A stretch of DNA of 64,000 nucleotides, from the IMG/VR virus record IMGVR_UViG_3300033073_001248, positions 1 to 64,000 of that record. The stretch is one strand, 5' to 3'. The notes beneath the pieces were generated by a model. That model did no database searches and had not been told where the DNA came from. It was given only the letters and a program-made list of their open reading frames with translations. Below, piece by piece: positions 1 through 64,000 of this stretch. The stretch comes from a virus (lineage: Duplodnaviria > Caudoviricetes). The stretch's first letter is position 1. Each line of letters starts with the position of its first letter. The translations under genes and the position numbers were made by a program.

Positions 1-885
1 CGTGTACGATTCCTCCCAGACGCAGACAGCAAAAACAGTTTTTTCTGGATTGAAAGACTGATGATCAAATTGCCTTTCGCAGGCATCAAAGGTCAACCCG
101 ACAGCAAGCCAACTTTTGTACAGGTCCCCTGTGTAGAAATGTGGGGCGAAGCTTGTCCAGTTTTGGCTGAAGTGCGTACCTGGTTCAAAGACAAAAGTCT
201 TGAAGACATGGGTCGTAAGTATTGGAAGAAAAAGTCTTACTTGTTTCAAGGCTTTATTCGTGACAATCCTTTGACCGATGACAAAGCACCTGAAAATCCA
301 ATTCGTCGTTTTATTATCAGTCCCCAGATTTTTAACTTGGTTAAAAACGCACTGATGGATCCCGAACTGGAAAACATGCCCACAGATTATGAAGCTGGTC
401 TTGATTTTAACATCAAGAAAACCAGCAAGGGTGGCTACGCTGACTACAGCACCAGTACTTGGGCTCGTCGCGAAAGCGCATTGACTCAAGACGAACTTGC
501 AGCCATTGAAAAGTATGGTCTTTACAACTTGGCTGATTTCCTGCCCAAGAAGCCCAACGAAGCAGAATTGAAAATCATCAAAGAGATGTTTGAAGCTAGT
601 GTTGATGGCGAGCCCTATGACATGGAACGCTGGGGAGCTTACTACAAGCCGGCAGGTATGATGGCTACTGCCAAAGACAGCAGTAACGACGATGCTGCAC
701 CAGCAGCTCGCCCTGCGGCCGCAGCCGCAACTAAACTTAGTGTAGTTGAAGACACTACTGCTCCTTGGAGCGGAGATGATGCCGACGAAGATGACGCACC
801 TGCTCCAGTTGCCAAACCAGCAGCCACTGGCGGTAAAAACGCCATGGATATCCTAGCACAAATTCGTAACCGTCAGAAGCAATAA
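1..885 (+). CDS. gp32: T4 gp32-like single-stranded DNA-binding protein (5' end lies upstream of the window)
   Basis: Frame is open from base 1 (RVRFLPDADSKNSFFWIERLMIK...); gp32-like core (VPCVEMWGEACP, FNIKKTSKGGYADYSTS) and acidic C-tail; directly upstream of uvsX. Confidence 0.85.
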   Translation, partial: RVRFLPDADSKNSFFWIERLMIKLPFAGIKGQPDSKPTFVQVPCVEMWGEACPVLAEVRTWFKDKSLEDMGRKYWKKKSYLFQGFIRDNPLTDDKAPENPIRRFIISPQIFNLVKNALMDPELENMPTDYEAGLDFNIKKTSKGGYADYSTSTWARRESALTQDELAAIEKYGLYNLADFLPKKPNEAELKIIKEMFEASVDGEPYDMERWGAYYKPAGMMATAKDSSNDDAAPAARPAAAAATKLSVVEDTTAPWSGDDADEDDAPAPVAKPAATGGKNAMDILAQIRNRQKQ

Positions 886-955
886 TCCATATTGCAAGCT
901 TGTGTCATGTAGGGGAGACGGTCCCCTACTTTTAACTTTTCAATGAATATATATT

Positions 956-2020
956 ATGGCAAAACCTTTTGATGTAAGCAAATTTCGTAAAACAATTACT
1001 AAAAGTATTGATGGGATCAGTTTAGGATTCCGTGATCCAGACACTTGGATCAGCACAGGCAACTATGCCTTAAACTATTTGATCAGTGGCGCATTTGATA
1101 AGGGCGTACCGCTGGGTAAAGTCACAGTATTCGCTGGTGAGTCTGGTGCAGGTAAGAGTTTTATCTGCTCAGGCAACTTGGTGCGTCACGCACAACAACA
1201 GGGCATTTATGTTGTCTTAATCGACAGTGAAAATGCACTGGATGAATCTTGGCTACACGCACTGGGTGTAGATACCAGTGAAAGCAAACTACTGAAAGTT
1301 AACATGGCTATGATTGATGATGTAGCCAAAATGGTAACCGAGTTCGTAAAAGAATATAAAACACTGCCCGCAGATGATAGACCCAAAGTTTTGTTCGTTC
1401 TAGACAGCCTGGGCATGTTGTTGACTCCCACTGATGTTAATCAGTTTGAAGCTGGCGACTTGAAAGGCGATATGGGTCGTAAACCAAAGGCCTTGACTGC
1501 GTTGGTGCGTAACTGCGTAAACATGTTTGGTGATCTAAACATTGGCTTGGTGGCCACAAACCACACTTATGCAAGCCAAGACATGTTTGATCCTGATGAT
1601 AAAATTTCAGGCGGACAAGGCTTTATCTATGCCAGCAGTATTGTTGTTGCTATGAAGAAAATGAAACTTAAAGAAGATGAAGATGGCAACAAAATTTCCG
1701 AAGTAAAAGGTATTCGTGCAGGCTGTAAGATTATGAAAACACGCTATGCTAAACCTTTTGAAGGTGTACAGGTAAAGATTCCTTATGAAACTGGCATGAA
1801 TCCCTACAGCGGACTAGTAGACATGTTTGAGGGCAAGGGATTATTAGCAAAAGATGGCAATAGGCTTAAATACCAACTAGCAAACGGTACTGAATTGAAA
1901 ATGTTCCGCAAAGAATGGGAACGAAACGAAGACGGTTGTTTGGACAGTGTCATGGAAGACTATACCAAACATCCTCATAAACATAATTCTGAACCGGTTG
2001 CTGTCACAGAGGAAGAATAA
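956..2020 (+). CDS. uvsX: RecA-like recombinase UvsX
   Basis: Walker A GESGAGKS, Walker B LFVLDS, DMGRKPK and SGGQG RecA-family motifs; phage-type arrangement with uvsY. Confidence 0.92.
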   Translation: MAKPFDVSKFRKTITKSIDGISLGFRDPDTWISTGNYALNYLISGAFDKGVPLGKVTVFAGESGAGKSFICSGNLVRHAQQQGIYVVLIDSENALDESWLHALGVDTSESKLLKVNMAMIDDVAKMVTEFVKEYKTLPADDRPKVLFVLDSLGMLLTPTDVNQFEAGDLKGDMGRKPKALTALVRNCVNMFGDLNIGLVATNHTYASQDMFDPDDKISGGQGFIYASSIVVAMKKMKLKEDEDGNKISEVKGIRAGCKIMKTRYAKPFEGVQVKIPYETGMNPYSGLVDMFEGKGLLAKDGNRLKYQLANGTELKMFRKEWERNEDGCLDSVMEDYTKHPHKHNSEPVAVTEEE

Positions 2021-2250
2021 TGACCATCGAAGTTGATGTATTGGGTGAAGTCTACAGCACCCTTAAACAGTATATCCCACAAAAAGACCGCCAAGAAGCC
2101 AGCGACACTATCATGAGTATTTTAGTTGATTACTTAAATGACAATGAACTAAAAGAATTTGGCGGGCTAGATCAATATACCAAACGCAGCCTTGAAGAAT
2201 ACGCTGGCGGCTATGAAGATGACTTTGAAGATTCTGACTACGAAGAATAA
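2020..2250 (+). CDS. hypothetical acidic protein
   Basis: 76-aa ORF whose start and stop overlap both neighbours (TAATG). Confidence 0.6.
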   Translation: MTIEVDVLGEVYSTLKQYIPQKDRQEASDTIMSILVDYLNDNELKEFGGLDQYTKRSLEEYAGGYEDDFEDSDYEE

Positions 2251-2702
2251 TGTGGTATAATCGCATAGTTCAAGACTTGGGTAATATACCCGACTTCATT
2301 GAATACTACGAGAATGAATTGGTGGAAGCCAAACAGGACTGTGGCATTCGTGGCCATCTTGAACGCAACATTGCTGCACTACCTGGCATAACTGAACATA
2401 GGTTCAATCAACTGCAAGAAATTGAAGCAGTATTGAACTTTCTTGGCATACAACTGCGTAAAATTCGCCGTAAACACTTTCAAAATTACTTAGAAAAGTA
2501 CAACAGAGCCCTGACCAGCCGTGACGCTGAAAAGTATGTAGACGGTGAAGATGAAGTAATTGACTTTGAAACCATTATCAACGAAGTAGCACTAGTTCGT
2601 AATAAATGGTTAGGTTTGATGAAAGGACTTGAAAGCAAGAACTTTATGTTGGGCCATGTATCTAGACTCAGAACAGCAGGTATGGAAGATATTTCCTTAT
2701 AA
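2250..2702 (+). CDS. uvsY: UvsY-like recombination mediator
   Basis: 150-aa helical protein with YLEKYNRALTSRDAEKYVDGE and 'KGLESKNF' patterns typical of UvsY; follows uvsX. Confidence 0.8.
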   Translation: MWYNRIVQDLGNIPDFIEYYENELVEAKQDCGIRGHLERNIAALPGITEHRFNQLQEIEAVLNFLGIQLRKIRRKHFQNYLEKYNRALTSRDAEKYVDGEDEVIDFETIINEVALVRNKWLGLMKGLESKNFMLGHVSRLRTAGMEDISL

Positions 2703-2710
2703 GTACAGAT

Positions 2711-3472
2711 ATGAAAATTGTACTTGTTACTGGGGGTTTCGACCCACTACATTCTGGTCATATAGCCTATTTCAAAGCAGCCAAAACATTAGGTGATTTT
2801 TTAATTGTTGGCATTAACAGTGATGCTTGGCTTACTCGTAAAAAAGGCCGAGCATTTATGCCTTGGCAGGAACGGGCCGCTGTTGTGGGTAATATTAATG
2901 TAGTTTATCAAGTAATTGACTATGATGACAGTGATGGCAGCAGCATTGATGCCATACGCAGAGTTCGCGCAGAATACCCCAAGGCTGAAATTATATTTGC
3001 AAATGGTGGAGATCGTAGGCCCGACAATATTCCAGAAATGGCCTTTGAAGATAACAATGTTACTTTTGCCTTTGGTGTAGGTGGCGAAGAAAAACGTAAC
3101 AGCAGCAGTTGGATTCTTGAAGAATGGAAAGCACCCAAAACTGAAAGATCCTGGGGCTACTATAGAATTTTACACACTGTGGGCGCTGGTGTAAAATTAA
3201 AAGAACTAACAGTACAGCCCAAAACCTGTCTTAGTATGCAAAGACATGAGAACAGAGCAGAGTTTTGGTTTGTAGCCGAAGGCAGTGCCAAAGTCTATAC
3301 CCTAAATTCCAGCAGTGACCATGATTTATTACATGAGTTAGAATATCAACAGCACTGCTTTATTCCCAAATCTGCATGGCACATGCTGTGCAATGAATCT
3401 GACCAACCCCTGAAGTTAATTGAAATTCAATACGGTGAAAACTGCGTTGAAGAAGATATCCAACGCAGATAA
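2711..3472 (+). CDS. cytidylyltransferase-like (HIGH-type) domain fused to a cupin / mannose-6-phosphate isomerase type II C-terminal domain
   Basis: N-terminal GGFDPLHSGH, NGGDR, SSSW; C-terminal LSMQRHENRAEFW...WHML...IEIQYG. Confidence 0.8.
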   Translation: MKIVLVTGGFDPLHSGHIAYFKAAKTLGDFLIVGINSDAWLTRKKGRAFMPWQERAAVVGNINVVYQVIDYDDSDGSSIDAIRRVRAEYPKAEIIFANGGDRRPDNIPEMAFEDNNVTFAFGVGGEEKRNSSSWILEEWKAPKTERSWGYYRILHTVGAGVKLKELTVQPKTCLSMQRHENRAEFWFVAEGSAKVYTLNSSSDHDLLHELEYQQHCFIPKSAWHMLCNESDQPLKLIEIQYGENCVEEDIQRR

Positions 3473-3550
3473 TTATTTGCCCTGAGGCAGTTTGCTGGGA
3501 TTATTGACCCATTCAACATCTTCGTCAGTCATAGGTTGCCAATTATTCAT
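3473..3550 (-). CDS. tiny hypothetical protein (25 aa)
   Basis: MNNWQPMTDEDVEWVNNPSKLPQGK; start overlaps the stop of the upstream small ORF. Confidence 0.35.
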   Translation of the reverse strand: MNNWQPMTDEDVEWVNNPSKLPQGK

Positions 3551-3653
3551 GAAATGTATATCCTTGATATTTCATCATTGCTTTGGCTCTACGCTGAGAA
3601 CTTTCCTGCATAGCAGTGTATAAAGTAGTAAAAAATTCTTTAATAAGTTTCAT
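3543..3653 (-). CDS. small hypothetical protein (36 aa)
   Basis: GGAG Shine-Dalgarno, then MKLIKEFFTTLYTAMQESSQRRAKAMMKYQGYTFHE. Confidence 0.45.
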   Translation of the reverse strand: MKLIKEFFTTLYTAMQESSQRRAKAMMKYQGYTFHE

Positions 3654-3664
3654 AACTGCTCCTT

Positions 3665-3814
3665 TTATACAGTGCGACGATCAAATCTGCGAATTAACAG
3701 TTCTACTTCGGCAGGACTCTGTGGGTTGTATTTTGAAATAAATCTATCTAATTCTGCTTGATAAACAGACTTACCGTCTAAAAACTTTTTAATCTTTTGA
3801 ACTAAAGTTTTCAT
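3665..3814 (-). CDS. small hypothetical protein (49 aa, DUF3563-like pattern)
   Basis: AGGAG SD, then MKTLVQKIKKFLDGKSVYQAELDRFISKYNPQSPAEVELLIRRFDRRTV. Confidence 0.55.
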   Translation of the reverse strand: MKTLVQKIKKFLDGKSVYQAELDRFISKYNPQSPAEVELLIRRFDRRTV

Positions 3815-3927
3815 TTGCAAACTCCTATTAGTGTTTCTACTAATATTTATATCAGTGTTTCTACGGATATAAGATAAGTTTATGCCGTTTTAAATTTCTT
3901 AATAAATATCTTATAACCGAGCAACCT

Positions 3928-4989
3928 ATGAGATTTTTTGAATTTGACGAAAAGACTAAACAACCTGCTGAAGCAACAAAACCAGCTGTCAAGCAAGCCC
4001 TTACGGCCATGGGCTACGAAGATCAAAAAGATGTAGGTAATGTCATAAGAGTTTTAGCACAGATTCCCGAAGGGAAAAAAGCTACAGAATATAGAAAACT
4101 TATTCTTCAAGACATACTTGCTCGTTTGAAACAACAATTCCCTACAGTACAATATCTAGCTGACCCAAGACTGGGCAGTCTAGGTGGCATAGTATTTGCT
4201 GGCAGTCCTGTGGCCATTGTAGTAAAAGATGTAGGCAAACAGGGCAGTCAAAGTGCTGGTGTTGGCAATGAAATGGAATTAGCCAGTATGTTGGCCAGTG
4301 TGATTCAAAAATACGGCAGTGCTAATGTAACCTTTATTGACGAGCGCGGTAAAAAACTATCCATTAAGGATGCTGTCCGAGTAGAAACAACTGGTAAAGA
4401 TGTAAAAGGCAGAAAAAAGGCAGATGTTGTGCTTTACAGCAAGACCAGTAAATTGCCTATCAGTATTAAAGAACTCAGTGCTGAAGTTTGGGAAAGTGCA
4501 GACAGCTTATTTGGCGCTAGAGCAAGACAAGTTATTGATGACCTACAAGAAAAAGGTGTCATCAAACTTATTAAAATTGCTGACCGAGCTGTAAAAGGCG
4601 GCGGAAGCGTGCCCGTATACAAACTCAGCAAAGAAATTGTCATGGAGCCAACTGCTGAAGAAGCATTGGCAGCGATTTTTGGCACCGACATCAATCCCGA
4701 AGGTGGTATTGTTATTCAGGACTTTGGACCCGACCACTTTCAACAAGATCAAAAAAATGTAGTAGTACAAGCACATGCTGTTATTCAAACATGGGAAGAT
4801 ATACCAGAAAGTCATTTAATGGTATGGCTCATACGCAACGACAGCAACAGAAATAGTGCAACATTAGGTATTGCAGGCTTAAGACCCTTAGGTGTAACAC
4901 TAACAAGAGGTATAGGTCGCAAAGGAACAAAAGATGTCATTTTGGTTGACAAGACCGGCACTGTTGTTCCGAATCCCAATGTGAAATAA
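3928..4989 (+). CDS. putative PD-(D/E)xK (restriction-endonuclease-fold) nuclease
   Basis: GNEMEL ... KKADVVL ... ISIKE spacing fits E...D...SxK; preceded by TAAATA at 3903-3908. Confidence 0.55.
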   Translation: MRFFEFDEKTKQPAEATKPAVKQALTAMGYEDQKDVGNVIRVLAQIPEGKKATEYRKLILQDILARLKQQFPTVQYLADPRLGSLGGIVFAGSPVAIVVKDVGKQGSQSAGVGNEMELASMLASVIQKYGSANVTFIDERGKKLSIKDAVRVETTGKDVKGRKKADVVLYSKTSKLPISIKELSAEVWESADSLFGARARQVIDDLQEKGVIKLIKIADRAVKGGGSVPVYKLSKEIVMEPTAEEALAAIFGTDINPEGGIVIQDFGPDHFQQDQKNVVVQAHAVIQTWEDIPESHLMVWLIRNDSNRNSATLGIAGLRPLGVTLTRGIGRKGTKDVILVDKTGTVVPNPNVK

Positions 4990-4998
4990 TTTTTTCCT

Positions 4999-5027
4999 TT
5001 GACTTTAATTCGCAGTGACGCTATAAT
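4999..5027 (+). promoter_or_regulatory. sigma70-type promoter for tRNA-Ile2
   Basis: TTGACT-N17-TATAAT. Confidence 0.85.
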
Positions 5028-5036
5028 AACTCTATT

Positions 5037-5112
<76 letters not shown>

Positions 5113-5138
5113 ATTGTCAAAGTAGAATAAGAAAAAGA

Positions 5139-5167
5139 TTGCAGAAGGAATAAGAAGAAAGTATAAT
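5139..5167 (+). promoter_or_regulatory. sigma70-type promoter for tRNA-Leu(TAA)
   Basis: TTGCAG-N17-TATAAT. Confidence 0.7.
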
Positions 5168-5176
5168 AAAGATAAT

Positions 5177-5260
5177 GCGACTGTGGCGTAATGGTAGCCG
5201 CAAGGGACTTAAAATCCCTCGACTTCGGTCGTGCCGGTTCGAGTCCGGCCAGTCGCACCA
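5177..5260 (+). tRNA. tRNA-Leu (TAA)
   Basis: GCGACTG/CAGTCGC acceptor stem, CT-TAA-AA loop, long variable arm, CCA. Confidence 0.95.
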
Positions 5261-5269
5261 AATTTAATT

Positions 5270-5890
5270 ATGGAAATATTTGAATTAAACTTACCGTCGC
5301 CAAATATTAAAATTAAACAAAGATTGGATTATTTGGTTAGAACTGTTGAATTTGAACAGTCTGGTAAAATTTGGTTAAATGAGTTTCACCAAAATAAATT
5401 GAATTTAGCAGATTATAAATTTGCATCAGATCCTACTCTTACAAAGTTAGTAAATGATCAGTATTATAGTTTGTTTAAAATTGATTTTTTTGTTAGTTAT
5501 GGAATATTTAATGGTCAAAGTAGTTGTCACAGTCCACATATAGACCGAGCAAGAATGTTGGCTTTGAATTATTACTATACTTTGGGCGGCGAAAATGTAG
5601 AAACGGTTTTCTACAATAAAAAAACTGATAAAGGTTTAAGTCAAGCACAAAATTATAGATATGATGAACTAATTGCAACAACAAGATTTAAGTTTGAAGT
5701 TAATAAATGGTATGCTTATGAAGTTTCTAGGGCACACAGTGTAGAAAACATAAATGGTACAAGGATATTTTTAGCTATAATGTTGGGCAGTAAAACCATA
5801 ACTGATGAAAAATTAAATACTTACGCACTAGAAGATTTTGACAGTAATTATAAAAATTTTATCAGTAAGAGAATTTCAAATTTTGAATAG
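5270..5890 (+). CDS. putative 2OG-Fe(II)/cupin-fold (DSBH) protein
   Basis: PHID...LNYY...W...HSVEN gives an HxD...H triad; real ATG at 5270 (the ORF-track start lies inside the tRNA). Confidence 0.6.
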   Translation: MEIFELNLPSPNIKIKQRLDYLVRTVEFEQSGKIWLNEFHQNKLNLADYKFASDPTLTKLVNDQYYSLFKIDFFVSYGIFNGQSSCHSPHIDRARMLALNYYYTLGGENVETVFYNKKTDKGLSQAQNYRYDELIATTRFKFEVNKWYAYEVSRAHSVENINGTRIFLAIMLGSKTITDEKLNTYALEDFDSNYKNFISKRISNFE

Positions 5891-5924
5891 ATTTTTTGTA
5901 TTTTTACAACATTTTCAAAAAGAC

Positions 5925-5953
5925 TTGACAACAAAGACTAAATAACTTACAAT
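5925..5953 (+). promoter_or_regulatory. sigma70-type promoter driving the leader-peptide transcript
   Basis: TTGACA-N17-TACAAT; predicted start about 5960, 3-4 nt before ATG 5964; TAAATA lies in the spacer. Confidence 0.85.
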
Positions 5954-5963
5954 AGACACTGAT

Positions 5964-6107
5964 ATGAAAAACACGATTCATTGTTCATCCGTTAAACACA
6001 TAGCCCAACTAGGCGGCTTGATGCCCACCTATTGGAGTGCGTTTAGTCAGATTAATAATGATCGCACACCAGAGGTAACCGGGGTCCAGGAGGATCTTGT
6101 AGCGTAA
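5964..6107 (+). CDS. putative attenuator leader peptide (47 aa, all 20 amino acids)
   Basis: MKNTIHCSSVKHIAQLGGLMPTYWSAFSQINNDRTPEVTGVQEDLVA; its 3' end overlaps the 5' arm of an antiterminator. Confidence 0.65.
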   Translation: MKNTIHCSSVKHIAQLGGLMPTYWSAFSQINNDRTPEVTGVQEDLVA

Positions 6108-6139
6108 AAACAACACTACAAAGAATCTAGGACCCCAGG
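6079..6139 (+). promoter_or_regulatory. putative antiterminator hairpin
   Basis: GGGGTCC(6081-87) pairs with GGACCCC(6130-36); inner TTGTAG/CTACAA helix has the leader stop codon in its loop. Confidence 0.7.
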
Positions 6140-6166
6140 CTTAAACTCCCTGGGGTTTTTTGTTTT
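6131..6166 (+). terminator. intrinsic terminator (attenuator), mutually exclusive with the antiterminator
   Basis: ACCCCAGG(6132-39)/CCTGGGGT(6149-56) followed by TTTTTTGTTTT. Confidence 0.85.
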
Positions 6167-6179
6167 AGTAAAAGGAATT

Positions 6180-6341
6180 ATGAAACAGATCAACTTGAAA
6201 GAAAAAGCCAGACAAGTTCGTTGGACTACTGAGCATACACTAACCGACAGTCAGTTTAGAGATATTCTGACAAAAAAGTTAGCTAGAGCCGAGCAGTTCA
6301 AAAAACTTAACAAGCTAGTTCCACTAAAATTGAAATCATAA
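6180..6341 (+). CDS. small basic hypothetical protein (53 aa), first gene after the attenuator
   Basis: AAGGA SD; MKQINLKEKARQVRWTTEHTLTDSQFRDILTKKLARAEQFKKLNKLVPLKLKS. Confidence 0.6.
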   Translation: MKQINLKEKARQVRWTTEHTLTDSQFRDILTKKLARAEQFKKLNKLVPLKLKS

Positions 6342-6344
6342 TTT

Positions 6345-6491
6345 CAGCGTGACAAGGCAACGCGAGCCGGCACACAACGCTATATAAACTGTGACAAATG
6401 GGCGGACAGTTGGATGAAATGCTGGCGGTAACAGCAGAGTACAAATAACTGGGTGGGGTATAACCCCATCATATCCTCTCGTTTGAGAGGG
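6345..6491 (+). ncRNA. candidate structured ncRNA of unknown family
   Basis: GC-rich relative to flanks; AGCGT/ACGCT, CAGTT/AACTG, TGCTG/CAGCA, TGGGG/CCCCA and TCCTCTC/GAGAGGG helices. Confidence 0.5.
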
Positions 6492-6592
6492 TATTCTAAA
6501 ACACAGGGGATGAATAAACCGGCCGGCAGATTGATGAACTGTTGTGGCGGCTCCATTGATCGGTGCGAACAATACCCTTGTGTTTTAGAATA
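6492..6592 (+). repeat. carrier-stem element 1 (18-bp inverted repeat enclosing a structured insert)
   Basis: TATTCTAAAACACAGGGG ... CCCTTGTGTTTTAGAATA. Confidence 0.8.
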
Positions 6593-6595
6593 TTG

Positions 6596-6624
6596 TTGAC
6601 AAAGCCTGTATAGGCATATATAAT
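6596..6624 (+). promoter_or_regulatory. sigma70-type promoter for tRNA-Asn
   Basis: TTGACA-N17-TATAAT; near-palindrome GCCTGTATAGGC in the spacer. Confidence 0.9.
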
Positions 6625-6633
6625 AGAAGTTAT

Positions 6634-6709
6634 TCCGGGTGAGCAATCTAGGTGAAGGCGGCGGACTGTTAATCCGTGAAGCCTGGTTCGAATCCAGGAC
6701 CCGGAGCCA
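6634..6709 (+). tRNA. tRNA-Asn (GTT)
   Basis: TCCGGGT/ACCCGGA stem, CT-GTT-AA loop, GCCA end. Confidence 0.93.
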
Positions 6710-6764
6710 TTTTTATACGGTAGACATAAATAAATATATAAAATATTTAAAGGCACTCTACCGT

Positions 6765-7208
6765 ATGAATTACAAAGGCACGAAAGACAAAATTTATACT
6801 TGTCATCATTGTATGACAAAGTTTAATTTTAAAGGGTATAGTTCAAATCACAAATATTGTGGTTTGGAGTGTTTTTACGCAGATCAATCTGCAAAAAAAT
6901 TAAAAATAGAAGAACAGCGATACCAAGATTGGTTAGCTGGAAAAGATTTAGGGATAAAAAATCCAAGAAAGTTAATAAGAGAATTTCTTATTAAACGAGA
7001 TGGATACAAATGTGTTTGTTGTGGTATAGATAGTTGGAATGGAAAAACTATTACATTGTGGACTGACCATATAGATGGTGATGCTACAAATAATAGTCCA
7101 TCTAACTTTAGATTAATCTGTCCTAATTGTGATAGCCAATCTGATACATTCGGAGGCAAAAATTACGGTAAAGGAAGAAAGTCTAGGGGATTACCACAGT
7201 ACGGTTAG
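6765..7208 (+). CDS. free-standing HNH endonuclease with Zn-finger-like N-terminus
   Basis: CxxC motifs; DHIDGDATNN...NFRLICPNCDS; ATG at 6765. Confidence 0.85.
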   Translation: MNYKGTKDKIYTCHHCMTKFNFKGYSSNHKYCGLECFYADQSAKKLKIEEQRYQDWLAGKDLGIKNPRKLIREFLIKRDGYKCVCCGIDSWNGKTITLWTDHIDGDATNNSPSNFRLICPNCDSQSDTFGGKNYGKGRKSRGLPQYG

Positions 7209-7219
7209 ATAAAGTTTTT

Positions 7220-7302
7220 GCCCTGGTGGTGGAATGGTAGACACGACGGTCTTAGAAGCCGTTGCCAAAAGCGTGAGAGTTCGAGTCTCTCCTAGGGCAC
7301 CA
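7220..7302 (+). tRNA. tRNA-Leu (TAG)
   Basis: Cloverleaf, CT-TAG-AA loop, variable arm, CCA. Confidence 0.95.
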
Positions 7303-7310
7303 AGTTATTT

Positions 7311-7384
7311 GCGGGGTTCGTATAGTGGTAATACCTTAGCCTTCCAAGCTAAAGCGGAGAGTTCGATTCTCTTACCCCGCTCCA
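7311..7384 (+). tRNA. tRNA-Gly (TCC)
   Basis: GCGGGGT/ACCCCGC stem, CT-TCC-AA loop, TCCA end. Confidence 0.95.
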
Positions 7385-7387
7385 CTA

Positions 7388-7416
7388 TTGACATAGTCTA
7401 TATTAGACTATATAAT
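7388..7416 (+). promoter_or_regulatory. sigma70-type promoter with palindromic spacer
   Basis: TTGACA-N17-TATAAT; ATAGTCTA-TAT-TAGACTAT inverted repeat. Confidence 0.85.
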
Positions 7417-7434
7417 GTGATAAATGGTAATTAT

Positions 7435-7587
7435 ATGCCAATGTATGAAACAACTGTAAGAACACCACAAGGTGAAGAAAAGAAGCGAGTCTATGCGGAC
7501 ACACCGCAGGAAGCAAAAAAGCTTTTTGAACAACTGTATGGTGGTCCCAGAAATGTTCCATATATTCCACATATAATTCCTAGTTGA
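7435..7587 (+). CDS. small hypothetical protein (50 aa)
   Basis: MPMYETTVRTPQGEEKKRVYADTPQEAKKLFEQLYGG...; follows a promoter. Confidence 0.6.
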   Translation: MPMYETTVRTPQGEEKKRVYADTPQEAKKLFEQLYGGPRNVPYIPHIIPS

Positions 7588-7591
7588 TTAT

Positions 7592-7666
7592 CGCGGGTTG
7601 GAGAAGAGGTATCTCGGGAGTCTCATAAGCTCCAGATCGGCGGTTCGATTCCGTCACCCGCAACCA
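7592..7666 (+). tRNA. tRNA-Met (CAT), initiator-like
   Basis: C1:A72 mismatch, CT-CAT-AA loop, ACCA end. Confidence 0.85.
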
Positions 7667-7680
7667 TAAAAAGATGCTAA

Positions 7681-8592
7681 ATGAAAATTAATATATTAGA
7701 CAACGGTTGGACAGTAGAATTAACTGATATCAATTTAGCCAAGGCAACAAATGAAGAGTTGTATGAAATTGCTAAGTTAGTAGCAACTAATACTCTTGTG
7801 TTTGCTCGTAATCAAAAGTTTACTCCAGACGATGAAGTAAGGATTACTAAAACAATTGGTTTAATTGAAGATTTTAACCCTCATGCAGGACTACCTCCAG
7901 AGGACGGTCCCGGTATAAGTCCGCATCGTCGAACAGTGCCTCCTGAATCTAGACTAGCAGATAGAATTTTACCTGACAGCAATAATAAAATATTGCGAGT
8001 GACTGGAGAGCTAAACGAAAATAATGTTCCGGGTTTGTTTGGTCATAAATCTACATTAGATTGGCATGCGAATAGACCTTGGGATCCAAATAGATTGCCG
8101 GTAGTGTGGTTGTATGCAGAAAGAGGCAGCGTTGGCAGTGTAACCAGCTTTGCCAACGGAGTCTTGGCTTATCAAGACATGGATCAAGAGTTTAAGAATT
8201 TCATTAAAGACAAAACTACTATAAACGGCCATATTTTTAACAGTTACACTGAAGAAAATTACGGTTGGGGCAGGACAACAATTAATTATAACTATAAGGC
8301 TCCTGTTGTTTACACAAATAAACTAGGCGTTACAGGATTAAACTTTAGTTACTACCATATTCATCATTTTACAGATATGGCAATTAAAGATAGCGAAGAT
8401 TTAAAAAATCGAATTCATGAATGGTACACGCAACCTAAATACATTTATGATCATCATTGGCAGGACGGTGATGTTTTGCTTGCAGATCAATATTTGGGTA
8501 TTCATAAAAGATGGGCATTTGAAAATATGGAACAAAGAGTACTTCATAGAATTACTACCAGTTACGATAATTGTCCATGGATGAAACAATAA
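7681..8592 (+). CDS. TauD/TfdA-family 2OG-Fe(II) dioxygenase
   Basis: GLFGH...LDWHAN; C-terminal HHWQDGDVLLADQ..GIHKR...RVLHR. Confidence 0.8.
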   Translation: MKINILDNGWTVELTDINLAKATNEELYEIAKLVATNTLVFARNQKFTPDDEVRITKTIGLIEDFNPHAGLPPEDGPGISPHRRTVPPESRLADRILPDSNNKILRVTGELNENNVPGLFGHKSTLDWHANRPWDPNRLPVVWLYAERGSVGSVTSFANGVLAYQDMDQEFKNFIKDKTTINGHIFNSYTEENYGWGRTTINYNYKAPVVYTNKLGVTGLNFSYYHIHHFTDMAIKDSEDLKNRIHEWYTQPKYIYDHHWQDGDVLLADQYLGIHKRWAFENMEQRVLHRITTSYDNCPWMKQ

Positions 8593-8605
8593 GTATATTA
8601 AATTA

Positions 8606-8681
8606 GGATCCTTAGCTCAGTTGGTAGAGCGGCACGTTTACACCGTGTAGGTCGGCAGTTCGAGACTGTCAGGATCCACCA
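8606..8681 (+). tRNA. tRNA-Val (TAC)
   Basis: GGATCCT/AGGATCC stem, TT-TAC-AC loop, CCA. Confidence 0.95.
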
Positions 8682-8686
8682 AAATT

Positions 8687-8764
8687 CGGAGTTTAGCGCA
8701 GTCTGGCTAGCGCATCTGCTTTGGGAGCAGAGGGTCGGGGGTTCGAATCCCTCAACTCCGACCA
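8687..8764 (+). tRNA. tRNA-Pro (TGG)
   Basis: CGGAGTT/AACTCCG stem, TT-TGG-GA loop, CCA. Confidence 0.95.
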
Positions 8765-8777
8765 ATTTTAAATTTAT

Positions 8778-9401
8778 ATGATATTACCTCGTTCATTCTA
8801 TTTTAGTAATTTTGTAAGACTTGGATTAGTTTGGTTCCCGCATTACAATATGATGAAACCACAGTTTACAAGCAACGGGAATCCAGTTTATGATGCACAT
8901 AATCAAACTGGATTTGTTGACCTAAATTTTGCATTAAAATTTATTGAACATCCCCGATTAGCAGATATAATTTTACAACAACGAAAAGAAGTTTTTGATT
9001 TAATGAAAAATATAGAGTGGTCTGGCTCTCCTAAAAGATATAAAACTTCTTTGATAATTCATGCACCCTCTGTGACAACCGAACCGCATTATCATTTCCC
9101 TACTACAAAAAATATATTAGTATATGGATATTCAGTCCCTAGTTGCGAAGAGGACCAACTATTAACAGACACAACAGGGTATGTCGAAGCCAATAATGGC
9201 ACAATATATGATTTTAAGGTAAACAAAAAGTTCATATTAAATATGGACAATGTAGGTAGTCCACACCGTGCCTATTCTAAAGATTGGAAATTTTACTGGG
9301 CTACTGATTATCATGACGAATATCTAACTTATGTTCCTAGAGAAGCAAGGGGAGATTTTGCAAAGCTCAGCGATGATGCTTTCCAATCAATAATTCAATG
9401 A
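8778..9401 (+). CDS. hypothetical protein, possible cupin/DSBH fold
   Basis: 207-aa AT-rich ORF; IHAP..TEPHYH ... PHRA histidine pattern. Confidence 0.5.
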   Translation: MILPRSFYFSNFVRLGLVWFPHYNMMKPQFTSNGNPVYDAHNQTGFVDLNFALKFIEHPRLADIILQQRKEVFDLMKNIEWSGSPKRYKTSLIIHAPSVTTEPHYHFPTTKNILVYGYSVPSCEEDQLLTDTTGYVEANNGTIYDFKVNKKFILNMDNVGSPHRAYSKDWKFYWATDYHDEYLTYVPREARGDFAKLSDDAFQSIIQ

Positions 9402-9423
9402 ATAAACTAATTAAGGAAAAAAC

Positions 9424-9591
9424 ATGACTTGTCGCGGATATGATTCAAAAGCAGTATTAATTAAAAAACCCATTAAAACATTGGCAGCTACTATTAAAGA
9501 TCCGCACAAGCGTGGTGCATTTATTCGCGACTATGTTCGTGCTGCTCAAGCAAACTTGATTAACAGCAAGCGACGCCGAGAGCAAGATTAA
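9424..9591 (+). CDS. small basic hypothetical protein (55 aa)
   Basis: AAGGA SD; MTCRGYDSKAVLIKKPIKTLAATIKDPHKRGAFIRDYVRA... Confidence 0.65.
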   Translation: MTCRGYDSKAVLIKKPIKTLAATIKDPHKRGAFIRDYVRAAQANLINSKRRREQD

Positions 9592-9597
9592 TCAATC

Positions 9598-9672
9598 GGG
9601 GGATTGGTGCTAACGGGAACACGGTGGCTTTGCAAGCCTCAGTTAAGGGTTCGATTCCCTTATCCTCCACCA
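9598..9672 (+). tRNA. tRNA-Ala (TGC)
   Basis: GGGGGAT/ATCCTCC stem with G3:U70, TT-TGC-AA loop, CCA. Confidence 0.9.
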
Positions 9673-9676
9673 ATAA

Positions 9677-10336
9677 TTATAAGTCTATAATAGGCTTGAA
9701 TATTTCTACAGCCTGTTCCCATGATGAGATTTGAGATGTGTCAAATCTCACACTGATACCAATTCTATTAGACTTTTGTGATTCAAATTCAATGCTATGA
9801 GGTACTTCGGTTCTCACAAGATAACATTGTGTGGGATTAACTGTTAATGTTTCCAATACATCGTAGGTATCAAAGTAAGGGTCAGGATAAAGATCGCGAC
9901 TATAACTTTTATATCTTTGATTATAATGAATACTGCCATTTAACCCTCTTGGATATTCATAGTATCCGCTGTCCTGTTCAGGATAAAATTCTTCACTGTT
10001 TTTAACGTCTAACCAACGCCAAGAAGCCTTGCTGTCGGTTATCTCCCAATTTATTCCACATGGAATTTTTACCCACTTGTTGTCTACTAGAGTTATATCA
10101 GTATGCACAAGAGTCTTACCTGATGAAACTGTGGGTAGTCCAATAATTAAAGCCTGCGTAGGTTTTACTCCCAAATGAGAAAATTTTTCCATTAATTCTG
10201 GAGATAAAATTTCTTCTAAGTTAGTGTGAGTAAGACCGTACCATTTTACTGTTTCATTTAGTACATCTAAAGTTGTATTTTTTGTAAGAGGAAAAGGCAA
10301 ATTTAATGGATAGTAATATTTCATAAAATTTTTCAA
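9677..10336 (-). CDS. putative 2OG-Fe(II)/cupin-fold protein, antisense to the tRNA array
   Basis: LVHTD...GINW...LVRTEVPHSIE..R..ISVRF; same motif spacing as 5270-5890. Confidence 0.6.
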   Translation of the reverse strand: MKNFMKYYYPLNLPFPLTKNTTLDVLNETVKWYGLTHTNLEEILSPELMEKFSHLGVKPTQALIIGLPTVSSGKTLVHTDITLVDNKWVKIPCGINWEITDSKASWRWLDVKNSEEFYPEQDSGYYEYPRGLNGSIHYNQRYKSYSRDLYPDPYFDTYDVLETLTVNPTQCYLVRTEVPHSIEFESQKSNRIGISVRFDTSQISSWEQAVEIFKPIIDL

Positions 10337-10344
10337 AATTATTT

Positions 10345-10419
10345 AGCCGCGTAGCTCAGAGGAAGAGCAACGTCTTGATAAGGCGTAGGCCGACATTTCG
10401 AAACTGTCCGCGGCTACCA
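10345..10419 (+). tRNA. tRNA-Ile (GAT)
   Basis: AGCCGCG/CGCGGCT stem, TT-GAT-AA loop, CCA. Confidence 0.9.
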
Positions 10420-10431
10420 AACAAAATCAAT

Positions 10432-10506
10432 GGTGTCCATAGTTTAGTGGCAAAACCGCGGGTTGTGATTCCGCTATCATGAGTTCGATTCTCATTGGAT
10501 ACCCCA
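10432..10506 (+). tRNA. tRNA-His (GTG)
   Basis: G-1 and C73, TT-GTG-AT loop, CCA. Confidence 0.93.
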
Positions 10507-10510
10507 ATAT

Positions 10511-10586
10511 GCTGCTTTAGCTGATGTGGTCATAGCACCGGTCTGAAGAACCGAGGAACCTGGTTCGATCCCAGGAGGCAGCACCA
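10511..10586 (+). tRNA. tRNA-Phe (GAA)
   Basis: GCTGCTT/AGGCAGC stem, CT-GAA-GA loop, CCA. Confidence 0.93.
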
Positions 10587-10592
10587 TACATG

Positions 10593-10667
10593 ACCGCCAT
10601 CGTATAATGGATAATACACGAGGCTACGAACTTCGGAATTGTGGTTCGATTCCATATGGCGGTACCA
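10593..10667 (+). tRNA. tRNA-Arg (ACG)
   Basis: ACCGCCA/TGGCGGT stem, CT-ACG-AA loop, CCA. Confidence 0.92.
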
Positions 10668-10672
10668 AACAA

Positions 10673-10765
10673 GGAAGCGTTAGCCGAATCGGCATAGCGG
10701 CAACTGTCTTGAAAACAGAGGGCCCAGAAATGGGTGTGTGAGTTCGAGTCTCACCGCTTCCGCCA
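10673..10765 (+). tRNA. tRNA-Ser (TGA)
   Basis: GGAAGCG/CGCTTCC stem, CT-TGA-AA loop, long variable arm, GCCA end. Confidence 0.93.
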
Positions 10766-10794
10766 TTGACATTAAATATTTTTACTGTTATAAT
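10766..10794 (+). promoter_or_regulatory. sigma70-type internal promoter
   Basis: TTGACA-N17-TATAAT. Confidence 0.85.
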
Positions 10795-10802
10795 AGATTC
10801 AT

Positions 10803-10891
10803 GGAGAGTGGGCAGGATGGTAATGCAGCAGATTGCTAATCTGTCATCGGATTAAACCGATGAGTGGGTTCGATTCCCACACTCTCCGCCA
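10803..10891 (+). tRNA. tRNA-Ser (GCT)
   Basis: GGAGAGT/ACTCTCC stem, TT-GCT-AA loop, long variable arm, GCCA end. Confidence 0.95.
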
Positions 10892-10897
10892 AATAAA

Positions 10898-10971
10898 GTC
10901 TCGCAAGTGTTACGGCAGCACATCAGTCTCCAAAACTGAGGGCCGGGGTTCGACTCCCTGGCGGGACGCCA
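10898..10971 (+). tRNA. tRNA-Trp (CCA)
   Basis: CT-CCA-AA loop, cloverleaf, GCCA end. Confidence 0.92.
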
Positions 10972-10977
10972 ACTAAT

Positions 10978-11055
10978 GCACCGATGGCAGAGCGGCCCAA
11001 TGCAAGGGATTGCAAATCCCTAAAACCGTAGGTTCAAATCCTACTCGGTGCTCCA
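10978..11055 (+). tRNA. tRNA-Cys (GCA)
   Basis: GCACCGA/TCGGTGC stem, U73, TT-GCA-AA loop. Confidence 0.93.
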
Positions 11056-11065
11056 TATAATTTTT

Positions 11066-11141
11066 AGAAGTGTAGCATAGCGGCTAATGCGCCACCTTCA
11101 TACGGTGTTTATCGTGAGTTCGAGCCTCACCACTTCTACCA
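11066..11141 (+). tRNA. tRNA-Met (CAT), elongator-like
   Basis: Fully paired AGAAGTG/CACTTCT stem, TT-CAT-AC loop, CCA. Confidence 0.85.
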
Positions 11142-11143
11142 AA

Positions 11144-11303
11144 TTTCGGGATAGACGGTAGTTTTGAGTCCTGGTCAATCTAGCCACAGTGGAATCAACT
11201 GCGGCGACACTATAGTATGATTGATTGGTAGCAAGAGCTTGACTATTCGAGACAAGCATAGTTCGGAGTATGCGGTGTAAAAGCCGGAACTATGTTCCCG
11301 AAA
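11144..11303 (+). ncRNA. candidate structured ncRNA between tRNA-Met and tRNA-Gln
   Basis: Closed by TTTCGGGA/TCCCGAAA; internal CATAGTTC/GAACTATG, GCTTG/CAAGC and CAGT/ACTG helices. Confidence 0.6.
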
Positions 11304-11313
11304 ATCTATCTGT

Positions 11314-11387
11314 TGGGGGATAGTTAAATGGTATAACCACGGATTTTGATTCCGTTATTCTTGGTTCGATTCCAAGTCCCTCTGCCA
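11314..11387 (+). tRNA. tRNA-Gln (TTG)
   Basis: TT-TTG-AT loop, weak 1:72 pair, GCCA end. Confidence 0.9.
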
Positions 11388-11425
11388 ATAACTTTTGTTG
11401 TTAACAGGGTTTTGTAAATATTATC

Positions 11426-12949
11426 ATGCAATACGAATTGAAAAAACTTTTTATAGGCAACAACACAACTGATACTGATTTAAAGGTGTCAATACAATCA
11501 GACTTGTTACAAACTAAAAATCATGGATTAATTTCAGATTCAAACTTTATACCTGATAAGAATGGATTTTATCACACATCAGTTACTGATTTGTCAATTG
11601 GCGAAATAATTAAAATTTCTAAATATTTTGATGAAATTGAAATGTTAGATCAACCACGGGATGAATGGACTCACCAAAAATCTTTGTTGTCAACATTTAA
11701 GCTAATGTGTGAACTTGAAAAAATAGGCCGCAATACAAAATTTAGAACTAATAAAAATATTATTGGGTTTGGTGAATTTGAAGATTTTTTAAATCAAAAT
11801 AAAAGTTTTTGCATTTATCCTTGGATTAATTTTGTAATGGAAAATAGTAAAAATTTACAACTGTGTGCAAGATCTGGACTTGTAGTAACACAAGTAGATA
11901 AACTCCAAGATTGGGTTAATGACAAACATTTTAACACAATAAGAAATAAAATGTTAGCGGGCCAGTCAATGGGACATGCTTGCCAAGTTTGCTATAACTA
12001 TGAAGCAATTGGTGCAGAAAGTTATAGACAGTATGATACGCGAGAGTGGTTAAATCAATTAGAAATTAAAAATTTAAGTGATTTAAAAAAAATTGAAAAT
12101 CCATATTATTACGAAATAAGGTTATCTAATAAATGTAATGCTATGTGTAGAGGTTGTCGCCCGTCCTACAGTCATCTAATAGAAAAAGAAGCTAGAAAAT
12201 TTAATATTGTACATGACAAAGGAAATTTTAAACCTGCTTATCCTAGTATTAACAATATAAATGTATCTACATTAACAAACAAACACCGAGTTTATTTGAC
12301 TGGTGGCGAACCAACTATAATGTCAGAAGTATTAAAATTTATGGAAAATTGTATTGATCAAAATAAAACTGATTTTGAGCTTACAATGAGTACTAACGGT
12401 GAAAAGTTTAGTGCTAAATTCCTAAAATTGTCTGAATCCTTTTCTAATATGAATTTTAGCTTTAGTTTAGATGGCTACGGCAAAATTAATGATTATTGGC
12501 GTTGGGGAACAAATTGGGATAACATAGTAAAAAACATGAAGTTATGCCAACGAATGGGGCATTCTGTCCAAATTAACACTGTTCCGGGAATTTATAATGT
12601 TACAAATTTACATTTGTTATATGAATTTTTAGATAAAGAATTCCCACTTACTACAGTGTATCTGCAATTAAATTATTTAGAAAAATTTAATACATTTAAT
12701 CATCCAAATAGAAAATTAGTTGTAGAAAGTATGGAAAAATGTAAACAAACAAAAGTATATCATTCGGACGGAAAAAGTAATAAAACTGTAATTGATTCAA
12801 TATACGATTATTATATAAAGAATCCAACCCCTGATATTTCACTACTTAAACAATTTTTTGATTTTAACGATCAACTTGATCGTGCAAGAAATTCTAAGTT
12901 GGGTGATTATATACCAGAATTAGAAGCTTGCAGACAATATATTTTGTAG
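11426..12949 (+). CDS. radical SAM protein with twitch/SPASM-like Cys-rich segment
   Basis: CNAMCRGC (CxxxCxxC), LTGGEP, STNG, FSLDG; upstream CIYPW...C...CxxC. Confidence 0.88.
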   Translation: MQYELKKLFIGNNTTDTDLKVSIQSDLLQTKNHGLISDSNFIPDKNGFYHTSVTDLSIGEIIKISKYFDEIEMLDQPRDEWTHQKSLLSTFKLMCELEKIGRNTKFRTNKNIIGFGEFEDFLNQNKSFCIYPWINFVMENSKNLQLCARSGLVVTQVDKLQDWVNDKHFNTIRNKMLAGQSMGHACQVCYNYEAIGAESYRQYDTREWLNQLEIKNLSDLKKIENPYYYEIRLSNKCNAMCRGCRPSYSHLIEKEARKFNIVHDKGNFKPAYPSINNINVSTLTNKHRVYLTGGEPTIMSEVLKFMENCIDQNKTDFELTMSTNGEKFSAKFLKLSESFSNMNFSFSLDGYGKINDYWRWGTNWDNIVKNMKLCQRMGHSVQINTVPGIYNVTNLHLLYEFLDKEFPLTTVYLQLNYLEKFNTFNHPNRKLVVESMEKCKQTKVYHSDGKSNKTVIDSIYDYYIKNPTPDISLLKQFFDFNDQLDRARNSKLGDYIPELEACRQYIL

Positions 12950-13014
12950 TACATTAGTTATACTAGACTAATATTACAAATCCTGTTATAATACTATTTT
13001 AAGGAGTTTGCACT

Positions 13015-13155
13015 ATGCAACGAAAACTGATCGTCAAGCAGCGTAACCGCTTCGTTGTCTTGGCTTTGATGAGAAAAGCGGGCGTACATCGCAAGACCAA
13101 TAAAGCCTTGCGTAGAAAAGACAATGCGTCCTTAGCTCAGTTGGTAGAGCAGTAG
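13015..13155 (+). CDS. small basic protein (46 aa) whose last 10 codons overlap tRNA-Lys
   Basis: AAGGAG SD; MQRKLIVKQRNRFVVLALMRKAGVHRKTNKALRRKDNASLAQLVEQ; promoter TAGACT-N17-TATAAT at 12964-12992. Confidence 0.6.
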   Translation: MQRKLIVKQRNRFVVLALMRKAGVHRKTNKALRRKDNASLAQLVEQ

Positions 13156-13201
13156 ACTTTTAATCTATTGGTCGGGAGTTCAAATCTCCCAGGGCGTACC
13201 A
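13126..13201 (+). tRNA. tRNA-Lys (TTT)
   Basis: CT-TTT-AA loop, cloverleaf, CCA. Confidence 0.95.
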
Positions 13202-13278
13202 TATAAAAACACACTTTGCACGGTAGGAGCCCGTCCCAAGGTACATCGGGTAGAGAGGATAGTGTGTTTTTATATGGT
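13198..13278 (+). repeat. carrier-stem element 2 (perfect 18-bp inverted repeat starting at the tRNA-Lys ACCA)
   Basis: ACCATATAAAAACACACT ... AGTGTGTTTTTATATGGT, 45-nt insert. Confidence 0.9.
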
Positions 13279-13347
13279 AGCAATACCAGAGGCTGCGATT
13301 CCGACAGATCGTGATCGGATAGGAACTCCACCGCCTCAAAGGGTGGA

Positions 13348-13468
13348 ACCATATAAAAACACATTGGAGAAGAGACTCCATAACACCCGGGAAGGTTATG
13401 GTTTGACGGCACAGACTAGGAGGTACAGTAATGTATCGGCGATGCTTGCCAGTGTGTTTCTATATGGT
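13348..13468 (+). repeat. carrier-stem element 3
   Basis: ACCATATAAAAACACATTGG ... CCAGTGTGTTTCTATATGGT, about 81-nt insert. Confidence 0.88.
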
Positions 13469-13628
13469 ACAAGACTGTTCTATGGGCACTGCAATGAACA
13501 TAGACAGGTTGCGTGGTGTTGCCGGAAGCACGGTGAAGCGAGTACGCAGAGTTGAAGTCCTTGCAGGGATGGATGAGTTGCTGAAAACGGATCAGGTACA
13601 GGTTCGAATCCTGTAGCATTTATTTGTT

Positions 13629-13757
13629 GCCATATTGAAACATATTCATCATTGGTCGTTGGCCTCGAGAGGTTGGTAGCCTGGACCACACGACGAAGCA
13701 GCCTAACCAGCGCGATGAAAAGTCCTATAGTAGGACGAGAATGTGTTTCAATATGGT
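13629..13757 (+). repeat. carrier-stem element 4
   Basis: GCCATATTGAAACATATTC ... GAATGTGTTTCAATATGGT, about 91-nt insert. Confidence 0.88.
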
Positions 13758-13785
13758 AGACAAATATTCCTATATTTGTTATAAT
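13757..13785 (+). promoter_or_regulatory. sigma70-type promoter for tRNA-Glu
   Basis: TAGACA-N17-TATAAT; ACAAATA/TATTTGT inverted repeat across the spacer. Confidence 0.7.
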
Positions 13786-13837
13786 ATACACATGTTAAGA
13801 AATTAACATTGTTCTTTAAAAATTAAATGGCAATTAT

Positions 13838-13912
13838 GCTCGGTTCGTCTATCGGTTAGGACGCTGGCCTTTCACGCCGGAAAGAGGGGTTCGACTCCCC
13901 TACCGAGTACCA
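13838..13912 (+). tRNA. tRNA-Glu (TTC)
   Basis: CT-TTC-AC loop, cloverleaf, CCA. Confidence 0.93.
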
Positions 13913-14024
13913 TATAGAAACGCATTCAACGGCTTCGTGGATACCTAGCAACTGGACGCAGGGGCTATCCCAAAGAGTAGGCATACCGCCGTAAAGCTAG
14001 GGCAAGAGTGTGTTTCTATATGGT
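13909..14024 (+). repeat. carrier-stem element 5 (starts at the tRNA-Glu ACCA)
   Basis: ACCATATAGAAACGCATTC ... GAGTGTGTTTCTATATGGT, about 78-nt insert. Confidence 0.88.
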
Positions 14025-14030
14025 AATTAT

Positions 14031-14115
14031 GGATGAGTAGGAAAATTGGTAACCCCAGGAGACTGTAAATCTTCCGCCTCTGGCATTGTTGGTTCAAGTC
14101 CAACCTCATCCACCA
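14031..14115 (+). tRNA. tRNA-Tyr (GTA)
   Basis: GGATGAG/CTCATCC stem, CT-GTA-AA loop, variable arm, CCA. Confidence 0.95.
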
Positions 14116-14332
14116 AGAATGCACACCGTCGCTTTACGGTGTGGCGGGACGGCTTCCCCGATTGCAATCGGATCCACGAAGTGGGCTTACGAGCGCCTCT
14201 CAAACCGCAACTAGAGTTCTCCGCAAGAGAACATAGCACAAATTCTTATAAGAAGAAAGCGCTCGCCTTGCGCCAGTGCGGGGAATAATGAGAAAGAACG
14301 GGGTACAAGTCCCAAGCGTTGGTACAAATTTT

Positions 14333-14409
14333 GGTTCCATAGTATAGCCTGGTAATTACAGCGGCTTGTCACGCCGTCAACAGGGGTTCGAATCCCCTTG
14401 GGACCGCCA
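14333..14409 (+). tRNA. tRNA-Asp (GTC)
   Basis: TT-GTC-AC loop, GCCA end. Confidence 0.95.
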
Positions 14410-14543
14410 AGTTTTGTCATGGTGTAATGAGAATGCATGGGATCGCCACATAAGTCTATGCCGAAGGGCAACACTAATATTTTGGTGCAATAGCGGTGGA
14501 TGTGAGGTTCAGGTGTGGTAAAAACCCACAACGACATACAAGT

Positions 14544-14754
14544 TTCGTAAGTGTCAGCAAGAGAAAGTCACGCTATAAAGGTTTCTTCGAAGGACTGATA
14601 TAGTAAAAGGTGACGGGTTCGACTCCCGGCCGCTCGCATGAGCGGTGCAGATGGTTGCTAACTGGACCGGTATCCCAAGTGGCGTACCGAGTCCCGCTAG
14701 CTAAACCGGAGAAGGGTGAATGGTGTCTATAATGATGGTGACACTACTTACGAA
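14544..14754 (+). ncRNA. candidate ~210-nt structured ncRNA with a T-arm-like hairpin
   Basis: Closed by TTCGTAAGT/ACTTACGAA; GTCAC/GTGAC, CGGG-TTCGACT-CCCG, CCGCTC/GAGCGG and GGTA/TACC helices. Confidence 0.6.
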
Positions 14755-14764
14755 TTTATTTTAT

Positions 14765-14860
14765 GCCCCTGTAGTTTAATGGTAGAACTCTGAGCTTATA
14801 CCTCAGCTTATGCCGCCAGATTAGCGGATGGTGCAGGTTCGAATCCTGCCGGGGGTACCA
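14765..14860 (+). tRNA. atypical tRNA with TAT anticodon (nominal Ile) and a long variable arm
   Basis: CTGAG-CTTATAC-CTCAG anticodon arm, about 25-nt variable region with CCGC/GCGG stem, canonical T arm, ACCA end. Confidence 0.75.
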
Positions 14861-14883
14861 AATATTTTGGACAACAAAGTCCG

Positions 14884-14912
14884 TTGACAATTAATGTAAA
14901 AGATAATACAAT
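14884..14912 (+). promoter_or_regulatory. sigma70-type promoter for the large ncRNA
   Basis: TTGACA-N17-TACAAT. Confidence 0.85.
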
Positions 14913-14918
14913 AGATAC

Positions 14919-15809
14919 TTAGGGCAGTTTATTGTCCTGTTAGGCGGCTTGCCGTTTAACGAAGAATAAGTGCAGTGATGCACCCAAAGGAGGTAAGCCT
15001 ACGCAACTCCGCTGGCAACAGTTCGTGTAAACAAGCCTGCTCACTACCGCGAGGTAGCGTTCACTGAAAAAACCGGTGGATGTAACAGCAAAGCTGATGT
15101 AGTGGAAAGAACGGTGATCGACTAGCCCGCAAGGGAACTAGGGTCAGCGGAAAGTAACAGGTGGTGCTGACTTCACTACAAAACCAATCAGTTAGTTGGT
15201 ATGAGAAAGGGTAGTGTTAGGATCCGAGGTGTCGCAACCAAGGGTTCTAGCGCAATGTTAATGGTCAGTGGCACCGTCGTGAGACAGTGACACAGGTCGT
15301 GAAACATTACTGAGTAGACCGCGAGTCAAAAGGTATTTGGTGAGTTGTATACTGTATGCCAAAAGCATATGGAGCAACTGAGGCAGCTCATCAAGGTAGG
15401 TTGCAACGTAGATCAATTGGTAGATCGTCTGTCTTCTAAACAGGATGTTGCGGGTTCAAATCCCGCCGTAATAAAAATGCAAAGACTGCCTCGGTTATCG
15501 GTGAAAAGCATCTAATGCTTGACACGCAAGTGAATCAAGTCCGCGGAGGCTCGCAAGGCTGAAGTGGTTTGTACTGGAAGTTTCGTAAGGTGTTAGCGCA
15601 CTTGAATGGCTCGCAAGGTCAACGGAGAATAAGGTACAGAGTAGCTGATAACGACTGGCCTACTGCCTGGCCATAAAAACGGCGATGCTGGTAACAGACT
15701 AGGTTACATAGTGATATGGACTTAGTGGATGTCGAGAGAAGCTGTGCTCGCAAGGTGCAGTATAATGCTCGAGGTGTTACTGGCTAAAGTGTAATCTCAG
15801 CTTTAGCAC
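14919..15809 (+). ncRNA. GOLLD-like large ornate RNA
   Basis: About 890 nt with no ORF in the track; own promoter; dense hairpins with many CGCAAG loops; GGTGGTGCTG, TGAGTAG, AAAGACTGCCTC and 3' TAATCTCAGC recalled from GOLLD; next to tRNAs. Confidence 0.75.
15402..15474 (+). tRNA. tRNA-Arg(TCT)-like domain embedded in the GOLLD-like RNA
   Basis: Intact D (GATC/GATC), anticodon (CT-TCT-AA) and T (GCGGG-TTCAAAT-CCCGC) arms; acceptor stem has 2 mismatches and no CCA. Confidence 0.75.
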
Positions 15810-15871
15810 TATTCTAAAACACATTACTAAGAGTCCAGGTTAAGAGCGTGGCATAGTGTGTTTCAGAATAG
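15809..15871 (+). repeat. carrier-stem element 6
   Basis: CTATTCTAAAACACATTA ... TAGTGTGTTTCAGAATAG, 27-nt insert. Confidence 0.8.
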
Positions 15872-15889
15872 TCTTCGATAGGAGTCTCT

Positions 15890-16264
15890 ATGAAAATCAC
15901 AGAAGATCAATTTAGGTTTGAGTGGTTTTCCGGTACAGGTAAAGGTGGGCAACATCGCAACAAACACCAAAACTGTTGCCGTTGCATACATGAACCAACT
16001 GGAATTACTGCTAACGGCACTGCCAGTCGTAGTCGCGAAGATAATAAACTAGCGGCATACAATACTTGCAGAGCTAGAGTGGCTGCACACTTTCACAAAG
16101 ACAAAGAGCGTGGCCTTGCAGGTACAGAACGAATTCGTACATATCATGAACCCGACAACAGAGTTGTTGATCACGCCAGTGGCTTGACTGACACTTACAC
16201 TAATGTCGTAGTAAAAGGTGATATAGAGGATATGATCACTGCTCGCGCACGAGCAGTTAGATAA
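15890..16264 (+). CDS. minimal class-I release-factor-like peptidyl-tRNA hydrolase (GGQ domain; ArfB/PrfH-like)
   Basis: SGTGKGGQHRNK..C.RCIHEPTGI; C-terminal ERIRTYHEPDNRVVDH resembles the RF1/RF2 C-terminus; AGGAG SD. Confidence 0.85.
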   Translation: MKITEDQFRFEWFSGTGKGGQHRNKHQNCCRCIHEPTGITANGTASRSREDNKLAAYNTCRARVAAHFHKDKERGLAGTERIRTYHEPDNRVVDHASGLTDTYTNVVVKGDIEDMITARARAVR

Positions 16265-16268
16265 GAAC

Positions 16269-16465
16269 GTGCCGCTTAATCAACGGCTAGTCCGACCCGG
16301 ACGATAGGAAGTGGCTTGATCACCACGGGTGGTAGTCTTTAAACCAAAAGGCCGCTGGCAATGCGATAACGGTCCCGGTCGGGAAGCGGGTGGAGGCTGT
16401 GCGTGATGGGGTTGGGGTTTCCTGGCTCTTGATGCAGTATAATTACCGCCGCGGGGCGCAGAGCA
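16269..16465 (+). ncRNA. candidate GC-rich structured ncRNA
   Basis: High GC relative to flanks, no ORF in the track; TCCGACCCGG/CCGGTCGGGA, GTGG/CCAC and GCGGGTGG/TTACCGC pairings. Confidence 0.5.
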
Positions 16466-16669
16466 TTATTTTTGCTGTTCTTTTAATAGTTCTATGCGAT
16501 TTAAAATCACTTCTCTAGCATAGAAATCGTCGTGAAGTAAATACATTAGTAGAGCAGTCAAGATGCCCCTTTGGTAAGCTAAAAGCTCGCCCGAAGATGA
16601 AAACAATTTTTTATTAGTATATAAATCTAAGTATTCATTTATAGTATCAAATGCTTCTTGATTGGTCAT
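16466..16669 (-). CDS. hypothetical protein (67 aa)
   Basis: AT-rich ORF inserted antisense within the array. Confidence 0.5.
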   Translation of the reverse strand: MTNQEAFDTINEYLDLYTNKKLFSSSGELLAYQRGILTALLMYLLHDDFYAREVILNRIELLKEQQK

Positions 16670-16686
16670 ACTTTATTTAATTAATT

Positions 16687-16761
16687 GCCCTGTTAGTTCT
16701 AGTGGTAAAACATCGGTTTTGTAATCCGAGGTCGGGTGTTCGATTCACCCCCAGGGCACCA
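16687..16761 (+). tRNA. tRNA-Thr (TGT)
   Basis: TT-TGT-AA loop, cloverleaf, CCA. Confidence 0.9.
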
Positions 16762-16843
16762 TAAACAGTGTACAGGCACTTTTCAAATCCTGTCTTTGTG
16801 TGTTACCGAGCATTGCTCCTACTCGGAAGAGTATCGGTATAAT

Positions 16844-16917
16844 GCGGGATTAGTTTATTGGTAAAACAGAACCTTGCCAAGGTCCAGTGACCAGTTCGAT
16901 TCTGGTATCCCGCTCCA
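16844..16917 (+). tRNA. tRNA-Gly (GCC)
   Basis: GCGGGAT/ATCCCGC stem, TT-GCC-AA loop, TCCA end. Confidence 0.93.
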
Positions 16918-16923
16918 TTTAAT

Positions 16924-16998
16924 CCGTCCTTAGTTCAATGGATAGAATACCGTGCTTCGAACTCGGGGGTGGAGGTTCGATTCCTTCAGGACGGGCCA
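16924..16998 (+). tRNA. tRNA-Arg (TCG)
   Basis: CCGTCCT/AGGACGG stem, CT-TCG-AA loop, GCCA end. Confidence 0.9.
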
Positions 16999-16999
16999 G

Positions 17000-17194
17000 T
17001 CAATAACTGTCTGTGCCTCTTACACTACCCCAATAGTTTTTCATATCAACTGTAAGTTTAGGCCAGTCTTCAACTGTTTCAGCCTTAAACTCAGCGACCT
17101 TAGGTTTTGCATCAGCCACAAATTCATAGTCTTGACTTTGCCGGCCTGTATATTGAGCTGTAAACTCTTTTGTTATTGTCCATGGTGTAAACAT
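17000..17194 (-). CDS. hypothetical protein (64 aa)
   Basis: ORF exactly fills the gap between two tRNAs. Confidence 0.5.
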   Translation of the reverse strand: MFTPWTITKEFTAQYTGRQSQDYEFVADAKPKVAEFKAETVEDWPKLTVDMKNYWGSVRGTDSY

Positions 17195-17204
17195 ACAGTA
17201 TTTA

Positions 17205-17279
17205 CTCGCCGTAGTTCAGTGGATAGAACAAGACACTCCTAAGGTCAAAACGGCTGTTCGATTCAGCCCGGCGAGACCA
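17205..17279 (+). tRNA. tRNA-Arg (CCT)
   Basis: CTCGCCG/CGGCGAG stem, CT-CCT-AA loop; weak anticodon stem; CCA. Confidence 0.82.
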
Positions 17280-17280
17280 T

Positions 17281-17357
17281 GCCCAGATGGCGGAATTGGT
17301 ATACGCACCTCTCTCAAAAGGAGACTGTTGAGGGTTCGAATCCCTCTCTGGGTACCA
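17281..17357 (+). tRNA. tRNA-Leu (CAA) with short variable loop
   Basis: Leu-type D arm (GGCGGAATTGGTATACGC), CT-CAA-AA loop, variable region only about 5 nt, ACCA end. Confidence 0.85.
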
Positions 17358-17358
17358 T

Positions 17359-17432
17359 GCTCTTGTAGTTAAATGGCATAACACATTCTTGGTAAGAATG
17401 AATAGATGGTTCGATTCCATCCTAGAGCACCA
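17359..17432 (+). tRNA. tRNA-Thr (GGT)
   Basis: TT-GGT-AA loop, cloverleaf, CCA. Confidence 0.92.
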
Positions 17433-17457
17433 ATAAATATTTTTTTAGGAGATCATA

Positions 17458-17637
17458 ATGATGACAACCAAACCACAAACTTTTAAAAACTATGTCAATC
17501 AAGAAGTGTGGATCTGTGACGATCCTAAAAAGACCAAAGTGATTGACAATGTAACTTATGTTACAGTGCATAAGCCCGACAGCCGTCGTATGGTCATGAT
17601 GCGTCGTGACAGCTTGCAGCCTGTAAAACAAAAGTAA
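17458..17637 (+). CDS. small hypothetical protein (59 aa)
   Basis: AGGAG SD; MMTTKPQTFKNYVNQEVWICDD...; not in the ORF track. Confidence 0.65.
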   Translation: MMTTKPQTFKNYVNQEVWICDDPKKTKVIDNVTYVTVHKPDSRRMVMMRRDSLQPVKQK

Positions 17638-17688
17638 TACTTGCTTAAATTACCAAATTCTGTTATAATATCAACTTAGGAGTATTCT

Positions 17689-18180
17689 ATGCCTTGGATT
17701 GAAAATGTCAGTATGAAAGATATTGCGGCTGGCCGTCATAATAATGCTGGCACTAACAGTATGTTGATTCAAATTGTAGATCCTGCGGTAGAATTTCCTG
17801 CTCCAAAACATTCTTTTAAAGAAGTCCATCAATTTGAATTTCTTGACGCTGAAGTAAACGATCGTTACCCCGACGAAGCCAAATGTACAGACGAACAAGC
17901 TGCGACTCTGACTCGCTTATTACAACACGCATTGGATAATGATATGAATGTGGTTGTACACTGTCATGCTGGTGTTTGTCGGTCGGGTGCTGTATGTGAA
18001 GTTGGTGTTATCATGGGATTTACAGACACTGAAAGTTTTCGTAGTCCTAACTTGTTGGTCAAGCATAAGATGATGAAAGCCTTAGGATTGTCATATGACG
18101 AAAATGAACTGCATACAATCAACGGTGTTACTACAGATTGGGGTTTTGTTATTCCTAAGTCTCACAAAGGTAATAAATGA
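17689..18180 (+). CDS. Cys-based (PTP/dual-specificity) phosphatase
   Basis: VVVHCHAGVCRSGA matches HCxxGxxRS. Confidence 0.85.
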   Translation: MPWIENVSMKDIAAGRHNNAGTNSMLIQIVDPAVEFPAPKHSFKEVHQFEFLDAEVNDRYPDEAKCTDEQAATLTRLLQHALDNDMNVVVHCHAGVCRSGAVCEVGVIMGFTDTESFRSPNLLVKHKMMKALGLSYDENELHTINGVTTDWGFVIPKSHKGNK

Positions 18181-18497
18181 ACAAAGTAGTTCGCGATGGT
18201 CTTGTAGCAGTATTGTACAGTCCTGGCTATGGTGCCGGGTGGTACACATGGAATATCGGTCTTGATTTTGACAGTCTTGAACTTATTTTTGATCCAGGTC
18301 TTGTTTCTTTGGTAGAAGAAGGCGATCAAGAAAAAATTCTAGCGTATGCCACACTCAAATGGCCAGATGCTTGTTTGGGAGGTCTTGAGGACCTACACAT
18401 CCAATGGCTTCCTGAAGGCACTGAGTTTAGAATTGAAGAAAATGATGGATCGGAAGTTGTACTAATCATTGACCAAATAGATTGGATTGTAGCATAA
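18177..18497 (+). CDS. phage hypothetical protein
   Basis: VAVLYSPGYGAGWYTWN...FRIEENDGSE; ATGA overlap with the upstream gene. Confidence 0.65.
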   Translation: MNKVVRDGLVAVLYSPGYGAGWYTWNIGLDFDSLELIFDPGLVSLVEEGDQEKILAYATLKWPDACLGGLEDLHIQWLPEGTEFRIEENDGSEVVLIIDQIDWIVA

Positions 18498-18507
18498 AGG
18501 AAATATA

Positions 18508-18801
18508 ATGGCTATCAAGTTTCCAGTGTCAACACCTACGCCTTTGTATGACTACACTCTGCGGTATAATAAACTGCATGAAGAAAGAATCATCAAGCAC
18601 CGTAATTGGCAAAACAATTGGCAAGACTTTTATGAAATGAAAATGAAGCAAGTTCAAGAAAGTCATAGAATCGCCAAAGCAGAATTAAGACGAGCTGAAC
18701 TAGATCAAGTACACCAGTATGAAGTTTTAGACAAAAGACATGCATACGCTAACTACCAGTATATGTTCTATGTAGGCACAAAATTTGATGTTTATATTTA
18801 G
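18508..18801 (+). CDS. hypothetical protein
   Basis: AAGGA SD, 97 aa. Confidence 0.6.
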   Translation: MAIKFPVSTPTPLYDYTLRYNKLHEERIIKHRNWQNNWQDFYEMKMKQVQESHRIAKAELRRAELDQVHQYEVLDKRHAYANYQYMFYVGTKFDVYI

Positions 18802-18810
18802 GAGGCTATT

Positions 18811-19398
18811 ATGCCCACAACTTTTGTAATTTCAGACACGCATTTCGGGCATGAAAAAACCTGTACAGTGTTTAAGCGTGAAGATGGTTCACCACTGCGT
18901 CCTTTTGCGTCAGCTGAGGAAATGGATGAAGCCATGGTAGAGCGTTGGAACGCTAGGGTTCGACCCAACGACAAAGTCTACCATCTAGGCGATGTTGTGA
19001 TTAACCGTAAATCTTTACACATTCTGCATCGCTTAAACGGTGACAAAGTCTTAATCAAAGGCAACCACGATATCTTTAAACTCACTGACTATACAGAACA
19101 CTTTAGGGATATTCGTGCTTACCATGTGCTGAACGGCATGATCTTTAGCCATGTGCCTGTGCATGAAGAAAGCCTTGCTCGTTTTGGCTGCAACATTCAT
19201 GGACATTTACATGCTAACCGTGTTATGATGGTAAAGCACAATGGAGCTACCCCAGAAATAGATCCCAGATACTTTTGTGCCTGTGTTGAACACACAGACT
19301 TTGCTCCTATCAGTCTTGAAGAAATCGGGGACCGAATTAGAGCACAAGGCGGTCATGTGGGGTTTAAAAACGGTAACGGTCCTATCGCAGTTATGTAA
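18811..19398 (+). CDS. calcineurin-like metallophosphoesterase
   Basis: SDTHFGH, HLGD, KGNHD, SHVP, HGHLH. Confidence 0.9.
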   Translation: MPTTFVISDTHFGHEKTCTVFKREDGSPLRPFASAEEMDEAMVERWNARVRPNDKVYHLGDVVINRKSLHILHRLNGDKVLIKGNHDIFKLTDYTEHFRDIRAYHVLNGMIFSHVPVHEESLARFGCNIHGHLHANRVMMVKHNGATPEIDPRYFCACVEHTDFAPISLEEIGDRIRAQGGHVGFKNGNGPIAVM

Positions 19399-19405
19399 AT
19401 ACACT

Positions 19406-19519
19406 GAGCAGACCCATTAAACTCGCAAGAGACGACACTCTGCTTCCGCGGCGCACGAAACATGGGATGGGCTGTGCGTCCGGGGTTGGTAGTAATCCTG
19501 TCACCTAGAAAACTACCTT
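19406..19519 (+). ncRNA. candidate pseudoknotted leader RNA / sRNA upstream of a radical SAM gene
   Basis: Follows TAAATA (19396-19401); GAGCAGA/TCTGCTT, CCCAT/ATGGG, GCGCAC/GTGCGT, CTC-GCAA-GAG and GGTAGT/ACTACC pairings. Confidence 0.5.
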
Positions 19520-19530
19520 ATACCTTTTTT

Positions 19531-20988
19531 ATGTTTTCCACAGATTATAAAGATTTAGTTATACTATCAGGCGCTAATAACGATCCATTTTTCTATGCTT
19601 TTACAAGTCAAGAATATAAGGATTTGTCAATCGTTCCTACTATCCCGCATAGGTTAATTGGACCTTACAAAGTTGGTCATCGTGCTAGATTAGCTGGATA
19701 TTCATGTCAGGTAGTAGATTTTTTTAATTACATTCCAGAAGAGCAGCTACAACAAATTTTAGATAGATTTGTAGGACCTAATACTATTTTAGGAATAAGT
19801 GTTACACACTTATTTTTTAGCGATAACATTACAAATGATCCAGTTGTTCAAAAATTATTAAGAACAGCAATGTATGTAAGAAAAAAACACGGTAATAAAA
19901 TTTTAGTAGGGGGATATAATTCTCCTAAATGGAAAAACTTTTTTAACGCAGAATTTGTTTTAGAAGGTAAAACAGAAAATAGTGTAATTAATTTTTTAAA
20001 TTCAAATTTTAATCACGGAATTAACAAAGCTGTAGTTCCATCGTGGGATATTACTTCGTGTGATTTTAAATGGCATATAGATGATCGCATTGTGCCTCAA
20101 GAAACATTGCCGTTAGAAACTTGCAGAGGATGCATATACAAATGTAGATTTTGTAGATTTGAAGGCATTGGCAAAAAACGCGGAACCTATGTGAGAGATA
20201 TGTCACTTATAAAAGACGAATTAGTAGAAGCTTATGAAAAGTTTAATGTTACTAATTATCAGCTTTTAGATGATACTTTTAACGATGACATAGAAAAAAT
20301 TAAAGACTGGCATAAAATGGCTTCAAACTTGCCGTTCAAGTTAAAATATGCTGCTCATATAAGAGGTGACCTAGTTGAAAAATTTTCAGATTCTGCTCAT
20401 TTGTTAGCAGAATCAGGTCTTTATGGTTGTCATATAGGAGTAGAAACCCTACATCCTGTGGCAGCAAAGGCTATTGGAAAAGTATGGTCGGCTAAAAGAG
20501 CTAGAGATTACTTGCCCAGTCTTAAAGAAAATTCTTGGTCCGATGTTAACATAAGTGTAAATGCTATGGTAGGCTTACCAGGAGAAGACTTTCGAAGTGT
20601 TCATAGTATGTTCCGCTGGATTGTAGAACATAAATTTTCAACTGTGTTTTACCCTTTGCATTTAATAAACGCCAAAGAGACTGAATCTGAAACATTTAGC
20701 GAGTTTGATTTAGAAGCCGAAAAATACGGCTATAAATTCGATAAAGATTTAGAATGGGTAAGCCCTATTACAAATAGTTTAGAAGCCAGGAAAATAGCTA
20801 AAATTTTAAACTCTAAATCGGCCCATTTAACTCCAGCGGATTCTTGGGACAGTAATCTATTTGAAGGCCTGGGTATTCAACAGAAGACAGTTTTGGAAAT
20901 GTCTAAAAAAGAGTTGTTTGACAGCGCAGACCTAAGAATCGGTATTACCAAATTTATAAATAAATATATTAACAGTTTTCAAAGTTAA
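19531..20988 (+). CDS. B12-binding-domain type radical SAM protein
   Basis: ETCRGCIYKCRFC, DDTF, GVET; N-terminal flavodoxin-like GISVT...ILVGG. Confidence 0.82.
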   Translation: MFSTDYKDLVILSGANNDPFFYAFTSQEYKDLSIVPTIPHRLIGPYKVGHRARLAGYSCQVVDFFNYIPEEQLQQILDRFVGPNTILGISVTHLFFSDNITNDPVVQKLLRTAMYVRKKHGNKILVGGYNSPKWKNFFNAEFVLEGKTENSVINFLNSNFNHGINKAVVPSWDITSCDFKWHIDDRIVPQETLPLETCRGCIYKCRFCRFEGIGKKRGTYVRDMSLIKDELVEAYEKFNVTNYQLLDDTFNDDIEKIKDWHKMASNLPFKLKYAAHIRGDLVEKFSDSAHLLAESGLYGCHIGVETLHPVAAKAIGKVWSAKRARDYLPSLKENSWSDVNISVNAMVGLPGEDFRSVHSMFRWIVEHKFSTVFYPLHLINAKETESETFSEFDLEAEKYGYKFDKDLEWVSPITNSLEARKIAKILNSKSAHLTPADSWDSNLFEGLGIQQKTVLEMSKKELFDSADLRIGITKFINKYINSFQS

Positions 20989-21000
20989 TAAGGATTTTTT

Positions 21001-21282
21001 ATGTATACAAAACTAACTATAACGAAATCAATCGACGGATTACACAGTCCTTCGTATTCTGATTTATTCATAGAAGCAGAAGCTTTTTTGAATTCTCTGC
21101 TAGCTGAAAATAAAACAGATGGAGTTCTTGAGTATGTTTATTTACAAGACAATTCTAACAACATTGAATGTAAAAGAAAATGGGTAGATCAGCAGGCCGC
21201 CCAAGAATGGTTAGATGGTATAGGGGCCATACATAGAAAATATAATGCTTATTTTGAAATTGTAGAAATTCAAGACATTTAA
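21001..21282 (+). CDS. hypothetical protein
   Basis: 93-aa ORF, AAGGA SD. Confidence 0.6.
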   Translation: MYTKLTITKSIDGLHSPSYSDLFIEAEAFLNSLLAENKTDGVLEYVYLQDNSNNIECKRKWVDQQAAQEWLDGIGAIHRKYNAYFEIVEIQDI

Positions 21283-21338
21283 AAAATCCGTATCACGCAA
21301 AATAAATACAAGGTAGCTTACGCTACCTTTTTTTGTTT

Positions 21339-22160
21339 ATGAATCTTATAAAATTTTTAGATCCAGACATCATATTTTCCAAACACTCAGATAAAAAAAT
21401 CAAACTAATAATATTAACTGCTTATGCCTTAAGTATCTTTTGGTTTTTTACTTCTGGATTACCTTGGTATTTGATGCTGATTTGTTTTTATTCATCAGTT
21501 TTAATCTTAAGATTGGGTGCTGAAATTGGCTATCATAGATATTTTGCACACAGGAGTTTTGAAACAACAAAACTTAAAAAATATCTATTATTGTTTTTAG
21601 GTTCTATTTTGGGCGTAGGTAGTTGCTTATCATGGACTGCTGTACACAGGACTCATCATAGATTTAGCGATTTGGATAATGATCCACACAGTCCCAAAAA
21701 TATAGGAATATTAAGAGTGTGGTTTACATTTTGGGACAATAATTGGCATGTTGATCCTGCTATAATAAAAGATATGTTAAGAGATCCTTATCAAATGTTT
21801 ATACACAAAAACTATTTCAAACTTTTAATAGCATGGATAACCTTATTGGTTTCTGGGTCTATGTTAACAGAATCTATGGTACCCATAATGATAGGATTTA
21901 TTTTACCTTGTGCTACAACCAGTTTTTTCAGTGGAATTACAAATAGTCTAGGACACACCGTTGGGTATAGGAATTTTGAAACAAACGACTCTAGTACAAA
22001 TCATCTTTTTATCCGTTGGTTATTTGTAATAGTGGGCCTACACAACAACCATCATTATAAACCAACAGCATGGAATTTTAATTTATTAAATCGGTGGTGG
22101 GAATTTGATCTTGACGCAGTGATTATAAAACACTTTTTTATAAAAAAATTATATGTATGA
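21339..22160 (+). CDS. membrane fatty-acid (delta-9-like) desaturase
   Basis: His boxes YHRYFAH, HRTHH and HNNHH; hydrophobic helices. Confidence 0.9.
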   Translation: MNLIKFLDPDIIFSKHSDKKIKLIILTAYALSIFWFFTSGLPWYLMLICFYSSVLILRLGAEIGYHRYFAHRSFETTKLKKYLLLFLGSILGVGSCLSWTAVHRTHHRFSDLDNDPHSPKNIGILRVWFTFWDNNWHVDPAIIKDMLRDPYQMFIHKNYFKLLIAWITLLVSGSMLTESMVPIMIGFILPCATTSFFSGITNSLGHTVGYRNFETNDSSTNHLFIRWLFVIVGLHNNHHYKPTAWNFNLLNRWWEFDLDAVIIKHFFIKKLYV

Positions 22161-24237
22161 TATTGTATTTTGCTCGGTTCCGCCCTTGGCCATAGATCGA
22201 GTTTATTCTGCCCCTGCACTGCTTAAGGGATTAGTGCAAAGCAAAGGATACAAATCAAAAACTTATGATTTTTCAATTGAACTTTATAAACAGTGCAACA
22301 AGGATCCTAAAGTTTACACTAACCTATTAGAATATTTTTGGTCAACTGCAAAAATTTTAAGTGATACTGAAAAAATAATTATTGAAAAATGGTATCAATC
22401 AGTTATCCACTTGTTGAAGAATTGCCCTACTAGATTTATAGGATTAAGTGTATTCAGTGGGTGGACTCAAAAAGCTATTTTGGAAATTTTATTGAAAGCA
22501 CACGAAGAAGGTTTTGCAAATAAAATTGTTTTGGGCGGTCACGGACTTACAACCACAGTACACTATACTGCTCAAAAATTACTGCCTAACAAAAATATAA
22601 ATGACAAAATCTATACTTTTGAACAAGCATTACGATCGAAACAACTCTGTGATCATATAATTATAGGCGATGGCGAGTCTGGAATATTAGATCTACTAAG
22701 AAATAATTCAGTAAAGAATACACAGTACACAGACGAGCAATTTGATTATTTTCTACCTAACTATGATGATTACGAACTAGATTGTTATACATGGGAAAAC
22801 GATGAAACAATAATTGATGTAATTGGCAGTAAAGGGTGTGTCAGAGATTGTGATATGTGCGACATAAGATCAAAATTTGGCAATTATAGATTTAAAGACG
22901 GAGAAAGAATAGCAGACGAATTAATTGAACTTAATAGTACATATGGATTTAGAAAATTTAGATTTGTAGACAGTTTGACCAATGGCAGTTTATTGCATTT
23001 TGAAAAGTTTATCAAAAGATTAGCCGAATATAATCAGCAAACAAATAAAAACATAGTATGGTCGGGCGAATACATTTGCAGAGACTTTACTAATAGTAAA
23101 AAAGACATTGATGCTTATTATAGTATGTTAGCCGCCAGCGGCGCCCAAGGACTTACCATAGGAGCAGAATCAGGCAGTAATGCAGTTCTATCAGCTATAA
23201 ACAAACAAACATCAGTCGAAGCTTTATTTTTTGAACTTGAGTATTTTAGAAAATACAATATTACCAGTGTTTTGTTATTATTTACAGGCCATTGGTCTGA
23301 AACTGAAACGGATTTTATTGACCATTGTCAATTGCTGGTTGATTTAGTGCCCTATAGTTTGTCGTCTACAGTGATAGGAGTAATGCTAGGCACCACTTTT
23401 GGATTAATACATGGTTCTCCTAGTTTCGGTAATTCAGTAATTGAACGGCACAATGATAAATTTGTAAGACTATGGTTTAATCCAAATAACCCGACTAACA
23501 CACTTAAAACACGACTTAAGAGAAGGATTATAGTAAACAAACTTGCAACTGCTTTAAATTTGCCTATAGTAAATGAATTTATGTATTTGAAACCTGAATT
23601 TGATTTTTTAAGCGACAACTTAAATGACATTAATGAATTTTTTATAAACAAAGGTGGACAGCAAAGCGATATAGATATAACAAATTTTGTCACAACTTTT
23701 TTAAACAATCTAAATAATATTCAGTTCGAAGTTGAAATCGAAGTCTCCACCGTTAACACAGATCCCAGTGTTCATATATCGATAAACAATGATGTACTAG
23801 TTAACACTGTACTCACAGACGGTGTTTATAGTTTTAGTAAAACTTTAAACGCTGAAAATTCTAATTTGGTAAAAATATCAATGGGCAATAAAAATATAAA
23901 TGATACTATTGTTGAAAATAATATAATTATTAAAGACAAGTCTGTTAAATTTGAAAAATTGTTGATTAATAATGTAGATATTTTAAATCCAACAATTTAT
24001 TACAATATAATATCAATGTTTGAGGGTGCTACAAGATTAAATGAATTATCTATGGGTCTATTTAAAAACGATCAAACTCTTGAAATTAAATTCCCTAAAA
24101 ATTTTACAGTTTGGATTAGTAAGAACTATAATTCAAATAAATCTTGGCAAAATATTACCAATAACGCACTGACAGACTCTAGTATACAAGAACTTGTTGC
24201 AAACCTAGAACTTCTTGTTGATCAAATTAAAATTTAA
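22153..24237 (+). CDS. B12-binding-domain type radical SAM protein with C-terminal beta domain
   Basis: GSKGCVRDCDMC, FVDS, GAESGS; IVLGG in the N-terminal domain. Confidence 0.82.
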   Translation: MYDIVFCSVPPLAIDRVYSAPALLKGLVQSKGYKSKTYDFSIELYKQCNKDPKVYTNLLEYFWSTAKILSDTEKIIIEKWYQSVIHLLKNCPTRFIGLSVFSGWTQKAILEILLKAHEEGFANKIVLGGHGLTTTVHYTAQKLLPNKNINDKIYTFEQALRSKQLCDHIIIGDGESGILDLLRNNSVKNTQYTDEQFDYFLPNYDDYELDCYTWENDETIIDVIGSKGCVRDCDMCDIRSKFGNYRFKDGERIADELIELNSTYGFRKFRFVDSLTNGSLLHFEKFIKRLAEYNQQTNKNIVWSGEYICRDFTNSKKDIDAYYSMLAASGAQGLTIGAESGSNAVLSAINKQTSVEALFFELEYFRKYNITSVLLLFTGHWSETETDFIDHCQLLVDLVPYSLSSTVIGVMLGTTFGLIHGSPSFGNSVIERHNDKFVRLWFNPNNPTNTLKTRLKRRIIVNKLATALNLPIVNEFMYLKPEFDFLSDNLNDINEFFINKGGQQSDIDITNFVTTFLNNLNNIQFEVEIEVSTVNTDPSVHISINNDVLVNTVLTDGVYSFSKTLNAENSNLVKISMGNKNINDTIVENNIIIKDKSVKFEKLLINNVDILNPTIYYNIISMFEGATRLNELSMGLFKNDQTLEIKFPKNFTVWISKNYNSNKSWQNITNNALTDSSIQELVANLELLVDQIKI

Positions 24238-24351
24238 TAAATAAATTTAGCAACGCCATTTTTAAAAAAATGACGCCGGGAAATATTGACGCTTAAGGTA
24301 GTGACCTTTTTACCAACATATCTATGCTTGGAACGCCAACCGTATAAAGAA

Positions 24352-24380
24352 TTGACAATTCTTTTAGCTCTTAGTAAAAT
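24352..24380 (+). promoter_or_regulatory. sigma70-type promoter
   Basis: TTGACA-N17-TAAAAT. Confidence 0.7.
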
Positions 24381-24403
24381 AGTAGACCAACAATATTAGT
24401 ACT

Positions 24404-25084
24404 ATGAGTAAACCTTTGATTTTCTTGGGATCAAATTCAAACATAAGTCTTTTTTCGGAAACTGCTGAAGAAATGGGAATTCCAGTTTTCGGAATAATTG
24501 ATGATCAGTATTACGGCAATACTCAATCAATTGCGGAAGTTCCTATAGTTGGATCTGAAAAAACATTCGACTTTGAAAATAATAAAAATCAATACCAATT
24601 TTTTGTAGCGTCTAGTGTTATTCCTAAATTCGAAGGTAGTAAAATTAGGCGTTTAGAATTTATCAACTTATGTAACAGACATCAATTACCTTTAGCAACA
24701 TTAAGAAATAAAATTAGTCAAGTAAGCAAGTCAGTGATTGTTCACCCCGGAACTTACATAGGTTTCTGTGCAGCAATCGGCCATGGCTGCGAATTAATGC
24801 CACATAGTCAAATACACACTCATGCTTTACTTGCTCATGACAGCATTTTAGGAATCAACAGTGTAATTGAAAGAACAGCGTTAGTATCAGGTAATTGCGT
24901 TATAAAAGAAAATGCACACATAGGGTTTGGATCAGCAATTAGTAAGCTAGGCGGCGCAGTAATAGGAAAGAATGCAGTAATACACCCTCGATTAACTGTA
25001 CTTAGAGATGTAGAAGACAATGAAATAGTTAGCCTAGCAGGTGATAACACAAGAAAAATTTATGGTAAGGTAGTAAGACAATGA
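24404..25084 (+). CDS. NeuD/PglD-like hexapeptide acyltransferase
   Basis: N-terminal Rossmann-like IFLG..GIIDD; left-handed beta-helix repeats (IGHGCE, IGKNAVI). Confidence 0.75.
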   Translation: MSKPLIFLGSNSNISLFSETAEEMGIPVFGIIDDQYYGNTQSIAEVPIVGSEKTFDFENNKNQYQFFVASSVIPKFEGSKIRRLEFINLCNRHQLPLATLRNKISQVSKSVIVHPGTYIGFCAAIGHGCELMPHSQIHTHALLAHDSILGINSVIERTALVSGNCVIKENAHIGFGSAISKLGGAVIGKNAVIHPRLTVLRDVEDNEIVSLAGDNTRKIYGKVVRQ

Positions 25085-25833
25085 AATTGCAAATTAATAA
25101 CCTTTTTATATTTCAATGTATAACACATTTAAGTATCATTCCTATGATAATGTATGCTAATTGGTATCATTGGGTAATAGCGTTTACAATTTATTTCCTA
25201 ACTGGCAGTATAGGTATGAGCGGCACTTTTCACAGGTTGCTCAGTCATAAAAGTTATCAAGCACCAAAATGGTGGGAATATTTAGGAACAGTATTGGCAT
25301 CTATTGGGGGAACAGGTAGCAGTATTGCGTGGTGTGCTGTACACAGAGAACATCATAGATTTACTGATACTGACCGTGATCCTCATAGTCCATATACCAA
25401 AGGATTTCTAAAGGTACAGTTTTTTAGTATGTTTCATCAACCTAATGTAAGATATGTTCCTGATTTACTTCGCAGTAATTTTCATATAAACATGCACAAA
25501 TTCTATTGGTTGGTTCATGTCGTTTATGCGGCATGCTGTTATTTGATGGATCCTTTTGCTGTGGTCTATGCTTGGTTAATACCTAGTTTATTTTTATGGC
25601 ATGCAGGCAGCAGTATCAATACTTTTAGTCACACACTGGGTTGGCAAGACTACGAAACTAAAGATACTAGCACTAACCATCCTGTATTAGGTTTGTTAAT
25701 GTGGGGCGAAGGTTGGCATAATAATCACCATGCTTTTCCTGCCGACTATAGATTTGGAAAAAAATGGTGGCAAATAGATGTTACAAGATACCTAATAGAA
25801 TTAGTAAGGATTAGACAGAATGAAAAATCGTAA
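25081..25833 (+). CDS. second membrane fatty-acid (delta-9-like) desaturase
   Basis: FHRLLSH, HREHH, GEGWHNNHH, WWQID. Confidence 0.92.
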   Translation: MKLQINNLFIFQCITHLSIIPMIMYANWYHWVIAFTIYFLTGSIGMSGTFHRLLSHKSYQAPKWWEYLGTVLASIGGTGSSIAWCAVHREHHRFTDTDRDPHSPYTKGFLKVQFFSMFHQPNVRYVPDLLRSNFHINMHKFYWLVHVVYAACCYLMDPFAVVYAWLIPSLFLWHAGSSINTFSHTLGWQDYETKDTSTNHPVLGLLMWGEGWHNNHHAFPADYRFGKKWWQIDVTRYLIELVRIRQNEKS

Positions 25834-26575
25834 GCAATTGCCCTGTTGGGGCTATTTAAAAGACTGGCAAATTGATATGCCTGCTTTGTTTGAGTATTTA
25901 AAAAATGTTAATTTGTTTAATTTTGACAGCTACAATGATATTAGGACTGATGCCAATGGGTCAATGAAGGACTTTGTTATTGCAAATGAATACTGCCATA
26001 CAAACTTCTTTAAAGAAGATGAAGCCAACATGGGCAACAGCGATAAGTTCAGGCATGTTATGTTAACAGAATTTGACAAGTCTAAAAGTCGTGGTGCCGT
26101 TGAATTCAAATACACTAACATTTATGAACGAACCAAACGATTGGATCCTACTAGTCCAAATTATTTGCCTGAAGCCGACGAATTAAATTATACAGTTAGA
26201 ACCAAATATGCTCAAGGGGAACTGGCAAAGATAATGGATATGTTTACCAGCAAAGTTACAAGAACAAGACTGGCTTATGTTGCAGGAAATCACGAACTAA
26301 AAGCTCATGTAGACTACGACCCAACTTATATCTGCAGATATCATATTCCTATTATTACAAATCCTAGTGTTAAGATGTACATGAAACGCAACGGACAAAC
26401 CCTAAGCTACCACATGCCTGCTGATGGCCGTGTATACTTTTTTAACACAGGTGTATTGCACTGGGTAGTTAATAAAAGCACTGAAGCAAGACTGCATCTC
26501 ATAATTGATGTACATGGACAAAGTGAATTAGACAATTTAGTCAGTTTAGACGAGCAAGCTGAAATACTTGTGTAA
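25820..26575 (+). CDS. aspartyl/asparaginyl beta-hydroxylase-like 2OG-Fe(II) oxygenase
   Basis: AHVD...RYHIPI..N...FFNTGVLHWVVN...RLHLIID. Confidence 0.75.
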   Translation: MKNRKQLPCWGYLKDWQIDMPALFEYLKNVNLFNFDSYNDIRTDANGSMKDFVIANEYCHTNFFKEDEANMGNSDKFRHVMLTEFDKSKSRGAVEFKYTNIYERTKRLDPTSPNYLPEADELNYTVRTKYAQGELAKIMDMFTSKVTRTRLAYVAGNHELKAHVDYDPTYICRYHIPIITNPSVKMYMKRNGQTLSYHMPADGRVYFFNTGVLHWVVNKSTEARLHLIIDVHGQSELDNLVSLDEQAEILV

Positions 26576-26599
26576 ATAATTTTAATTCAATCAACTATT

Positions 26600-27568
26600 A
26601 TGAGCCTCAAACAACAAATTCTTACCTACAGTCGCCAAGAAACCATGACACCATTAAGTACTTGGTTTGATTCCAAATTGGAACAACTTATTGATCAAGG
26701 TTTTTACTCAGATCTTAATACTTTAGAAGACACTGGTCAAAAGCTGGTACAAGGCTTAAAAGACTATGGCCAAAAATATAATATTACAAATGTAGCCATC
26801 GGCATGAGTGGTGGCGTAGACAGTGCCCTAACTGCGGCACTGTTCAAACAAGCAGGTTGGACAGTAACTGGTGTAACTATGCCCATACATCAAAATCCTG
26901 CCGAAACTGAACGCGGCATTGAAGCTTGCCAAGCATTAAAATTAAACCATGTGCATGTAGATTTAACCAAACCCTACGATGACTTGGTCAAAAGTATTAG
27001 TGCTTGGGACAGTCAAATCAACAATGCTGGCCATGTTATCCGTAGAGCCAATCTTAGAGTAAGACTGCGTATGATGACTGTGTACAATGTTGCCAGCAGT
27101 CTGCGTGGCTTGGTGGGCAGCACCGACAACTTCAGTGAGCTGGCTGCAGGCTTTTGGACACTGCATGGTGATGTAGGCGACCTTGCTCCAATCCAAAGTC
27201 TTAGTAAGAGTTGGGAAGTGCCCAAACTGGCTGAAGTTTATGGCGTGCCCGCCAGCACTGTGTTTGCTAAACCCACTGACGGCTTAGGTATCAGTGATGG
27301 GGACGAAGCACAGTTTGGTTTCAGTTACTTAGAATTTGATATTGTTTTGTTATTATTGTGTGCTAAATTAGACTTGCAGACAAGACAGCAAGCATTAGAA
27401 TATTTGCTGCCTGGCACAGCAGACATCGCCAAAGTTAATCGCATACTGGACCGCATTGCTGGCAGTACCTTTAAACGAACTAATCCATACAATCTACCGC
27501 ACCCACAGGACACAGATAGATATAATGGTTTACAAAATCTTGACACCGCGCTCTGGAAAAAAATATAA
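26600..27568 (+). CDS. nadE: NH3-dependent NAD+ synthetase
   Basis: GMSGGVDSA PP-loop, N.RVRLRM, GSTDNFSE, HGD..DLAPI, KPTDGL. Confidence 0.85.
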   Translation: MSLKQQILTYSRQETMTPLSTWFDSKLEQLIDQGFYSDLNTLEDTGQKLVQGLKDYGQKYNITNVAIGMSGGVDSALTAALFKQAGWTVTGVTMPIHQNPAETERGIEACQALKLNHVHVDLTKPYDDLVKSISAWDSQINNAGHVIRRANLRVRLRMMTVYNVASSLRGLVGSTDNFSELAAGFWTLHGDVGDLAPIQSLSKSWEVPKLAEVYGVPASTVFAKPTDGLGISDGDEAQFGFSYLEFDIVLLLLCAKLDLQTRQQALEYLLPGTADIAKVNRILDRIAGSTFKRTNPYNLPHPQDTDRYNGLQNLDTALWKKI

Positions 27569-27573
27569 TAGTA

Positions 27574-27581
27574 TATAAATA
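27574..27581 (+). promoter_or_regulatory. T4-type late promoter (TATAAATA)
   Basis: Exact TATAAATA; core TAAATA also precedes genes at 3903, 6727, 17434, 19396, 21303, 26573, 39452, 52350 and 60980. Confidence 0.6.
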
Positions 27582-27606
27582 CCATTATAAAACTCCAGGT
27601 AGCGAC

Positions 27607-28047
27607 ATGATTTACACAATTAAAGACACACTAGACCCATTTGCCAATTATCTCAAGGACGATCCTGTGCGTCCCCATATTCCTTATGAACAGAGATTTG
27701 GCAGTAATAGGGCAGTGCTGGCCCTTACTGACGACAACACAGTCAAGGCTGTTGTCTGTACCAGATTGTGTAGCACAATTCCCACTAGCGAAGAAGAACT
27801 ATTAACAGATAACAGCGCCAATCCCGATACCGCTGTGTTTTATACTATTTGGAGTTACGCACCTGGAGCTGGTCAGCAACTTATTAGAGAAGGCTTGGCT
27901 AAGTTTCGTCAGGAAAATCCCAACATCAAGCGATTTGTGACCTTGAGCCCACCTACAGAACTGGCAAAAAAGTTTCATTTACGAAATGGTGCTCGTATAT
28001 TCAGAGTTAACGATACCACTGTTAATTATGAATATATAAACATATAA
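27607..28047 (+). CDS. GNAT-like acetyltransferase-fold protein
   Basis: FYTIWSYAPGAGQQLI...VTLSP...FHLRNGA. Confidence 0.55.
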   Translation: MIYTIKDTLDPFANYLKDDPVRPHIPYEQRFGSNRAVLALTDDNTVKAVVCTRLCSTIPTSEEELLTDNSANPDTAVFYTIWSYAPGAGQQLIREGLAKFRQENPNIKRFVTLSPPTELAKKFHLRNGARIFRVNDTTVNYEYINI

Positions 28048-28058
28048 TCAATAAATTT

Positions 28059-28829
28059 ATGAAAATCAAAAACTATGTGATAGGCGCTCACCGCCGAATC
28101 AACAGCACCCAATGGGCATGGAAAGACACCAGCGCCGAAGGCGATATCTACAAAACTTACAGTGAAATGTACAGGCTCAGTCGCAGCAGTATGTACCATT
28201 TCCTTGAAGGCGAATGGGAAGAACTTGTATGGACGGAAGATATTGATAACATTGGTCAAGCAATGAAGTTAAATTGGACCAATGTCTACAATCTTTGGCA
28301 CAGTGAACCCTGCAATATATTAGCAGTTGGGCCTGATGTGCAAATAGTTAAACCCTTAAAAATGTTTGGTGAGTTTGACGAATTTAGAATGTTTAATTGG
28401 ACAGACCCAAAGTTCTATCATGATGCTAATCCATGGGGCATTGATTTACCCAATTACTTTAACGGTGACTTCAAATACTATCCGCACACCATGAGCAAAG
28501 ATGTGTGGGCCATGGGTATGAATATGGCCAAAGATTGGGCAGGCAACGACACTACTCCTGAAACTTGGGGCAACGAACAGCTAATTGAAAATGCTATGTT
28601 TTGGAGTCAAGGTATCCGATTTGAAGATGCACACAGGCCAGATTTGTTTTATCAAGCTCACGGCCTGCCCTGGGTAGATATTGAACAAATGGATCAGTGG
28701 AACAACTACAGCTATCAAGATGCCAAAGTTATTCATTGGCACAGCAGTAGACACAGTCCTACCAAATTAAATTGTATGCAACAGGTAAACGACATGCTTG
28801 AAATTCCTGTGCATTCGTGTAAAATATAA
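28059..28829 (+). CDS. hypothetical protein, possibly glycosyltransferase-like
   Basis: YFNG..YYP, NEQLI, IHWHSSR resemble GT-A features; first gene of the sugar cluster. Confidence 0.45.
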   Translation: MKIKNYVIGAHRRINSTQWAWKDTSAEGDIYKTYSEMYRLSRSSMYHFLEGEWEELVWTEDIDNIGQAMKLNWTNVYNLWHSEPCNILAVGPDVQIVKPLKMFGEFDEFRMFNWTDPKFYHDANPWGIDLPNYFNGDFKYYPHTMSKDVWAMGMNMAKDWAGNDTTPETWGNEQLIENAMFWSQGIRFEDAHRPDLFYQAHGLPWVDIEQMDQWNNYSYQDAKVIHWHSSRHSPTKLNCMQQVNDMLEIPVHSCKI

Positions 28830-28845
28830 CATTCAAGGATACACT

Positions 28846-29955
28846 ATGACCCAAATTAGTCAAAGGGATAAAGAACTATTTGAAAATTTATTTGTTCTAG
28901 AAGTAGCAAACAACCACTTAGGCGATGTTGATCGCGGCCTTAAAATCATTAGAGATCACGGCACAGTAGCAAGATATAACAATGTCAAGTTTGCTCTAAA
29001 ACTACAGTTTAGGGACAGCGCAGAATTTATTCATCCTGAGTTTCAAGGTAATACTGAAAATAGATATATTAAAAAAACTGAAGCTACTTATCTTACCAAA
29101 GAGCAGTACGCAAGACTGATTAAAGAAGTTAAAGCAGTAAATGGCATTCCAATGAGCACACCTTTTGACGAAAAGAGTGTAGACTTATGCGTTGAATTTG
29201 ACATGCCCATTATTAAGATTGCCAGCAGCGATATGAATGACTGGCCTTTGATTAATAAAATTGCTGATACTAAACGAGCTGTTATTGTCAGTACAGGCGG
29301 AGCCAGTGAAAAAGATCTAGATGATCTTGTTGTTTACTTTGAACGAAGAAACATTCCCTTGGCCATTAATCATTGTGTTAGTTTGTACCCCAGTGAAGAT
29401 GATGAACTGCATTTGGATCAAATTGATTACCTTCGTGATCGTTATCCTGGCCATGTTATTGGTCTCAGCACACATGAATATCACGATTGGTCCAGCAGTA
29501 TGCTGATCAGCTATGGCAAAGGCGCAAGAACTTGGGAACGACATGTAGACATTAATTATGGCGGTGTTGCTGTCAGTGCTTATAACAGTTTACCAGAACA
29601 GTGTGACACTTGGTACAAGGCTTTTCACAAAGCACAGGAAATGTGTGGTGGTTACAGCAACAGTCGCAGAGTTATTAGCCGTCGTGAAACGGAATATCTA
29701 GATGCACTGGTGCGTGGTGCTTATGCTCGCAGAGATTTAGAGCCAGGTTATGTATTGACCAAAGAAAGTTTTGCCCGAGACTTTTATCTCAGTATTCCTT
29801 TGCGTAAAGGTCAATTAAGCTGTAGAGAAGTGCTGGATGGCGAAAAACTAATTCAAGGTATCAAAGCAGACCAAGCATTGACCATTGACCATATCGACGG
29901 TCCTTACAACGAAAATCCTGCACTTAAAAATCTTATTCTTAACAGAGGTCTATAA
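28846..29955 (+). CDS. NeuB/SpsE-family PEP-dependent sugar-acid synthase with SAF domain
   Basis: EVANNHLGD, KLQ, STPFD, KIASSD, STGG, HCVSLYP, GLSTHE, ERH. Confidence 0.88.
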   Translation: MTQISQRDKELFENLFVLEVANNHLGDVDRGLKIIRDHGTVARYNNVKFALKLQFRDSAEFIHPEFQGNTENRYIKKTEATYLTKEQYARLIKEVKAVNGIPMSTPFDEKSVDLCVEFDMPIIKIASSDMNDWPLINKIADTKRAVIVSTGGASEKDLDDLVVYFERRNIPLAINHCVSLYPSEDDELHLDQIDYLRDRYPGHVIGLSTHEYHDWSSSMLISYGKGARTWERHVDINYGGVAVSAYNSLPEQCDTWYKAFHKAQEMCGGYSNSRRVISRRETEYLDALVRGAYARRDLEPGYVLTKESFARDFYLSIPLRKGQLSCREVLDGEKLIQGIKADQALTIDHIDGPYNENPALKNLILNRGL

Positions 29956-31808
29956 TGGCTAGAATGCGTGTAGCCGATTACATTGCTGAAAGATGTGTGG
30001 CAGCAGGTGCTGAACATGTATTTTTAGTTACTGGCGGTGGAGCCATGCATCTTAATGATGCTTTTGGTCGCAATAAAAAGCTAACCCCAGTATGTTTTCA
30101 TCATGAGCAAGCAGCTGCCATGGCTGCTGAAAGTTACTATAGGACCACCAACAAATTGGCAGTACTTAATGTAACTACTGGTCCTGGAGGTATTAATGCA
30201 TTGAATGGTGTTTACGGTGCGTATGTAGACAGCATTGGCATGATTGTGGTGTCGGGGCAAGTTAAAAACGAAACGCACTATAAGAATTATGATTTGCCCA
30301 TGCGCCAGCTTGGGGATCAAGAAGTAGACATTGTCAGCATGGCTCGGCCTGTTGTAAAATACGCTACTACACTGCGAGATCCTCAAATGGTTGCTGAAGT
30401 AATGGACAAAGCACTGTTTCTTGCTACACACGGAAGGCCGGGACCTGTTTGGGTCGATGTACCTGTCGATATCAGCAGCACTATGATTGAAACTGATGAC
30501 TTACAGCCGTGGAAAGGTTCTATCAAAAAGTTAGCCGCTGACAAAGATGTTACAGCTAACACTAAACTTGAACTTCAAACACTGGTGCAGGCTAAAAGTT
30601 ATAGAGAAATTTCACACATATTGGAAAAACTTAAGAAAGCCAAAAGACCTGTGTTGTTTGCCGGCGCTGGCGTTAGACTGAGTGGCCGGCATGATGAATT
30701 TTTGAAATTAGTCGGTCGTCTTAATATTCCCACTGTAACTGGTTGGAACGCACATGACGCACTGCCCAATGACAATGCTTGTTATGCAGGCCGTCCTGGC
30801 ACAGTAGGAGATCGCGCTGGTAACTTTACAGTGCAGAATGCAGACCTATTAATTGTACTGGGAAGTAGACTAAACATTAGACAAGTTAGCTATAACTATA
30901 AAAACTTTGCTAGTCGTGCTTACAAAATTCATGTTGACATAGATCGTGCAGAATTATTTAAACCCAGTTTGTTTACTGATTATAAAGTACAGGCTGACTT
31001 GGCGGAATTTATACCTGAATTCTTAGCCGCACTGAGCAAATATAAACCTAAGAAATCACACTTAGAATATCTTGATTGGTGCCAACAGCGAGTAGCAAAG
31101 TATCCAGTGGTTGTACCTGAATACAAGCATGGCGAAGAACATGTAAACCCTTACTTGTTTGTAAGAGACATGTATCAACAGTTAAATGACAAAGATATCA
31201 TGGTTACTGGCAATGGCAGTGCCTGCGTTATCAGTTTTCAAACTGCTGACATCAAACAGGGTCAAAGACTGTTTACCAATTCAGGTGATGCCAGTATGGG
31301 TTACGATTTACCCGCCGCAATTGGTGCTTGTTTAGCAAACAATAAACAACGAGTAATTTGTCTAGCAGGTGACGGCAGTCTTATGATGAACATACAAGAA
31401 CTGCAAACTCTTGTTGGTTATAAACTGCCTGTTAAAGTTATTATTTTGAATAACTATGGTTACCTAAGTATTAAACAGACACAGCACAACTATTTCAGCG
31501 ACAATGTTTTTGGTACCAGCCCAGACGATGGCGTTACTATGCCTGACTTTACAGAAGTTGCTAAAGGCTTTAAAATACCTGCACTGAAAGTAAAAACATG
31601 GGCAGACTGGCAATCAAAAGCAGTGCAGTTGGCTATGAAATATGATGGCCCTGCTGTTATTGAAGTAATGTGTGATCCCAATCAAGTATTTGCACCTAAG
31701 TTGGCAGCAAAGAAATTAGCCGACGGTACAATGTTGGCGCCTAGTTTAGAAATGATGAGTCCTTTTCTTTCTGACGAAGAAATGGCAGAAAACACGATCA
31801 AAGATTAA
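29955..31808 (+). CDS. ThDP-dependent enzyme (acetolactate-synthase-like; YerE-type in this context)
   Basis: HHEQAAAMAAE, TTGPG, GRPGPV, MGYDLPAAIG, GDGSLMMN...NN ThDP motif. Confidence 0.88.
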   Translation: MARMRVADYIAERCVAAGAEHVFLVTGGGAMHLNDAFGRNKKLTPVCFHHEQAAAMAAESYYRTTNKLAVLNVTTGPGGINALNGVYGAYVDSIGMIVVSGQVKNETHYKNYDLPMRQLGDQEVDIVSMARPVVKYATTLRDPQMVAEVMDKALFLATHGRPGPVWVDVPVDISSTMIETDDLQPWKGSIKKLAADKDVTANTKLELQTLVQAKSYREISHILEKLKKAKRPVLFAGAGVRLSGRHDEFLKLVGRLNIPTVTGWNAHDALPNDNACYAGRPGTVGDRAGNFTVQNADLLIVLGSRLNIRQVSYNYKNFASRAYKIHVDIDRAELFKPSLFTDYKVQADLAEFIPEFLAALSKYKPKKSHLEYLDWCQQRVAKYPVVVPEYKHGEEHVNPYLFVRDMYQQLNDKDIMVTGNGSACVISFQTADIKQGQRLFTNSGDASMGYDLPAAIGACLANNKQRVICLAGDGSLMMNIQELQTLVGYKLPVKVIILNNYGYLSIKQTQHNYFSDNVFGTSPDDGVTMPDFTEVAKGFKIPALKVKTWADWQSKAVQLAMKYDGPAVIEVMCDPNQVFAPKLAAKKLADGTMLAPSLEMMSPFLSDEEMAENTIKD

Positions 31809-31809
31809 T

Positions 31810-32475
31810 ATGAAACGAGTTTTAGTATTAGGCGGCACTGGAGACATTGGCCAAGCTATTGTGCAGGCCTTTGACAGGGACACAGTCGTTGCAGCAGGTC
31901 ATGAGATATGTGACCTCAGCAGTGCTGGCCATGTTGAGTCGTTTATCAAAGCAAATGCGCCTTTTGACACCATTGTACACTGCGCTGGTTTTAATAATCC
32001 TAAAACATTTGATTCGTTAACCACCGAAGAAATTGAAAAGAACTTACAGATTAATCTACTGGGATTTTTGCCTATTATTCAAAACAACATTGACTACTGG
32101 AAAAAATCCGGGAATGGTAAACTAGTAATAATCAGCAGTTTATACGGACAGTTTGGTCGACGAGGTCGTTTGCCTTACAGTGTCAGCAAACATGGTCTAA
32201 TTGGCGTAACCAAGACCTTGGCTATCGAACTAGCGCATATAGGAGTTATGGTCAATGCTGTAAGTCCTGGCTATATTGCTACTAAGATGACTACAAAAAA
32301 TAACACAGCTGCTACTATTGAAAGACTAGTACAGGGCATACCCGCAGGCAGGCTAGGTCGTCCCGAGGAAATTGCAAGCTTAGTCAAATTTTTAGCCAGC
32401 GACCAAAACACTTACATAACAGGACAAGACATTGCAGTAGATGGTGGGTATACTGCTGGAGGTTTTCAACAATAA
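31810..32475 (+). CDS. short-chain dehydrogenase/reductase (YerF-like in this context)
   Basis: GGTGDIG, HCAG, YSVSK, NAVSPG, TGQDIAVDGG. Confidence 0.9.
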   Translation: MKRVLVLGGTGDIGQAIVQAFDRDTVVAAGHEICDLSSAGHVESFIKANAPFDTIVHCAGFNNPKTFDSLTTEEIEKNLQINLLGFLPIIQNNIDYWKKSGNGKLVIISSLYGQFGRRGRLPYSVSKHGLIGVTKTLAIELAHIGVMVNAVSPGYIATKMTTKNNTAATIERLVQGIPAGRLGRPEEIASLVKFLASDQNTYITGQDIAVDGGYTAGGFQQ

Positions 32476-33629
32476 TGTTTAGCACAAATTTTAAAATACA
32501 AAAAACAGAATTTAGTTTTACCATCGATCCCAAAGTCAGTGCTTTTACTGTGGCCAGTATTCCTAGACCATATGATGTAAAATTTGTTGACAGTGATGGT
32601 TTCGCTTGGCTTGCTGACACAATAAACTCAACCAAAGGTGCGCTATTATTGATTGATAGCAATGTTCGTAATCAGCTAATGGCTCATTTGAGTTTTACAG
32701 CGCCCACTTATCTTGTTGAAGCTGTGGAAGAAAACAAAAGCATTAACACTGTGCTTAAAATTTGCGATTGGTTACTGGAACAACGAGCCAATCGTGGTAG
32801 CCACTTGTATGTAGTGGGCGGCGGTATTGTACAAGATTTGGGTGCTTTTTCCGGTTATATGTACAAGCGAGGCATTCCGTGGACACTGGTACCTACTACA
32901 CTATTAAGTCAAGCAGACAGTGGGCTTGGTGGTAAAACTGCGGTAAACTATGGTTCAAGTAAAAATGTATTAGGCTTATTCAGTGCGCCCCGACAAGTAT
33001 TAGTAGATGCAGAGTTTACTAGGACACTAACAGACTTTGACTTTTTAAGTGGCGGTGGTGAAATACTAAGACTATTAACCACAGGCGGTGCAAGTTCTTT
33101 TGAATTTCTTGAGCAGACCGTTGATCAGTTTGTTGCTCGTGACGCTGAAGCTATCCAACAATTAACTGCATCCAGTTTGTTTGTCAAACAATCAATTGTA
33201 GAAGCAGATGAATTTGAAATAGATCTTCGTCGCAGTATGAACTATGGGCATAGCATTGGACATGCCATTGAAGCATTAAGCAACTACAAGATTCCACATG
33301 GTCAAGGTGTTGCACTAGGAATCTTTGTAGAGAATATGATTTCTGTTAATAGAAATTTGCTAGACAGTACTGTAGCAGACAGAATTTTCCGCACAGGACG
33401 CAAATTAATCAGCGATTCAGTTTGGCAAGAGTTCATCAATTTGGATGTTAGCAAACTGTTGCCCTATTTGTCCAACGATAAAAAAGCCCAGGGCACAACA
33501 CTGCCAATCGCTACGTTGGTCAGCCTAGGCAACATGCAATTCTTAGGATTGGAATTGAACGCAGACGGATTATTTGAAATTGAACAAGCAGTCAATAAGG
33601 TAAAACAAATTGAAAATATTGTTAGTTGA
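32475..33629 (+). CDS. 3-dehydroquinate-synthase-like sugar-phosphate cyclase
   Basis: GGGIVQDLG, PTTLLSQAD, GGKTAVN, KN, MNYGHSIGHAIE, HG. Confidence 0.85.
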   Translation: MFSTNFKIQKTEFSFTIDPKVSAFTVASIPRPYDVKFVDSDGFAWLADTINSTKGALLLIDSNVRNQLMAHLSFTAPTYLVEAVEENKSINTVLKICDWLLEQRANRGSHLYVVGGGIVQDLGAFSGYMYKRGIPWTLVPTTLLSQADSGLGGKTAVNYGSSKNVLGLFSAPRQVLVDAEFTRTLTDFDFLSGGGEILRLLTTGGASSFEFLEQTVDQFVARDAEAIQQLTASSLFVKQSIVEADEFEIDLRRSMNYGHSIGHAIEALSNYKIPHGQGVALGIFVENMISVNRNLLDSTVADRIFRTGRKLISDSVWQEFINLDVSKLLPYLSNDKKAQGTTLPIATLVSLGNMQFLGLELNADGLFEIEQAVNKVKQIENIVS

Positions 33630-34803
33630 TTTTGGTGCAACAAATATTAAATCTGTAGTCTATGACACAGACAGTGCCGCAGTAATTGACTTTGAAAGTG
33701 TTGCCAGTCCCAGTCAAACAAATCACGACACTGCACCGGCATTTACAGTACCTGTTAACTTGTACAGACAAGCCCTAGACATTACTGCTGGTAAACTGTT
33801 GGCCATGCATAATGATGTAGACAGCATTTATATCTGTTCGGAAATGCATGGCTTTACCATGGACAATCAATACATTAGTTGGAAAGATAGTAGAGCTGAT
33901 CTAAAAAAGATAGACAAGTTAGCCTTTTACAATGAAACAGGCTTAATTACACGCCCAGGTATTGCTTACGCTACCTTAAAAACACTAGAACCAAAAAATA
34001 AAAGAATTGGCACTCTTGTAGATGCTGTGTTAGACTCTAGTATAGGAAATGACATAACATTGACTGCCAGTCAAGGCTTTGTAAACAAGTATACACAGTT
34101 ACTCAGTACTAAAATTATAAACGAATTTGAAGGTCTATCAGTTGTTCCTTTGGCCCAAGGCTGTATAGGTACATACAGAAACAAAATGGTATATGGTGGT
34201 CTTGGAGATCTTCAAGCAGCTATTCTGGGCGCAGGCTTGGGTATTACCGCAGATATGGTCATTAACCTGGGCACAGGCAGTCAAGTTGCTGTACTTACAG
34301 ACAGCTTAGATCAAGGAGATCTAAGACCCTATGTCAACGGTACTTGGGTTAGAGTTCTAAGTCATATTCCATCAGGCCGAGCACTGAATGTAATTGCTGA
34401 ACTAGTTGAACCATCGAGGTTTTGGTCAATTTGGCAAAATTTAAACGCAGAAGAAATTTTAACCAGCGATTATCAACAGGTTGATTTGAATTTATTTGCC
34501 AGTGCTTGGCAATATACTAATTGTAGTGGCTTTATTAGACTTCAAGAAAGTCAAACAGTACAACACTTTGTAGCCGCAGTTGCAGCTGCATGGGTCAGAC
34601 AGTATGTTATTGCTATGCACAGACTTGATTGTAAAACAAATCAAACTCGGGTAGCGGTGTCCGGGGGATTGGCCCACAAGAGCCCATTCCTTATAGACTG
34701 TTTAACTACACTAAGTCCTGGTAGAACTTATTTTCAACCTAAACTAGCCACAGGTGAAGAAACACTAGACGGTCTCATAAAAATTCATGCTGACAAAAAA
34801 TGA
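33610..34803 (+). CDS. FGGY-like carbohydrate kinase
   Basis: LVDFGATNIK, GDLQAA.LG, NLGTGSQ, SGG. Confidence 0.7.
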   Translation: MKILLVDFGATNIKSVVYDTDSAAVIDFESVASPSQTNHDTAPAFTVPVNLYRQALDITAGKLLAMHNDVDSIYICSEMHGFTMDNQYISWKDSRADLKKIDKLAFYNETGLITRPGIAYATLKTLEPKNKRIGTLVDAVLDSSIGNDITLTASQGFVNKYTQLLSTKIINEFEGLSVVPLAQGCIGTYRNKMVYGGLGDLQAAILGAGLGITADMVINLGTGSQVAVLTDSLDQGDLRPYVNGTWVRVLSHIPSGRALNVIAELVEPSRFWSIWQNLNAEEILTSDYQQVDLNLFASAWQYTNCSGFIRLQESQTVQHFVAAVAAAWVRQYVIAMHRLDCKTNQTRVAVSGGLAHKSPFLIDCLTTLSPGRTYFQPKLATGEETLDGLIKIHADKK

Positions 34804-35618
34804 TTGAAATTATAAACAACAACAGACAAATTTTAATAAGCGATCAGCATTCACTTTATTTGGAAGAAATTAAAGCAGGATTTGATCATTATTTTGACAG
34901 TGTTGACTGCAGCACTTCAGCAGGAATTTCAACAGTTGATTTCAGCAGTCCTGGTTGGCATACAGTAAAAGGCTATAACAAGCACAAAATCTTCTTTCCT
35001 TTTGTTGCCGAACCACTGGCAACCACACAACAATATATTGACTTACTAGAACTGACATCAGGCGATACTATTCTTGACTTGGGTGCTTATTCTGGTTTGG
35101 CATCTATAATGTTTAAAGAAACAGTAGGTAAGACTGGGCATGTAATAGCAGTAGAAGCAGACCCCATTAATCATACAGCCTGTGCAACCAATTTTGCTGA
35201 ATATGAAAAAGTAACAGGACTAACAATTGATTTAATATCTGCTGCTGTTTGGAATCATTCTAATGGACTTGCTTTTACATCCGATGGATCCATGGGTTCT
35301 GCTGCACGAGAATTACTGCATGGAAAAAAGACTTCTATGCTCGTAAATTCTATAACCATTCCAGACATAGCTAAAAGATTTAACTTAGAAAAAGTTGACT
35401 GTATCAAATGCGATGTAGAAGGAGCAGAAAGAGTAGTGTTTGATGATCTACAATGGTTTGAATCTTTTAAACCCAAATTGATTATTGAGGTTCATCAAAC
35501 AGTAGATGCTGTTGCAGGCATTGAAAAATTAAAGACAATTGGTTATCAATTTGAATCACATGAACAAATTGGATGCGAGTATCCGTTGATGTTTGGAATT
35601 TATTCGAGTACATTATGA
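34800..35618 (+). CDS. FkbM-family methyltransferase
   Basis: LDLGAYSG, VIAVEADP, CIKCDVEGAE. Confidence 0.88.
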   Translation: MIEIINNNRQILISDQHSLYLEEIKAGFDHYFDSVDCSTSAGISTVDFSSPGWHTVKGYNKHKIFFPFVAEPLATTQQYIDLLELTSGDTILDLGAYSGLASIMFKETVGKTGHVIAVEADPINHTACATNFAEYEKVTGLTIDLISAAVWNHSNGLAFTSDGSMGSAARELLHGKKTSMLVNSITIPDIAKRFNLEKVDCIKCDVEGAERVVFDDLQWFESFKPKLIIEVHQTVDAVAGIEKLKTIGYQFESHEQIGCEYPLMFGIYSSTL

Positions 35619-36406
35619 AAATAGCAGTATTAGGCGCAAATGGATTTGTTGGCAGTAATTTGGCCAAACATCTTGCACACAAGCATCAAGTAGTGCCAGT
35701 TACAAGAAAAACTCTAGACCTATTAGACTGTGTCAAAGTCGCAAAGTTTTTGACTAAAGAAAAATTCGATGTTGTGATTATGGCAGCAGCCACTATGACT
35801 GACAATCAATCATTGGCAGATACAAGAAACAACTTAGGTATTTTTATGAACTTTTATAATAACAGTGACTTGTTTAAAAAGTTTATCAACTTGGGCAGTG
35901 GAGCAGAATACGACAAATCGCAGAACTTAGACTGTGTCGAAGAAACAGAAATTTTTACAAGATTGCCACAGGACAGTTATGGATTTGGGCAAAATCTTAA
36001 AAGTAGACTCAGCGTAGAAAAACCAGGATTTTACAATCTTAGAATTTTTAACTGTTTTGGTAAAGGTGAGATCCCTACCAGATTGTTTCCAAAATTGTTA
36101 AAGACCAAAACAAAATTTGAAATTACTGATGATAGATATTTTGATTATTTCAGCATTCAAGATTTGTGTACAGTGGTTGAAAGTTTTGTAGAAAATAATC
36201 ATGTTGTTTACGATGTAAACTGTGTATACGAAAATAAAATTAAAATAAGCCAAGCTGCTAAATTATTTGCTGATATTAAAAAATTACGACAAGAAATTGT
36301 AGTGGTCAGTACCAGCAAGAATAATTATACTGGTAGCCACGAAAATTTATATTCACTGGGAATCGATTTGCAGGGGCTTGAACAGGGATTTAAAGATTAT
36401 GTATAA
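35615..36406 (+). CDS. NAD-dependent epimerase/dehydratase (extended SDR)
   Basis: GANGFVG, GSGAEY, YGFGQ, LRIFNCFG. Confidence 0.85.
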   Translation: MKIAVLGANGFVGSNLAKHLAHKHQVVPVTRKTLDLLDCVKVAKFLTKEKFDVVIMAAATMTDNQSLADTRNNLGIFMNFYNNSDLFKKFINLGSGAEYDKSQNLDCVEETEIFTRLPQDSYGFGQNLKSRLSVEKPGFYNLRIFNCFGKGEIPTRLFPKLLKTKTKFEITDDRYFDYFSIQDLCTVVESFVENNHVVYDVNCVYENKIKISQAAKLFADIKKLRQEIVVVSTSKNNYTGSHENLYSLGIDLQGLEQGFKDYV

Positions 36407-37181
36407 TATTGATAGCTGTCCTGCATGCGGTTCTGACAACATTACCAAACTGCCAGCATACATGCATGAATTTGTAGCTTGGAGAGTAACGGGCTATAGA
36501 CCCCATGGACATTTGCCCATTAAAGGCGTACACTGTTTGAGTTGTCAATTTACCTGCAGCGACAGCAGATTAGATGACAGGGAAGAACAATTACTGTACG
36601 ATGATTACCGGGGTGCCAGTTATAACCAACAAAGAATTGCATGCGAACCTACATATGAAAATTATTTAAATAATTTTGACAGCAACGAATACATGCAGAT
36701 AAGACGATTTGGTATTATGGAATTAATAAACAAATATGTTGATGCTGCAAATATTCAAACTGTCTTAGACTACGGTGGTAATAAAGGCGAACATATCCCC
36801 CAAGTTTTCAATCATGCCAAAAGATATGTTTACGATATCAGCAATGTTGGCTTGTTGCCGGGAGTAGAATTATTTGATGTAAATTCAACTGAGGTTATGG
36901 ATTTTATCATGTGCTGTCATGTACTAGAACATAAATCCGAACCCGCAGAACTAATTGAGCAAATCAAGAAATACGCAGATAACAACACTTGGTTTTATAT
37001 TGAAGTGCCTGACAACGAAATTTATTCTCTGCCCGGTGCTGTATTTCACGAACATATAAATTCCTTTACTTACAAATCAATGGTATCACTTTTGAGTAGA
37101 CACGGAATAGAAGTGGTAGAAATAATATCAACATCTGCTAACAATGAACATATAATGTGCGTATTGGGAAAACTTAAATGA
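36399..37181 (+). CDS. class I SAM methyltransferase with N-terminal Zn ribbon
   Basis: CPACGS...CLSC, VLDYGG, HVLEH..P, IEVP..HINSF. Confidence 0.85.
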   Translation: MYNIDSCPACGSDNITKLPAYMHEFVAWRVTGYRPHGHLPIKGVHCLSCQFTCSDSRLDDREEQLLYDDYRGASYNQQRIACEPTYENYLNNFDSNEYMQIRRFGIMELINKYVDAANIQTVLDYGGNKGEHIPQVFNHAKRYVYDISNVGLLPGVELFDVNSTEVMDFIMCCHVLEHKSEPAELIEQIKKYADNNTWFYIEVPDNEIYSLPGAVFHEHINSFTYKSMVSLLSRHGIEVVEIISTSANNEHIMCVLGKLK

Positions 37182-38131
37182 CAAAGAAAATAGTTTATGT
37201 AACAGGCTGTTTGGGTTTTATGGGCAGTCATGTCACTGAAGCTTGTTTAGCCAAAGGTTGGTATGTAATTGGTGTAGATAACTGTACCTATGCAGCCAAT
37301 ACAGGTTGGATTGACAGTTGGGACATGCGTTATCCCAATCAGTTTAATTTTATCAAATCGGACATCAATGACTTAGATAGGCTATATGACTGCGATTACA
37401 TCATTAACATGGCTGCAGAAACTCATGTAGACAACAGCATTGAAGACAGCGACAGATTTGTACACAGCAATATAAATGGCGTACACAACATTCTTAAATT
37501 GATTAACAAAAAGAAACATCGTAGACCTGTGCTGTTACATTTTAGCACAGATGAAGTCTACGGAGATATTGAACAAGGCAGTCACACAGAAACGGACTTG
37601 TTAAAGCCCAGTAACCCCTACAGTGCTACCAAAGCAGCCGCAGACCATTTGGTAACCAGCTGGGGCAGAACTTATGGAGTTCCTTATGTTATTGTGCGCC
37701 CCACCAACAACTATGGTATCGGGCAGTATGTGGAAAAACTTATTCCCAAGACTGTTAAGTATCTTACAGTGGGTCGTAGGATAGATCTGCACAACAATGG
37801 CACTCCTGTGCGTACTTGGTTGTTTGCTGGTGATACTGCACAGGCTGTTATTACTATTATCGAATCTGGCGTGCAAAATGAAATATTCAATATCAGCGGT
37901 AATTATGAAACACAAAACATTGTAGTGGTTAAAAAGATCCTGGATTTGATCATGCAGGATAAAAACTATAACATCGAAGACCACATCGAACACTTGAACA
38001 GAATTGGGCAGGATGTTCGATACAGCATAGATGACACAAAACTAAAACAATTGGGATGGCAACCTCAAGCAGAGTTTGACAAAGAGCTGGAAAAAATAGT
38101 ACAATACTATCAAGAAAACTTTATTTGGTAA
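37178..38131 (+). CDS. rfbB: NDP-glucose 4,6-dehydratase (RmlB/RfbB-like)
   Basis: TGCLGFMG, AAETHVDNS, STDEVYG, YSATK, RPTNNYG, GQDVRYSID. Confidence 0.88.
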   Translation: MTKKIVYVTGCLGFMGSHVTEACLAKGWYVIGVDNCTYAANTGWIDSWDMRYPNQFNFIKSDINDLDRLYDCDYIINMAAETHVDNSIEDSDRFVHSNINGVHNILKLINKKKHRRPVLLHFSTDEVYGDIEQGSHTETDLLKPSNPYSATKAAADHLVTSWGRTYGVPYVIVRPTNNYGIGQYVEKLIPKTVKYLTVGRRIDLHNNGTPVRTWLFAGDTAQAVITIIESGVQNEIFNISGNYETQNIVVVKKILDLIMQDKNYNIEDHIEHLNRIGQDVRYSIDDTKLKQLGWQPQAEFDKELEKIVQYYQENFIW

Positions 38132-38134
38132 CAC

Positions 38135-39454
38135 ATGGAACAGATCCTACAACAAGTTAGAGAATATATTCAACGCAAGCAACAGACAAAAACTTGGCGC
38201 GAGGGTAAAGACTTTGTCAACTATGCTGGTGCATACTATGATGAAAGTGAATATGTAGCTGGCGTGGAAAGCCTGCTAAAAGGTTGGTTGGCCATGGGCG
38301 ATGCTGGCCTTAAATTTGAACGAGAGTTTCCTAAGCAGTTTGGCAAGACAAAAGGCATTGTTACAAACAGTGGCAGTTCTAGTAATTTGCTAATGATGGC
38401 CAGTTTGACCAGCAAGCGTGGTTATAACTTGCCTAAAGGTACGAAAGTATTGATGCCTATTGCAGGATTTCCTACCACATTAAATCCTACACTGCAAATG
38501 GGTTTTCAGCCCGTGTTTGTAGACATTGAGCTGGATACATTGAATCTTAACTTAGATCAAGTTGAAGCAGCCCTAAAACAACAGCCTGACATTCGTGTTA
38601 TTACTTTTGCTCATGTACTGGGCAATCCACCTAACATGTATAGGCTTATGGAATTGGTAAAACGGTATGATTTAATTTTATTGGAAGACTGCTGTGATGC
38701 ACTGGGCAGTACCTACGATGGCGTACCTCTTGGATCCTTTGGTCTAATGAGTAGTTGCAGTTTTTATCCTGCACACCATATGACCATGGGTGAAGGCGGT
38801 TATGTAGCTACAAATGACGCACAACAAGATATCATTCTTCGCAGTTTCCGTGAATGGGGTCGTGGCTGTTATTGCGTAGGGCCCGAAGCTAACAAGTTAA
38901 AGTGCGGCACTTGTGGCAAGCGTTTTAATAATTGGATTCCTACTCTGCCAGATGAAATCTTTGACCACAAATATGTCTACGATGAAATTGGCTACAACCT
39001 AAAACCAATTGAATTACAGTGTGCCATGGGCTTAGAACAGTTAAAGAAACTGCCTGAAATTCATGAACTGCGAAAGCGTAACTATGCACTGCTGTTTGAC
39101 ATTTATAAAGAATATGAAGAATTTTTCCACTTACCTCGAGCACAGGCCAAATCGGATCCATCATGGTTTGCTTTTCCCTTAACAATAAGGCAGGGCGCAC
39201 CATTTAGTCGAAGTGATATAGTAGACTATTTGGAAGAAAACCTTATTCAGACTCGTCCGTATTTTGCTGGTAATATTATGTTACAACCAGCATACAGCCA
39301 CTTGATGGATCCGATGGTAGCCAAGAATAATTTCCCTATGGCTACCCATGCTATGACACACACTTATTTCCATGGCACAAGTCCTGTTATTACGCCTGAA
39401 CAGATTGCTTATATTGGAAAAATTGTTCGGGGCTTTATGAGTTTGTATGTGTAA
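38135..39454 (+). CDS. rfbH: CDP-4-keto-6-deoxyglucose 3-dehydrase E1 (RfbH/DdhC)
   Basis: DegT-fold protein with His in place of the Schiff-base Lys (SFYPAHHMTMGEGG), WGRGCYC..CG motif, HKYVY..IGYNLK. Confidence 0.9.
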   Translation: MEQILQQVREYIQRKQQTKTWREGKDFVNYAGAYYDESEYVAGVESLLKGWLAMGDAGLKFEREFPKQFGKTKGIVTNSGSSSNLLMMASLTSKRGYNLPKGTKVLMPIAGFPTTLNPTLQMGFQPVFVDIELDTLNLNLDQVEAALKQQPDIRVITFAHVLGNPPNMYRLMELVKRYDLILLEDCCDALGSTYDGVPLGSFGLMSSCSFYPAHHMTMGEGGYVATNDAQQDIILRSFREWGRGCYCVGPEANKLKCGTCGKRFNNWIPTLPDEIFDHKYVYDEIGYNLKPIELQCAMGLEQLKKLPEIHELRKRNYALLFDIYKEYEEFFHLPRAQAKSDPSWFAFPLTIRQGAPFSRSDIVDYLEENLIQTRPYFAGNIMLQPAYSHLMDPMVAKNNFPMATHAMTHTYFHGTSPVITPEQIAYIGKIVRGFMSLYV

Positions 39455-39462
39455 ATACATGC

Positions 39463-39831
39463 ATGAGCTGGCATGATTTTGTTAGAGCAAGTTATGACTT
39501 GGTTATGGAAAGTGAAGGTCTTAGTGACACTTACTTAGACAACGAAGTTGAAACTTATGTTGTACACTTGTTGGCCAAAAACTTTGTTAAACTTAACATA
39601 AACGAAGAAGCCATTGCCATACAAATCCTCAGCGGCAAAGATTACCAACACATAGGTGACGAGTGTTTGCTGATCAACAGTTATCCTCTCAAACGCAGAC
39701 GCTGGCCCACTGACACTTACTATAGAGACATGGGCACCATAGCATATGGTATGGCCAATATAACTGTCATGGAATCAAATTTTGATAACGCCAGCCGTGT
39801 ATTACACAATGTGTTTTGCCGAATAGGTTGA
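39463..39831 (+). CDS. phage hypothetical protein
   Basis: 122 aa, preceded by TAAATA. Confidence 0.6.
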   Translation: MSWHDFVRASYDLVMESEGLSDTYLDNEVETYVVHLLAKNFVKLNINEEAIAIQILSGKDYQHIGDECLLINSYPLKRRRWPTDTYYRDMGTIAYGMANITVMESNFDNASRVLHNVFCRIG

Positions 39832-39883
39832 TGTTTATTCAATAATGTGCTAACATTATGGCTCAATTAACTTTGGAGTTATA

Positions 39884-40039
39884 ATGTTCGAATCTATCGA
39901 AATCCGAAAAGCCGCAAATGGCTTTATCCTTGTTGTCCACACCGAGGACGAAGACAAGGAATATGTCTACGACACCAGTCGTAAACTCATGCGAGTGATT
40001 AAGCAATATATTGACGCAGACAACAAATCTGAAGAGTAA
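39884..40039 (+). CDS. small hypothetical protein (51 aa)
   Basis: GGAG SD; MFESIEIRKAANGFILVV...; not in the ORF track. Confidence 0.65.
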   Translation: MFESIEIRKAANGFILVVHTEDEDKEYVYDTSRKLMRVIKQYIDADNKSEE

Positions 40040-40101
40040 ACCTAAGTATTAACCCTTCAGTTTACTAGGGTATTGCAAATAATTCGCGTTTCTGTTATAA
40101 T
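40037..40101 (+). promoter_or_regulatory. sigma70 promoter with upstream operator-like motif (copy 1)
   Basis: TAAACCTAAGTATTA, AACCC-N12-GGGTATT, then TTGCAA-N17-TATAAT. Confidence 0.7.
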
Positions 40102-40127
40102 TGCATTATTGCAAAAAAGGAAATTAT

Positions 40128-40349
40128 ATGACCCCAAAACAAATCGCTGTTCTTAACACTTTCAAAGTCCTTGCCATTGGCATTGGCGGTGGATTTTTTG
40201 TTGCTGTTTTGCTATCGTTTTTTACTCTTGAAGAAATTGGTCTTGGCCTTGCTATTATTTTGCTGATCAGCGCCATGAAACTTACCTACGAGATGGAATT
40301 GAGTAAAGCAGAAAGCCTGGCTAAGTTGAACGAAATTAGCAAAAAGTAA
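40128..40349 (+). CDS. small membrane protein (two TM helices)
   Basis: AAGGA SD; hydrophobic VLAIGIGGGFFVAVLL and GLGLAIILLI. Confidence 0.65.
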   Translation: MTPKQIAVLNTFKVLAIGIGGGFFVAVLLSFFTLEEIGLGLAIILLISAMKLTYEMELSKAESLAKLNEISKK

Positions 40350-40425
40350 TACCTAGGTATTACATTTGGGCAATAACCCATCATTAAGAATGGGTATTGC
40401 TCAAAAATGGATAATTTGCTATAAT
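40347..40425 (+). promoter_or_regulatory. sigma70 promoter with upstream operator-like motif (copy 2)
   Basis: Perfect palindrome TAATACCTAGGTATTA, AACCC-N12-GGGTATT, then TTGCTC-N17-TATAAT. Confidence 0.7.
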
Positions 40426-40455
40426 AATGACATGATGAACACAAAAGGAGCTAGT

Positions 40456-41484
40456 ATGTCAGCAGTAATTCGTATCCGCAAGGGCACTTACCGTAATCAA
40501 GAAATTAAAGGTCAAGTGTTTGAATTGGTTGAGCAGTATAAGCGAACCGCTACCGGTGGTTTCGTCACTGTTCGCAATGGCGACAATTTCCCTGGCTTTC
40601 CCGACACCATTCGTGTTAAGGTCACGGGTGTTGATGCCTACGAATTTGTCAGCGGAGAAGATGCTGTGGAAACTGTGAAAGCCGCTCCTGTTGCAGCAGA
40701 GTCCGAGTCCGACCAAGACGCAATGACTCGTATCCGCGAGCGTTTTGAAATCCTTACCGAAATGACCAAAGCGGCGACCAGCGGTGACATTCGTGCTATG
40801 ATTGTGTCAGGTCCCCCGGGCGTTGGCAAAAGCTACGGTGTTGAAACTGAAGTTGAAAAAGCCTGTTTGTTTGACCAAATCGCTGGCAAACGCCTTCGTG
40901 CAGAAGTTGTCAAAGGTAGTGCAACGGCATTGGGCTTGTACTGCACTCTGTACAAATATTCCGATCCCAATTGTGTTCTTGTGTTTGACGACTGTGACAG
41001 CATTCTGCTGGACGATGTGGCACTGAACCTCTTGAAGGGTGCCTTGGATTCGGGCAAGAAGCGCAAGATCTCTTGGCTCAGTGACAGTTCTATGCTGCGC
41101 CGTGAAGGTGTGCCAGATCAGTTTAACTTTAACGGTAGTATTATCTTTATTACCAACTTGAAGTTTGACAAGATGAAGAGCCAAAAGTTGCGTGACCACT
41201 TGGATGCACTGCAAAGTCGTTGCCACTACTTGGACTTGACTCTGGACACTATGCGTGACAAGTTCCTTCGCATCAAGCAGATTGCAGGTGACGGTGAGCT
41301 GTTTCAGGACTATGACTTTGGTGACATTGGCCGTGATGAGATTCTTGACTTCATGTATGAAAACAAGAACAGCCTTCGTGAAATGAGTCTGCGTATGGCG
41401 CTGAAGATTGCGGATCTCCGCAAGAGCTTTCCCCTGCGTTGGCAAGCTATGGCTCGTACGACCTGTATGAAGCCTGCCGAATAA
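40456..41484 (+). CDS. AAA+ ATPase with N-terminal beta domain
   Basis: SGPPGVGKS Walker A, LVFDDCD Walker B, ITN, ALQSR; AAGGAG SD. Confidence 0.85.
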   Translation: MSAVIRIRKGTYRNQEIKGQVFELVEQYKRTATGGFVTVRNGDNFPGFPDTIRVKVTGVDAYEFVSGEDAVETVKAAPVAAESESDQDAMTRIRERFEILTEMTKAATSGDIRAMIVSGPPGVGKSYGVETEVEKACLFDQIAGKRLRAEVVKGSATALGLYCTLYKYSDPNCVLVFDDCDSILLDDVALNLLKGALDSGKKRKISWLSDSSMLRREGVPDQFNFNGSIIFITNLKFDKMKSQKLRDHLDALQSRCHYLDLTLDTMRDKFLRIKQIAGDGELFQDYDFGDIGRDEILDFMYENKNSLREMSLRMALKIADLRKSFPLRWQAMARTTCMKPAE

Positions 41485-41553
41485 CCCCTGCCGTGTGCGT
41501 AACCGGCGTTCACACAAGTGTGATGTAAGCCCGGTTTCGATAAAGGAATAAAA

Positions 41554-41808
41554 ATGTCAAAAGAAATTCCAGACCACCGCGATCAATTGGGTCAGGTTCT
41601 TAACCTAGGTGACTGTGTGGCCTATCCGCAGAGTAATAATTTGGTTATTGGTGTTGTTCGTAAACTCAACCCTAAGATGATTGGGGTTCTTAGGATTGGT
41701 AAAAACGGTTGGGGTGTTAAAGAACTAAACAAATATCCTGTAGACTGTGTTAAACTGGAAGGGCCCGAAGTTACTATGTTTCTTCTTAAACATTCAGGGG
41801 AAAAATAA
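41554..41808 (+). CDS. hypothetical protein (SH3-like pattern)
   Basis: DQLGQVLNLGDCVAY; AAGGA SD. Confidence 0.6.
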   Translation: MSKEIPDHRDQLGQVLNLGDCVAYPQSNNLVIGVVRKLNPKMIGVLRIGKNGWGVKELNKYPVDCVKLEGPEVTMFLLKHSGEK

Positions 41809-42176
41809 TGCCGTGTATGAGTTATGATACTAATTGGGCCAATCACAGTGTTTATAAAGACAGTCGTGAATTGAAATTGTTAAAAGAAGAAGCAGATAAG
41901 TTGGCTCGTATTGCTTGTCAAGCTCTTTATGAACTTGAAAAAGTTGATCCCCAATCTAATGTGCTATCTATTCCCAGTGAACTGACGGTATGGTGGCGAG
42001 ATCATAAAAAAGCAGATGCGGCCCGTGCAGCTGCTGAACTTAAGGAAAAGAATAAAAAGGCCGCACTGGCCAGGAAAAATGCTGAACTGAAGCGTAAGCG
42101 TCAAGCAGCATTGGCAAAACTAACTGATGAAGAACAGGCTGTATTTGGTCTAAAGGTGCATCATGGACAAGCATGA
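41808..42176 (+). CDS. hypothetical helical protein
   Basis: MPC...WW..H..AD; translationally coupled. Confidence 0.65.
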   Translation: MPCMSYDTNWANHSVYKDSRELKLLKEEADKLARIACQALYELEKVDPQSNVLSIPSELTVWWRDHKKADAARAAAELKEKNKKAALARKNAELKRKRQAALAKLTDEEQAVFGLKVHHGQA

Positions 42177-42474
42177 TATTTTAGAAATTATTGAAAAAGA
42201 AACTGCTAAACTAACTCCTGGCTATTGCAGGTACGCCAAATTGGCCATGTTGGAACTTGAGCGTAACGACATGACTTCATTTGTTTTGCTGCGTAATGAA
42301 GAACTGCGAGTGTGGTGGTCAGGGGAAATTGCCAGAATTGAAAAACGATATAATCGTGCGGCACAAGCTCGTCTTGAGTATGAAATTAAATTGTCAGCAT
42401 GGAATAAACTAACTCCCGAAGATCGAAAGGTCCTTGGACTTCGTCGACCCGTTGAACCCAAAGGAATGCAATGA
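42163..42474 (+). CDS. hypothetical helical protein, paralog-like to 41808-42176
   Basis: Shares ELxVWW and KLT.E...V.GL patterns. Confidence 0.6.
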   Translation: MDKHDILEIIEKETAKLTPGYCRYAKLAMLELERNDMTSFVLLRNEELRVWWSGEIARIEKRYNRAAQARLEYEIKLSAWNKLTPEDRKVLGLRRPVEPKGMQ

Positions 42475-42866
42475 GCGGTTACAATACTTACACTCGTTAT
42501 CAACGCATTGAAGCACAAGCCAAGAGTTTGGGCTTTCGTTTAGGACGCCCCCCGCACCACTACAGTCCAAAAGATTACGGCGATATGGTCACACTGTATC
42601 CCGATGATACTGCACTGCCCATTTACAGCCGCGATGCTGAAATTTGGACCAGCACATTTGATGGCATCGAACTGTTTTTGACCGGTTGGGCAAAGGCACA
42701 ACAGTATGACGCTATGTTGCGTATGACTGATGACAAGCGCCGCAAGCAATACGAAGCTAAAGAAGTTGAGCGTCAACGAGTAGTTAAAGAGCGTGAAGAA
42801 AAGCGAAAGATGTTTGCTATTCTGGCAAACAAATCCGAAAAACAAGTTGAAAAATTGGTGAAATAA
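42471..42866 (+). CDS. hypothetical protein
   Basis: 131 aa, ATGA overlap. Confidence 0.6.
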   Translation: MSGYNTYTRYQRIEAQAKSLGFRLGRPPHHYSPKDYGDMVTLYPDDTALPIYSRDAEIWTSTFDGIELFLTGWAKAQQYDAMLRMTDDKRRKQYEAKEVERQRVVKEREEKRKMFAILANKSEKQVEKLVK

Positions 42867-42988
42867 TGGAGACATATATGTTTGAAATTTGGGATGGTGA
42901 TATGTTTTTGTTTACTGTGGCGTTCGAATCAGAGGCAGACCTGTATCGTGAACAGGGGTATACATTAAAGGAAATTGTCAATGCTTGA
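42866..42988 (+). CDS. small hypothetical protein (40 aa)
   Basis: METYMFEIWDGDMFLFTV...; TAATG coupling. Confidence 0.45.
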   Translation: METYMFEIWDGDMFLFTVAFESEADLYREQGYTLKEIVNA

Positions 42989-43160
42989 GCAGATTGTTTT
43001 AGTTGCTGTCTTGACTTTGCCCAATAGTTCCGCTATAGTGCAAGAAGTACAGGGCAGATATCAAACCATGCAGGAATGTCAGCGAGGTCGAACCAAAGCA
43101 CTCACAGTGCCGGATCGATATCGCAAAAGTCTTGTATGTTTGCCAGTAGACCCCGATTAA
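42981..43160 (+). CDS. small hypothetical protein
   Basis: Hydrophobic N-terminus, C..R...C pattern. Confidence 0.5.
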   Translation: MLEQIVLVAVLTLPNSSAIVQEVQGRYQTMQECQRGRTKALTVPDRYRKSLVCLPVDPD

Positions 43161-43172
43161 CAAGGAATAATT

Positions 43173-44189
43173 ATGCCTCGCAAGAAAAAAGAAGTTGTGG
43201 AATCTAATCCAGAACACGACAAACTGATTGAAACATTAAAATTTACTCCACGCACTTATAAGATCTTACTGTGGGGCTATGGTGGTGAAACAGTCATGGG
43301 CACTGTCAGTCGTGCTACCTATGACTACTTTAGGCAACACAGAATTAGTGTAAGTGACTATGCTTGGGATTACAGTGACGATGATAATCCCCTGCCCGAA
43401 GTACCTGAAGAACTGCAACCATTCACTCCTGGATCATGGCATGACTGTGATGACATGGGACACTGTTGGGGAGTAGATCGCAGTGCTGGCACTATACAAG
43501 TTCAAGATGAAAACGACAATACAGTTTATGAAAAATCCTTAGACGATATCAGCGGTATGGGCGTTGACGAAGAAAATCCCGAACAGTCGGAACCTGAATG
43601 GACCTGCGGTGACGAAATTTGGATTGACAGTCAACCCGCAGGCACTGTAGTATTCATTGGCAACAGCAGTGAAAAAGGCACTTTCTTTGAAGGCGAAATT
43701 GAACTCAAATCACCATTCAATCCAGGCCTTATTACACTGACCTACGACGAAATTGACGGTAATGAAATCATCACTAGCGTTCAATACGACGGTGAAGACA
43801 TTGACAACTTTGGTGGCGACACTTCGGGCAAGAGTTCAGACTTTGGCTTTTATATTGCCGGCAGTCAAAAGGCCACAGGCAAGTGGGAACGATATAAAGA
43901 CATGGATGATATCAACTATGGCCTAACTGAATGGTTCCCTGTTAAAGTAAATCCCGTTCGTGAGGGACAGTACAATATTAAAACCAAAGATGGTTACGAA
44001 TATCGTGCAGCATGGACCGGAGAACGGTGGCGCCAGACTTGGAATGAAGATAAACTTAAAGTAACCGAGTGGCAAGGCATTGCTTACGATCCTGACGAGC
44101 ATTTCTTGCGTGAAGAACTGGATCGACTTTATTTGGAATATCAAAGCCAGTCAGTCGACGATAACCAACCTGTAGAATTTAAAAACTAA
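43173..44189 (+). CDS. acidic hypothetical protein
   Basis: 338 aa, AAGGA SD. Confidence 0.7.
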   Translation: MPRKKKEVVESNPEHDKLIETLKFTPRTYKILLWGYGGETVMGTVSRATYDYFRQHRISVSDYAWDYSDDDNPLPEVPEELQPFTPGSWHDCDDMGHCWGVDRSAGTIQVQDENDNTVYEKSLDDISGMGVDEENPEQSEPEWTCGDEIWIDSQPAGTVVFIGNSSEKGTFFEGEIELKSPFNPGLITLTYDEIDGNEIITSVQYDGEDIDNFGGDTSGKSSDFGFYIAGSQKATGKWERYKDMDDINYGLTEWFPVKVNPVREGQYNIKTKDGYEYRAAWTGERWRQTWNEDKLKVTEWQGIAYDPDEHFLREELDRLYLEYQSQSVDDNQPVEFKN

Positions 44190-44197
44190 GGAGTACT

Positions 44198-44392
44198 ATG
44201 ATGGCAAAAAAATTAAGCAAATTGGCAAAAGTAAATGAAAACATCAGCATCAATCGTTATGACAACGGTTGGATGGTTGAAGTTGGTGGTGTTGACGGCA
44301 ACGGTGAATGGAAAACCGCTAAGATTCTTTGTAACACAGAAGATGAAATGCTGTATGTGGTCAAAGAATGGAACATGATGGAAATCAATTAA
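44198..44392 (+). CDS. small hypothetical protein
   Basis: AAGGAG SD; INRYDNGWMVEV. Confidence 0.65.
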   Translation: MMAKKLSKLAKVNENISINRYDNGWMVEVGGVDGNGEWKTAKILCNTEDEMLYVVKEWNMMEIN

Positions 44393-44404
44393 AAGGAATA
44401 GATC

Positions 44405-44932
44405 ATGGCAGTTTGGAAAATTTCAACACTGGAAAAAAAGTCCTGCGAAGAACGCGAAATTTGGATCAAGGACGGAGAACAAATTGTTCGCGTCAATGGA
44501 TTTCGTTGGGGTACATTTACTGTAGAAACTACTGACGATAATCCTCCCGAAGGCATCACTGCTGACAATCCTGACGGTATTGACATGTACAGTTATTCGG
44601 GAGAAAATGCTCCTGACGGTGCTGAACTGGACAGCATGGATGATGGTTGGTTGGGTGATTGGGAATTTCCTGATGACATGGACGAAGATGAACAGCAACG
44701 CATCATGGATGGCTATGATGAAGATGCATACGAGTTCATGGAAAACGAAGGCTGGTACAACGACGAAACTGAAGCATGGTTGTTTGGTCCTTTGGAAATT
44801 GTTCGCATCGATGAACCCACAGATACAGTAGTTGATCAACCAGAACCAGGCACTGCTCCACATAGGCCTACTGAAACGGCACCAGGTGTCGGCACCATTC
44901 TTGAGGGCCGAAAGAAACAATGGCCTTTTTAA
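44405..44932 (+). CDS. acidic hypothetical protein
   Basis: 175 aa, AAGGA SD. Confidence 0.65.
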   Translation: MAVWKISTLEKKSCEEREIWIKDGEQIVRVNGFRWGTFTVETTDDNPPEGITADNPDGIDMYSYSGENAPDGAELDSMDDGWLGDWEFPDDMDEDEQQRIMDGYDEDAYEFMENEGWYNDETEAWLFGPLEIVRIDEPTDTVVDQPEPGTAPHRPTETAPGVGTILEGRKKQWPF

Positions 44933-45000
44933 AGAATTTGCCCTAAAGGCAAATATCAGTTAACGCTCTAAAACTAGCTCCTGCGTTAATTGATCTTTTA

Positions 45001-45025
45001 GCCCTGCTTCGGCAGGGTTTTTTTT
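45001..45025 (+). terminator. intrinsic terminator ending the early hypothetical cluster
   Basis: GCCCTGC-TTCG-GCAGGGT followed by a T run; a second hairpin ATCAGTTAACGC/GCGTTAATTGAT lies just upstream. Confidence 0.9.
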
Positions 45026-45052
45026 GACTTTGTTGTTTAAATCAAGTACAAT
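45024..45052 (+). promoter_or_regulatory. sigma70-type promoter
   Basis: TTGACT-N17-TACAAT; start almost abuts ATG 45059. Confidence 0.75.
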
Positions 45053-45058
45053 ACACAC

Positions 45059-46108
45059 ATGGTGAAATTTAATTACATTGAAGACTATGTTGAGTTTATT
45101 GGTGGCTATCGTGACATCAATAATCGACAGTTAGGTCTTTTTGACACAGTTCCTGCACCCGTAAGTCTGGCAAGATATGACATTAAAATTGTGGACAGTC
45201 TTGCCAGTCAAACTGCTGAAAGAAATATCAGCTACACTGACAAACAAGCAGAACTGGCTAAAAAGATTGTGCTTAAATATCGTCGACAACTCAGTCAATT
45301 GCCCACGCCTGTTGAAGTTCCTGAAAACATCAGCAGGTACAGAATGGCAATTAGGCAAGTTGATAGAAGCCGCAAAGCTTACATTGAAAACAACAAATTA
45401 ATTCTAAAATTTCCCTATGACAGCGAACTGATCACAGCCGTTAAAAATCAAAGCAAACAAGGTGATGGCTCAGCAGTATTTGATGCAGAAGAAAAAATTT
45501 GGCAGTTTGGTATTACTGAAAGTGTTGTAAACTGGATCTGTGCTATAAGTGAAAATCACAATATTGAAGTTGATAAGTCTGTTACTGATTTATATATTAA
45601 AATCCTCGAGTGCGAACAAAAACCTTTTGCTATTGAACTTAGAGACACTGGTACGGGCTATGAAATTGTTAATGCTGCAGACAGTTTAAAAGAGTATATT
45701 GTTTCTTGCTTGGGGGGCTTTGGCTACGACAATATTGTGGCACTAATTGACAATGCAGAAGTATTAGGTTATACTGTGCCCAAAGAACTGTTGCTGGATT
45801 TTTATAGTAAATTTAGAAGTGAGCTTACAGTAAGGCAACGGCTTTGTGTTAGCCGTAGGCAAAGATATTTTAGCAAAAATAAATTAGGTCTTGAAGAAAT
45901 TGTGGAATATGCTAGGCGTACCAACAGACTACCGGTATATGTCTACGCTACAGGTTTACCAAAAACCAGCACCGAAGAAGTTAAATACTTAAGACAAGAA
46001 GGAGTTGATACTAAAATCAAATGCCTTGTCAGCGAAAGCAGATTGTTAGTGGGCACACGCAAACAAGCTTGGATCAAACAAGCTGAAAAAATCTTTTACA
46101 TTGAATGA
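45059..46108 (+). CDS. hypothetical protein upstream of uvsW
   Basis: 349 aa; LKFPYD...W pattern resembles HARP-like domains. Confidence 0.65.
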   Translation: MVKFNYIEDYVEFIGGYRDINNRQLGLFDTVPAPVSLARYDIKIVDSLASQTAERNISYTDKQAELAKKIVLKYRRQLSQLPTPVEVPENISRYRMAIRQVDRSRKAYIENNKLILKFPYDSELITAVKNQSKQGDGSAVFDAEEKIWQFGITESVVNWICAISENHNIEVDKSVTDLYIKILECEQKPFAIELRDTGTGYEIVNAADSLKEYIVSCLGGFGYDNIVALIDNAEVLGYTVPKELLLDFYSKFRSELTVRQRLCVSRRQRYFSKNKLGLEEIVEYARRTNRLPVYVYATGLPKTSTEEVKYLRQEGVDTKIKCLVSESRLLVGTRKQAWIKQAEKIFYIE

Positions 46109-47565
46109 CTACCTGTATAATTGAAATCAAAGATGAAGTAAACTGTAAACTTCACAATCTTGAATTAACTGACCGCAAGCGATTAGTTGAAAAGTTCAAG
46201 TACGAAATACCTGGCGCAAGATACTTACCCGCAGTTAGACTTGGACGATGGGATGGTAAAGTGCCCTATTTTAATCTCGGCGGCACAACTTACATAAACT
46301 TACTGCCTGACATTATACCCTTTGTTGAAGAACGGGGCTATGATATTGACATACAGGACAGTCGTGAATACAGTACAACATTTGAATTCGAACCTGTAAC
46401 AGAAACTACTTTTGCTGACATCAAGTGGCCCAAGGGACATCCTGCTGAAGGCGAGCCTATTCTATTGCGTGACTATCAAGTAGAAATCGTTAATAAGTTT
46501 TTAGAGAATCCGCAGTGCATTCAGGAAGTGGCCACAGGCGCAGGCAAAACTATTATGACAGCAGCATTATCTGCAAGTGTGCAGAAATATGGTCGTAGTG
46601 TGGTAATTGTACCCAGCAAGAGTTTGGTCACACAGACAGAAGCAGACTATATCAACATGGGCTTAGATGTAGGTGTGCTGTTCGGTGATCGCAAAGAATA
46701 CACACGCACACATACTATCTGTACTTGGCAAAGTCTTAACACACTATTAAAGAATACTAAAAATTACGAAGCAGATGTTACTATTCATGAATTTGTAGAA
46801 AATGTAGTCTGCATCATGGTAGACGAAGCTCACAGTGCCAAAGCAGACGCACTAAAAAGCTTGTTGACTTCTGTATTTGCCACCACACCCATCCGTTGGG
46901 GACTAACGGGTACTATTCCCAAAGAAGACTATGCGTTTCAAGCACTAAACTGTTGTATCGGCCCAGTCATGGGCAGACTAAGTGCCAGCGAACTTCAAGA
47001 AGCAGGCCATCTCAGCAATTGTCATGTAAATATAGTTCAATTGGTAGACTATGTAGAGTACAAAGACTATCAACAAGAGCTTAGATACTTACTGGAAACT
47101 GAATCAAGAATTGACTATCTCAGTCAATTAATTAATAAAATATCTGAATCGGGCAATACATTGGTCTTAGTGGATCGTGTGGGTCCAGGCAAAGAATTAG
47201 CCAGTAAAATCAATAATGCTGTGTTTGTGTCGGGCGCGACCAAAGCAAAGGATCGAAAGGAAGAATACGATGAAGTGGCTGTTTCAGATGGGAAGGTTAT
47301 TGTGGCGACTTATGGTGTGGCCGCTGTGGGTATTAATATTCCTAGGATCTTTAATTTGGTTCTTGTGGAGCCCGGAAAAAGCTTTGTCAGGGTTATACAG
47401 TCTATTGGGCGAGGTATTAGGAAAGCGCAAGACAAGGACCATGTTGAAATTTGGGACATCACCTCAACCTGCAAGTTCGCAAAACGACACCTTACCAAGC
47501 GTAAAGCATTCTACAAAGAAGCCAACTACCCATTCAGTTTGGAAAAATTAGACTGGCAGGCTTGA
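46105..47565 (+). CDS. uvsW: UvsW-like SF2 DNA helicase
   Basis: ATGAGKT, VDEAH, GLTGT, GINIP, QSIGRGIR. Confidence 0.92.
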   Translation: MTTCIIEIKDEVNCKLHNLELTDRKRLVEKFKYEIPGARYLPAVRLGRWDGKVPYFNLGGTTYINLLPDIIPFVEERGYDIDIQDSREYSTTFEFEPVTETTFADIKWPKGHPAEGEPILLRDYQVEIVNKFLENPQCIQEVATGAGKTIMTAALSASVQKYGRSVVIVPSKSLVTQTEADYINMGLDVGVLFGDRKEYTRTHTICTWQSLNTLLKNTKNYEADVTIHEFVENVVCIMVDEAHSAKADALKSLLTSVFATTPIRWGLTGTIPKEDYAFQALNCCIGPVMGRLSASELQEAGHLSNCHVNIVQLVDYVEYKDYQQELRYLLETESRIDYLSQLINKISESGNTLVLVDRVGPGKELASKINNAVFVSGATKAKDRKEEYDEVAVSDGKVIVATYGVAAVGINIPRIFNLVLVEPGKSFVRVIQSIGRGIRKAQDKDHVEIWDITSTCKFAKRHLTKRKAFYKEANYPFSLEKLDWQA

Positions 47566-47609
47566 CAATTTTGTCAGTTAGTATATACTAGCTGAAATTT
47601 ATTTTACTT

Positions 47610-48116
47610 ATGAGATTATTAACACTAGAACATAACGCAGCCTACGAGCTTAACGAAATACCCGAAGAAGTAGATGATGTAAGATTTTGTGTCTTAGACA
47701 ATAGTGACCCAAAAGACCCTGACTACTTTTTTATACCCTTAATATTTTTAGAATCATTTAACAGCCCGGCACTAGTGCTAAACATTGGGGGCAATGTTGT
47801 AAAGATGCCCATGGACTGGCAAATACTAATAGGTGAACCTGACTTGGGGGACTTAGAAGTAGTGCCCTTGACTAGTATTAATGATCGTGGGTTCAGTGCT
47901 TTTGCTTTTAATCCTCTTGCAAGTTTTAGACCTGAATTTTTTAAAATCGAAGTAATTGATATATACCAAGATATTAAGTGGTATTTCCCCAAACTTAAAC
48001 CTGGACAAATGCTGGCAGTACCTTTAGAAACTAACAAAGAAAAACCCTTGTGTGTTTACTTTGTTAAAGATATCAGTAGGCAAAGTGAAATAGTTAACTA
48101 TACTAAATGTTGGTAA
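47610..48116 (+). CDS. phage hypothetical protein
   Basis: 168 aa; follows a TTGACA...TATACT promoter. Confidence 0.7.
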   Translation: MRLLTLEHNAAYELNEIPEEVDDVRFCVLDNSDPKDPDYFFIPLIFLESFNSPALVLNIGGNVVKMPMDWQILIGEPDLGDLEVVPLTSINDRGFSAFAFNPLASFRPEFFKIEVIDIYQDIKWYFPKLKPGQMLAVPLETNKEKPLCVYFVKDISRQSEIVNYTKCW

Positions 48117-48126
48117 AGGATAGATT

Positions 48127-48303
48127 ATGAAACTCGAACACGAATGGATTAGAGACCTGCACAAGTTAAGCATGATGTACAATGAGCAACGAGCACACAG
48201 AGATTTCCAAGCTGACGAAGTTTACAAGTTTGTGCAATGGGTCTATGAACAATATGGATACTTTTACAGTAAACCTGAGCTAACCAGTAAACATCACCAA
48301 TGA
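48127..48303 (+). CDS. small hypothetical protein (58 aa)
   Basis: AAGGA SD; MKLEHEWIRDLHKLS...; ATGA coupling to the next gene. Confidence 0.55.
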   Translation: MKLEHEWIRDLHKLSMMYNEQRAHRDFQADEVYKFVQWVYEQYGYFYSKPELTSKHHQ

Positions 48304-49028
48304 CTAAAACTCTGGTAGTTTGTGGCTGTAGCTCAAGTTCTGCCAGTACTAGTCAACCTGGTTCAAGTTACACTGAATTATTGGCTGATAAATTACGCTG
48401 GGACCTTGTGCAATTAGCAAGACCTGGCATAAGCAATGGCGGTATAAGATTACAAATAGATGAATGCATAAAATTAAAACCAGATTTTGCTATCATTGCA
48501 CCGACTTTTCATGATCGAATTGAAATACCAATAAACAAATTTAATAGTGCAGTTGGTTTAAAAAATATAAATTATACCAATGTAGGGTACAATTTATTAA
48601 GCGAATCTCTGTCAAGTTTAGCTGTAAACAAATTAAACCCCGAGAGATGTCAACTATTATCCTCGGCCAAAATCACCGCTGTAAAATACTTTATTGATCA
48701 ACTTTATGATAGTGATTGGAAACAACAGCTAGACACATGGATAATAAGAGATGGTATAACAGCACTATACCTTGCAGGAATTAATTTTATTGTTGTTCCT
48801 GACAATTTATGGTCAGTAGATTCTGTAAGACAAATAATACCTGATTTAATACCTGACCAGTTTTTGATTACTGATTCTAAAATGACACCGTCGCATGCAA
48901 GATTTTTACATCCTGTATTAGATCATGATCCTGGTTATCACAGTGACCCCGCAGGACAACAGTATCTCTCTGAAATATATTACGACATTATAATTAATTG
49001 GGAAAATTATGGGAAATCTAAAACCTAA
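48300..49028 (+). CDS. SGNH-hydrolase-like protein
   Basis: VVCGCS.S, LARPGISN..I, DPGYH. Confidence 0.55.
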   Translation: MTKTLVVCGCSSSSASTSQPGSSYTELLADKLRWDLVQLARPGISNGGIRLQIDECIKLKPDFAIIAPTFHDRIEIPINKFNSAVGLKNINYTNVGYNLLSESLSSLAVNKLNPERCQLLSSAKITAVKYFIDQLYDSDWKQQLDTWIIRDGITALYLAGINFIVVPDNLWSVDSVRQIIPDLIPDQFLITDSKMTPSHARFLHPVLDHDPGYHSDPAGQQYLSEIYYDIIINWENYGKSKT

Positions 49029-49275
49029 CACAACTTATGTTTACGAGCAAGCAAATGGCGTAACCTACGCAAGAGAAATCGGGGCCAACCCCAGTACAAG
49101 AATTGAGATTGGCAGAACTGTTAGTCCTCGCGATTTGGAAGAACAACATTTATGGCAAAAAGTAAGGCAAGTTGCGAAAACCAATCCGGCTTTACAAGCC
49201 GAGATGGATCGTGTTATAATGTTGTATTACCTAATCAAAGAAGAAGAAAAGTCAATTTTTCATCACTCAGTATAA
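49009..49275 (+). CDS. hypothetical protein
   Basis: 88 aa; YVYEQANGVTYARE. Confidence 0.6.
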   Translation: MGNLKPNTTYVYEQANGVTYAREIGANPSTRIEIGRTVSPRDLEEQHLWQKVRQVAKTNPALQAEMDRVIMLYYLIKEEEKSIFHHSV

Positions 49276-49739
49276 TGGACAAGTTATCAATCAACAATGA
49301 AATGGCACAGTTGGACGCCAAAAATTATGACTTTTATGATGAGTTGAACGAAGAAGAACGAAAGAAGTTCAGCACTTATCTTATGTTGCGCTATGCAGCT
49401 AGTGTGCAAGGATCACCTGATCTTCAAGAATGGTATCTCAGAGCCACCAATGACCGCGTTAATCAAAACTTTTTTGATTTAAATAGACATCCAAAACTAC
49501 AATGGTTACTGTGTACAACTGTTAGTCCTGGTATGGGTGTACAGCGACATTATTGGCAAGCCGCCAAAAAGAAAGACAGTGCAAACAGTAAAGCAGTAAA
49601 ATTTATTCTTAAATTGTATCCTCATTTAAAACAAGATGAAGCAGAACTGTTGGCCGAAATCAACACAGAAAAAGATCTCAAGCAGTTTGCACGACAAATG
49701 GGCATGACTGATCAGGAAATTAAAAAGGAACTGGGGTGA
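49275..49739 (+). CDS. T4 gp62-like clamp-loader small subunit
   Basis: KFSTYLMLRY...N.NFFDL..HPKLQWLLC...G.QRHYW...YP. Confidence 0.65.
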   Translation: MDKLSINNEMAQLDAKNYDFYDELNEEERKKFSTYLMLRYAASVQGSPDLQEWYLRATNDRVNQNFFDLNRHPKLQWLLCTTVSPGMGVQRHYWQAAKKKDSANSKAVKFILKLYPHLKQDEAELLAEINTEKDLKQFARQMGMTDQEIKKELG

Positions 49740-50419
49740 CAGTTACTTGTCAGTACTGTAAAAAATCCTTTACTAGAGAAAGCACATTGGCAGCTCATAT
49801 GTGCGAGCCTAAGCGCAGGCATCAAAATCAAACAGATCCTGATGTACAGATGGGTTTCAAAGCTTACTTGCGTTTTTATGAAATCACACAGGGCAGTGCT
49901 AAATTAAAAACCTACGAAGACTTTGCCGGCAGCAGTTATTATTCAGCCTTTGTAAAGTTTGGTCGTCACTGTCGTGGCATTCGTTGTGTTAACTTTGCCA
50001 GCTACACAGACTGGTTGTTGAAAAACAATAAAAAACTAGATCAATGGTCTAAGGATGCATTTTATGTAGAATGGCTGCAACAGTATATGCGTAAAGAAAG
50101 TGTGGATGACGCTGTAGAACGAGCATTCAAAGAAATGCAGGACGCCACTGAAATAGACATAAACTTGCACAATGATTTTAAAAACTACTTTAGATACGGC
50201 TCAAGAAACAGAATCTGTCACCACATTGCCAACGGCAGAATTAGTCCTTGGATCATTTATAACTGTGATACCGGAATAGAATTTCTCAGTGATTTAAATG
50301 AAGAACAATTGGCCATTATCATGCCTTGGATTGATCCTGACTTTTGGCAACAGAAATTTAGAGATTATGTAGCAGATGTTGAATACATCAAAAACATTTT
50401 AAAAGAAGCAGGCCTGTGA
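49736..50419 (+). CDS. C2H2-type Zn-finger protein
   Basis: CQYCKKSF.RE.TL..H.C. Confidence 0.65.
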   Translation: MTVTCQYCKKSFTRESTLAAHMCEPKRRHQNQTDPDVQMGFKAYLRFYEITQGSAKLKTYEDFAGSSYYSAFVKFGRHCRGIRCVNFASYTDWLLKNNKKLDQWSKDAFYVEWLQQYMRKESVDDAVERAFKEMQDATEIDINLHNDFKNYFRYGSRNRICHHIANGRISPWIIYNCDTGIEFLSDLNEEQLAIIMPWIDPDFWQQKFRDYVADVEYIKNILKEAGL

Positions 50420-50640
50420 CTGAAGTTCATATCAAAATTGAAGATATAAGTGAAGCTTACTATTTGTTAGACGAGCTAAAAAAACATGGTTTTGCAGTTA
50501 ACCAAGATTTTGAATGGAGTTATTTTCCCACTAACTGGGACTATTTCACAAATACCAGCACAGACAGAGGCGTTACTTTTGCTTTTAAACAGGATGCCTC
50601 AGCAAGTTGGTTTTTACTAAAATATGGAAATAGATCTTAA
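50416..50640 (+). CDS. hypothetical protein
   Basis: 74 aa, GTGA coupling. Confidence 0.55.
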   Translation: MTEVHIKIEDISEAYYLLDELKKHGFAVNQDFEWSYFPTNWDYFTNTSTDRGVTFAFKQDASASWFLLKYGNRS

Positions 50641-50642
50641 AA

Positions 50643-51368
50643 ATGATTTATATCAACGGCGATAGTTATATGAAAATGTCCGATGGAAAAAATACCGGTG
50701 AATTTTTAGCTGCCAAGTTACAGACCACCGTTATAAACAATAGTATATTAGGGTCATCAAACGAAAGAATATTTAGAACAAGTTTGCGAGATTTAATCAA
50801 TTTAAAAAAAACAACCAATGAAAAAATTACAGCTATAGTTGGTTTAAGTTACATATATAGAAAAAGTATCTGGGATCCGTTGGGACAAGACGACAGATGG
50901 AAACAAAGCAACGACGGCGAATTTGCATGTTATCAAATATTTCAAGGAGAAAATTGGTTAGAAAAATTATTTAAAAATCAATCTTTTAATAATATGCCAG
51001 AACATTTAAAAAAATACAGTAAAGAAATAGCATTATTTTATAATCCTGAAGCAGAAGTAACAAATTTACTGCAATCAGTTGAACTTTTTTCTACTTGGTG
51101 TGAAAATAATAATATCGATTACATTATTTTTTCGGGCCCCCGACAAGAAGATATAATAGATTTTACTGCACCATTTGTTGAACCTTTTTATAATTCTGTT
51201 GTAATAAAAAAAAATGTTTTAAACTTGTTTGAATTTAGTTTTTGTGAATATTGTGCATCACAAGGATTTAAAGGTTTTGATTTTGAAATTTTTGGGAAAT
51301 ATGCACATCACGGTCAAGCTGCTCATGAAAAATTTGCAGATTTTCTAATAGAGCAGTATAATTTGTAA
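50643..51368 (+). CDS. SGNH-hydrolase-like protein
   Basis: YINGDS, GSSNERI.R, HHG..AHE.FA. Confidence 0.6.
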   Translation: MIYINGDSYMKMSDGKNTGEFLAAKLQTTVINNSILGSSNERIFRTSLRDLINLKKTTNEKITAIVGLSYIYRKSIWDPLGQDDRWKQSNDGEFACYQIFQGENWLEKLFKNQSFNNMPEHLKKYSKEIALFYNPEAEVTNLLQSVELFSTWCENNNIDYIIFSGPRQEDIIDFTAPFVEPFYNSVVIKKNVLNLFEFSFCEYCASQGFKGFDFEIFGKYAHHGQAAHEKFADFLIEQYNL

Positions 51369-51369
51369 T

Positions 51370-51969
51370 ATGAAGTTTAAATCAGACATTGACATTGATT
51401 TCGCAGATAGAGATCAAATTCTAAAATTACTCAAGCACACACCTGCTAGTATTATTCGCGACGATAAAGTCACTAAGCATAACACAGGTGTTTACTTTCA
51501 AGCGATACCACAAGATCCCTTTACTGGTCAGGCCAGTTTGGACTATGAAGCAGCAGAAGATCGTGGCTATCTTAAGTTAGACTTTTTAAATGTTAGTGTG
51601 TATGGTCGAGTACAAAGTGAGCAACATCTAGTAGAACTAATGACTACAAAACCCGATTGGGCCAAACTGTATGACCGTGAATTCTGTGAGCAGTTAATTC
51701 ATGTCAACGCACACTATGACACATTAATTAGAATGCCTGAACCGGTGGACAGTATCCCTAGAATGGCTATGTTTTTGGCAGTAATTCGTCCTGCAAAACG
51801 GCACTTGATTGGACAGCCGTGGCGCGAAGTTGCTAAAACTATTTGGGACAAACCTCAAGATGGCAGTTATTTTTTTAAGAAGTCGCATAGCATATCTTAC
51901 GCAACACTAGTAGCTGTAAACATGAATTTAAATGACCCTTCGTACAAGGGTAATGCTGCGACGCTTTGA
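51370..51969 (+). CDS. miniature DnaE (Pol III alpha)-like protein
   Basis: SDIDIDF, KHNTGVY, GYLKLDFL, FFKKSHSISYA in order, compressed into 199 aa. Confidence 0.75.
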   Translation: MKFKSDIDIDFADRDQILKLLKHTPASIIRDDKVTKHNTGVYFQAIPQDPFTGQASLDYEAAEDRGYLKLDFLNVSVYGRVQSEQHLVELMTTKPDWAKLYDREFCEQLIHVNAHYDTLIRMPEPVDSIPRMAMFLAVIRPAKRHLIGQPWREVAKTIWDKPQDGSYFFKKSHSISYATLVAVNMNLNDPSYKGNAATL

Positions 51970-52299
51970 ACGCTTTTGAGCGTTTTCTTTAAGGCTCAGT
52001 GCAGGCCCATATTTTACCTCAACATCCTTACTGTTGAATGTCTTTAATGTTGGCCTAAATGGGTGCCATTCTGTTTTTAGAAATATGTTAATGGGCACCA
52101 TTCTATTGCTTTCCCACCACCAAGCTTCACCCAGTTCTAAGTAAAGCCGTTTCTGCTCGGGTGTTTTTAATACAGCAAAATCATAGATGCTGGTTATTAC
52201 ATCATCTATGTTCTGTATGATTCCTATATATTCGTTCCCCCCATAAGTTAAAAAACTTAAAAAGGGATAGTCGTCTAATAATTTCTGATAGTCCTGCAC
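51928..52299 (-). CDS. phage hypothetical protein
   Basis: 123 aa; YIGII, WWWESNR..PINIF. Confidence 0.65.
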   Translation of the reverse strand: MQDYQKLLDDYPFLSFLTYGGNEYIGIIQNIDDVITSIYDFAVLKTPEQKRLYLELGEAWWWESNRMVPINIFLKTEWHPFRPTLKTFNSKDVEVKYGPALSLKENAQKRSKRRSITLVRRVI

Positions 52300-52359
52300 G
52301 AAGTTATTTATATGCTGTTATTTGTAGCTTTTTGAATATGGCTTTCGAATAAATACTCT

Positions 52360-52860
52360 ATGCAGCAGATTAATACATACATCTACGACAATACGATCCT
52401 GATTCAGATAGCTACGGATCCAGAAATTGAACAAAGGAACAGAGTTGTGTACACTAGAACTATAACAGTCTACAAAGGTGTAGACAATATTATCAAAGTA
52501 AAAGTCCAAAATCAGGATCAAAAACCCTATAATCTCACTAATGTACAGCCTTTGGTTTTTAGTGTCATTGACGATTATGTTACCAGCAACGCTAATGTTA
52601 TATTTCAAAGCAATGTAACAATCAGCAACGCCACAGCAGGCATCGGAACTGTAACTATCCCCGTTATAAACATTAATGCATTTGAGCGTGAACAGTACAT
52701 TTACTCACTTTATTACACAACAGGCAACACACAACAACCTGCTTATGTAGATGACAACTGGGGAGCTCAAGGGCAAATGGTTGTTGTGGGTACTGCATAT
52801 CCGGAATTTACAGGCAATATATTTGTTGGCGACCCCGTAGAGGATTTGGGCACACTATAA
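52360..52860 (+). CDS. virion/baseplate-type protein (BppU-N-like Ig fold)
   Basis: KVQNQDQKPYNLT...A..GIGTVTI...Y.YSL; TAAATA upstream. Confidence 0.55.
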   Translation: MQQINTYIYDNTILIQIATDPEIEQRNRVVYTRTITVYKGVDNIIKVKVQNQDQKPYNLTNVQPLVFSVIDDYVTSNANVIFQSNVTISNATAGIGTVTIPVININAFEREQYIYSLYYTTGNTQQPAYVDDNWGAQGQMVVVGTAYPEFTGNIFVGDPVEDLGTL

Positions 52861-55800
52861 TGACAATTAGCACAAGACGATTAAGATTACTACGCGGCAA
52901 TGCAGCCGCAGTGGCTGCATTTACTGGGCTTCAGGGTGAATTGGTTTTTAATACTGATACATACACACTGCATCTGCAAGATGGCGCAACAGCAGGCGGC
53001 TATAGTCTTGCTACTACTGCAGATTTAGCCAATATTAGTGCCAACGGCAATTATGGAAACAGTAATGTTGCTAGTTACTTAGCAAGTAATTCGAATGTAA
53101 CAATTTTAACAACTTCTAACATTACCTCTTACTCTGATATAATCGGTAATGTGTTTAGTGGTCAGTACTTAGTTTTAGGTAACGCTATAAACCAAGGCCA
53201 AAGTCCTTTTTTAATAGCCAATGTTAATAATGCAATTAATTTATTGACAGGTAATCGCGGCAACGGCAATGTCAGTATTCAATTGCGGGCAAATAATAAC
53301 CTAACTGGCATTTATTTGCGAAATGATAACGGTTCGATGGGATTTAATACGGTCCCCAGCGGACCAAATATTGGTTATACTTTTACTTTTAACGGTAGTG
53401 CTTATGCCAACGAGTTTTACACTGAAGCCAATATGCCCACAGGATATCAGTTCAACACAACTGATGGGGACACTGGTCTTAGTCATGTAAATCTTGGTGG
53501 TAATTTAAGTGCTATTAGAATCCGTCAGGCTGGTCGCGAAACAGTTAAATTCTACAGCAACGATACTACCGAAATGCGTGGTAATATTGTTATCAGCGAC
53601 GGTGTAAATTACGGCCAATATCCTAATGCTTACATGCAGGTCTATGGCTATGCCAACAGCTATCAGCAGGTTGTTAACCAAAATCTAAGCAATAGTGCTG
53701 CCTCCAGCTCCGACTTTGTTGCCACAGCAGACAATGGCAGCGACACTTCTTATTTCATAGACATGGGCATTAACAGCAGCCAATTTGCCAGCGACAGTTG
53801 GTTCCCAGAGTCTAGTACAATAAATGATGGTTACTTGTATGTTGTAGGTTACGATGCTGCAGGACCTAGTACAGGTAACATTGGTAATTTATATATTGGC
53901 AGTACAAATGGTGTTGTAAAAACATTCATAGGCAATACCTCAGATGCTAATGTAGTAACCACAGTCAGCACTAACTTATTTGCTGTCAGTGGAAACATCA
54001 CAGCCACTGGTACACTACGAACTAATGCTACAACCATATCATTAGGCTACCATGCAGGCAACAGTGGCCAAGGCGCACTGACTGTTGCTGTTGGTAACCA
54101 AGCAGGTGAAATTGATCAAGGTCTGCAAGCTACAGCAGTTGGTGCTGGCGCTGGTAACTATGCTCAAGGTATTGGTACTACGGCAGTGGGTACTAATGCA
54201 GGAGCTGTTAACCAAGGGCTTCGCGCGGTAGCTATCGGGGCCTTGGCAGGATCACAAAATCAAGGTCAGTATGCTGTGGCTATTGGTAACTTTGCCGGCG
54301 GCACTAATCAAGCAAATAACAGCATTATATTAAGCGCCACAGGCACCAATTGGACTGCCAGTACTTCGGGTTTCTTTGTAGCACCTGTTGCAACTAGTAC
54401 CACTGGCAATGTTTTATATTATAATACAACCACAAACGAAATAACTTACGGCGCTGCCGGCAGCACAAATTCGTTATCAAACGGCACCAGTAATGTGTCA
54501 ATACTCACAGCCAATGGTAATGTCACAGTGACAGCAGCTGGCACAAAAACTTGGACATTAGGCACTGACGGAACATTAACATTACCAAGCGGCGGACAGA
54601 TAGGTGAAATTCAGTATGCTGGTGGTATTGATTTGTTTGCGTCAAACGCAATGGCCTACACACAAATCAATTATAACAACACAAATTTTATCTATGCAGA
54701 CTCTGGCGTTTCTGCATTGCAAACCCCTAATGCTTATGTAACTGCTGATACTCTCACAAAAAGAGCTTTGATTCAAGTAATAGATCCTGATACTTCAGCG
54801 GACAGTACTTGGAATTTTGCAGCCAACGGAGAATTAGCATTACCTGCCGATAGAGGAAAAATTGGTCTTAATTCTTATGTAAATGGCATGGACCTTTATA
54901 ATAACAGTGGCGGTTCGGGCTATGTAAAAATGAATTTTGGTGACCAGTCTTATATGTGGGTCGATCCTGCAGGTGCCCACATTCAAACTTCTGGGGGTAA
55001 TTGGGATTTTAATGCCAACGGTGTATTGGTGGCCACTGGTAATATTGTAGCTAGTTTTGCCACAAGTCCAGCACCTGTAATTTCTGGTTATGCTTTTGAC
55101 GGAGTTAGCGTAAACGCTAATATCGGAACATTCAATACAATTTATGGAACTATAGGCACTGCCTCACAAACAAATATTACAACTGTTGGCACTTTAACTG
55201 GTTTGGCAGTATCCGGCACTACTAACACAACCACCTTACAGGTCGGTGGCAATGCTACTATTGGCAACTTAATAGTAACTGGTAACTCAACAATTATTGG
55301 TAATATTACCCAGATTAGCGGTAACAGTGGTCAATTCTTTGGTAATGCAGCCACAGGCTTTAACGCACTATACACAGGTATTGCCGCAGGCTATACACCG
55401 TTACAACAGACAATCATACAGAGTAGTGGTAATTACAACGACTATGTGCAGATTAATTTGCAAAATATCAACAGCGGCAATGCAGCCACTGGTGACTATA
55501 TTGTAACTGCTGACAATGGATCCGACGCTACATATTTCATTGACATGGGCATTGCCAGCAGTAATTTCGATGGTTTGAGTGCTAATATTGTTGGTAATTC
55601 AGTTCGTGCAAATGACGGTTATTTGTATACCATGGGCAACGGCTCAGGCAATCAGGGCGGTAACTTAATCTTTGGCACAGGCACAGTAGGCAAGGTAGTT
55701 AAGATTATTGCAGGTGGTGGTAATACATCAAATGTTGTTGCTACTGTTTCTGCAGGTGCATTTACAGTTAATGGCAATATAACAGGTTCTTACATATTGG

Positions 55801-58481
55801 GTAACGGTAGCCAGTTGACTGGAGTTGCAGCCGCTACAGCAACAACAGCACAATATGTAACTGGACTGACCAGCGCCAATGTAATAACGGCATTGGGCTA
55901 TACACCTTCGAATTACGGCGATGCAAACGTTGCAGCGTTTTCTGGTAATTTGAATCCAGGTAACATCATATTAGCCAACGCAAGTGGCAGAATACAATTT
56001 AAGGCTTCGGGCACAACAAACGGTTCTTACATATACGACACACTTGGTTCTTTGTACCTGTCACCGAATACATCCTACTCGGCTACTGCAGGCGTTATTA
56101 TAGCCGGTTCTGGATTTATTTTAGGTCCCAACAGTGCAAGAAACCTAACTCTAAACTATAACAATGTCAACGGCGCAGTTGGTCTCCAAGCCAACGTGGT
56201 AATTGGTACAACACAAGCCGGCGGCAACTTGACTGTAGCTAACAGTATTACAGCCAGCGGTAATGTAACTGGCAACTATTTTATTGGTAATGGCGCACTA
56301 TTAACAGGTATTACCGCCAGTGCTAATTATGGAAATACCAATGTTGCAGCGTTCTTAGGTGCATACGGCAGTAACACTATTGTAACTACTGGTAATATTA
56401 CTGGCGGTTACTTCATCGGCAATGGCGCATTATTAACGGGCATAGCAGCAAGTTCTAACTATGGTAACACCAATGTAGCTGCATATTTGCCAACTTATAC
56501 TGGAAATGTAAATGCAGCTTACTATTTTGGTAATGGCAGTCAATTGACAGGAATTACTGCTACCACAGCCACAACTGCACAGTATGTAACAGGATTGACC
56601 AGTGCTAATGTAACAACGGCTTTAGGATATACACCTACAAATTACAGTGACAGTAATGTAGGTTCCTATTTGTCTTCGGGCACCACCGGTGCAATAAGTG
56701 CATTGTCAGCAACATTCCGTAACGGTGAACCCAATCCTAATTACAACACTTCACAAATAACATTTGGATATGCAGGCACTTCACAGTACCCTCATTTCAT
56801 ACATACTTTACACAATGCTGGTTCAGGATCCTACAACGCTATTAATTTTTACACCAGCGATGGTACACAGAGTGGTGTATTCCCAACAAATGGTATATTA
56901 GGTTTAACTATAAGCAATGGTAAAATTGGCGTAGGTAATAACACTAATCCTTCCTATACCTTAGATGTAGCAGGTAATGCTTATGTAAGCGGCAATATAT
57001 CAGCCTTATACTTTGTTGGTAATGGTAGTTTACTAACCGGCATTGTAGCAACATCTAGCTATAATGATTCTAATGTTGCTGCTTTCTTAGCCAATATTGG
57101 CAGTAACACAATAACTACAACAGGCAATATTACTGGTAATTACTTTATCGGTAATGGAGCACTGTTAACTGGCATATCAGCCAGCGCCAACTACGGAAAT
57201 ACTAATGTTGCAGCGTTCTTAGGTGCATACGGTAGTAACACTATTGTAACTACTGGTAATATTACAGCTGGTAATTTAATTGGAAATGCATCAGGTACAA
57301 CAGCTTCTTATACAGGCAATGTAACTGGTAATTTCTTCATTGGTAACGGTTCTACTTTAACAGGTGTAACAAATTACAGCAATGCTAATGCTGTATCAAT
57401 GTTAAGCACTAATACCAATGTCATTATTGGTAACACTAACGTTTATCCGTTGCAGGGTAATATTACACAGGTATTCGTTGGTAATGCCACAGCACTAACC
57501 AGCGGCGGCAATACTGGCCCAACTTTGACCAATATACTGAATAATGCCTACTATGATGCCGCCGGCGCACTACGCTATCGCAATACACAGACTGGTGCAT
57601 TATCAATTGCATTGGGTGGTTCAGGAGGAATTTCAGTAGGTGGAACAACTGGAAGTGTAACAGCCAATGCTGCTAGCGGCATGGGCGCATGGTTAACTCT
57701 TAACGGTACTACTCTTCAAACATATAACAGTATTGGAATTACCAGTTCTGGCACAATAACAACCACTAGTGGTTCATTGGTAACTGGTGCGGCTGTCAGT
57801 ACTTTGTTCAATACAGTGGCCAGCACTGTTAATATGGGTGGTGCGGCAACCACTATTGCCATGGGCGCAAGTACTGCAACAGTTACAATTGGTTCAGGTA
57901 CTGGTAATCTTACAGTTGGTAATATTAGTGCTGGTGGCAACATTACAGTCGGCAATGTTATTGGTCTAACCACAAACACAACTATTACTGCAGGCACATA
58001 TACAACTACATTTGATAATGTGGGCAATGTCACAGTAAGTGGCAATTTGACAATCAACGGTGTATATGCTGGCTATGCGCCAGCTCGTGCAGCAGTTCGT
58101 TTATATGGTAATTCATCAACTAATTTGACCGCAGGAACCACAATAAGTAATCAAGTAATTGATTATAATCAAGGCAGTTATTACAATAATTCTACAGGAC
58201 TCTTTACAGTGCCAATTGCAGGACTATATCATTGTTATGCTACTATTCGTGTTGGCAATAACAATGCGCTGAACCAAGCAGCACTATTAAAGAATAATAA
58301 TACAACTGGAGCAAACGTTATTGCATTCTGGGAAACAGATACTAATGCAGGAGTTGCAAGTCATTTCTCAATAACAGGCTATGCCAAGTGCGTGGCAGGC
58401 GATACTATAAGCTTGAAAGTAATAACAGGCAACGTGCAATTTGACAGCAATGACAGCTGGGGCGTAACATATATAGGTTAA
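52860..58481 (+). CDS. long tail fibre / adhesin (Mtd-N-like N-terminus, YadA-like head repeats, C1q/TNF-like C-terminus)
   Basis: N-terminal LRG...FTG..GEL..NTDT.TL...DG.TAGG; AVAIG..AG...Q repeats; GN-rich shaft; C-terminal YNNSTGLFTVPIAGLYH. Confidence 0.85.
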   Translation: MTISTRRLRLLRGNAAAVAAFTGLQGELVFNTDTYTLHLQDGATAGGYSLATTADLANISANGNYGNSNVASYLASNSNVTILTTSNITSYSDIIGNVFSGQYLVLGNAINQGQSPFLIANVNNAINLLTGNRGNGNVSIQLRANNNLTGIYLRNDNGSMGFNTVPSGPNIGYTFTFNGSAYANEFYTEANMPTGYQFNTTDGDTGLSHVNLGGNLSAIRIRQAGRETVKFYSNDTTEMRGNIVISDGVNYGQYPNAYMQVYGYANSYQQVVNQNLSNSAASSSDFVATADNGSDTSYFIDMGINSSQFASDSWFPESSTINDGYLYVVGYDAAGPSTGNIGNLYIGSTNGVVKTFIGNTSDANVVTTVSTNLFAVSGNITATGTLRTNATTISLGYHAGNSGQGALTVAVGNQAGEIDQGLQATAVGAGAGNYAQGIGTTAVGTNAGAVNQGLRAVAIGALAGSQNQGQYAVAIGNFAGGTNQANNSIILSATGTNWTASTSGFFVAPVATSTTGNVLYYNTTTNEITYGAAGSTNSLSNGTSNVSILTANGNVTVTAAGTKTWTLGTDGTLTLPSGGQIGEIQYAGGIDLFASNAMAYTQINYNNTNFIYADSGVSALQTPNAYVTADTLTKRALIQVIDPDTSADSTWNFAANGELALPADRGKIGLNSYVNGMDLYNNSGGSGYVKMNFGDQSYMWVDPAGAHIQTSGGNWDFNANGVLVATGNIVASFATSPAPVISGYAFDGVSVNANIGTFNTIYGTIGTASQTNITTVGTLTGLAVSGTTNTTTLQVGGNATIGNLIVTGNSTIIGNITQISGNSGQFFGNAATGFNALYTGIAAGYTPLQQTIIQSSGNYNDYVQINLQNINSGNAATGDYIVTADNGSDATYFIDMGIASSNFDGLSANIVGNSVRANDGYLYTMGNGSGNQGGNLIFGTGTVGKVVKIIAGGGNTSNVVATVSAGAFTVNGNITGSYILGNGSQLTGVAAATATTAQYVTGLTSANVITALGYTPSNYGDANVAAFSGNLNPGNIILANASGRIQFKASGTTNGSYIYDTLGSLYLSPNTSYSATAGVIIAGSGFILGPNSARNLTLNYNNVNGAVGLQANVVIGTTQAGGNLTVANSITASGNVTGNYFIGNGALLTGITASANYGNTNVAAFLGAYGSNTIVTTGNITGGYFIGNGALLTGIAASSNYGNTNVAAYLPTYTGNVNAAYYFGNGSQLTGITATTATTAQYVTGLTSANVTTALGYTPTNYSDSNVGSYLSSGTTGAISALSATFRNGEPNPNYNTSQITFGYAGTSQYPHFIHTLHNAGSGSYNAINFYTSDGTQSGVFPTNGILGLTISNGKIGVGNNTNPSYTLDVAGNAYVSGNISALYFVGNGSLLTGIVATSSYNDSNVAAFLANIGSNTITTTGNITGNYFIGNGALLTGISASANYGNTNVAAFLGAYGSNTIVTTGNITAGNLIGNASGTTASYTGNVTGNFFIGNGSTLTGVTNYSNANAVSMLSTNTNVIIGNTNVYPLQGNITQVFVGNATALTSGGNTGPTLTNILNNAYYDAAGALRYRNTQTGALSIALGGSGGISVGGTTGSVTANAASGMGAWLTLNGTTLQTYNSIGITSSGTITTTSGSLVTGAAVSTLFNTVASTVNMGGAATTIAMGASTATVTIGSGTGNLTVGNISAGGNITVGNVIGLTTNTTITAGTYTTTFDNVGNVTVSGNLTINGVYAGYAPARAAVRLYGNSSTNLTAGTTISNQVIDYNQGSYYNNSTGLFTVPIAGLYHCYATIRVGNNNALNQAALLKNNNTTGANVIAFWETDTNAGVASHFSITGYAKCVAGDTISLKVITGNVQFDSNDSWGVTYIG
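55780..57400 (+). repeat. internal tandem shaft repeats in the tail fibre
   Basis: NITGxYFIGNGALLTGI..SxNYGNxNVAAFL units; near-identical DNA at about 56262-56400 vs 57125-57265 and about 55800-55915 vs 56530-56645. Confidence 0.85.
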
Positions 58482-58484
58482 TCA

Positions 58485-59021
58485 ATGACTATTAGAAAAC
58501 TTCACTCACATAATACAAACAGTACAAGAGCAAGTATTGCTAAAGACTACACCGAGTTATACTTTGACGATGCTACAAACACCATTTTGTTACCGGATCC
58601 AACAGGCCTATTAGAAACAAAAATTGGTGCAGCTACTGCATCACCACAGTTACCTGGTTACAAAGCAGTCTGCGTGGATGACGGAGTACCAGTTCAACTT
58701 GATGGTTTGATAGTTCAGATGAACACAGGTGCGCCCCGCAGTTTACAATTCAAATTGGCCGCGGGTACTATTAGCACAAGAATATCAGGTGAGATTTACT
58801 GGAGCAATGGTGCTTATGTTGGTAATTACAGTGCCAATTACTGGACAGGCGATACACTAAACACCACTTGGCAACAGATATTTGGATGGAACTTTCCCTG
58901 GGAGGGCGATAAAGCTGTTTACAATGTAATAGATAGAACAAACAAGCGTTTATACAGAATCACTTTAATCATTGGTGCGGGATATAAAAATAACTTTATT
59001 GTCATGGAGAGATTAGTCTAA
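58485..59021 (+). CDS. hypothetical virion-associated protein
   Basis: Coupled to the tail fibre; C-terminal YRITLIIG...NFI..ERL. Confidence 0.6.
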   Translation: MTIRKLHSHNTNSTRASIAKDYTELYFDDATNTILLPDPTGLLETKIGAATASPQLPGYKAVCVDDGVPVQLDGLIVQMNTGAPRSLQFKLAAGTISTRISGEIYWSNGAYVGNYSANYWTGDTLNTTWQQIFGWNFPWEGDKAVYNVIDRTNKRLYRITLIIGAGYKNNFIVMERLV

Positions 59022-59983
59022 TGGACATTAGAGGCGGTAGAATAACAGGTGCTAATATAATTGGCAATCCTGCTGTATATACTTTTACTAATTTTACATT
59101 TACAAATGCCAATGCTGTTGGTAATACCGGCCCTTCATTAAGTTCGGCTACTACTTACTATACAACAACACCAAGTTACAGCGGCAACACTTGGGTTACG
59201 GACACTAATTATTTCAATGTAACCAACGGAATACAGTATTGGACTGTACCACAAACAGGTACATATACCATTGTTGCCGCTGGTGCTAGCGGAGGTGGCA
59301 ATGTAGGTCTGGGCGCACAAGTTACAGGTACTTTTACACTGAATAGGAACGAAACTATTCGTATCCTAGTTGGACAAATGGGCAATGTAACCAGCAACAT
59401 AGGGTCTGGCGGTGGCGGAACATTTGTTATTCGTACGCCATATAATACAACTGCCAGTATTTTAGCTATTGCTGGGGGCGGCGGCGGCCAGTATTTAACT
59501 CAGTCATCAACACTGTCGGGTGGTTCGGGCAATATAACTGGACAGAGTGGGGGCGTTGCAGCAAGTAACGGTGGCGGTGGCGGTGGCACAAACGGCTCAG
59601 GTGGCAACGCTACTAATGGTAGTAATACTGGTACCGGCCAATATGCTGGTGGCGGTGGCGGCTTTGTTGGTAATGGTGGTTATGGTGGTACACCCGTGTC
59701 TGCACCAGGCGGTGAGGGCGGCTATTCTTTTACTAATGGTGGTGTTGGTGGTATGAGATATGTTTATACTGCGGGCCAAACAACCGATGGTGGTTTTGGT
59801 GGCGGCGGTGGAACCGGTGCCCGTGGAGGTGGAGGTGGCGGCTATAATGGAGGCCAAGGTGGTTTCAACACTCAGTCAGGCTATGGCGGCAGCAGTTATA
59901 ATGCTGGTACTAACCGATCCAATGTCAGTAATGTTAATTTAGGACACGGTTTCGCTACTATAACATTTGTGGCAGCAACATAA
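59021..59983 (+). CDS. glycine-rich (ALK/LTK-like PXL domain) virion protein
   Basis: GIQYWTVPQTGTYTI.AAGASGG, GGGGGT, AGGGGG, GGSSYN. Confidence 0.75.
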   Translation: MDIRGGRITGANIIGNPAVYTFTNFTFTNANAVGNTGPSLSSATTYYTTTPSYSGNTWVTDTNYFNVTNGIQYWTVPQTGTYTIVAAGASGGGNVGLGAQVTGTFTLNRNETIRILVGQMGNVTSNIGSGGGGTFVIRTPYNTTASILAIAGGGGGQYLTQSSTLSGGSGNITGQSGGVAASNGGGGGGTNGSGGNATNGSNTGTGQYAGGGGGFVGNGGYGGTPVSAPGGEGGYSFTNGGVGGMRYVYTAGQTTDGGFGGGGGTGARGGGGGGYNGGQGGFNTQSGYGGSSYNAGTNRSNVSNVNLGHGFATITFVAAT

Positions 59984-59994
59984 GTAGGTAAAAT

Positions 59995-60978
59995 ATGCCC
60001 ATAGATATTGGACCAGGAATCAACATAGGACCAGGAATAGATATAACATCTGGCCCTATAACAGCACTTTATACTTTTACCGCATTTACTTTTACCAATG
60101 GGCCAGCTACAGGTAACACTGGTCCTAATTTAACTCAAAGTCTCAGCAGTTACGATACTGCTACCAACACTTGGTTAACAGACACACAATATTATAATAA
60201 CACAAATGGTATTCAGCTATGGACTGTACCAGCTACGGGTAATTATACTATCGAAGCTTATGGAGCCAGCGGTGGCTATGCAACAAACACAAGAGTAGGT
60301 CGTGGTGCTTATATTAAGGGACAGTTTGCACTTACCCAGGGTGAAAAAGTTAAAATTCTTGTAGGCCAAGAAGGCAGTGCTAATGTTACACCCCGAGCAG
60401 AATATGGCGGCGGTGGCGGAACTTTTGTTGTAAAAAATACAGTGGGCACACCCACTACCACAGATATTCTAGTAATTGCTGGTGGGGGTGGTGGTGTTGG
60501 ATCTACTGCTACCAGTTTTGCCAACGCTCACGGCAGTATTACAACTAACGGCAATGCTAGCTCAACCAGTGTGTTATTTGGATCAAACGGTAACGGTGCA
60601 GGATCCAGTAACCAAACTGTACAGGGCGGCGCAGGTTTTACTGGCAACGGCACAAATACACAAGTACCATCAAACGATACCCCTCCCCCGCAGGCTTTTA
60701 GATTTGGGGGTAATGGCGGTAACATTAAGTGGGCCGGCTCAACAGAATCTAGTTCTATAAAAGGTGGTTTTGGCGGCGGTGGCAGTAGTAACCGTTATCA
60801 AGCCCCAACCTCAGTGCCAGCCATGGGCGGTGGGGGTGGATATTCGGGTGGTGCAGGGGGATACGGACTTACTTCTTATTTTGGCGGGGGCGGTGGCAGT
60901 TATAATAATGGTACAAACCAAACAAATACCAGTAATGTACGCTTGGGCAACGGTTCTGTCATTATAACTGCGATTTAA
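59995..60978 (+). CDS. glycine-rich virion protein, paralog of 59021-59983
   Basis: Same architecture (YTFT.FTFTN...GNTGP, GIQLWTVP.TGNYTIEAYGASGG). Confidence 0.75.
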   Translation: MPIDIGPGINIGPGIDITSGPITALYTFTAFTFTNGPATGNTGPNLTQSLSSYDTATNTWLTDTQYYNNTNGIQLWTVPATGNYTIEAYGASGGYATNTRVGRGAYIKGQFALTQGEKVKILVGQEGSANVTPRAEYGGGGGTFVVKNTVGTPTTTDILVIAGGGGGVGSTATSFANAHGSITTNGNASSTSVLFGSNGNGAGSSNQTVQGGAGFTGNGTNTQVPSNDTPPPQAFRFGGNGGNIKWAGSTESSSIKGGFGGGGSSNRYQAPTSVPAMGGGGGYSGGAGGYGLTSYFGGGGGSYNNGTNQTNTSNVRLGNGSVIITAI

Positions 60979-61007
60979 CTAAATAACATATAATTGGGAT
61001 TTTGAAT

Positions 61008-61319
61008 ATGGCAAGTTATACAGTAGTAACAACAACAGCAGCTAATGTAGCTGGTGTTAATGTTTTAAACAGCACAAGAGTTCGTGTAGTAGCTAATAAT
61101 GCCTGTGTTTATGCTATCAACGCTGCTGCCACACTGAGCAGTAATGTTGGTCCTGCTATTCCTGCTAACCGTCCTGTAGATATTAACATGGGCGGCATCG
61201 GTAAAACTATTAGTGTATTACCAACTGGCGGCGCTAGCACAGTAATCACAGTAACAGAAATTGGTACAGTTTATCAAAGTGCATTGAATCAAAACAGCAC
61301 AACATTTTTAAATACCTAA
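61008..61319 (+). CDS. small beta-rich hypothetical protein
   Basis: 103 aa, TAAATA upstream. Confidence 0.6.
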   Translation: MASYTVVTTTAANVAGVNVLNSTRVRVVANNACVYAINAAATLSSNVGPAIPANRPVDINMGGIGKTISVLPTGGASTVITVTEIGTVYQSALNQNSTTFLNT

Positions 61320-61341
61320 TGGTATTTTCTTTGGAATTATA

Positions 61342-61680
61342 ATGCGTATTGCAGACCTATTAGGCGAACTAGTTAACATATTCGGTGAACCCAAACAGCC
61401 CGAAGAACCTATAATTGGCGGCCTTAACAGTGAAGTTCAAAATCGTCCAGATATTACTGAAGTTGAAGCAGAGCTTGAAGATCACGCTGATACCAGTAAA
61501 ATGGTCGCTCCCTTGCAGCAAAAATTAGAACTGCTAAAACGAGCAGTGGGTGTTGACAATATGTATGATGAAGAAGAAGCAGAACAAGTTCGAGACGAGC
61601 TGGATGATATACTAAAAATAGCTGGTGTGCCCACAGCTTCCATATTTGATGCAGGCGATGACGAGCCGCTAGACTCATAA
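61342..61680 (+). CDS. acidic hypothetical protein
   Basis: MRIADLL...PLQQKLELLK.AVG. Confidence 0.6.
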   Translation: MRIADLLGELVNIFGEPKQPEEPIIGGLNSEVQNRPDITEVEAELEDHADTSKMVAPLQQKLELLKRAVGVDNMYDEEEAEQVRDELDDILKIAGVPTASIFDAGDDEPLDS

Positions 61681-61691
61681 AAGGGTCGGCC

Positions 61692-62153
61692 ATGTCTGCA
61701 AACACTTATACCCAAGACTTTTTTACAGATAGACGAAACTATGCGGATGGAAATGTTCGCATAGGACAAATGGATCGTCTTTGGTATGACCCCATTACCA
61801 ATACAATAAGAGTAGGCAATGGTTTACCTGGTGGCCGCATAGTAGGTTTTGGTGGAAATGGTGCTGGTACATTTAACTACAATGTTCGCACAGTTACTAC
61901 AGATTATACCTTTGTTGACAGTGATTACTATGTAGGGGTACTGAGCAATGCCAATGTTACCATTACACTGCCTGTGGGCCAAGAAGGTCGTATCTGTGTA
62001 GTAAAAGATCAAAGTGGCAATTGCAGTACACACAATTTAACTATTAACCCACAGGGGTCCGACACTATAGACAATCAAAATTCAGTCATATTAGCATTAA
62101 ACAATGCCGCAGTGGATATGATTTTTACTAATGGCGGCTGGAGAATCATATGA
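61692..62153 (+). CDS. virion structural protein
   Basis: LWYDP.TNTIRVGNG.PGG; TITLP...GRICVVKD. Confidence 0.65.
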   Translation: MSANTYTQDFFTDRRNYADGNVRIGQMDRLWYDPITNTIRVGNGLPGGRIVGFGGNGAGTFNYNVRTVTTDYTFVDSDYYVGVLSNANVTITLPVGQEGRICVVKDQSGNCSTHNLTINPQGSDTIDNQNSVILALNNAAVDMIFTNGGWRII

Positions 62154-63895
62154 CATATTTGTTTAGTAATACCAGTGCAATCTTTCAAAGCAACGGAACA
62201 GCAATCACTACATCTAACCCTTTGGCGGTCACTGTTGGTGGTGCTAACATTACAATTCAAGGTAATACAAATGTTATCAGTAATGTAACAGTTACCAATT
62301 TTCCTAGTGTACAACCAGTTACTGGCAATGTCAATGCAACTGTAATTGGTAATGTCACAGTTAGCAGTATTACTGGCAATGTCAATGTTAATCCAATTAC
62401 TGGTACTATAACTGTTTCTGGCATAGGCAACCTAAATGTGTCAGGCAATACACTGCCGGTAAGTGGTAATGTTAACGCTACTGTGTCTGGCACAGTAGCA
62501 GTTAGCAGTATCAGCAGTAATGTAACTGTAGTTGACGGTGGCGGCTCGATTACTGTTGACGGTAATGTAGGTATTCTAGGTAATGTAAATGTCACACAAG
62601 GAACTAGTCCTTGGGTAGTATCGGGCAATGTAGGAATTACAGGCAATGCTAATGTTATATTAGCCGACGATGCTAATGTTATTATTTCAGGATTCTCGGG
62701 AGCAACAGCAGATGCATTCGGTCGCTTGCGTGTCAGCAATCCTTTCACACTGTTTGACACACAAGCCCGTTATTTTGATCACGGCCAGTTTGCGTCTAAT
62801 ACATCAGGTACAGCTAATGTAGTCTATGTGGCAGCACAGAGTTCTTGGCAACTTAATGTAGGTACTGCATCAGGTGATAGTGTATTACGAGAAACTGTAA
62901 AACCATTTCCTTATCAACCAGGCAAGAGTCAACTGTCACTAAACACTTTTTGTTTTAGTACTCCAAAACCAAATTTGCGTCAACGAGTAGGATTATTTGA
63001 TTCAAATGACGGTGTATTCTTTGAAAATGATGGCACTTACAACTATTTTGTAATTAGATCGGGATCTACTGGAGTTGAAGAAAGAATTCGCCAAGATGCT
63101 TGGAACGGTGATCAGCTTAATAACACAGGACCCCTAACAAATCCGTCGGGCATCACACTGTATCCAGATCGCACACAGATCTTGTTTGCTGATGTAGAAT
63201 GGTTAGGTGTAGGCTCAGTGCGTGTTGGTTTTGTGATTAATGGTGCTTATGTTATTTGTCATCAATTTAATCACGCTAATCAACCAGGCAATACTAAAGT
63301 CTATATGACCACTGCTACATTGCCTATTCGCTATGAAATAACCAACACTGGTGTTACAGCCAATGCCAGTATGATGACACAGATTTGTAGTTCAATTATT
63401 TCTGAAGGCGGATTCCAATTATCAGGATCGGGTAACCCTAGAGCAGCAAGCCATTTAATAGGTACGCCAGTTAGACTGCCAAATGATGTCAGTTTCAAAC
63501 CATTAATATCTATTAGACTGAAAAGCACTAATTTGAATGCTGTGGTTATTCCAACAGCCTATACTATAGTTCCATTGGCTCAAAGCTTTTTCCAATATCG
63601 TATTTACAAAAAAGCCGTTACATCAGGCGGCTCATGGGTAAGTTCAGCAGCTGATAGCAGTGTAGAATACAATCTTGCCCCAACTAGTTTAGTGTCAGGC
63701 GACATAGCCGAACAGTCATTTCTAAACAGTACCAACCAAAGTACCGGTGCTCCTATACAAACTGAGTTTAGTTTTGAGTATCAGTTGGAGCGTGAACCAT
63801 TTACTGGTGTAGCTTATGAATATGTAATTATGATGGCCACAACAGGTCAAAATCAAGATGTCTATGCCAGTATTGAATGGCAAGAAATCAGTTGA
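62150..63895 (+). CDS. virion structural protein with GNV-repeat shaft and beta-sandwich C-terminal domain
   Basis: V.GNVN repeats, DAFGRLRVSNPFTLFD, YQPGKS, LPIRYEI. Confidence 0.7.
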   Translation: MTYLFSNTSAIFQSNGTAITTSNPLAVTVGGANITIQGNTNVISNVTVTNFPSVQPVTGNVNATVIGNVTVSSITGNVNVNPITGTITVSGIGNLNVSGNTLPVSGNVNATVSGTVAVSSISSNVTVVDGGGSITVDGNVGILGNVNVTQGTSPWVVSGNVGITGNANVILADDANVIISGFSGATADAFGRLRVSNPFTLFDTQARYFDHGQFASNTSGTANVVYVAAQSSWQLNVGTASGDSVLRETVKPFPYQPGKSQLSLNTFCFSTPKPNLRQRVGLFDSNDGVFFENDGTYNYFVIRSGSTGVEERIRQDAWNGDQLNNTGPLTNPSGITLYPDRTQILFADVEWLGVGSVRVGFVINGAYVICHQFNHANQPGNTKVYMTTATLPIRYEITNTGVTANASMMTQICSSIISEGGFQLSGSGNPRAASHLIGTPVRLPNDVSFKPLISIRLKSTNLNAVVIPTAYTIVPLAQSFFQYRIYKKAVTSGGSWVSSAADSSVEYNLAPTSLVSGDIAEQSFLNSTNQSTGAPIQTEFSFEYQLEREPFTGVAYEYVIMMATTGQNQDVYASIEWQEIS

Positions 63896-64000
63896 TTTAA
63901 GTCAAAAAATCATATACAATCACTAGATGTTTAATGCGGTTCAAGATTATACCGTAAGTTTGTTGCCTTCTAAAAGAAGACGCAGCCAAAGCGGTTGGCA

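Follow-up and report, generated by a model that had tools for sequence, protein, structure and literature searches.

A candidate leader-peptide attenuator encoding all 20 amino acids in a phage tRNA island

Introduction

The tRNA island of a viral contig contains an element of about 240 nt which appears, on sequence analysis, to be a ribosome-mediated (leader-peptide) transcription attenuator reporting slow decoding of almost any amino acid. We put the probability of this reading at roughly 0.55. The anatomy of the element is conserved among its relatives, its helices covary, and the substitutions that have accumulated in it point to selection that keeps the frame open and the amino-acid set of that frame full.

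The reasons why large phages carry sets of tRNA genes are debated, and the regulation of these sets has been little studied. Three recent papers (PMC10264068, PMC11464382, PMC11555353) link phage tRNAs to escape from host defences that cleave tRNAs.

Results

The contig, the tRNA island and the homologues

The window, meaning the whole stretch of DNA that was analysed, comprises the first 64 kb of a viral contig of 85.7 kb from IMG/VR, for which CheckV gives a completeness of 16%. The RecA-like recombinase and the UvsW-like helicase encoded in the window show 50-70% identity to those of jumbo phages of Proteobacteria, among them Atu_ph07, Phosso, GAP32, CBB, PA5oct and Vibrio phage 2.275.O; judged by these two proteins, Atu_ph07, Phosso and the others of this group are the nearest cultured relatives. 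The tRNA island holds 31 tRNAs by ARAGORN, covering all 20 amino acids. Two of these lie upstream of the leader module and 29 downstream, one of the latter inside GOLLD, which fits the earlier count of 28 of 30 free-standing tRNAs downstream. The GOLLD RNA and a mini-protein with an RF-1 domain are also located within the island. The synteny around the module is constant, with tRNA-Met and tRNA-Leu(UAA) preceding it and tRNA-Asn, Leu(UAG), Gly, Met, Val, Pro, Ala and so on following it.

The preliminary description of this element was made from the window alone and named the regions upstream of tRNA arrays in related phages as the place to look for homologous loci. Such loci exist. Viral and metagenome contigs yielded 30 distinct leader homologues (the window phage and 29 distinct relatives), each of which has an open frame and encodes all 20 amino acids. 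The first 23 distinct leaders were collected by a protein search with ORF53, the small protein encoded behind the leader, by protein look-ups and by DNA patterns taken from the hairpin and the promoter. A further seven were collected with a pattern from the middle of the ORF, which does not depend on promoter, N-terminus or hairpin, and six of these seven are clearly more divergent. Five unrelated chance loci from a metagenome scan with a 21-mer of the promoter (L032, L034, L043, L047 and L048) were left out. When the leader, the divergent leader L039 and ORF53 were compared with 50,697 phage records using megablast, blastn and tblastn, no homologue was found, the sole tblastn matches being chance ones with E of ~1. 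As far as sequence comparison reaches, the module is without any carrier among cultured phages.

Promoter and translation start

The element begins with a sigma-70-type promoter on the plus strand, TTGACA-17-TACAAT (5925-5953), which matches the consensus at 11 of 12 positions and corresponds to the strong promoter first noticed ahead of the ORF. From the spacing, transcription is predicted to start at about 5958-5962, giving a 5' UTR of 2-6 nt. The 21 nt TTGACAACAAAGACTAAATAA, which include the spacer, are identical across the 23 homologues of alignment A2; such identity is no surprise, since this very 21-mer served to retrieve most of the loci.

The leader ATG lies 10 nt after the -10 hexamer and is not preceded by a Shine-Dalgarno (SD) sequence. 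The description of the ORF as near-leaderless and SD-less is correct for the window, but the leaderless start turned out to be specific to one clade. In six divergent relatives the -10 hexamer is unchanged and located 50-58 nt further upstream, leaving a structured 5' UTR of 50-58 nt, so a leaderless start is not essential. In the relatives with a 5' UTR just weak purine-rich stretches are present before the start. Given that other genes of the phage, such as ORF53, have an SD sequence, the SD-less, near-leaderless start counts against the attenuator reading.

Two other arrangements of the start were considered and rejected. The internal Met20, which has a GGAGG-like sequence before it, was rejected as the true start because of the mobile Cys and His residues upstream of it and because its AUG lies in the apical hairpin of the rod described below. 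A start-stop mini-ORF (NTG-TAG after GGAGG) was rejected because its N covaries with a pairing partner and the motif is missing in L031, L036 and L039.

The antiterminator hairpin and the terminator

Codons 39-47 of the leader form the 5' arm of a conserved and covarying antiterminator hairpin of 61 nt (6079-6139, plus strand, -25.3 kcal/mol). The hairpin is built in three tiers, namely a base CCGGGGUCC/GGACCCC-A-GG, a middle tier GGAG/CUCU and an apical tier CUUGUAG/CUACAAAG, with the stop codon of the leader (6105-6107) located in the apex. An intrinsic terminator (6131-6166, plus strand, -15.4 kcal/mol) comprises a GC-rich stem (6131-6139/6149-6157), a loop of 9 nt and the U-tract TTTTTTGTTTT; it was missed by a pattern scan because the scan allows loops of at most 8 nt. 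The segment GGACCCCAGG serves the hairpin as its 3' arm and the terminator as its 5' arm, and therefore the two structures cannot coexist. The same conclusion had been drawn from the window, and it extends to all clades, GGACCCCAGG being common to both structures in each. Across all clades the hairpin has a predicted energy of -20 to -30 kcal/mol and the terminator one of -13 to -16 kcal/mol, the hairpin being the more stable by 7-14 kcal/mol.

The three-tier hairpin begins after the linker ACACCAGAG in every clade. Its middle tier occurs as GGAG/CUCU, GGAG/CUCC or GAAG/CUUC, and its apical stem is unrelated between clades (UGUAG/CUACA, GGUUAAGU/ACUUAAU, GUGUAA/UUACAC, GGUUAC/GUAACU, GGAU.AGAUUC/GAGUCU.AUCC). 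The variable inner part of the hairpin alone gives z values of -2.9 to -6.4. On a plain sequence alignment, 82% of the cells are paired, the values for slid controls being 24-53%; this fraction is not attained by any shuffle, and eight hairpin pairs have changed on both sides. The terminator stem likewise contains compensatory changes, from CCCCAGG/CCUGGGG to CCCCUGG/CCAGGGG and to CCCUAGG/CCUAGGG (A-U to U-A, C-G to U-A). Covariation had been anticipated in both helices and is found in the inner tiers of the hairpin and in the terminator stem, but the base GGGGUCC/GGACCCC, on which the expectation had centred, is itself almost invariant.

In 9 of 11 clades the hairpin is present in the minimum-energy fold of the free full-length RNA. 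In the remaining two, L050 and L036, the terminator is already present in this fold, which counts against an attenuator. Folding with the arm masked gave the outcome that the preliminary description would lead one to expect. A mask representing a ribosome with its A site at codon 37 makes the terminator the fold of lowest energy in 11 of 11 clades; when the mask is moved to codon 24, 9 of 11 clades retain the hairpin. It had also been proposed that a ribosome which has reached the stop codon masks the antiterminator arm, and this part needs amending. The GGGGUCC segment would lie about 3 nt behind the footprint of such a ribosome, and the arm is directly masked when the A site is at about codons 36-44. 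Since thermodynamic masking by a ribosome at the stop codon leaves the base stem possible in 6 of 11 clades, exclusion at this position would have to be steric, which is assumed here.

The rod over codons 4-34

Codons 4-34 lie within a long irregular hairpin, termed here the rod (5974-6064, plus strand), with the apical loop UUGAU. The rod has no overlap with the antiterminator hairpin, and the free fold contains both. Representatives of 10 clades fold into the same rod architecture, at -26 to -43 kcal/mol. Covariation support for the rod is moderate; RNAalifold gives a different pairing for its inner part, and decisive covariation is found for neither version. The rod, its loops and the linker are nearly invariant, synonymous sites included. 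From its modelled fold, the rod may be an RNA polymerase pause hairpin that synchronises the ribosome and the polymerase, or it may be a factor-binding site. The location of codons 4-34 inside a stable hairpin of about -30 kcal/mol counts against the attenuator reading.

The near invariance of this region and the conserved architecture of the rod are what one would look for if the switch were operated by an RNA or a protein, with the rod and linker binding a factor (ORF53, the ncRNA described below, a tRNA or a small molecule) and with the ORF incidental or secondary. ORF53, a small basic helical hairpin, would suit such a role, yet it is absent in L051 and L055 despite an intact switch. Furthermore, the significantly open frame and the complete amino-acid set described in the following sections are not expected of an untranslated RNA, no upstream segment complementary to the 5' arm of the hairpin was found, and no riboswitch or T-box of Rfam is matched even at E <= 10. 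Operation of the switch by a bound factor is consequently considered unlikely.

The leader frame is kept open

The leader ORF (5964-6107, plus strand) has 47 codons followed by TAA. In 30 of 30 distinct homologues the frame has stayed open, at lengths of 45-51 codons, and in all 30 the stop codon is located in the apex of the hairpin. A conserved open frame had been named beforehand as a feature to be sought in relatives, and its conservation is not readily attributed to chance. When the 225 inferred substitutions were re-placed randomly among the variable columns, all 23 frames were open in 0.22% of trials, giving P(open) of ~0.002; the corresponding probabilities by region are 0.07, 0.34 and 0.30. 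Simulations were rooted on real leaves, and the midpoint-root ancestral reconstruction was set aside since indel columns gave it a frame-broken root. The kept-open frame suggests that the leader ORF is translated.

The nucleotide changes are spread over codon positions 1, 2 and 3 as 75, 82 and 85, with no third-position bias. This even spread implies that selection acts on translation and composition and not on the sequence of the peptide. The invariant GGGUCC is read in three frames, as G-V, G-S or G-P depending on the clade, and 36 of 161 codon changes (~22%) are synonymous. By the measure of these substitutions, the peptide is not under ordinary purifying selection.

The same data bear on the simplest alternative, that of an ordinary small-protein gene with a functional 47-aa product and a leaky terminator behind it. 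The ORF is conserved and so are the motifs FMPTYWSA and NDRTPE in its peptide, as such a gene would require. However, a protein under selection would not be expected to show the even spread of changes and the synonymous fraction just given, its C-terminal quarter is in different frames in different clades, the positions of Cys and His are not fixed, and no family in Pfam, PHROGs or NCBIfam matches the leader ORF. We consider this alternative extremely improbable. Almost no variation is seen at the synonymous sites of YW.A and DRTPE. The same near invariance extends over much of the ORF, which means that constraints at the level of the RNA are strong; they could serve another function, and this counts against the attenuator reading.

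The amino-acid set is kept complete

In the window the amino-acid set of the ORF reaches completeness at residue 37, and 32 different codons occur among the first 39, as had been counted before. Codon runs are absent: each amino acid occurs 1-5 times in the window ORF, and in the family up to 8 times (Ser). Since 1.7% of random 47-aa windows from this phage's own proteins contain all 20 amino acids, a single complete leader is weak evidence, and the strength of the observation lies in its conservation across the 30 distinct homologues, the peptides of which all contain the 20 amino acids.

Completeness was compared with nulls from tree-based simulations, each of which began at a real leaf and followed the tree. 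When replacement residues were drawn at random, 0 of 20,000 trials ended with every leaf complete if the observed columns were used, and 0.2% of trials did so if random variable columns were used. With single-nucleotide mutations that avoid stops, P was 1e-4 and 7.5e-4, and with events kept within their own region, under four rootings, P was 0 to 8e-4. Overall, P is 0.002 or below and mostly under 0.001. All seven out-of-sample leaders, retrieved with the independent mid-ORF pattern, are also complete. The persistence of all-20 content which the preliminary description had hoped to see in homologues is borne out, with P from 0.002 to below 1/20,000.

The set is complete even though individual residues change place. 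Depending on the clade, Cys is at position 7, 8, 10, 11, 12 or 18, His at position 3, 6, 7, 8, 10, 11 or 12, and Phe at position 19 or 27. Val is found at position 21 in L036 only, where the C-terminal Val residues have been lost. Judged from these sequences, the full amino-acid set appears to be actively maintained by selection.

The location of the residues relative to the hairpin matters for what could be sensed. In 22 of 23 sequences the 19 amino acids other than Val all lie within the first 36-37 codons (P no greater than 1e-4), and just 1.9% of random 37-aa windows contain at least 19 kinds of amino acid. Completion of the set by residue 37, correct for the window, is found in 10 of the first 23 sequences when the family is considered, the shortfall being due to Val. 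In three clades (L004, L019 and L051) Val is confined to the 5' arm of the hairpin or the region after it, Asp is similarly confined in L003, and Glu is always 2 codons before the arm. Stalls at Val in these three clades, at Asp in L003 and at Glu should not give read-through. The pan-codon sensing proposed initially is in keeping with the full amino-acid set that 30 of 30 homologues retain but is not strict, with Val and Asp placed as described. The placement of Val, Asp and Glu indicates either that sensing is near-universal and not strictly universal or that the geometry is incompletely understood.

Exceptions of this kind would be no difficulty for a general sensor of translation or of its coupling to transcription, one which responds to initiation, elongation rate or ribosome-targeting toxins and antibiotics and for which the full set is a side effect of a maximally mixed sequence. 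Its geometry would be the same as that of a per-amino-acid attenuator, Val, Asp (in L003) and Glu are partly outside the stall-sensing zone, and leader ORFs that respond to general translation inhibition, such as BmrB-bmrCD, are known (PMC4191407). A general sensor, however, needs no particular composition, and completeness in 30 of 30 leaders despite the relocation of single-copy residues, at the P values given above, makes it rather unlikely.

The cargo and the tRNA array

The first gene after the terminator is ORF53 (6180-6341, plus strand), which encodes a basic two-helix protein of 53 aa and has its own SD sequence (AAGGA, 6172-6176). ORF53 was found in 14 of 14 relatives that have enough downstream sequence and a usable reference, and it is missing in the two relatives with an intact switch mentioned above. 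AlphaFold predicts a helical hairpin with a pLDDT of 83. No match to ORF53 was found in Pfam, PHROG or NCBIfam, nor in a profile search of the PDB, and Foldseek and ESM Atlas returned nothing usable. A structured ncRNA of ~150 nt follows (6342-6491, plus strand). It shows covariation, 17 of its 31 predicted pairs having compensatory changes across 12 relatives, and an Rfam search with 5955-6640, which spans the leader and the ncRNA, gave no match even at E <= 10. In L051 and L055 the ncRNA stands directly after the terminator, and the ncRNA is therefore the constant cargo.

The difference in conservation between leader and cargo, ~80% nucleotide identity for the leader versus 31-40% amino-acid identity for ORF53, would be in accord with the terminated RNA of ~200 nt being itself the product, either an sRNA or a dual-function RNA, with the hairpin and terminator as its 3' end and read-through as a leak. 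The full transcript also folds unusually well, with a z value of -4.9. Against this, a plain 3' end has no need of a terminator arm locked in a stronger rival hairpin, as is seen in every clade, and the conserved frame, stop position and composition are left unexplained. The terminated RNA as the main product is quite improbable. Such a role could coexist with attenuation.

The next promoter (6596-6624, plus strand), with 12 of 12 consensus matches, is 9 nt upstream of tRNA-Asn and marks the end of the strictly attenuator-dependent unit, which is the ncRNA, usually plus ORF53. A promoter with 10-12 of 12 matches is present upstream of tRNA-Asn in 7 of 8 loci checked, at a distance of 9-21 nt in five loci and of ~210 nt in L023 and L027. 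The internal promoters noted earlier at 6596, 7388, 10766, 13757 and 14884 were all located. Because the promoter before tRNA-Asn is conserved, the attenuator would tune the tRNA array and not gate it, and the caution originally attached to the proposal, that it may tune rather than gate the tRNAs, was well placed.

Discussion

The above results describe a promoter-close open ORF, a terminator, an antiterminator that shares a strand with the terminator, and overlap of the ORF with the switch, which together make up the structural features of an attenuator. From this anatomy we infer the direction of the switch and its trigger. Host RNA polymerase would start at the conserved promoter and a ribosome would translate the 47-codon leader. 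By default the hairpin at 6079-6139 would fold and sequester GGACCCCAGG, the weaker terminator would be blocked, and transcription would read through into ORF53, the ncRNA and then the tRNA array. With the hairpin transcribed ahead of the terminator and more stable than it, read-through is what one would expect of the RNA by itself. A ribosome that keeps pace would be on codons ~36-47 while the terminator is being transcribed and would hold the hairpin open; the terminator would then form and transcription would end at about 6161-6166. An earlier delay within the frame would allow the hairpin to form first and would lead to read-through, the delay being due to slow decoding of any of the 19-20 represented amino acids or to failed initiation.

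If attenuation of this kind does take place, it could be taken further as a universal sensor of aminoacyl-tRNA supply, in which depletion or cleavage of any tRNA flips the switch and the phage answers with transcription of the ncRNA, ORF53 and extra tRNAs. The causes could include host anticodon nucleases, other tRNA-targeting defences or starvation, and the ncRNA and ORF53 would be a countermeasure or a regulator. This extension is possible but, on present evidence, doubtful.

If the leader is selectively stocked with every amino acid, it would constitute a compact built-in monitor of decoding capacity. Leader-peptide attenuation, with its sensors of single amino acids, would then gain a near-universal sensor and would reach beyond metabolism into the conflict between virus and host. 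The covarying 150-nt RNA and the 53-aa protein would be marked as the likely response to decoding stress.

Comparison with known attenuators

No paper describing such a leader in a phage was found in the literature. The nearest classical systems are the trpL, hisL, leuL, thrL and ilv leaders, the model for which is reviewed in PMC1183508. The phage element resembles them in having a promoter-proximal short ORF, a pause-type hairpin, a strand-sharing antiterminator and what would be control by ribosome position. It differs in three respects. The classical trp and his leaders contain runs of one to three regulatory codons, whereas the phage leader has none. The classical 1:2 hairpin overlaps the antiterminator, which gives superattenuation, whereas the phage rod does not overlap with the antiterminator hairpin, and the untranslated state should therefore read through. 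Finally, the cargo of the classical leaders is biosynthetic and that of the phage element is not.

The leaderless polycysteine short-ORF attenuators of mycobacteria, as presented in bioRxiv 10.1101/834739, also have a leaderless first cistron and are amino-acid-responsive. On that account the polycysteine ORFs sense one amino acid by runs of Cys; in the phage family the leaderless start is specific to a clade.

The closest tested analogue is the uORF attenuator of whiB7 (wblC) in mycobacteria, the composition of which dictates which starvations are sensed (PMC10274678). The M. smegmatis uORF encodes 19 of the 20 amino acids, starvation for 18 of 20 was sensed in a screen, and loss of the uORF start codon raises basal expression (PMC10274678). 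No sequence relationship between the phage element and whiB7 was detected. In both, a mixed-composition upstream ORF is followed by alternative antiterminator and terminator structures, and a stall in the whiB7 uORF gives read-through, the outcome suggested here for the phage leader. The settings are different, whiB7 being cellular and actinobacterial and controlling a transcription factor, whereas the present element is phage-borne, lies in a tRNA island and has an ncRNA and a small protein as its cargo. The whiB7 uORF varies between species, is enriched in Ala and lacks several amino acids in M. tuberculosis (PMC10274678). Of the two, it is only in the phage element that the full set of 20 residues appears to be actively maintained.

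The main tRNA array and its promoter

In the window, tRNA-Asn is preceded by a promoter of consensus quality at 6596-6624, and such a promoter was found upstream of this tRNA gene in seven of the eight loci checked, namely the window and the homologous leader loci L010, L023, L027, L031, L036 and L039. The distance from promoter to tRNA-Asn is 9-21 nt in five of these loci and about 210 nt in L023 and L027. The presence of this promoter in all but one of the loci indicates that the main tRNA array possesses a start of its own that does not depend on the attenuator.

RNAs and proteins of the tRNA island

Directly 3' of ORF53, the gene for a 53-aa basic protein, is a structured ncRNA (6342-6491) in which 17 of the 31 predicted pairs showed compensatory changes when 12 relatives were compared. 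A search of Rfam gave no match to this ncRNA even at E ≤ 10. ORF53 does not intervene in the divergent relatives L051 and L055, where the ncRNA directly follows the leader terminator.

The window also contains a GOLLD RNA at 15337-15803 (RF02032, 215.6 bits, E 3e-60), within which tRNA-Arg(UCU) is embedded at 15401-15475. In the tRNA arrays of relatives, ARAGORN reported tRNA-like genes whose anticodon loops are irregular (L039:1177-1275 and L023:1349-1437, both on the minus strand): one has an anticodon of four bases, 'ctcc', and the other an anticodon of two, 'ta'.

A 124-aa protein of the island (15890-16264) is made up solely of an RF-1 (GGQ) domain (PF00472, E 2e-14) and is possibly a ribosome-rescue factor similar to ArfB or PrfH. 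Three large radical-SAM proteins (11426-12949, 19462-20988 and 22153-24237) and a TauD-family dioxygenase (7681-8592), encoded in and near the island, are possible tRNA- or nucleotide-modifying enzymes.

Leader 5' UTR and antiterminator middle tier

In the divergent relatives L051-L053 and L055-L057, a 5' UTR of 50-58 nt separates the leader ATG from the same -10 hexamer and includes a small hairpin, for example GGCAGCAAUGGUGCUGUC.

The middle tier of the antiterminator (6088-6093 with 6124-6128 in the window) is kept among relatives, the GAAG/CUUC variants being compensatory. An NTG-TAG start-stop look-alike that follows it in some clades was judged coincidental. The tier pairs a Shine-Dalgarno-like GGAGG with CUCU, CUCC or CUUC and thus resembles the pairing between Shine-Dalgarno and anti-Shine-Dalgarno sequences.

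Follow-up and report, generated by a model that had tools for sequence, protein, structure and literature searches.

A constant hairpin stem in phage tRNA arrays as a candidate RNA processing spacer

Why would a phage repeat one long hairpin stem six times among its tRNAs and noncoding RNAs, each time around a different insert? A sequence-only reading of the window (the whole stretch of viral DNA analysed here, 64,000 nucleotides) proposed that the stem is a carrier from which a processing helix releases varied small RNAs. Our analysis supports that interpretation in part. The new finding is that phage tmRNA genes of the circularly permuted kind have the core of this hairpin stem as their intervening sequence, in 55 of 66 cases. 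We consider it rather probable that the hairpins are excised processing spacers, with host RNase III as the probable cutter and with inserts swapped like cassettes. The family has apparently not yet been described in print.

Six hairpins and the RNAs around them

The hairpins come from a giant freshwater phage whose contig covers about 16% of the estimated genome. All six inverted repeats that had been reported in the window are present, with arms of 18-21 bp and no more than one mismatch each.

Element 1, 6492-6592, + strand: arms 6492-6509/6575-6592; insert 65 nt; MFE -38.7 kcal/mol, z -5.66
Element 2, 13198-13278, + strand: arms 13197-13215/13261-13279; stem 19 bp, all Watson-Crick; insert 45 nt; z -4.28
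Element 3, 13348-13468, + strand: arms 13348-13367/13449-13468; A.C at stem position 9, U.G at position 17; insert about 83 nt; z -4.02
Element 4, 13629-13757, + strand: arms 13629-13647/13739-13757; UUGAAAC/GUUUCAA variant, G-C at position 9; insert 91 nt; z -5.32
Element 5, 13909-14024, + strand: arms 13908-13927/14006-14025; G.U at position 14, U.G at position 17, G-C at position 9; insert 78 nt; z -4.97
Element 6, 15809-15871, + strand: arms 15808-15826/15854-15872; outer stem CUAUUCU/AGAAUAG; insert 27 nt; z -4.58

All six elements fold with the stem closed (z = -4.0 to -5.7), a result equalled by 0 of 200 shuffles. The right-arm pattern matches the window 10 times versus an expected 3.7 +/- 2.0, and none of 100 shuffles reached 10 matches. 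A blind scan of positions 4000-19000 for stems of at least 14 bp revealed no other long hairpin family, and there is no seventh copy of the hairpin in the 85.7-kb contig. Element 1 diverges from the family: its outer stem is UAUUCU/AGAAUA, its core is AAAACACA/UGUGUUUU, and at its top G.U and G-C replace U.G and U-A. It lies after a structured ncRNA and ahead of the tRNA-Asn promoter. The core of element 6 is canonical, with A.C, U.G and U-A at positions 9, 17 and 18, respectively, and the element is located between GOLLD RNA and the ribosome-binding site of a GGQ-protein gene. The RNAs that border elements 2 through 6 are as follows.

tRNA-Lys(UUU), 13126-13201, + strand: contributes its A73-CCA to element 2 as stem positions 1-4
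CCA-ended non-tRNA module, 13279-13351, + strand: between elements 2 and 3; weak fold on its own, z -1.0
CCA-ended module, 13469-13632, + strand: has a T-arm (ACAGGUUCGAAUCCUGU) and the 3' end UUGCCA, whose CCA opens element 4
tRNA-Glu(UUC), 13838-13912, + strand: contributes its A73-CCA to element 5 as stem positions 1-4
GOLLD RNA, 3' part, 15337-15803, + strand: Rfam match of 215.6 bits

Two elements had been said to start on the ACCA of a tRNA. This is correct for elements 2 and 5, which start on A73-CCA, but the count falls short, as element 3 (ACCA at 13348) and element 4 (GCCA at 13629) also start on the CCA of non-tRNA modules. The module at 13279-13351 finishes with a terminal hairpin and then the ACCA that opens element 3, and its start, GCAAUACCAGA, is found again behind right arms in viral loci L083 and L095. 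The module at 13469-13632 received no tRNA or tmRNA call from ARAGORN or Rfam. Downstream of element 5, tRNA-Tyr begins 6 nt past the right arm. GOLLD, which was rightly described as abutting one of the elements, ends 5 nt before element 6 and is covered by metatranscriptome contigs; viral locus L114 has a like arrangement, with the GOLLD end at 3098 and the hairpin start at 3102.

Distribution, selection on the helix and variable inserts

No fewer than 170 uncultured viral contigs carry members of the hairpin family, nearly always within tRNA arrays. A right-arm pattern search yielded at least 120 viral loci, and tRNAs are present at 87 of 121 loci among the matches listed (1350 tRNAs altogether). 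Exactly 65 of 133 elements start on a tRNA A73-CCA to the nucleotide (34 at Lys-UUU and 8 at Glu-UUC), about 55 have a tRNA start -2 to +9 nt from the right arm, and 35 are flanked by a tRNA at each end. The linkage of tRNA-Lys(UUU) to a hairpin is repeated in 33 other phage contigs. The consensus is a constant stem of 19 bp, in which positions 1-4 usually coincide with the A73-CCA of the preceding RNA, positions 10-18 (AAACACAYU) pair with ARUGUGUUU, and the apical insert is freely variable. The family was seen only in phages; bacterial genomes gave single chance-level matches plus one tiny MAG contig.

The helix is selected as RNA; selection on the helix had been suggested by the sequence-only reading. 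Every non-Watson-Crick pair at positions 1, 3, 12, 14, 15 and 17 is G.U or U.G in the tRNA sense, and because the same pairs would be A.C mismatches on the opposite strand, this bias indicates selection on the RNA strand. Element 5 provides a series for covariation. Its 27 orthologues were retrieved with a pattern for the insert only, which introduces no ascertainment bias on the stem. In these sequences 94% of cells are paired and 16 of 25 pairs have changed on both sides, a result reached by 0 of 500 shuffles, with slid controls paired at 26-52%. The insert itself is a conserved pseudoknotted RNA with the ACGGC/GCCGT helix and CCTAGC/GCTAGG pseudoknot that had been predicted. The pseudoknot covaries along with the stem across the 27 distinct homologues: its helix is 95.6% paired and A-U has become G-C nine times. 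Homologues of the element 4 insert, in viral loci L073 and L043, likewise have stems that carry compensatory changes.

Terminal inverted repeats in many copies per genome, with identical cargo in differing genomic contexts, could instead denote a DNA-level element, such as a transposon of the MITE type or a recombination site akin to attC, with RNA effects that are incidental. This we regard as very improbable, given that orthologous copies change compensatorily, that the G.U mismatches fall on one strand only, and that copies occur only on the sense strand of RNA operons, where they meet mature RNA ends to the nucleotide. Nor do the arms conform to the attC core GTTRRRY. The MITE reading in particular was rejected for the lack of target-site duplications at any tested boundary, the strand-specific wobble and the lack of occurrence in bacterial chromosomes.

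The six inserts are mutually unrelated, GC-richer than the contig (49-58% versus 39.8%) and part of structured elements, as described previously. They have no Rfam match and their complementarity to the contig is at chance level, and the decoy or antitoxin roles that had been suggested find no support in our results. Among the 33 copies behind tRNA-Lys, stems are near-identical and inserts are unrelated, with identity above 70% in 3 of 528 pairs. The element 5 cargo is found behind tRNA-Glu, tRNA-Val or tRNA-Leu depending on the phage, and the insert of a tmRNA gene at L114 is the same sequence as the insert behind tRNA-Lys at L043. These comparisons of sequence show cassette exchange of inserts between phages. 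The ends (ACAUUACUA...GCAUAGUGU) and length of the element 6 insert also recur in viral loci L015, L027 and L100. The earlier view of a modular RNA-level stem with a variable insert, co-transcribed with tRNAs, is supported.

The same stem in two-piece tmRNA genes

Viral locus L027 carries a permuted tmRNA gene at 13937-14332 (137 bits with beta_tmRNA, 120 bits with tmRNA_permuted, plus an ARAGORN tmRNA call that includes a tag peptide), and the tmRNA at L114 scores 98 bits. At 55 of 66 further viral loci, a 5' strand located 3-5 nt past the right arm pairs with the sequence preceding CCA to complete a perfect acceptor stem of 7 bp. Like the hairpins, the tmRNA intervening sequence (RF04321, RF01849, RF01850) begins right after CCA, pairs with CCA, and stops a few nucleotides short of the next piece's 5' end. 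Unlike it, the copies in the window follow tRNAs, CCA-ended modules, GOLLD and another ncRNA. The Rfam tmRNA models leave the intervening region unstructured, whereas the phage version forms the stem.

The mature two-piece tmRNA lacks the intervening segment (tmRNA database paper, PMC11915505). The segment must therefore leave the tmRNA transcript, which supports the stem as an excised spacer, and by analogy we infer that the hairpins in tRNA arrays may be excised as well. Loops in the tmRNA version range from 2 to 200 nt, many being 5-8 nt, and one hairpin behind tRNA-Lys has a loop of just 5 nt. Such minimal loops mean that the stem is the functional unit and cargo is optional, so that it is not chiefly a carrier. 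The constant stem is most likely a "cut here" signal.

Ordinary tRNA enzymes might free the hairpins alone, with RNase P acting downstream, RNase Z, RNase E or exonucleases acting at the CCA, and the long stem serving as exonuclease shield and domain insulator. Element borders do coincide with tRNA ends, and excision of the intervening sequence has been ascribed to 'tRNA processing enzymes' (PMC11915505). Cellular alphaproteobacterial intervening sequences (6 of 32 loci sampled) are short and variable, without the AAACACAYU/ARUGUGUUU core. Some measure only 6-10 nt and have no helix of RNase III size, and lengths as low as 6 nt mean that excision per se needs no RNase III. We nevertheless judge this account unlikely. 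The CCA and the next leader are paired in a continuous helix, which should hinder RNase P and 3' exonucleases until it is opened, and the register-specific U-A/U.G, the position 9 mismatch and the T7-like 3' strand described below would go unexplained.

The candidate nuclease and comparison with known systems

In the spacer model that we favour, the hairpins would be transcribed within polycistronic tRNA/ncRNA operons as punctuation, and their removal would free the CCA 3' end of the preceding RNA and leave a short 5' leader on the following one. Host RNase III, the probable nuclease by analogy, would cut within the stem between positions 8/9 and 7'/6'. Exonucleases would then trim the 4-nt trailer left on the tRNA, and RNase P would take off the leader. 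Predicted RNase III-type cuts in element 2 fall at 13205/13206 and 13272/13273 (+/-1 nt), and the predicted product from element 3 is 13356-13462. Conserved structured RNAs make up many of the inserts, the element 5 pseudoknot among them, and would come away as stem-capped small RNAs 51-115 nt long. The constant stems would also supply homology for exchanging inserts and neighbouring genes among phages.

The assignment to RNase III comes from phage T7. From the top down, the T7 R1.1 upper stem reads C-G, U-A, U.G, A-U, C-G, ..., A-U, A-U, C.U, and the hairpin family reads N-N, U-A (122/131), U.G (78/131, otherwise C-G or U-A), A-U, C-G, ..., A-U, A-U and then position 9, which after tRNA-Lys is mismatched in 28 of 33 copies and G-C in none. 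The family has in common with T7 sites (R1.1, R0.5, R18.5 and others, with uR1.1 as minimal substrate) a hairpin within a polycistronic phage transcript, the distal-box pairs U-A/U.G, A-U pairs at positions 2 and 3 of the proximal box, a weak pair 8 bp below U.G, and a 3' strand of the form AGUG..CUU(U)AUGAU. Such distal- and proximal-box determinants have been defined (PMC1540722) and are reported to be common to the E. coli and B. subtilis enzymes (PMC11780869). In the tmRNA version this strand, AGUGUG(C/U)UU(A/U)UGAU, is close to T7's GAGUGGCCUUUAUGAU. This register and the A73-CCA linkage lend support to the earlier proposal of an RNase III-type site tied to the tRNA 3' end.

Other features somewhat dampen this assignment. 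The RNase III of the phage host may have preferences of its own. Three stem pairs (positions 12-14) are changed relative to R1.1, and proximal-box position 1, where G-C is preferred, carries A-U, or A.C in minimal tmRNA spacers. A G-C pair occupies position 9 in 47 of 131 copies, elements 4 and 5 included, and G-C at the equivalent position suppresses cleavage in E. coli (PMC1540722). Element 1 lacks the U.G/U-A top. Unlike T7 sites, the helix continues 8 bp further below the presumed cut to take in the tRNA CCA, and its top bears inserts up to about 225 nt with no tetraloop.

The stem sequence is also conserved beyond known RNase III needs, which leaves room for a dedicated, sequence-specific protein, either phage-encoded or a non-RNase III host factor (e.g. 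a Ro/Y-RNA-like particle, a Cas6-like endoribonuclease or a Mini-III-type enzyme). Stems are near-identical even as the linked tRNA-Lys has a median identity of 71%, and a constant closing stem with a variable top recalls Y RNAs. However, the Rfam Y-RNA models gave no match, and a TROVE domain is absent from the contig (about 16% of the estimated genome). An RNase III-domain gene is found in 0 of 30 records, 5 of which are complete genomes, and the sole nuclease among the array ORFs is a homing HNH. No candidate partner emerged from these searches. We consider a dedicated partner quite unlikely, and host RNase III remains our preferred candidate.

T4 stable RNAs had been offered as a precedent, and they fit the modules of the window rather than its hairpins. 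T4 species 1 and 2 (rnaC and rnaD) are small RNAs other than tRNAs that are transcribed and processed together with the tRNAs of the phage. A T-arm is present in rnaC, and CCA forms the end of rnaD. Both resemble the CCA-ended modules at 13279-13351 and 13469-13632, and neither has sequence or a closing stem in common with the hairpin family. In rRNA operon stalks and 23S rRNA intervening sequences, a structured RNA is enclosed by a long leader-trailer helix and freed when RNase III cuts that helix. Unlike these stalks, the hairpin helix is one constant sequence that recurs many times in a genome and encloses either unrelated small RNAs or none.

Six constant-stem hairpins of a phage RNA island

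The DNA under study comes from an 85.7-kb fragment of an uncultured virus that amounts to ~16% of the genome by CheckV estimate. Between 5.0 and 17.4 kb, the fragment carries 31 tRNA genes, the large noncoding RNA GOLLD (Rfam 215.6 bits), and several other GC-rich non-coding stretches, all on the plus strand. A sequence-only reading had described six inverted repeats in this region, and all six are indeed present, with stems of 18-21 bp and at most one mismatch each.

Element 1: 6492-6592, plus strand, constant-stem hairpin
Element 2: 13198-13278, plus strand, constant-stem hairpin
Element 3: 13348-13468, plus strand, constant-stem hairpin
Element 4: 13629-13757, plus strand, constant-stem hairpin
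Element 5: 13909-14024, plus strand, constant-stem hairpin
Element 6: 15809-15871, plus strand, constant-stem hairpin

Each element folds as a single long stem enclosing a variable apical insert, with z-scores of -4.0 to -5.7 and no shuffled sequence equaling it. The arm motif is far commoner in the window than in shuffles. A motif-blind scan for long stems uncovered no second long-stem family in the RNA island, and no further copies occur elsewhere on the 85.7-kb contig. All six carry a 19-bp stem with the core AAAC-R-Y-A-Y-U / A-R-U-G-U-G-U-U-U on the tRNA-sense strand, from which element 1 deviates at positions 17-18 (counted from the base of the stem).

Four of the six elements begin on ACCA or GCCA. 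As initially noted, two begin exactly on the A73-CCA of tRNA-Lys(UUU) and tRNA-Glu(UUC). Elements 3 and 4 also start with CCA, but there it ends a non-tRNA module, one of them with a T-arm. The proximity of a hairpin to the GOLLD 3' end was likewise real: element 6 starts 5 nt past GOLLD, an arrangement shared by one copy in L114, another uncultured viral locus. The right arm of element 2 (13261-13279) shows perfect 16-bp complementarity to the left arm of element 3 (13348-13363), and thus these neighbors could form an alternative fold by pairing over the module between them.

Two classes of inverted-repeat element were considered and set aside. MITEs or transposons are disfavored because target-site duplications are at chance level at every tested boundary. 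Integron attC sites carry RYYYAAC / GTTRRRY cores, whereas the arms here read AAAAAC / GUUUYU, with pyrimidines where purines are due after GTT. A bacterial Y RNA of a Ro60 (Rsr) particle would go with a TROVE-domain protein; the contig, which represents only ~16% of the estimated genome, has no TROVE match.

The island and its flanks include other features that merit description.

6765-7208: HNH homing-endonuclease ORF (PHROGs E = 2.7e-23) in the tRNA array, directly after tRNA-Asn
13015-13155: small basic ORF with a ribosome-binding site and no stop before tRNA-Lys (start 13126)
13279-13351 and 13469-13632: two CCA-ended non-tRNA modules between hairpins, one with a canonical T-arm
13619-13625: AUUUGUU before GCCA, complementary to GACAAAU at 13759-13765 just past element 4
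14966-15750: very deep cover by metatranscriptome contigs from four freshwater/riverine RNA runs
15890-16264: stand-alone RF-1/GGQ-domain protein (124 aa), flanking the island
17689-18180: dual-specificity phosphatase-like protein, flanking the island
18811-19398: phosphoesterase, flanking the island

Since the small basic ORF reads into tRNA-Lys, RNase P cleavage would yield a non-stop mRNA. It has no Pfam match, and its identification as ArfA is unsupported. The GACAAAU/AUUUGUU match raises the possibility that element 4 might interrupt a permuted gene, and chance could also account for it in such AT-rich sequence. Among the ORFs of the array, Pfam and PHROGs searches recognized an HNH endonuclease, TauD, radical SAM, an RF-1 domain, a DSP phosphatase, and a phosphoesterase, and no RNase. 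The RF-1/GGQ, phosphatase-like, and phosphoesterase proteins may be relevant to translation rescue or RNA-end healing.

The RNA cover at 14966-15750 indicates that transcribed GOLLD probably reaches ~370 nt upstream of its Rfam match, and some RNA contigs link 15405 to 15473, skipping or replacing an embedded tRNA-Arg(UCU). On 12950-16300, cover by the assembled contigs of four metatranscriptome runs extended to GOLLD relatives and generic tRNA parts and none fell on the hairpins, which is uninformative on their expression or ends.

Distribution and conservation of the stem

An exact scan of IMG/VR for the right arm, using 14 specified bases, returned at least 120 loci. Most of the listed loci have a complementary left arm 40-220 nt upstream, and 87 of the 121 listed contain tRNA genes (1350 tRNAs in total). 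When the right-arm, tmRNA, and cargo (insert) scans are combined, the stem is carried by at least about 170 different viral contigs, which range from small fragments up to complete genomes of 162-364 kb. The A73-CCA of a tRNA is the exact start of 65 of 133 elements, including 34 at tRNA-Lys(UUU) and 8 at tRNA-Glu(UUC). The next tRNA lies within -2 to +9 nt in ~55 of the 133, and in 24 of these it begins on the GGU of the right arm. Both sides are occupied by a tRNA in 35 of the 133.

The same right-arm pattern produced only single matches in 596 Gb of bacterial and archaeal genomes, which is the chance level for 14 bases; the one exception is a 1.5-kb contig binned with a Planktophila MAG. 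The family is seen only in phages. GenBank phage records searched by blastn with 13100-16000 and with element 5 gave tRNA matches only, or nothing. No Rfam 15 model, including those for ribozymes, riboswitches, and Y RNAs, reached its gathering score on the hairpins or inserts of the window and 16 related loci; the sole match was DUF805b (17.6 bits, E = 0.65). The tRNA array of one related phage contig contains a group I intron (L001:926-1123, Rfam 56.9 bits). To our knowledge, the maturation of long tRNA arrays in large phages is largely unstudied, and the family suggests that one reusable sequence module punctuates the tRNA transcripts of many uncultured freshwater and marine phages.

With elements oriented by the nearest tRNA, the stem opens with A-C-C-A at positions 1-4, opposite U-G-G-U, and continues with U-A-U at positions 5-7. 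Positions 10-18 read AAACACAYU against ARUGUGUUU, and there is free covariation at positions 8 and 19. In the tRNA sense, the non-Watson-Crick pairs seen at positions 1, 3, 12, 14, 15, and 17 are G.U or U.G; the opposite strand would have A.C mismatches there. It is therefore the RNA in the tRNA sense that is under selection.

Because the first sample was fetched through the arm itself, covariation was retested with 27 distinct element-5 orthologues found by a pattern inside the insert. In this set, 94% of cells are paired and both partners change in 16 of the 25 pairs, in agreement with the earlier proposal that the helix is under selection. None of 500 shuffles attains any of the covariation measures, and sliding the partner by 1-3 columns reduces pairing to 26-52%. 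Near the top of the stem, the orthologues have U-A at position 18 and A-U at position 16 without exception (27/27), and U.G at position 17 in 20 of 27; lower down, 18 of the 27 lack a pair at position 9. Across the family set, the corresponding counts are 122 of 131 for U-A at position 18 and 78 of 131 for U.G at position 17.

The stem in two-piece tmRNA genes. An Rfam scan of the 16 related loci revealed permuted tmRNA genes in L027 and L114, and ARAGORN agrees for L027, with the tag peptide ATAANDEIFALAA.

Permuted tmRNA genes: L027:13937-14332; L114:754-1160; loci L243-L356

In both L027 and L114, the acceptor piece ends with GGUCCACCA, which is followed by one nucleotide and then AAACACAUU. 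Beyond this come the insert and AGUGUGUUU and then, after a few nucleotides, the 5' acceptor strand GGGCC... A viral scan for TCCACCA, 1-8 nt, and AAACACAYU yielded at least 66 matches with a right arm. In 55 of the 66 listed, a heptamer 3-5 nt past the right arm pairs perfectly with the seven bases that precede the discriminator, completing an acceptor stem, and these 55 cases provide 45 distinct intervening sequences (IVSs). The loop between the cores spans 2 to 200 nt and is 9 nt or shorter in one third.

By definition, the segment from CCA to G1 of a permuted tmRNA gene is missing from the mature two-piece RNA (PMC11915505). Thus, the constant stem sits where RNA must be removed, with or without cargo, and this link offers a concrete, testable answer to how the phage tmRNA IVS is excised. 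This placement between the acceptor CCA and G1 of the coding piece applies to L027, L114, and at least 55 further loci, but not to the window copies, as no tmRNA is present in the window. The Rfam tmRNA models leave the IVS region unstructured. Cellular permuted tmRNA genes occur in 118 of 121 sampled alphaproteobacterial genomes, one of them unpublished and contributing no sequence to this analysis; the phage stem core is absent from the six such IVSs read by eye, which are short and variable, with some pairing with CCA. Among uncultured phage contigs, such two-piece genes are a common feature (at least 55). A T-loop of the alphaproteobacterial type, GGCGGUACC, is present in many of the phage genes and may be a clue to the host group.

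Inserts and their exchange

The six window inserts are without mutual similarity and have 49-58% GC compared to 39.8% for the contig, consistent with their original description as unrelated and GC-richer. That inserts are also structured holds for some of them and not for all. Across the family, the mean z-score of the inserts is -0.40, a fold only slightly better than that of shuffles, and so not every insert can be called 'highly structured', whereas those of elements 4 and 5 are clearly conserved RNAs. The element-4 insert has homologues in two contigs, where the enclosing stems exhibit compensatory changes. The pseudoknot pairing predicted for element 5 covaries in 27 distinct homologues.

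13928-14005, plus strand: element-5 insert, a conserved pseudoknotted RNA of ~80 nt with the invariant core GCAACUGGACGCAGGGGCUAU and no Rfam match (loci L390-L422)

The sequence-only reading also suggested that the stem might be a carrier of decoys or antitoxins. As the stem works even when it has no cargo, this part finds no support. In a search for antisense targets, the longest complementarity between each insert and the contig is 9-11 nt, which does not exceed that of shuffled inserts.

The inserts show striking turnover: 33 phages have near-identical stems after tRNA-Lys, and nearly every insert is different. The insert in the tmRNA IVS of L114 is the same sequence as that found after tRNA-Lys in L043, another viral locus, and the element-5 cargo is located behind different tRNAs in different phages. 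We infer that exchange via the constant stems is the simplest explanation for this turnover.

A more ambitious reading, which we consider rather unlikely, holds that the constant stem is a universal adaptor that at once signals excision by RNase III, caps and protects RNA ends, and provides homology for recombination, with the cargos acting as functional effectors. More than 100 different small structured RNAs would then be shuffled among the tRNA spacers, tmRNA IVSs, and GOLLD flanks of unrelated phages, and the element-5 pseudoknot RNA (at least 27 contigs) would be one such cargo. Cargos might, for example, bind or decoy host translation or defense factors at tRNA-like abundance during infection. 

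The family itself marks out more than 100 unstudied small phage RNAs by the stems that bound them, and at least one of these RNAs is a conserved pseudoknot. A compact natural 'cut here' adaptor beside tRNAs is also a possible tool for multiplexed RNA expression.

Comparison with T4 RNAs and T7 RNase III sites

The T4 tRNA cluster provides two parallels to the island. The CCA-ended modules at 13279-13351 and 13469-13632 are like the stable T4 RNAs rnaC and rnaD in kind, and the HNH ORF in the tRNA array parallels segB. As relatives of the hairpins, however, rnaC and rnaD were rejected, since they have no stem in common with the family.

The sequence of phage T7 was fetched, and its RNase III sites were compared with the family stem.

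Alignment of the T7 R1.1 RNase III site with the family stem, from the top of the helix
Step 1: T7 R1.1 C-G; family N-N
Step 2, distal box 1: T7 R1.1 U-A; family U-A
Step 3, distal box 2: T7 R1.1 U.G; family U.G
Step 4: T7 R1.1 A-U; family A-U
Step 5: T7 R1.1 C-G; family C-G
Step 6: T7 R1.1 U.G; family A-U
Step 7: T7 R1.1 G-C; family C-G
Step 8, proximal box 1: T7 R1.1 G-C; family A-U
Step 9, proximal box 2: T7 R1.1 A-U; family A-U
Step 10, proximal box 3: T7 R1.1 A-U; family A-U
Step 11, proximal box 4: T7 R1.1 C.U; family position 9

The determinants of E. coli RNase III are a distal U-A/U.G, A-U-type pairs at proximal positions 2-4, and a helix that extends 11 bp above the cut (PMC1540722). 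These determinants, which may not be those of the host enzyme, recur in the family stem in the same register, in part only for the proximal box, and three pairs differ. The 19-bp stem is close to the ~20 bp expected, and positions 9-19 supply the minimum of 11 bp called for between cut and top. The distal box (U-A, then U.G) lies 8 bp above proximal-box position 4 in five of the six window copies, with element 1 lacking the U.G/U-A top. Proximal-box positions 2-3 fit as A-U and A-U, and position 1 is A-U or A.C rather than G-C. At position 4 of this box (stem position 9), many copies have a mismatch or A-U, and 47 of 131, including elements 4 and 5, have G-C. At this site, G-C is a catalytic antideterminant that suppresses cleavage in E. 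coli (PMC1540722). After tRNA-Lys, 28 of 33 copies are mismatched at position 9, with four different base combinations, and none has G-C there.

E. coli and B. subtilis RNase III are reported to have the same preferences (PMC11780869). No phage-encoded RNase III domain was detected in a PF14622 search of 30 viral records, five of them complete genomes, and therefore the enzyme would be that of the host. If the T7 register can be transferred, cuts are predicted between positions 8/9 and 7'/6'. For the tmRNA version, the cut would fall directly 3' of CCA (+/-1 nt), whereas for the tRNA version it would leave a trailer of 4 nt, plus a short leader to be removed by RNase P.

Predicted excised products of the six window elements, assuming the T7 register
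Element 1: 6498-6588, 91 nt
Element 2: 13206-13272, 67 nt
Element 3: 13356-13462, 107 nt
Element 4: 13637-13751, 115 nt
Element 5: 13917-14018, 102 nt
Element 6: 15816-15866, 51 nt

The central proposal of the earlier reading, that the hairpins have in common an RNase III-like processing helix linked to the 3' ends of tRNAs, is supported at the level of sequence and is anchored by the tmRNA link. If RNase III is the enzyme, the family represents a large natural data set on substrate determinants beyond E. coli.

The mismatched position 9 of the copies after tRNA-Lys mirrors the weak pair at proximal-box position 4 of T7. Likewise, the 3' strand of the tmRNA version, AGUGUG(C/U)UU(A/U)UGAU, is close to the T7 strand GAGUGGCCUUUAUGAU, which is cut within UAU/GAU. 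A full-text literature search found no description of the hairpin family, and a reusable, sequence-constant module with cassette-like cargo exchange appears to be undescribed in print. The kind of element proposed, an excised spacer and an RNase III-type stalk, is already known.

What the first reader, a model, noticed from the sequence alone, without database searches (positions are those of the whole stretch)
14884..15809. GOLLD-like giant RNA carries the island's only AGA-reading tRNA as an internal domain
Seen: an about 890-nt ORF-free, hairpin-dense RNA with its own promoter. A tRNA-Arg(TCT) fold at 15402-15474 sits inside the GAGGCAG(15380-86)/CTGCCTC(15486-92) helix; its D, anticodon and T arms are intact, but the acceptor stem is mismatched and lacks CCA. 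The array has free Arg tRNAs for ACG, TCG and CCT but none for TCT, although AGA appears to be the commonest Arg codon in the AT-rich genes here. Established: GOLLD RNAs lie near phage tRNA genes, some carry internal tRNAs, and they form large homo-oligomeric cages; their function is unknown. Inference: the domain is either displayed on the cage as an anticodon-loop decoy or is excised and repaired.
Basis: partly seen in the sequence, partly recalled or inferred. Interest (0 to 1): 0.7.

Follow-up and report, generated by a model that had tools for sequence, protein, structure and literature searches.

The report
GOLLD phage RNA with pseudo-tRNA module
This is a genuine member of the known GOLLD family of giant cage-forming phage RNAs, and the "arginine tRNA" in its middle is a non-chargeable tRNA look-alike typical of its branch, not the phage's missing AGA-reading tRNA.

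Summary
There is a GOLLD RNA (Rfam 215.6 bits) of about 885 nt with its own promoter. A tRNA-shaped domain with anticodon UCU sits inside a closing helix. Its acceptor stem is mismatched and it has no CCA. The 85.7-kb record has no free tRNA-Arg(UCU). AGA is the commonest Arg codon.

The inference that this domain supplies AGA decoding is not supported. I surveyed 79 viral homologs.
- The linker domain is a GOLLD-specific lineage of tRNA look-alikes. Bodies are 82% identical to modules with other anticodons and 61% identical to free tRNAs with the same anticodon.
- Encoded CCA occurs in 1 of 55 modules and in 92% of free tRNAs. Acceptor pairs 1-3 pair at chance level, while the D, anticodon and T stems are about 100% paired with many compensatory changes.
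- The "anticodon" shifts often but stays within one step of UUU with U36 kept (drift simulation P <= 0.001).
- Modules are usually redundant with a free tRNA (11 of 13 large arrays).
- UCU-type modules also occur in two cultured phages that hardly use AGA.
- The window's module lacks A20, which 60 of 61 free Arg tRNAs have.

The most likely role is a tethered tRNA mimic inside the cage, possibly a decoy for proteins that bind anticodon arms. That role is inferred, not shown. This scan has already noted such modules in many other genomes.

The parts
14884..14912 (+). Sigma-70-like promoter (TTGACA, 17-nt spacer, TACAAT)
   Evidence: It matches 11 of 12 consensus positions. Conservation among homologs starts about 7 nt downstream. 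Function is not shown.
14920..15803 (+). Full-length GOLLD RNA, about 885 nt
   Evidence: The 3' half matches Rfam RF02032. The 5' half is 60-86% identical to 45 homologs.
14920..15336 (+). GOLLD 5' domain, which the Rfam model does not cover
   Evidence: It aligns with 45 homologs at 53-86% identity per 30-nt window.
15337..15395 (+). Hairpin at the start of the Rfam model (model positions 1-62)
   Evidence: Shown in the cmscan alignment.
15380..15386 (+). 5' arm of the long-range helix that closes the linker
   Evidence: It pairs with 15486-15492 in 46 of 46 homologs, with AT/TA/GC and TA/GC exchanges.
15402..15474 (+). tRNA-shaped module (nominally Arg-UCU) in linker J13/15
   Evidence: Rfam tRNA scores 60.7 bits and ARAGORN calls it. 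It has a 4-bp acceptor stub, no CCA and U20. Family covariation supports the fold.
15433..15439 (+). Anticodon loop CUUCUAA (anticodon at 15435-15437)
   Evidence: U33, U36, A37 and A38 are nearly fixed in the family, while positions 34 and 35 vary.
15475..15485 (+). A-rich 3' linker that stands where CCA would be
   Evidence: In homologs AAA follows the discriminator.
15486..15492 (+). 3' arm of the closing helix
15479..15803 (+). Conserved GOLLD 3' domain
   Evidence: nhmmer scores 275 bits. It corresponds to Rfam model positions of about 130-416.

Best explanation
The locus encodes a full-length GOLLD RNA of a Rak2/Atu_ph07-type jumbo phage, transcribed from its own promoter inside the phage tRNA island. 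Its central linker, closed by a covarying 7-bp helix, holds a tRNA-shaped module. This module is not a tRNA gene captured for decoding. It belongs to a lineage of pseudo-tRNAs inherited within this GOLLD clade. The lineage keeps the D/T elbow and, above all, the anticodon arm under strong selection. It has lost the aminoacyl end: no CCA, acceptor pairs 1-3 unselected, and no ArgRS element A20. The loop is a Lys-UUU-like CU-NNU-AA whose two variable bases switch often but stay within one step of UUU. The window's UCU is one of several independent occurrences. Shown here: the module's descent, its selective constraints, its redundancy with free tRNAs, and the lack of any link between its anticodon and codon demand. 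Inferred: the module stays covalently attached and, as published GOLLD structures place the linker, hangs inside the 12-14-mer cage. There it acts as a tRNA mimic that binds some factor recognising the anticodon arm and elbow of Lys/Asn/Thr/Arg(UCU)-class tRNAs. My leading candidate, at about 0.3, is a multivalent, poorly cleavable decoy for host anticodon nucleases. The confidence given is for the core claim: a non-chargeable, selected tRNA mimic that is not the AGA decoder.
For: GOLLD membership is shown. Among 55 ARAGORN-called modules from 79 homologous loci, 1 has encoded CCA, against 903 of 984 free tRNAs in the same loci. Acceptors without any mismatch are 5 of 55 against 812 of 984. 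On alignment A1 (37 distinct modules), acceptor pairs 1-3 are 46% paired, equal to the slid controls at 34-49%. The inner acceptor is 96.6% paired, D 98.6%, anticodon 100% and T 100%, with 203 double-sided changes where shuffles give 71. Each module's best match to a module with a different anticodon has median 82% identity, against 61% for free tRNAs with the same anticodon, and this holds for 39 of 41. Anticodons are interleaved on the GOLLD tree. Fitch steps are 13 at position 34, 12 at position 35 and 4 at position 36, with U33, A37 and A38 at 2-3. The anticodon lies within one step of UUU in 52 of 55 modules, against 23% of free tRNAs. Drift simulated on the tree gives P <= 0.001 for that pattern and about 0.004 for keeping U36. 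Redundancy: when the module carries anticodon X, a free X is present in 11 large arrays and absent in 2; when it does not, a free X is present in 47 and absent in 15. A20 is A in 60 of 61 free Arg tRNAs and T in 49 of 54 modules, and the window has U20. UCU-type modules occur in MD18 and Phosso, where AGA is 3% and 5% of Arg codons. Relatives that lost the elbow still keep a perfect anticodon arm. The literature places the linker inside the cage and notes that tRNAs are sometimes present there (PMC12286853). The PARIS nuclease AriB targets Lys-UUU, Thr-UGU and Asn-GUU, and that paper proposes that viral tRNAs may form non-productive complexes with effectors (PMC12409363).
Against: No expression, processing or binding data exist for this clade. 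The three genomes with large tRNA sets and a UCU-type module (the window, MD18 and Phosso) all lack a free tRNA-Arg(UCU). Taken alone, that would fit substitution (Fisher P of about 0.02-0.05). It is weakened by low AGA use in two of them and by L176, which has both the module and a free copy. CCA-adding enzymes and repair could in principle rescue a released module. For the decoy step, the linker points into the cage, where a nuclease may not reach it. Modules have G or A at position 39, not the U39 of the published AriB motif. The host and its defences are unknown. The GOLLD tree may not be the module's tree if modules recombine, which would inflate the change counts.
Confidence: 0.8

Rival explanations
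1. The module is the phage's working tRNA-Arg(UCU). RNase P and a 3' nuclease excise it from GOLLD, possibly after storage in the cage, then it is CCA-tailed and charged, supplying AGA decoding for an AGA-rich genome.
For: AGA is the commonest Arg codon. There is no free TCT in the 85.7-kb record, nor in the complete genomes of MD18 and Phosso, which carry UCU-type modules. The D, anticodon and T arms are intact. A published review proposes 'inhibited storage' of embedded tRNAs (PMC12990946).
Against: The module has two adjacent acceptor mismatches and no CCA, while all 30 neighbouring tRNAs encode CCA. Family-wide, acceptor pairs 1-3 are unselected. It has U20 where 60 of 61 free Arg tRNAs have A20. 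Its body is related to Lys-type and Asn-type modules, not to Arg tRNAs. Modules are usually redundant with free tRNAs. MD18 and Phosso hardly use AGA. The record covers only about 16% of the genome, so a free TCT may lie elsewhere.
Confidence: 0.06
2. The module is purely architectural. The tRNA elbow and arms would serve as a strut, a docking piece or a folding nucleus of the cage. Alternatively it would be an RNase P/Z cleavage site that nicks GOLLD into two paired halves. In either case the loop would not be read by any factor.
For: Helices and elbow nucleotides are strongly conserved. tRNA-like punctuation is a known processing signal (established knowledge). Earlier notes of this scan report permuted modules with cutting signals in other branches.
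Against: The acceptor end, which RNase P and RNase Z need, is the least conserved part. Some relatives lost the elbow but keep the anticodon arm and the CUGUUAA loop. The loop is constrained (U33, U36, A37, A38, and within one step of UUU), yet no GOLLD column covaries with position 34. The linker was disordered in the solved env-38 structure, which has no tRNA in it.
Confidence: 0.2
3. The module is a decaying relic of a once-functional embedded tRNA, drifting neutrally and without present function.
For: It has lost CCA and has a frayed acceptor. The anticodon changes between close relatives. The elbow has decayed in a few relatives.
Against: Pairing in the anticodon and T stems is 100%, with dozens of compensatory changes. 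The module is kept in about 66 of 71 loci with a readable linker. Unconstrained drift of the anticodon is rejected.
Confidence: 0.03

Closest known systems
GOLLD RNA (Rfam RF02032) with a tRNA in its J13/15 linker. Sources: Kretsch et al. 2025, PMC12286853; review PMC12990946, citing Morgado 2020 for Mycolicibacterium tRNA-Phe.
   Same: It matches the Rfam model above the gathering score, has the two-domain layout, lies in a phage tRNA island, and has a tRNA-shaped insert in the linker that faces the cage interior.
   Different: The literature treats the inserts as phage tRNAs that are stored or exposed. In this clade the insert is a lineage of its own that lacks CCA, acceptor pairs 1-3 and identity elements, so it is a mimic and not a stored tRNA. 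Outgroup loci L122 and L179 do carry ordinary-looking tRNAs.
GOLLD of Phaeobacter phage MD18 (MT270409) and of Sinorhizobium phage Phosso (PV764938)
   Same: Both are cultured phages whose GOLLD linker holds a UCU-type module at the same position. In both, the module lacks CCA and has a frayed acceptor.
   Different: MD18's module has G33 and A20 and sits on an outgroup branch. In GenBank it is annotated simply as tRNA-Arg. Both genomes use AGA rarely.
Phage T5 tRNA variants that neutralise the PARIS anticodon-arm nuclease AriB (PMC11464382, PMC12409363)
   Same: They involve the same tRNA classes (Lys-UUU, Thr-UGU, Asn-GUU). They are phage-encoded, and they differ from the host tRNAs at and after position 39.
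   Different: The T5 molecules are free, chargeable tRNAs that replace the cleaved ones. The GOLLD module is tethered and non-chargeable, and could act only as a competitor. No nuclease is known for these hosts.
Viral and cellular tRNA-like structures that are not decoders, such as plant-virus 3' TLSs and mascRNA-type elements (from general knowledge)
   Same: They also have a tRNA fold embedded in a larger RNA and used for recognition, not for decoding.
   Different: Those elements keep or exploit the acceptor end (aminoacylation, or cleavage by RNase P/Z). Here the acceptor end is the part that has been lost.

Membership tests
GOLLD RNA (RF02032) | The covariance-model score reaches the Rfam gathering threshold (150 bits) over the full model. 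| tested here: met
   The score is 215.6 bits, model positions 1-416, not truncated. The own-genome search gives the same result.
GOLLD RNA (RF02032) | A variable 5' domain and a conserved 3' domain are joined by a linker, for a total of about 800-900 nt. | tested here: met
   About 885 nt are conserved from 14919 to 15803 across 46 homologs.
GOLLD RNA (RF02032) | It lies in a phage or prophage, typically within or beside tRNA arrays. | tested here: met
   It lies inside a 31-tRNA island of a jumbo-phage contig.
GOLLD RNA (RF02032) | It assembles into a homo-oligomeric (10-14-mer) cage. | not testable with these tools
   This is known only from cryo-EM of env-38 and the S. agalactiae RNA.
Functional bacterial-type tRNA-Arg | A cloverleaf with D, anticodon and T arms and the elbow nucleotides. 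| tested here: met
   Rfam tRNA scores 60.7 bits. G18, G19, T54, T55, C56 and A58 are present.
Functional bacterial-type tRNA-Arg | A seven-pair acceptor stem. | tested here: not met
   There are CxA and AxA mismatches at pairs 3-70 and 4-69. Family-wide, pairs 1-3 pair at chance level.
Functional bacterial-type tRNA-Arg | A 3' CCA, which every other tRNA of this phage encodes. | tested here: not met
   AAA follows A73. All 30 free tRNAs encode CCA. Across the family, 1 of 55 modules has CCA against 903 of 984 free tRNAs.
Functional bacterial-type tRNA-Arg | A20 in the D-loop, the major ArgRS identity element (from established E. coli work, cited from memory), together with C35. | tested here: not met
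   The module has U20. Of 61 free Arg tRNAs in these phages, 60 have A20. C35 is present.
Functional bacterial-type tRNA-Arg | Release from the precursor and aminoacylation. | not testable with these tools
   This needs tRNA-seq or a Northern blot.
Anti-defence tRNA decoy or replacement (T5 versus PARIS type) | Its anticodon arm resembles that of the tRNAs targeted by a host nuclease. | tested here: inconclusive
   The loop class matches Lys-UUU, Asn-GUU, Thr-UGU and Arg-UCU. However, position 39 is G or A, not U, and the host is unknown.
Anti-defence tRNA decoy or replacement (T5 versus PARIS type) | It relieves a tRNA-targeting defence during infection. | not testable with these tools
   This needs plating assays.

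The most novel reading that the evidence does not exclude
In this jumbo-phage clade the GOLLD cage may be an RNA-only anti-defence device. It would display 12-14 tethered, non-chargeable, Lys-UUU-like anticodon arms as a multivalent decoy or sponge for host anticodon-arm nucleases (PrrC, RloC or PARIS type) or for another factor that binds anticodon arms. The rapid switching of bases 34 and 35 would be the trace of an arms race.
Probability: 0.2. Interest if true: 0.85.

Novelty: new member of a known kind. Interest (0 to 1): 0.4.

Why it matters
The function of GOLLD has been open since 2009. Recent cage structures led to the idea that the cages store or expose phage tRNAs. For this large viral clade the survey argues against stored tRNAs. 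What is selected is an anticodon arm and elbow with a Lys-UUU-like loop, not an aminoacylatable tRNA. That narrows the hypotheses to recognition or mimicry. The survey also identifies two cultured phage-host pairs in which this can be tested: Phosso on Sinorhizobium meliloti and MD18 on Phaeobacter inhibens. For annotation, these modules should not be counted as tRNA genes when judging a phage's decoding capacity. GenBank annotates the MD18 module as tRNA-Arg.

Tried and rejected
(1) Complementarity between the module and the free tRNA set. I tested it on arrays with at least 20 free tRNAs and found no depletion. A possible exception for UCU is explained at least partly by low AGA use in MD18 and Phosso.

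(2) Repeated capture of free tRNAs into the linker. Body identities reject this.

(3) An internal pairing partner (specifier or kissing loop) for the anticodon. No GOLLD column is complementary to position 34 in 46 full-length homologs. Power is limited.

(4) Search motifs. The 3'-terminal motif and GAGGCTCGCAAGGCTGA mostly returned loci that my nhmmer profile did not recognise as this clade (3 of 57 and 4 of 62 recognised). I did not check whether the rest are divergent GOLLDs.

(5) nhmmer iteration added no further loci.

(6) The plasmid collection gave no match, so I could not examine the Mycobacterium-type GOLLD with tRNA-Phe. The Morgado 2020 paper is not held in the library.

(7) Thermodynamic folding of the window's module recovers the closing helix and the D and T hairpins, but not the AU-rich anticodon stem. 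The evidence for the cloverleaf is comparative.

(8) Four cultured jumbo-phage relatives (Atu_ph07, GAP32, CBB, Vibrio phage 2.275.O) have no GOLLD hit.

(9) A conserved rescue-factor neighbourhood. The RF-1-domain ORF recurs in only 3 other loci.

Full report
**Observation**

The Rfam GOLLD model (RF02032) matches window 15337-15803 on the + strand at 215.6 bits (gathering score 150). The own-genome search repeats this. It also shows that the window is the first 64 kb of an 85.7-kb IMG/VR virus record that CheckV rates 16% complete.

The Rfam model covers only the hairpin before the linker and the 3' domain. I aligned 620 nt upstream of the 3' domain from 46 homologs. Conservation begins at about 14919. 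That is directly downstream of an 11/12 sigma-70-like promoter at 14884-14912. No sense ORF above 56 aa lies inside it.

The embedded tRNA is called by the Rfam tRNA model (15402-15474, 60.7 bits) and by ARAGORN (Arg, TCT). Its acceptor has two adjacent internal mismatches (CxA, AxA), and A73 is followed by AAA. All 30 other tRNAs of the record encode CCA and have sound acceptor stems. All 31 tRNAs lie at 5037-17432, and none of the free ones has TCT. AGA is 36% of Arg codons in 75 long ORFs, the most frequent Arg codon.

**What is already known**

Kretsch et al. (Nature 2025, PMC12286853) show that the GOLLD linker lies inside a 14-mer cage. [quoted passage not shown] A 2026 review (PMC12990946) cites a Mycolicibacterium GOLLD with tRNA-Phe in J13/15 and proposes 'inhibited storage'. 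A tRNA in the GOLLD linker is therefore a published feature. This scan has also noted CCA-less modules in GOLLD linkers in many other genomes.

**Survey**

Three motif scans of IMG/VR, followed by an nhmmer profile of the 3' domain, gave 79 loci of this GOLLD clade, mostly from the motif ATGGCTCGCAAGGTCAA.
- ARAGORN finds a tRNA ending 4-10 nt before the 3' domain in 52 of 67 evaluable loci. With structure parsing the count is 55 modules, 41 of them distinct.
- Eleven further loci carry a module that ARAGORN misses, including L173, the window's closest relative, which has loop CTGTTAA.
- Five loci, all outgroup branches including Xanthomonas phage BUDD, have other linkers.

**The module has no aminoacyl end**

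Encoded CCA occurs in 1 of 55 modules and in 903 of 984 free tRNAs of the same loci. Acceptors free of mismatches number 5 of 55 against 812 of 984. On a MAFFT alignment of 37 distinct modules (A1), a pair count gives the following percentages of paired cells:
- Acceptor pairs 1-3: 46%. The slid controls give 34-49%.
- Inner acceptor pairs 4-7: 96.6%.
- D stem: 98.6%.
- Anticodon stem: 100%.
- T stem: 100%.

There are 203 cells with changes on both sides, where shuffles give 71. U8, A14, G18, G19, T54, T55, C56 and A58 are fixed or nearly so. Several relatives have lost the G18G19 and T-loop elbow but keep a perfect anticodon arm. Selection therefore acts on the arm and elbow, not on the end that is charged or that RNase P and RNase Z recognise.

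**The module is its own lineage**

With the anticodon masked, each module's best match among modules with a different anticodon has median 82% identity. Its best match among about 700 free tRNAs is 69%, and among free tRNAs with the same anticodon 61%. The first value exceeds the last in 39 of 41 cases. The window's nearest body is a Lys-TTT module (79%). The same acceptor stub carries GTT, TAT, TCT, TTC and TTT. On the GOLLD 3'-domain tree the anticodons are interleaved, and the UCU cases fall in separate places.

**The anticodon shifts, but not freely**

The loop consensus is C32 U33 N34 N35 U36 A37 A38. On the tree the Fitch steps are 13 at position 34, 12 at position 35 and 4 at position 36, with 2-3 for U33, A37 and A38. 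The anticodons seen are GTT 20, TTT 11, CTT 10, TCT 5, TGT 3, and single cases of TAT, ATT, TTC, TCC, TGG and TGA. Thus 52 of 55 lie within one step of TTT, against 23% of free tRNAs. I simulated unconstrained drift on the tree, calibrated to the observed 29 steps. Only about 9-11 of 44 tips then lie within one step, against 41 observed (P <= 0.001). Keeping T36 in 40 of 44 has P of about 0.004. One caveat applies: if modules recombine between GOLLDs, the step count is inflated. No GOLLD column is complementary to position 34, so I see no internal pairing partner.

**Decoding need does not explain the module**

In arrays with at least 20 free tRNAs, a free tRNA with the module's anticodon is present in 11 and absent in 2. 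For other anticodons of the set the figures are 47 and 15. Free TCT is absent from 6 of 18 large arrays whatever the module is.

One result pointed the other way, so I followed it up. The complete genomes of MD18 (34 tRNAs) and Phosso (62 tRNAs), both with UCU-type modules, have no free tRNA-Arg(UCU). But AGA is only 3% and 5% of their Arg codons, so they have little need for such a tRNA. The same module type thus occurs with high AGA use (the window) and with low AGA use. Locus L176 has both a UCU module and a free TCT.

The base after G18G19 (A20) is the main ArgRS identity element in E. coli work (my knowledge, not checked here). It is A in 60 of 61 free Arg tRNAs of these phages and T in 49 of 54 modules. 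The window has U20.

**Mechanism**

What is shown is a selected, non-chargeable tRNA mimic fixed in the linker. What follows is inference. From the published structures, the module hangs inside the cage in 12-14 copies. The conserved Lys-UUU-like arm suggests recognition by a factor that reads anticodon arms.

The tRNA classes represented (Lys-UUU and CUU, Asn-GUU, Thr-UGU, Arg-UCU) overlap strikingly with the published targets of the PARIS nuclease AriB, which are Lys-UUU, Thr-UGU and Asn-GUU (PMC12409363). PrrC, which targets Lys-UUU, is another case (my knowledge; that paper mentions PrrC only as a system cleaving anticodon loops). The AriB paper itself raises the idea of non-productive complexes between viral tRNAs and effectors. 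Modules have G or A at position 39, like the cleavage-resistant T5 variant (U39A), and not the U39 of the AriB motif. That fits an uncleavable competitor, but it equally fits no relation at all. I put the decoy reading at about 0.3, a purely architectural role at about 0.2, and release as a working tRNA at about 0.06.

**Context**

A UvsX-like protein places the phage with the Rak2/GAP32/Atu_ph07/Phosso jumbo phages of Proteobacteria (62-70% identity). Of five cultured relatives searched, only Phosso has a GOLLD (186.6 bits), and its module has loop CTTCTAA. An RF-1 (GGQ) domain ORF follows the window's GOLLD, and a tmRNA follows MD18's. The RF-1 ORF recurs in only 3 other loci.

**Verdict**

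The family assignment is correct. The 'only AGA reader' inference is not supported. This is a new member of a known kind, with a comparative result that sharpens what the linker 'tRNAs' of this clade are.

Noticed in passing
window 14765-14860: This is a tRNA with anticodon TAT, 96 nt long with a long class-II-like variable arm, encoded CCA and an intact acceptor, directly upstream of the GOLLD promoter. Phosso has a 93-nt tRNA-Ile(TAT) as well (PV764938, 383344-383436), and 15 free TAT tRNAs occur in the surveyed loci.
   Followed up: no
window 15890-16264: A 124-aa ORF with an RF-1 domain (PF00472, GGQ motif, E 2e-14) lies 90 nt after GOLLD. It is a candidate ArfB-like peptidyl-tRNA hydrolase. 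Homologs occur in only 3 other surveyed loci. In phage MD18 a two-piece tmRNA follows GOLLD instead (L002 3700-4115).
   Followed up: partly
window 17689-18180 and 18811-19398: A DSP/PTP-type phosphatase ORF recurs near GOLLD in 20 surveyed loci, and a 195-aa ORF with metallophosphoesterase-like motifs but no Pfam hit recurs in 18. These could be RNA end-healing enzymes, but nothing was tested.
   Followed up: partly
window 15809-15871: A long inverted repeat forms a hairpin immediately after the GOLLD 3' end. It could be a terminator or a processing stem.
   Followed up: no
loci L124, L134, L165, L170, L184 (linker just upstream of the 3' domain): These are GOLLD relatives whose module has lost G18G19 and the canonical T-loop but keeps a perfect anticodon stem with loop CTGTTAA or CTTTTAA. 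This natural 'elbow-less' series shows that the arm is the core of the module.
   Followed up: partly
loci L122 and L179 (outgroup GOLLD branch): Here the linker holds ordinary-looking tRNAs with nearly intact acceptors: Lys-TTT with CCA, and Ser-TGA. Real tRNAs and pseudo-tRNA modules therefore both occur in GOLLD linkers.
   Followed up: no
Phosso PV764938, 171983-172058 and 446731-446806: ARAGORN calls two tRNAs with anticodon CTA (amber-reading, labelled 'Pyl') in this 469-kb phage.
   Followed up: no
window 5037-17432: All 30 free tRNAs of the island encode their 3' CCA and together cover all 20 amino acids. In the surveyed relatives, 92% of free tRNAs encode CCA.
   Followed up: yes
L002 3085-3158 (phage MD18): The GOLLD module is annotated in GenBank as tRNA-Arg, but it has G33 in place of the universal U33, no CCA and a frayed acceptor. 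It is probably mis-annotated as a tRNA gene.
   Followed up: partly
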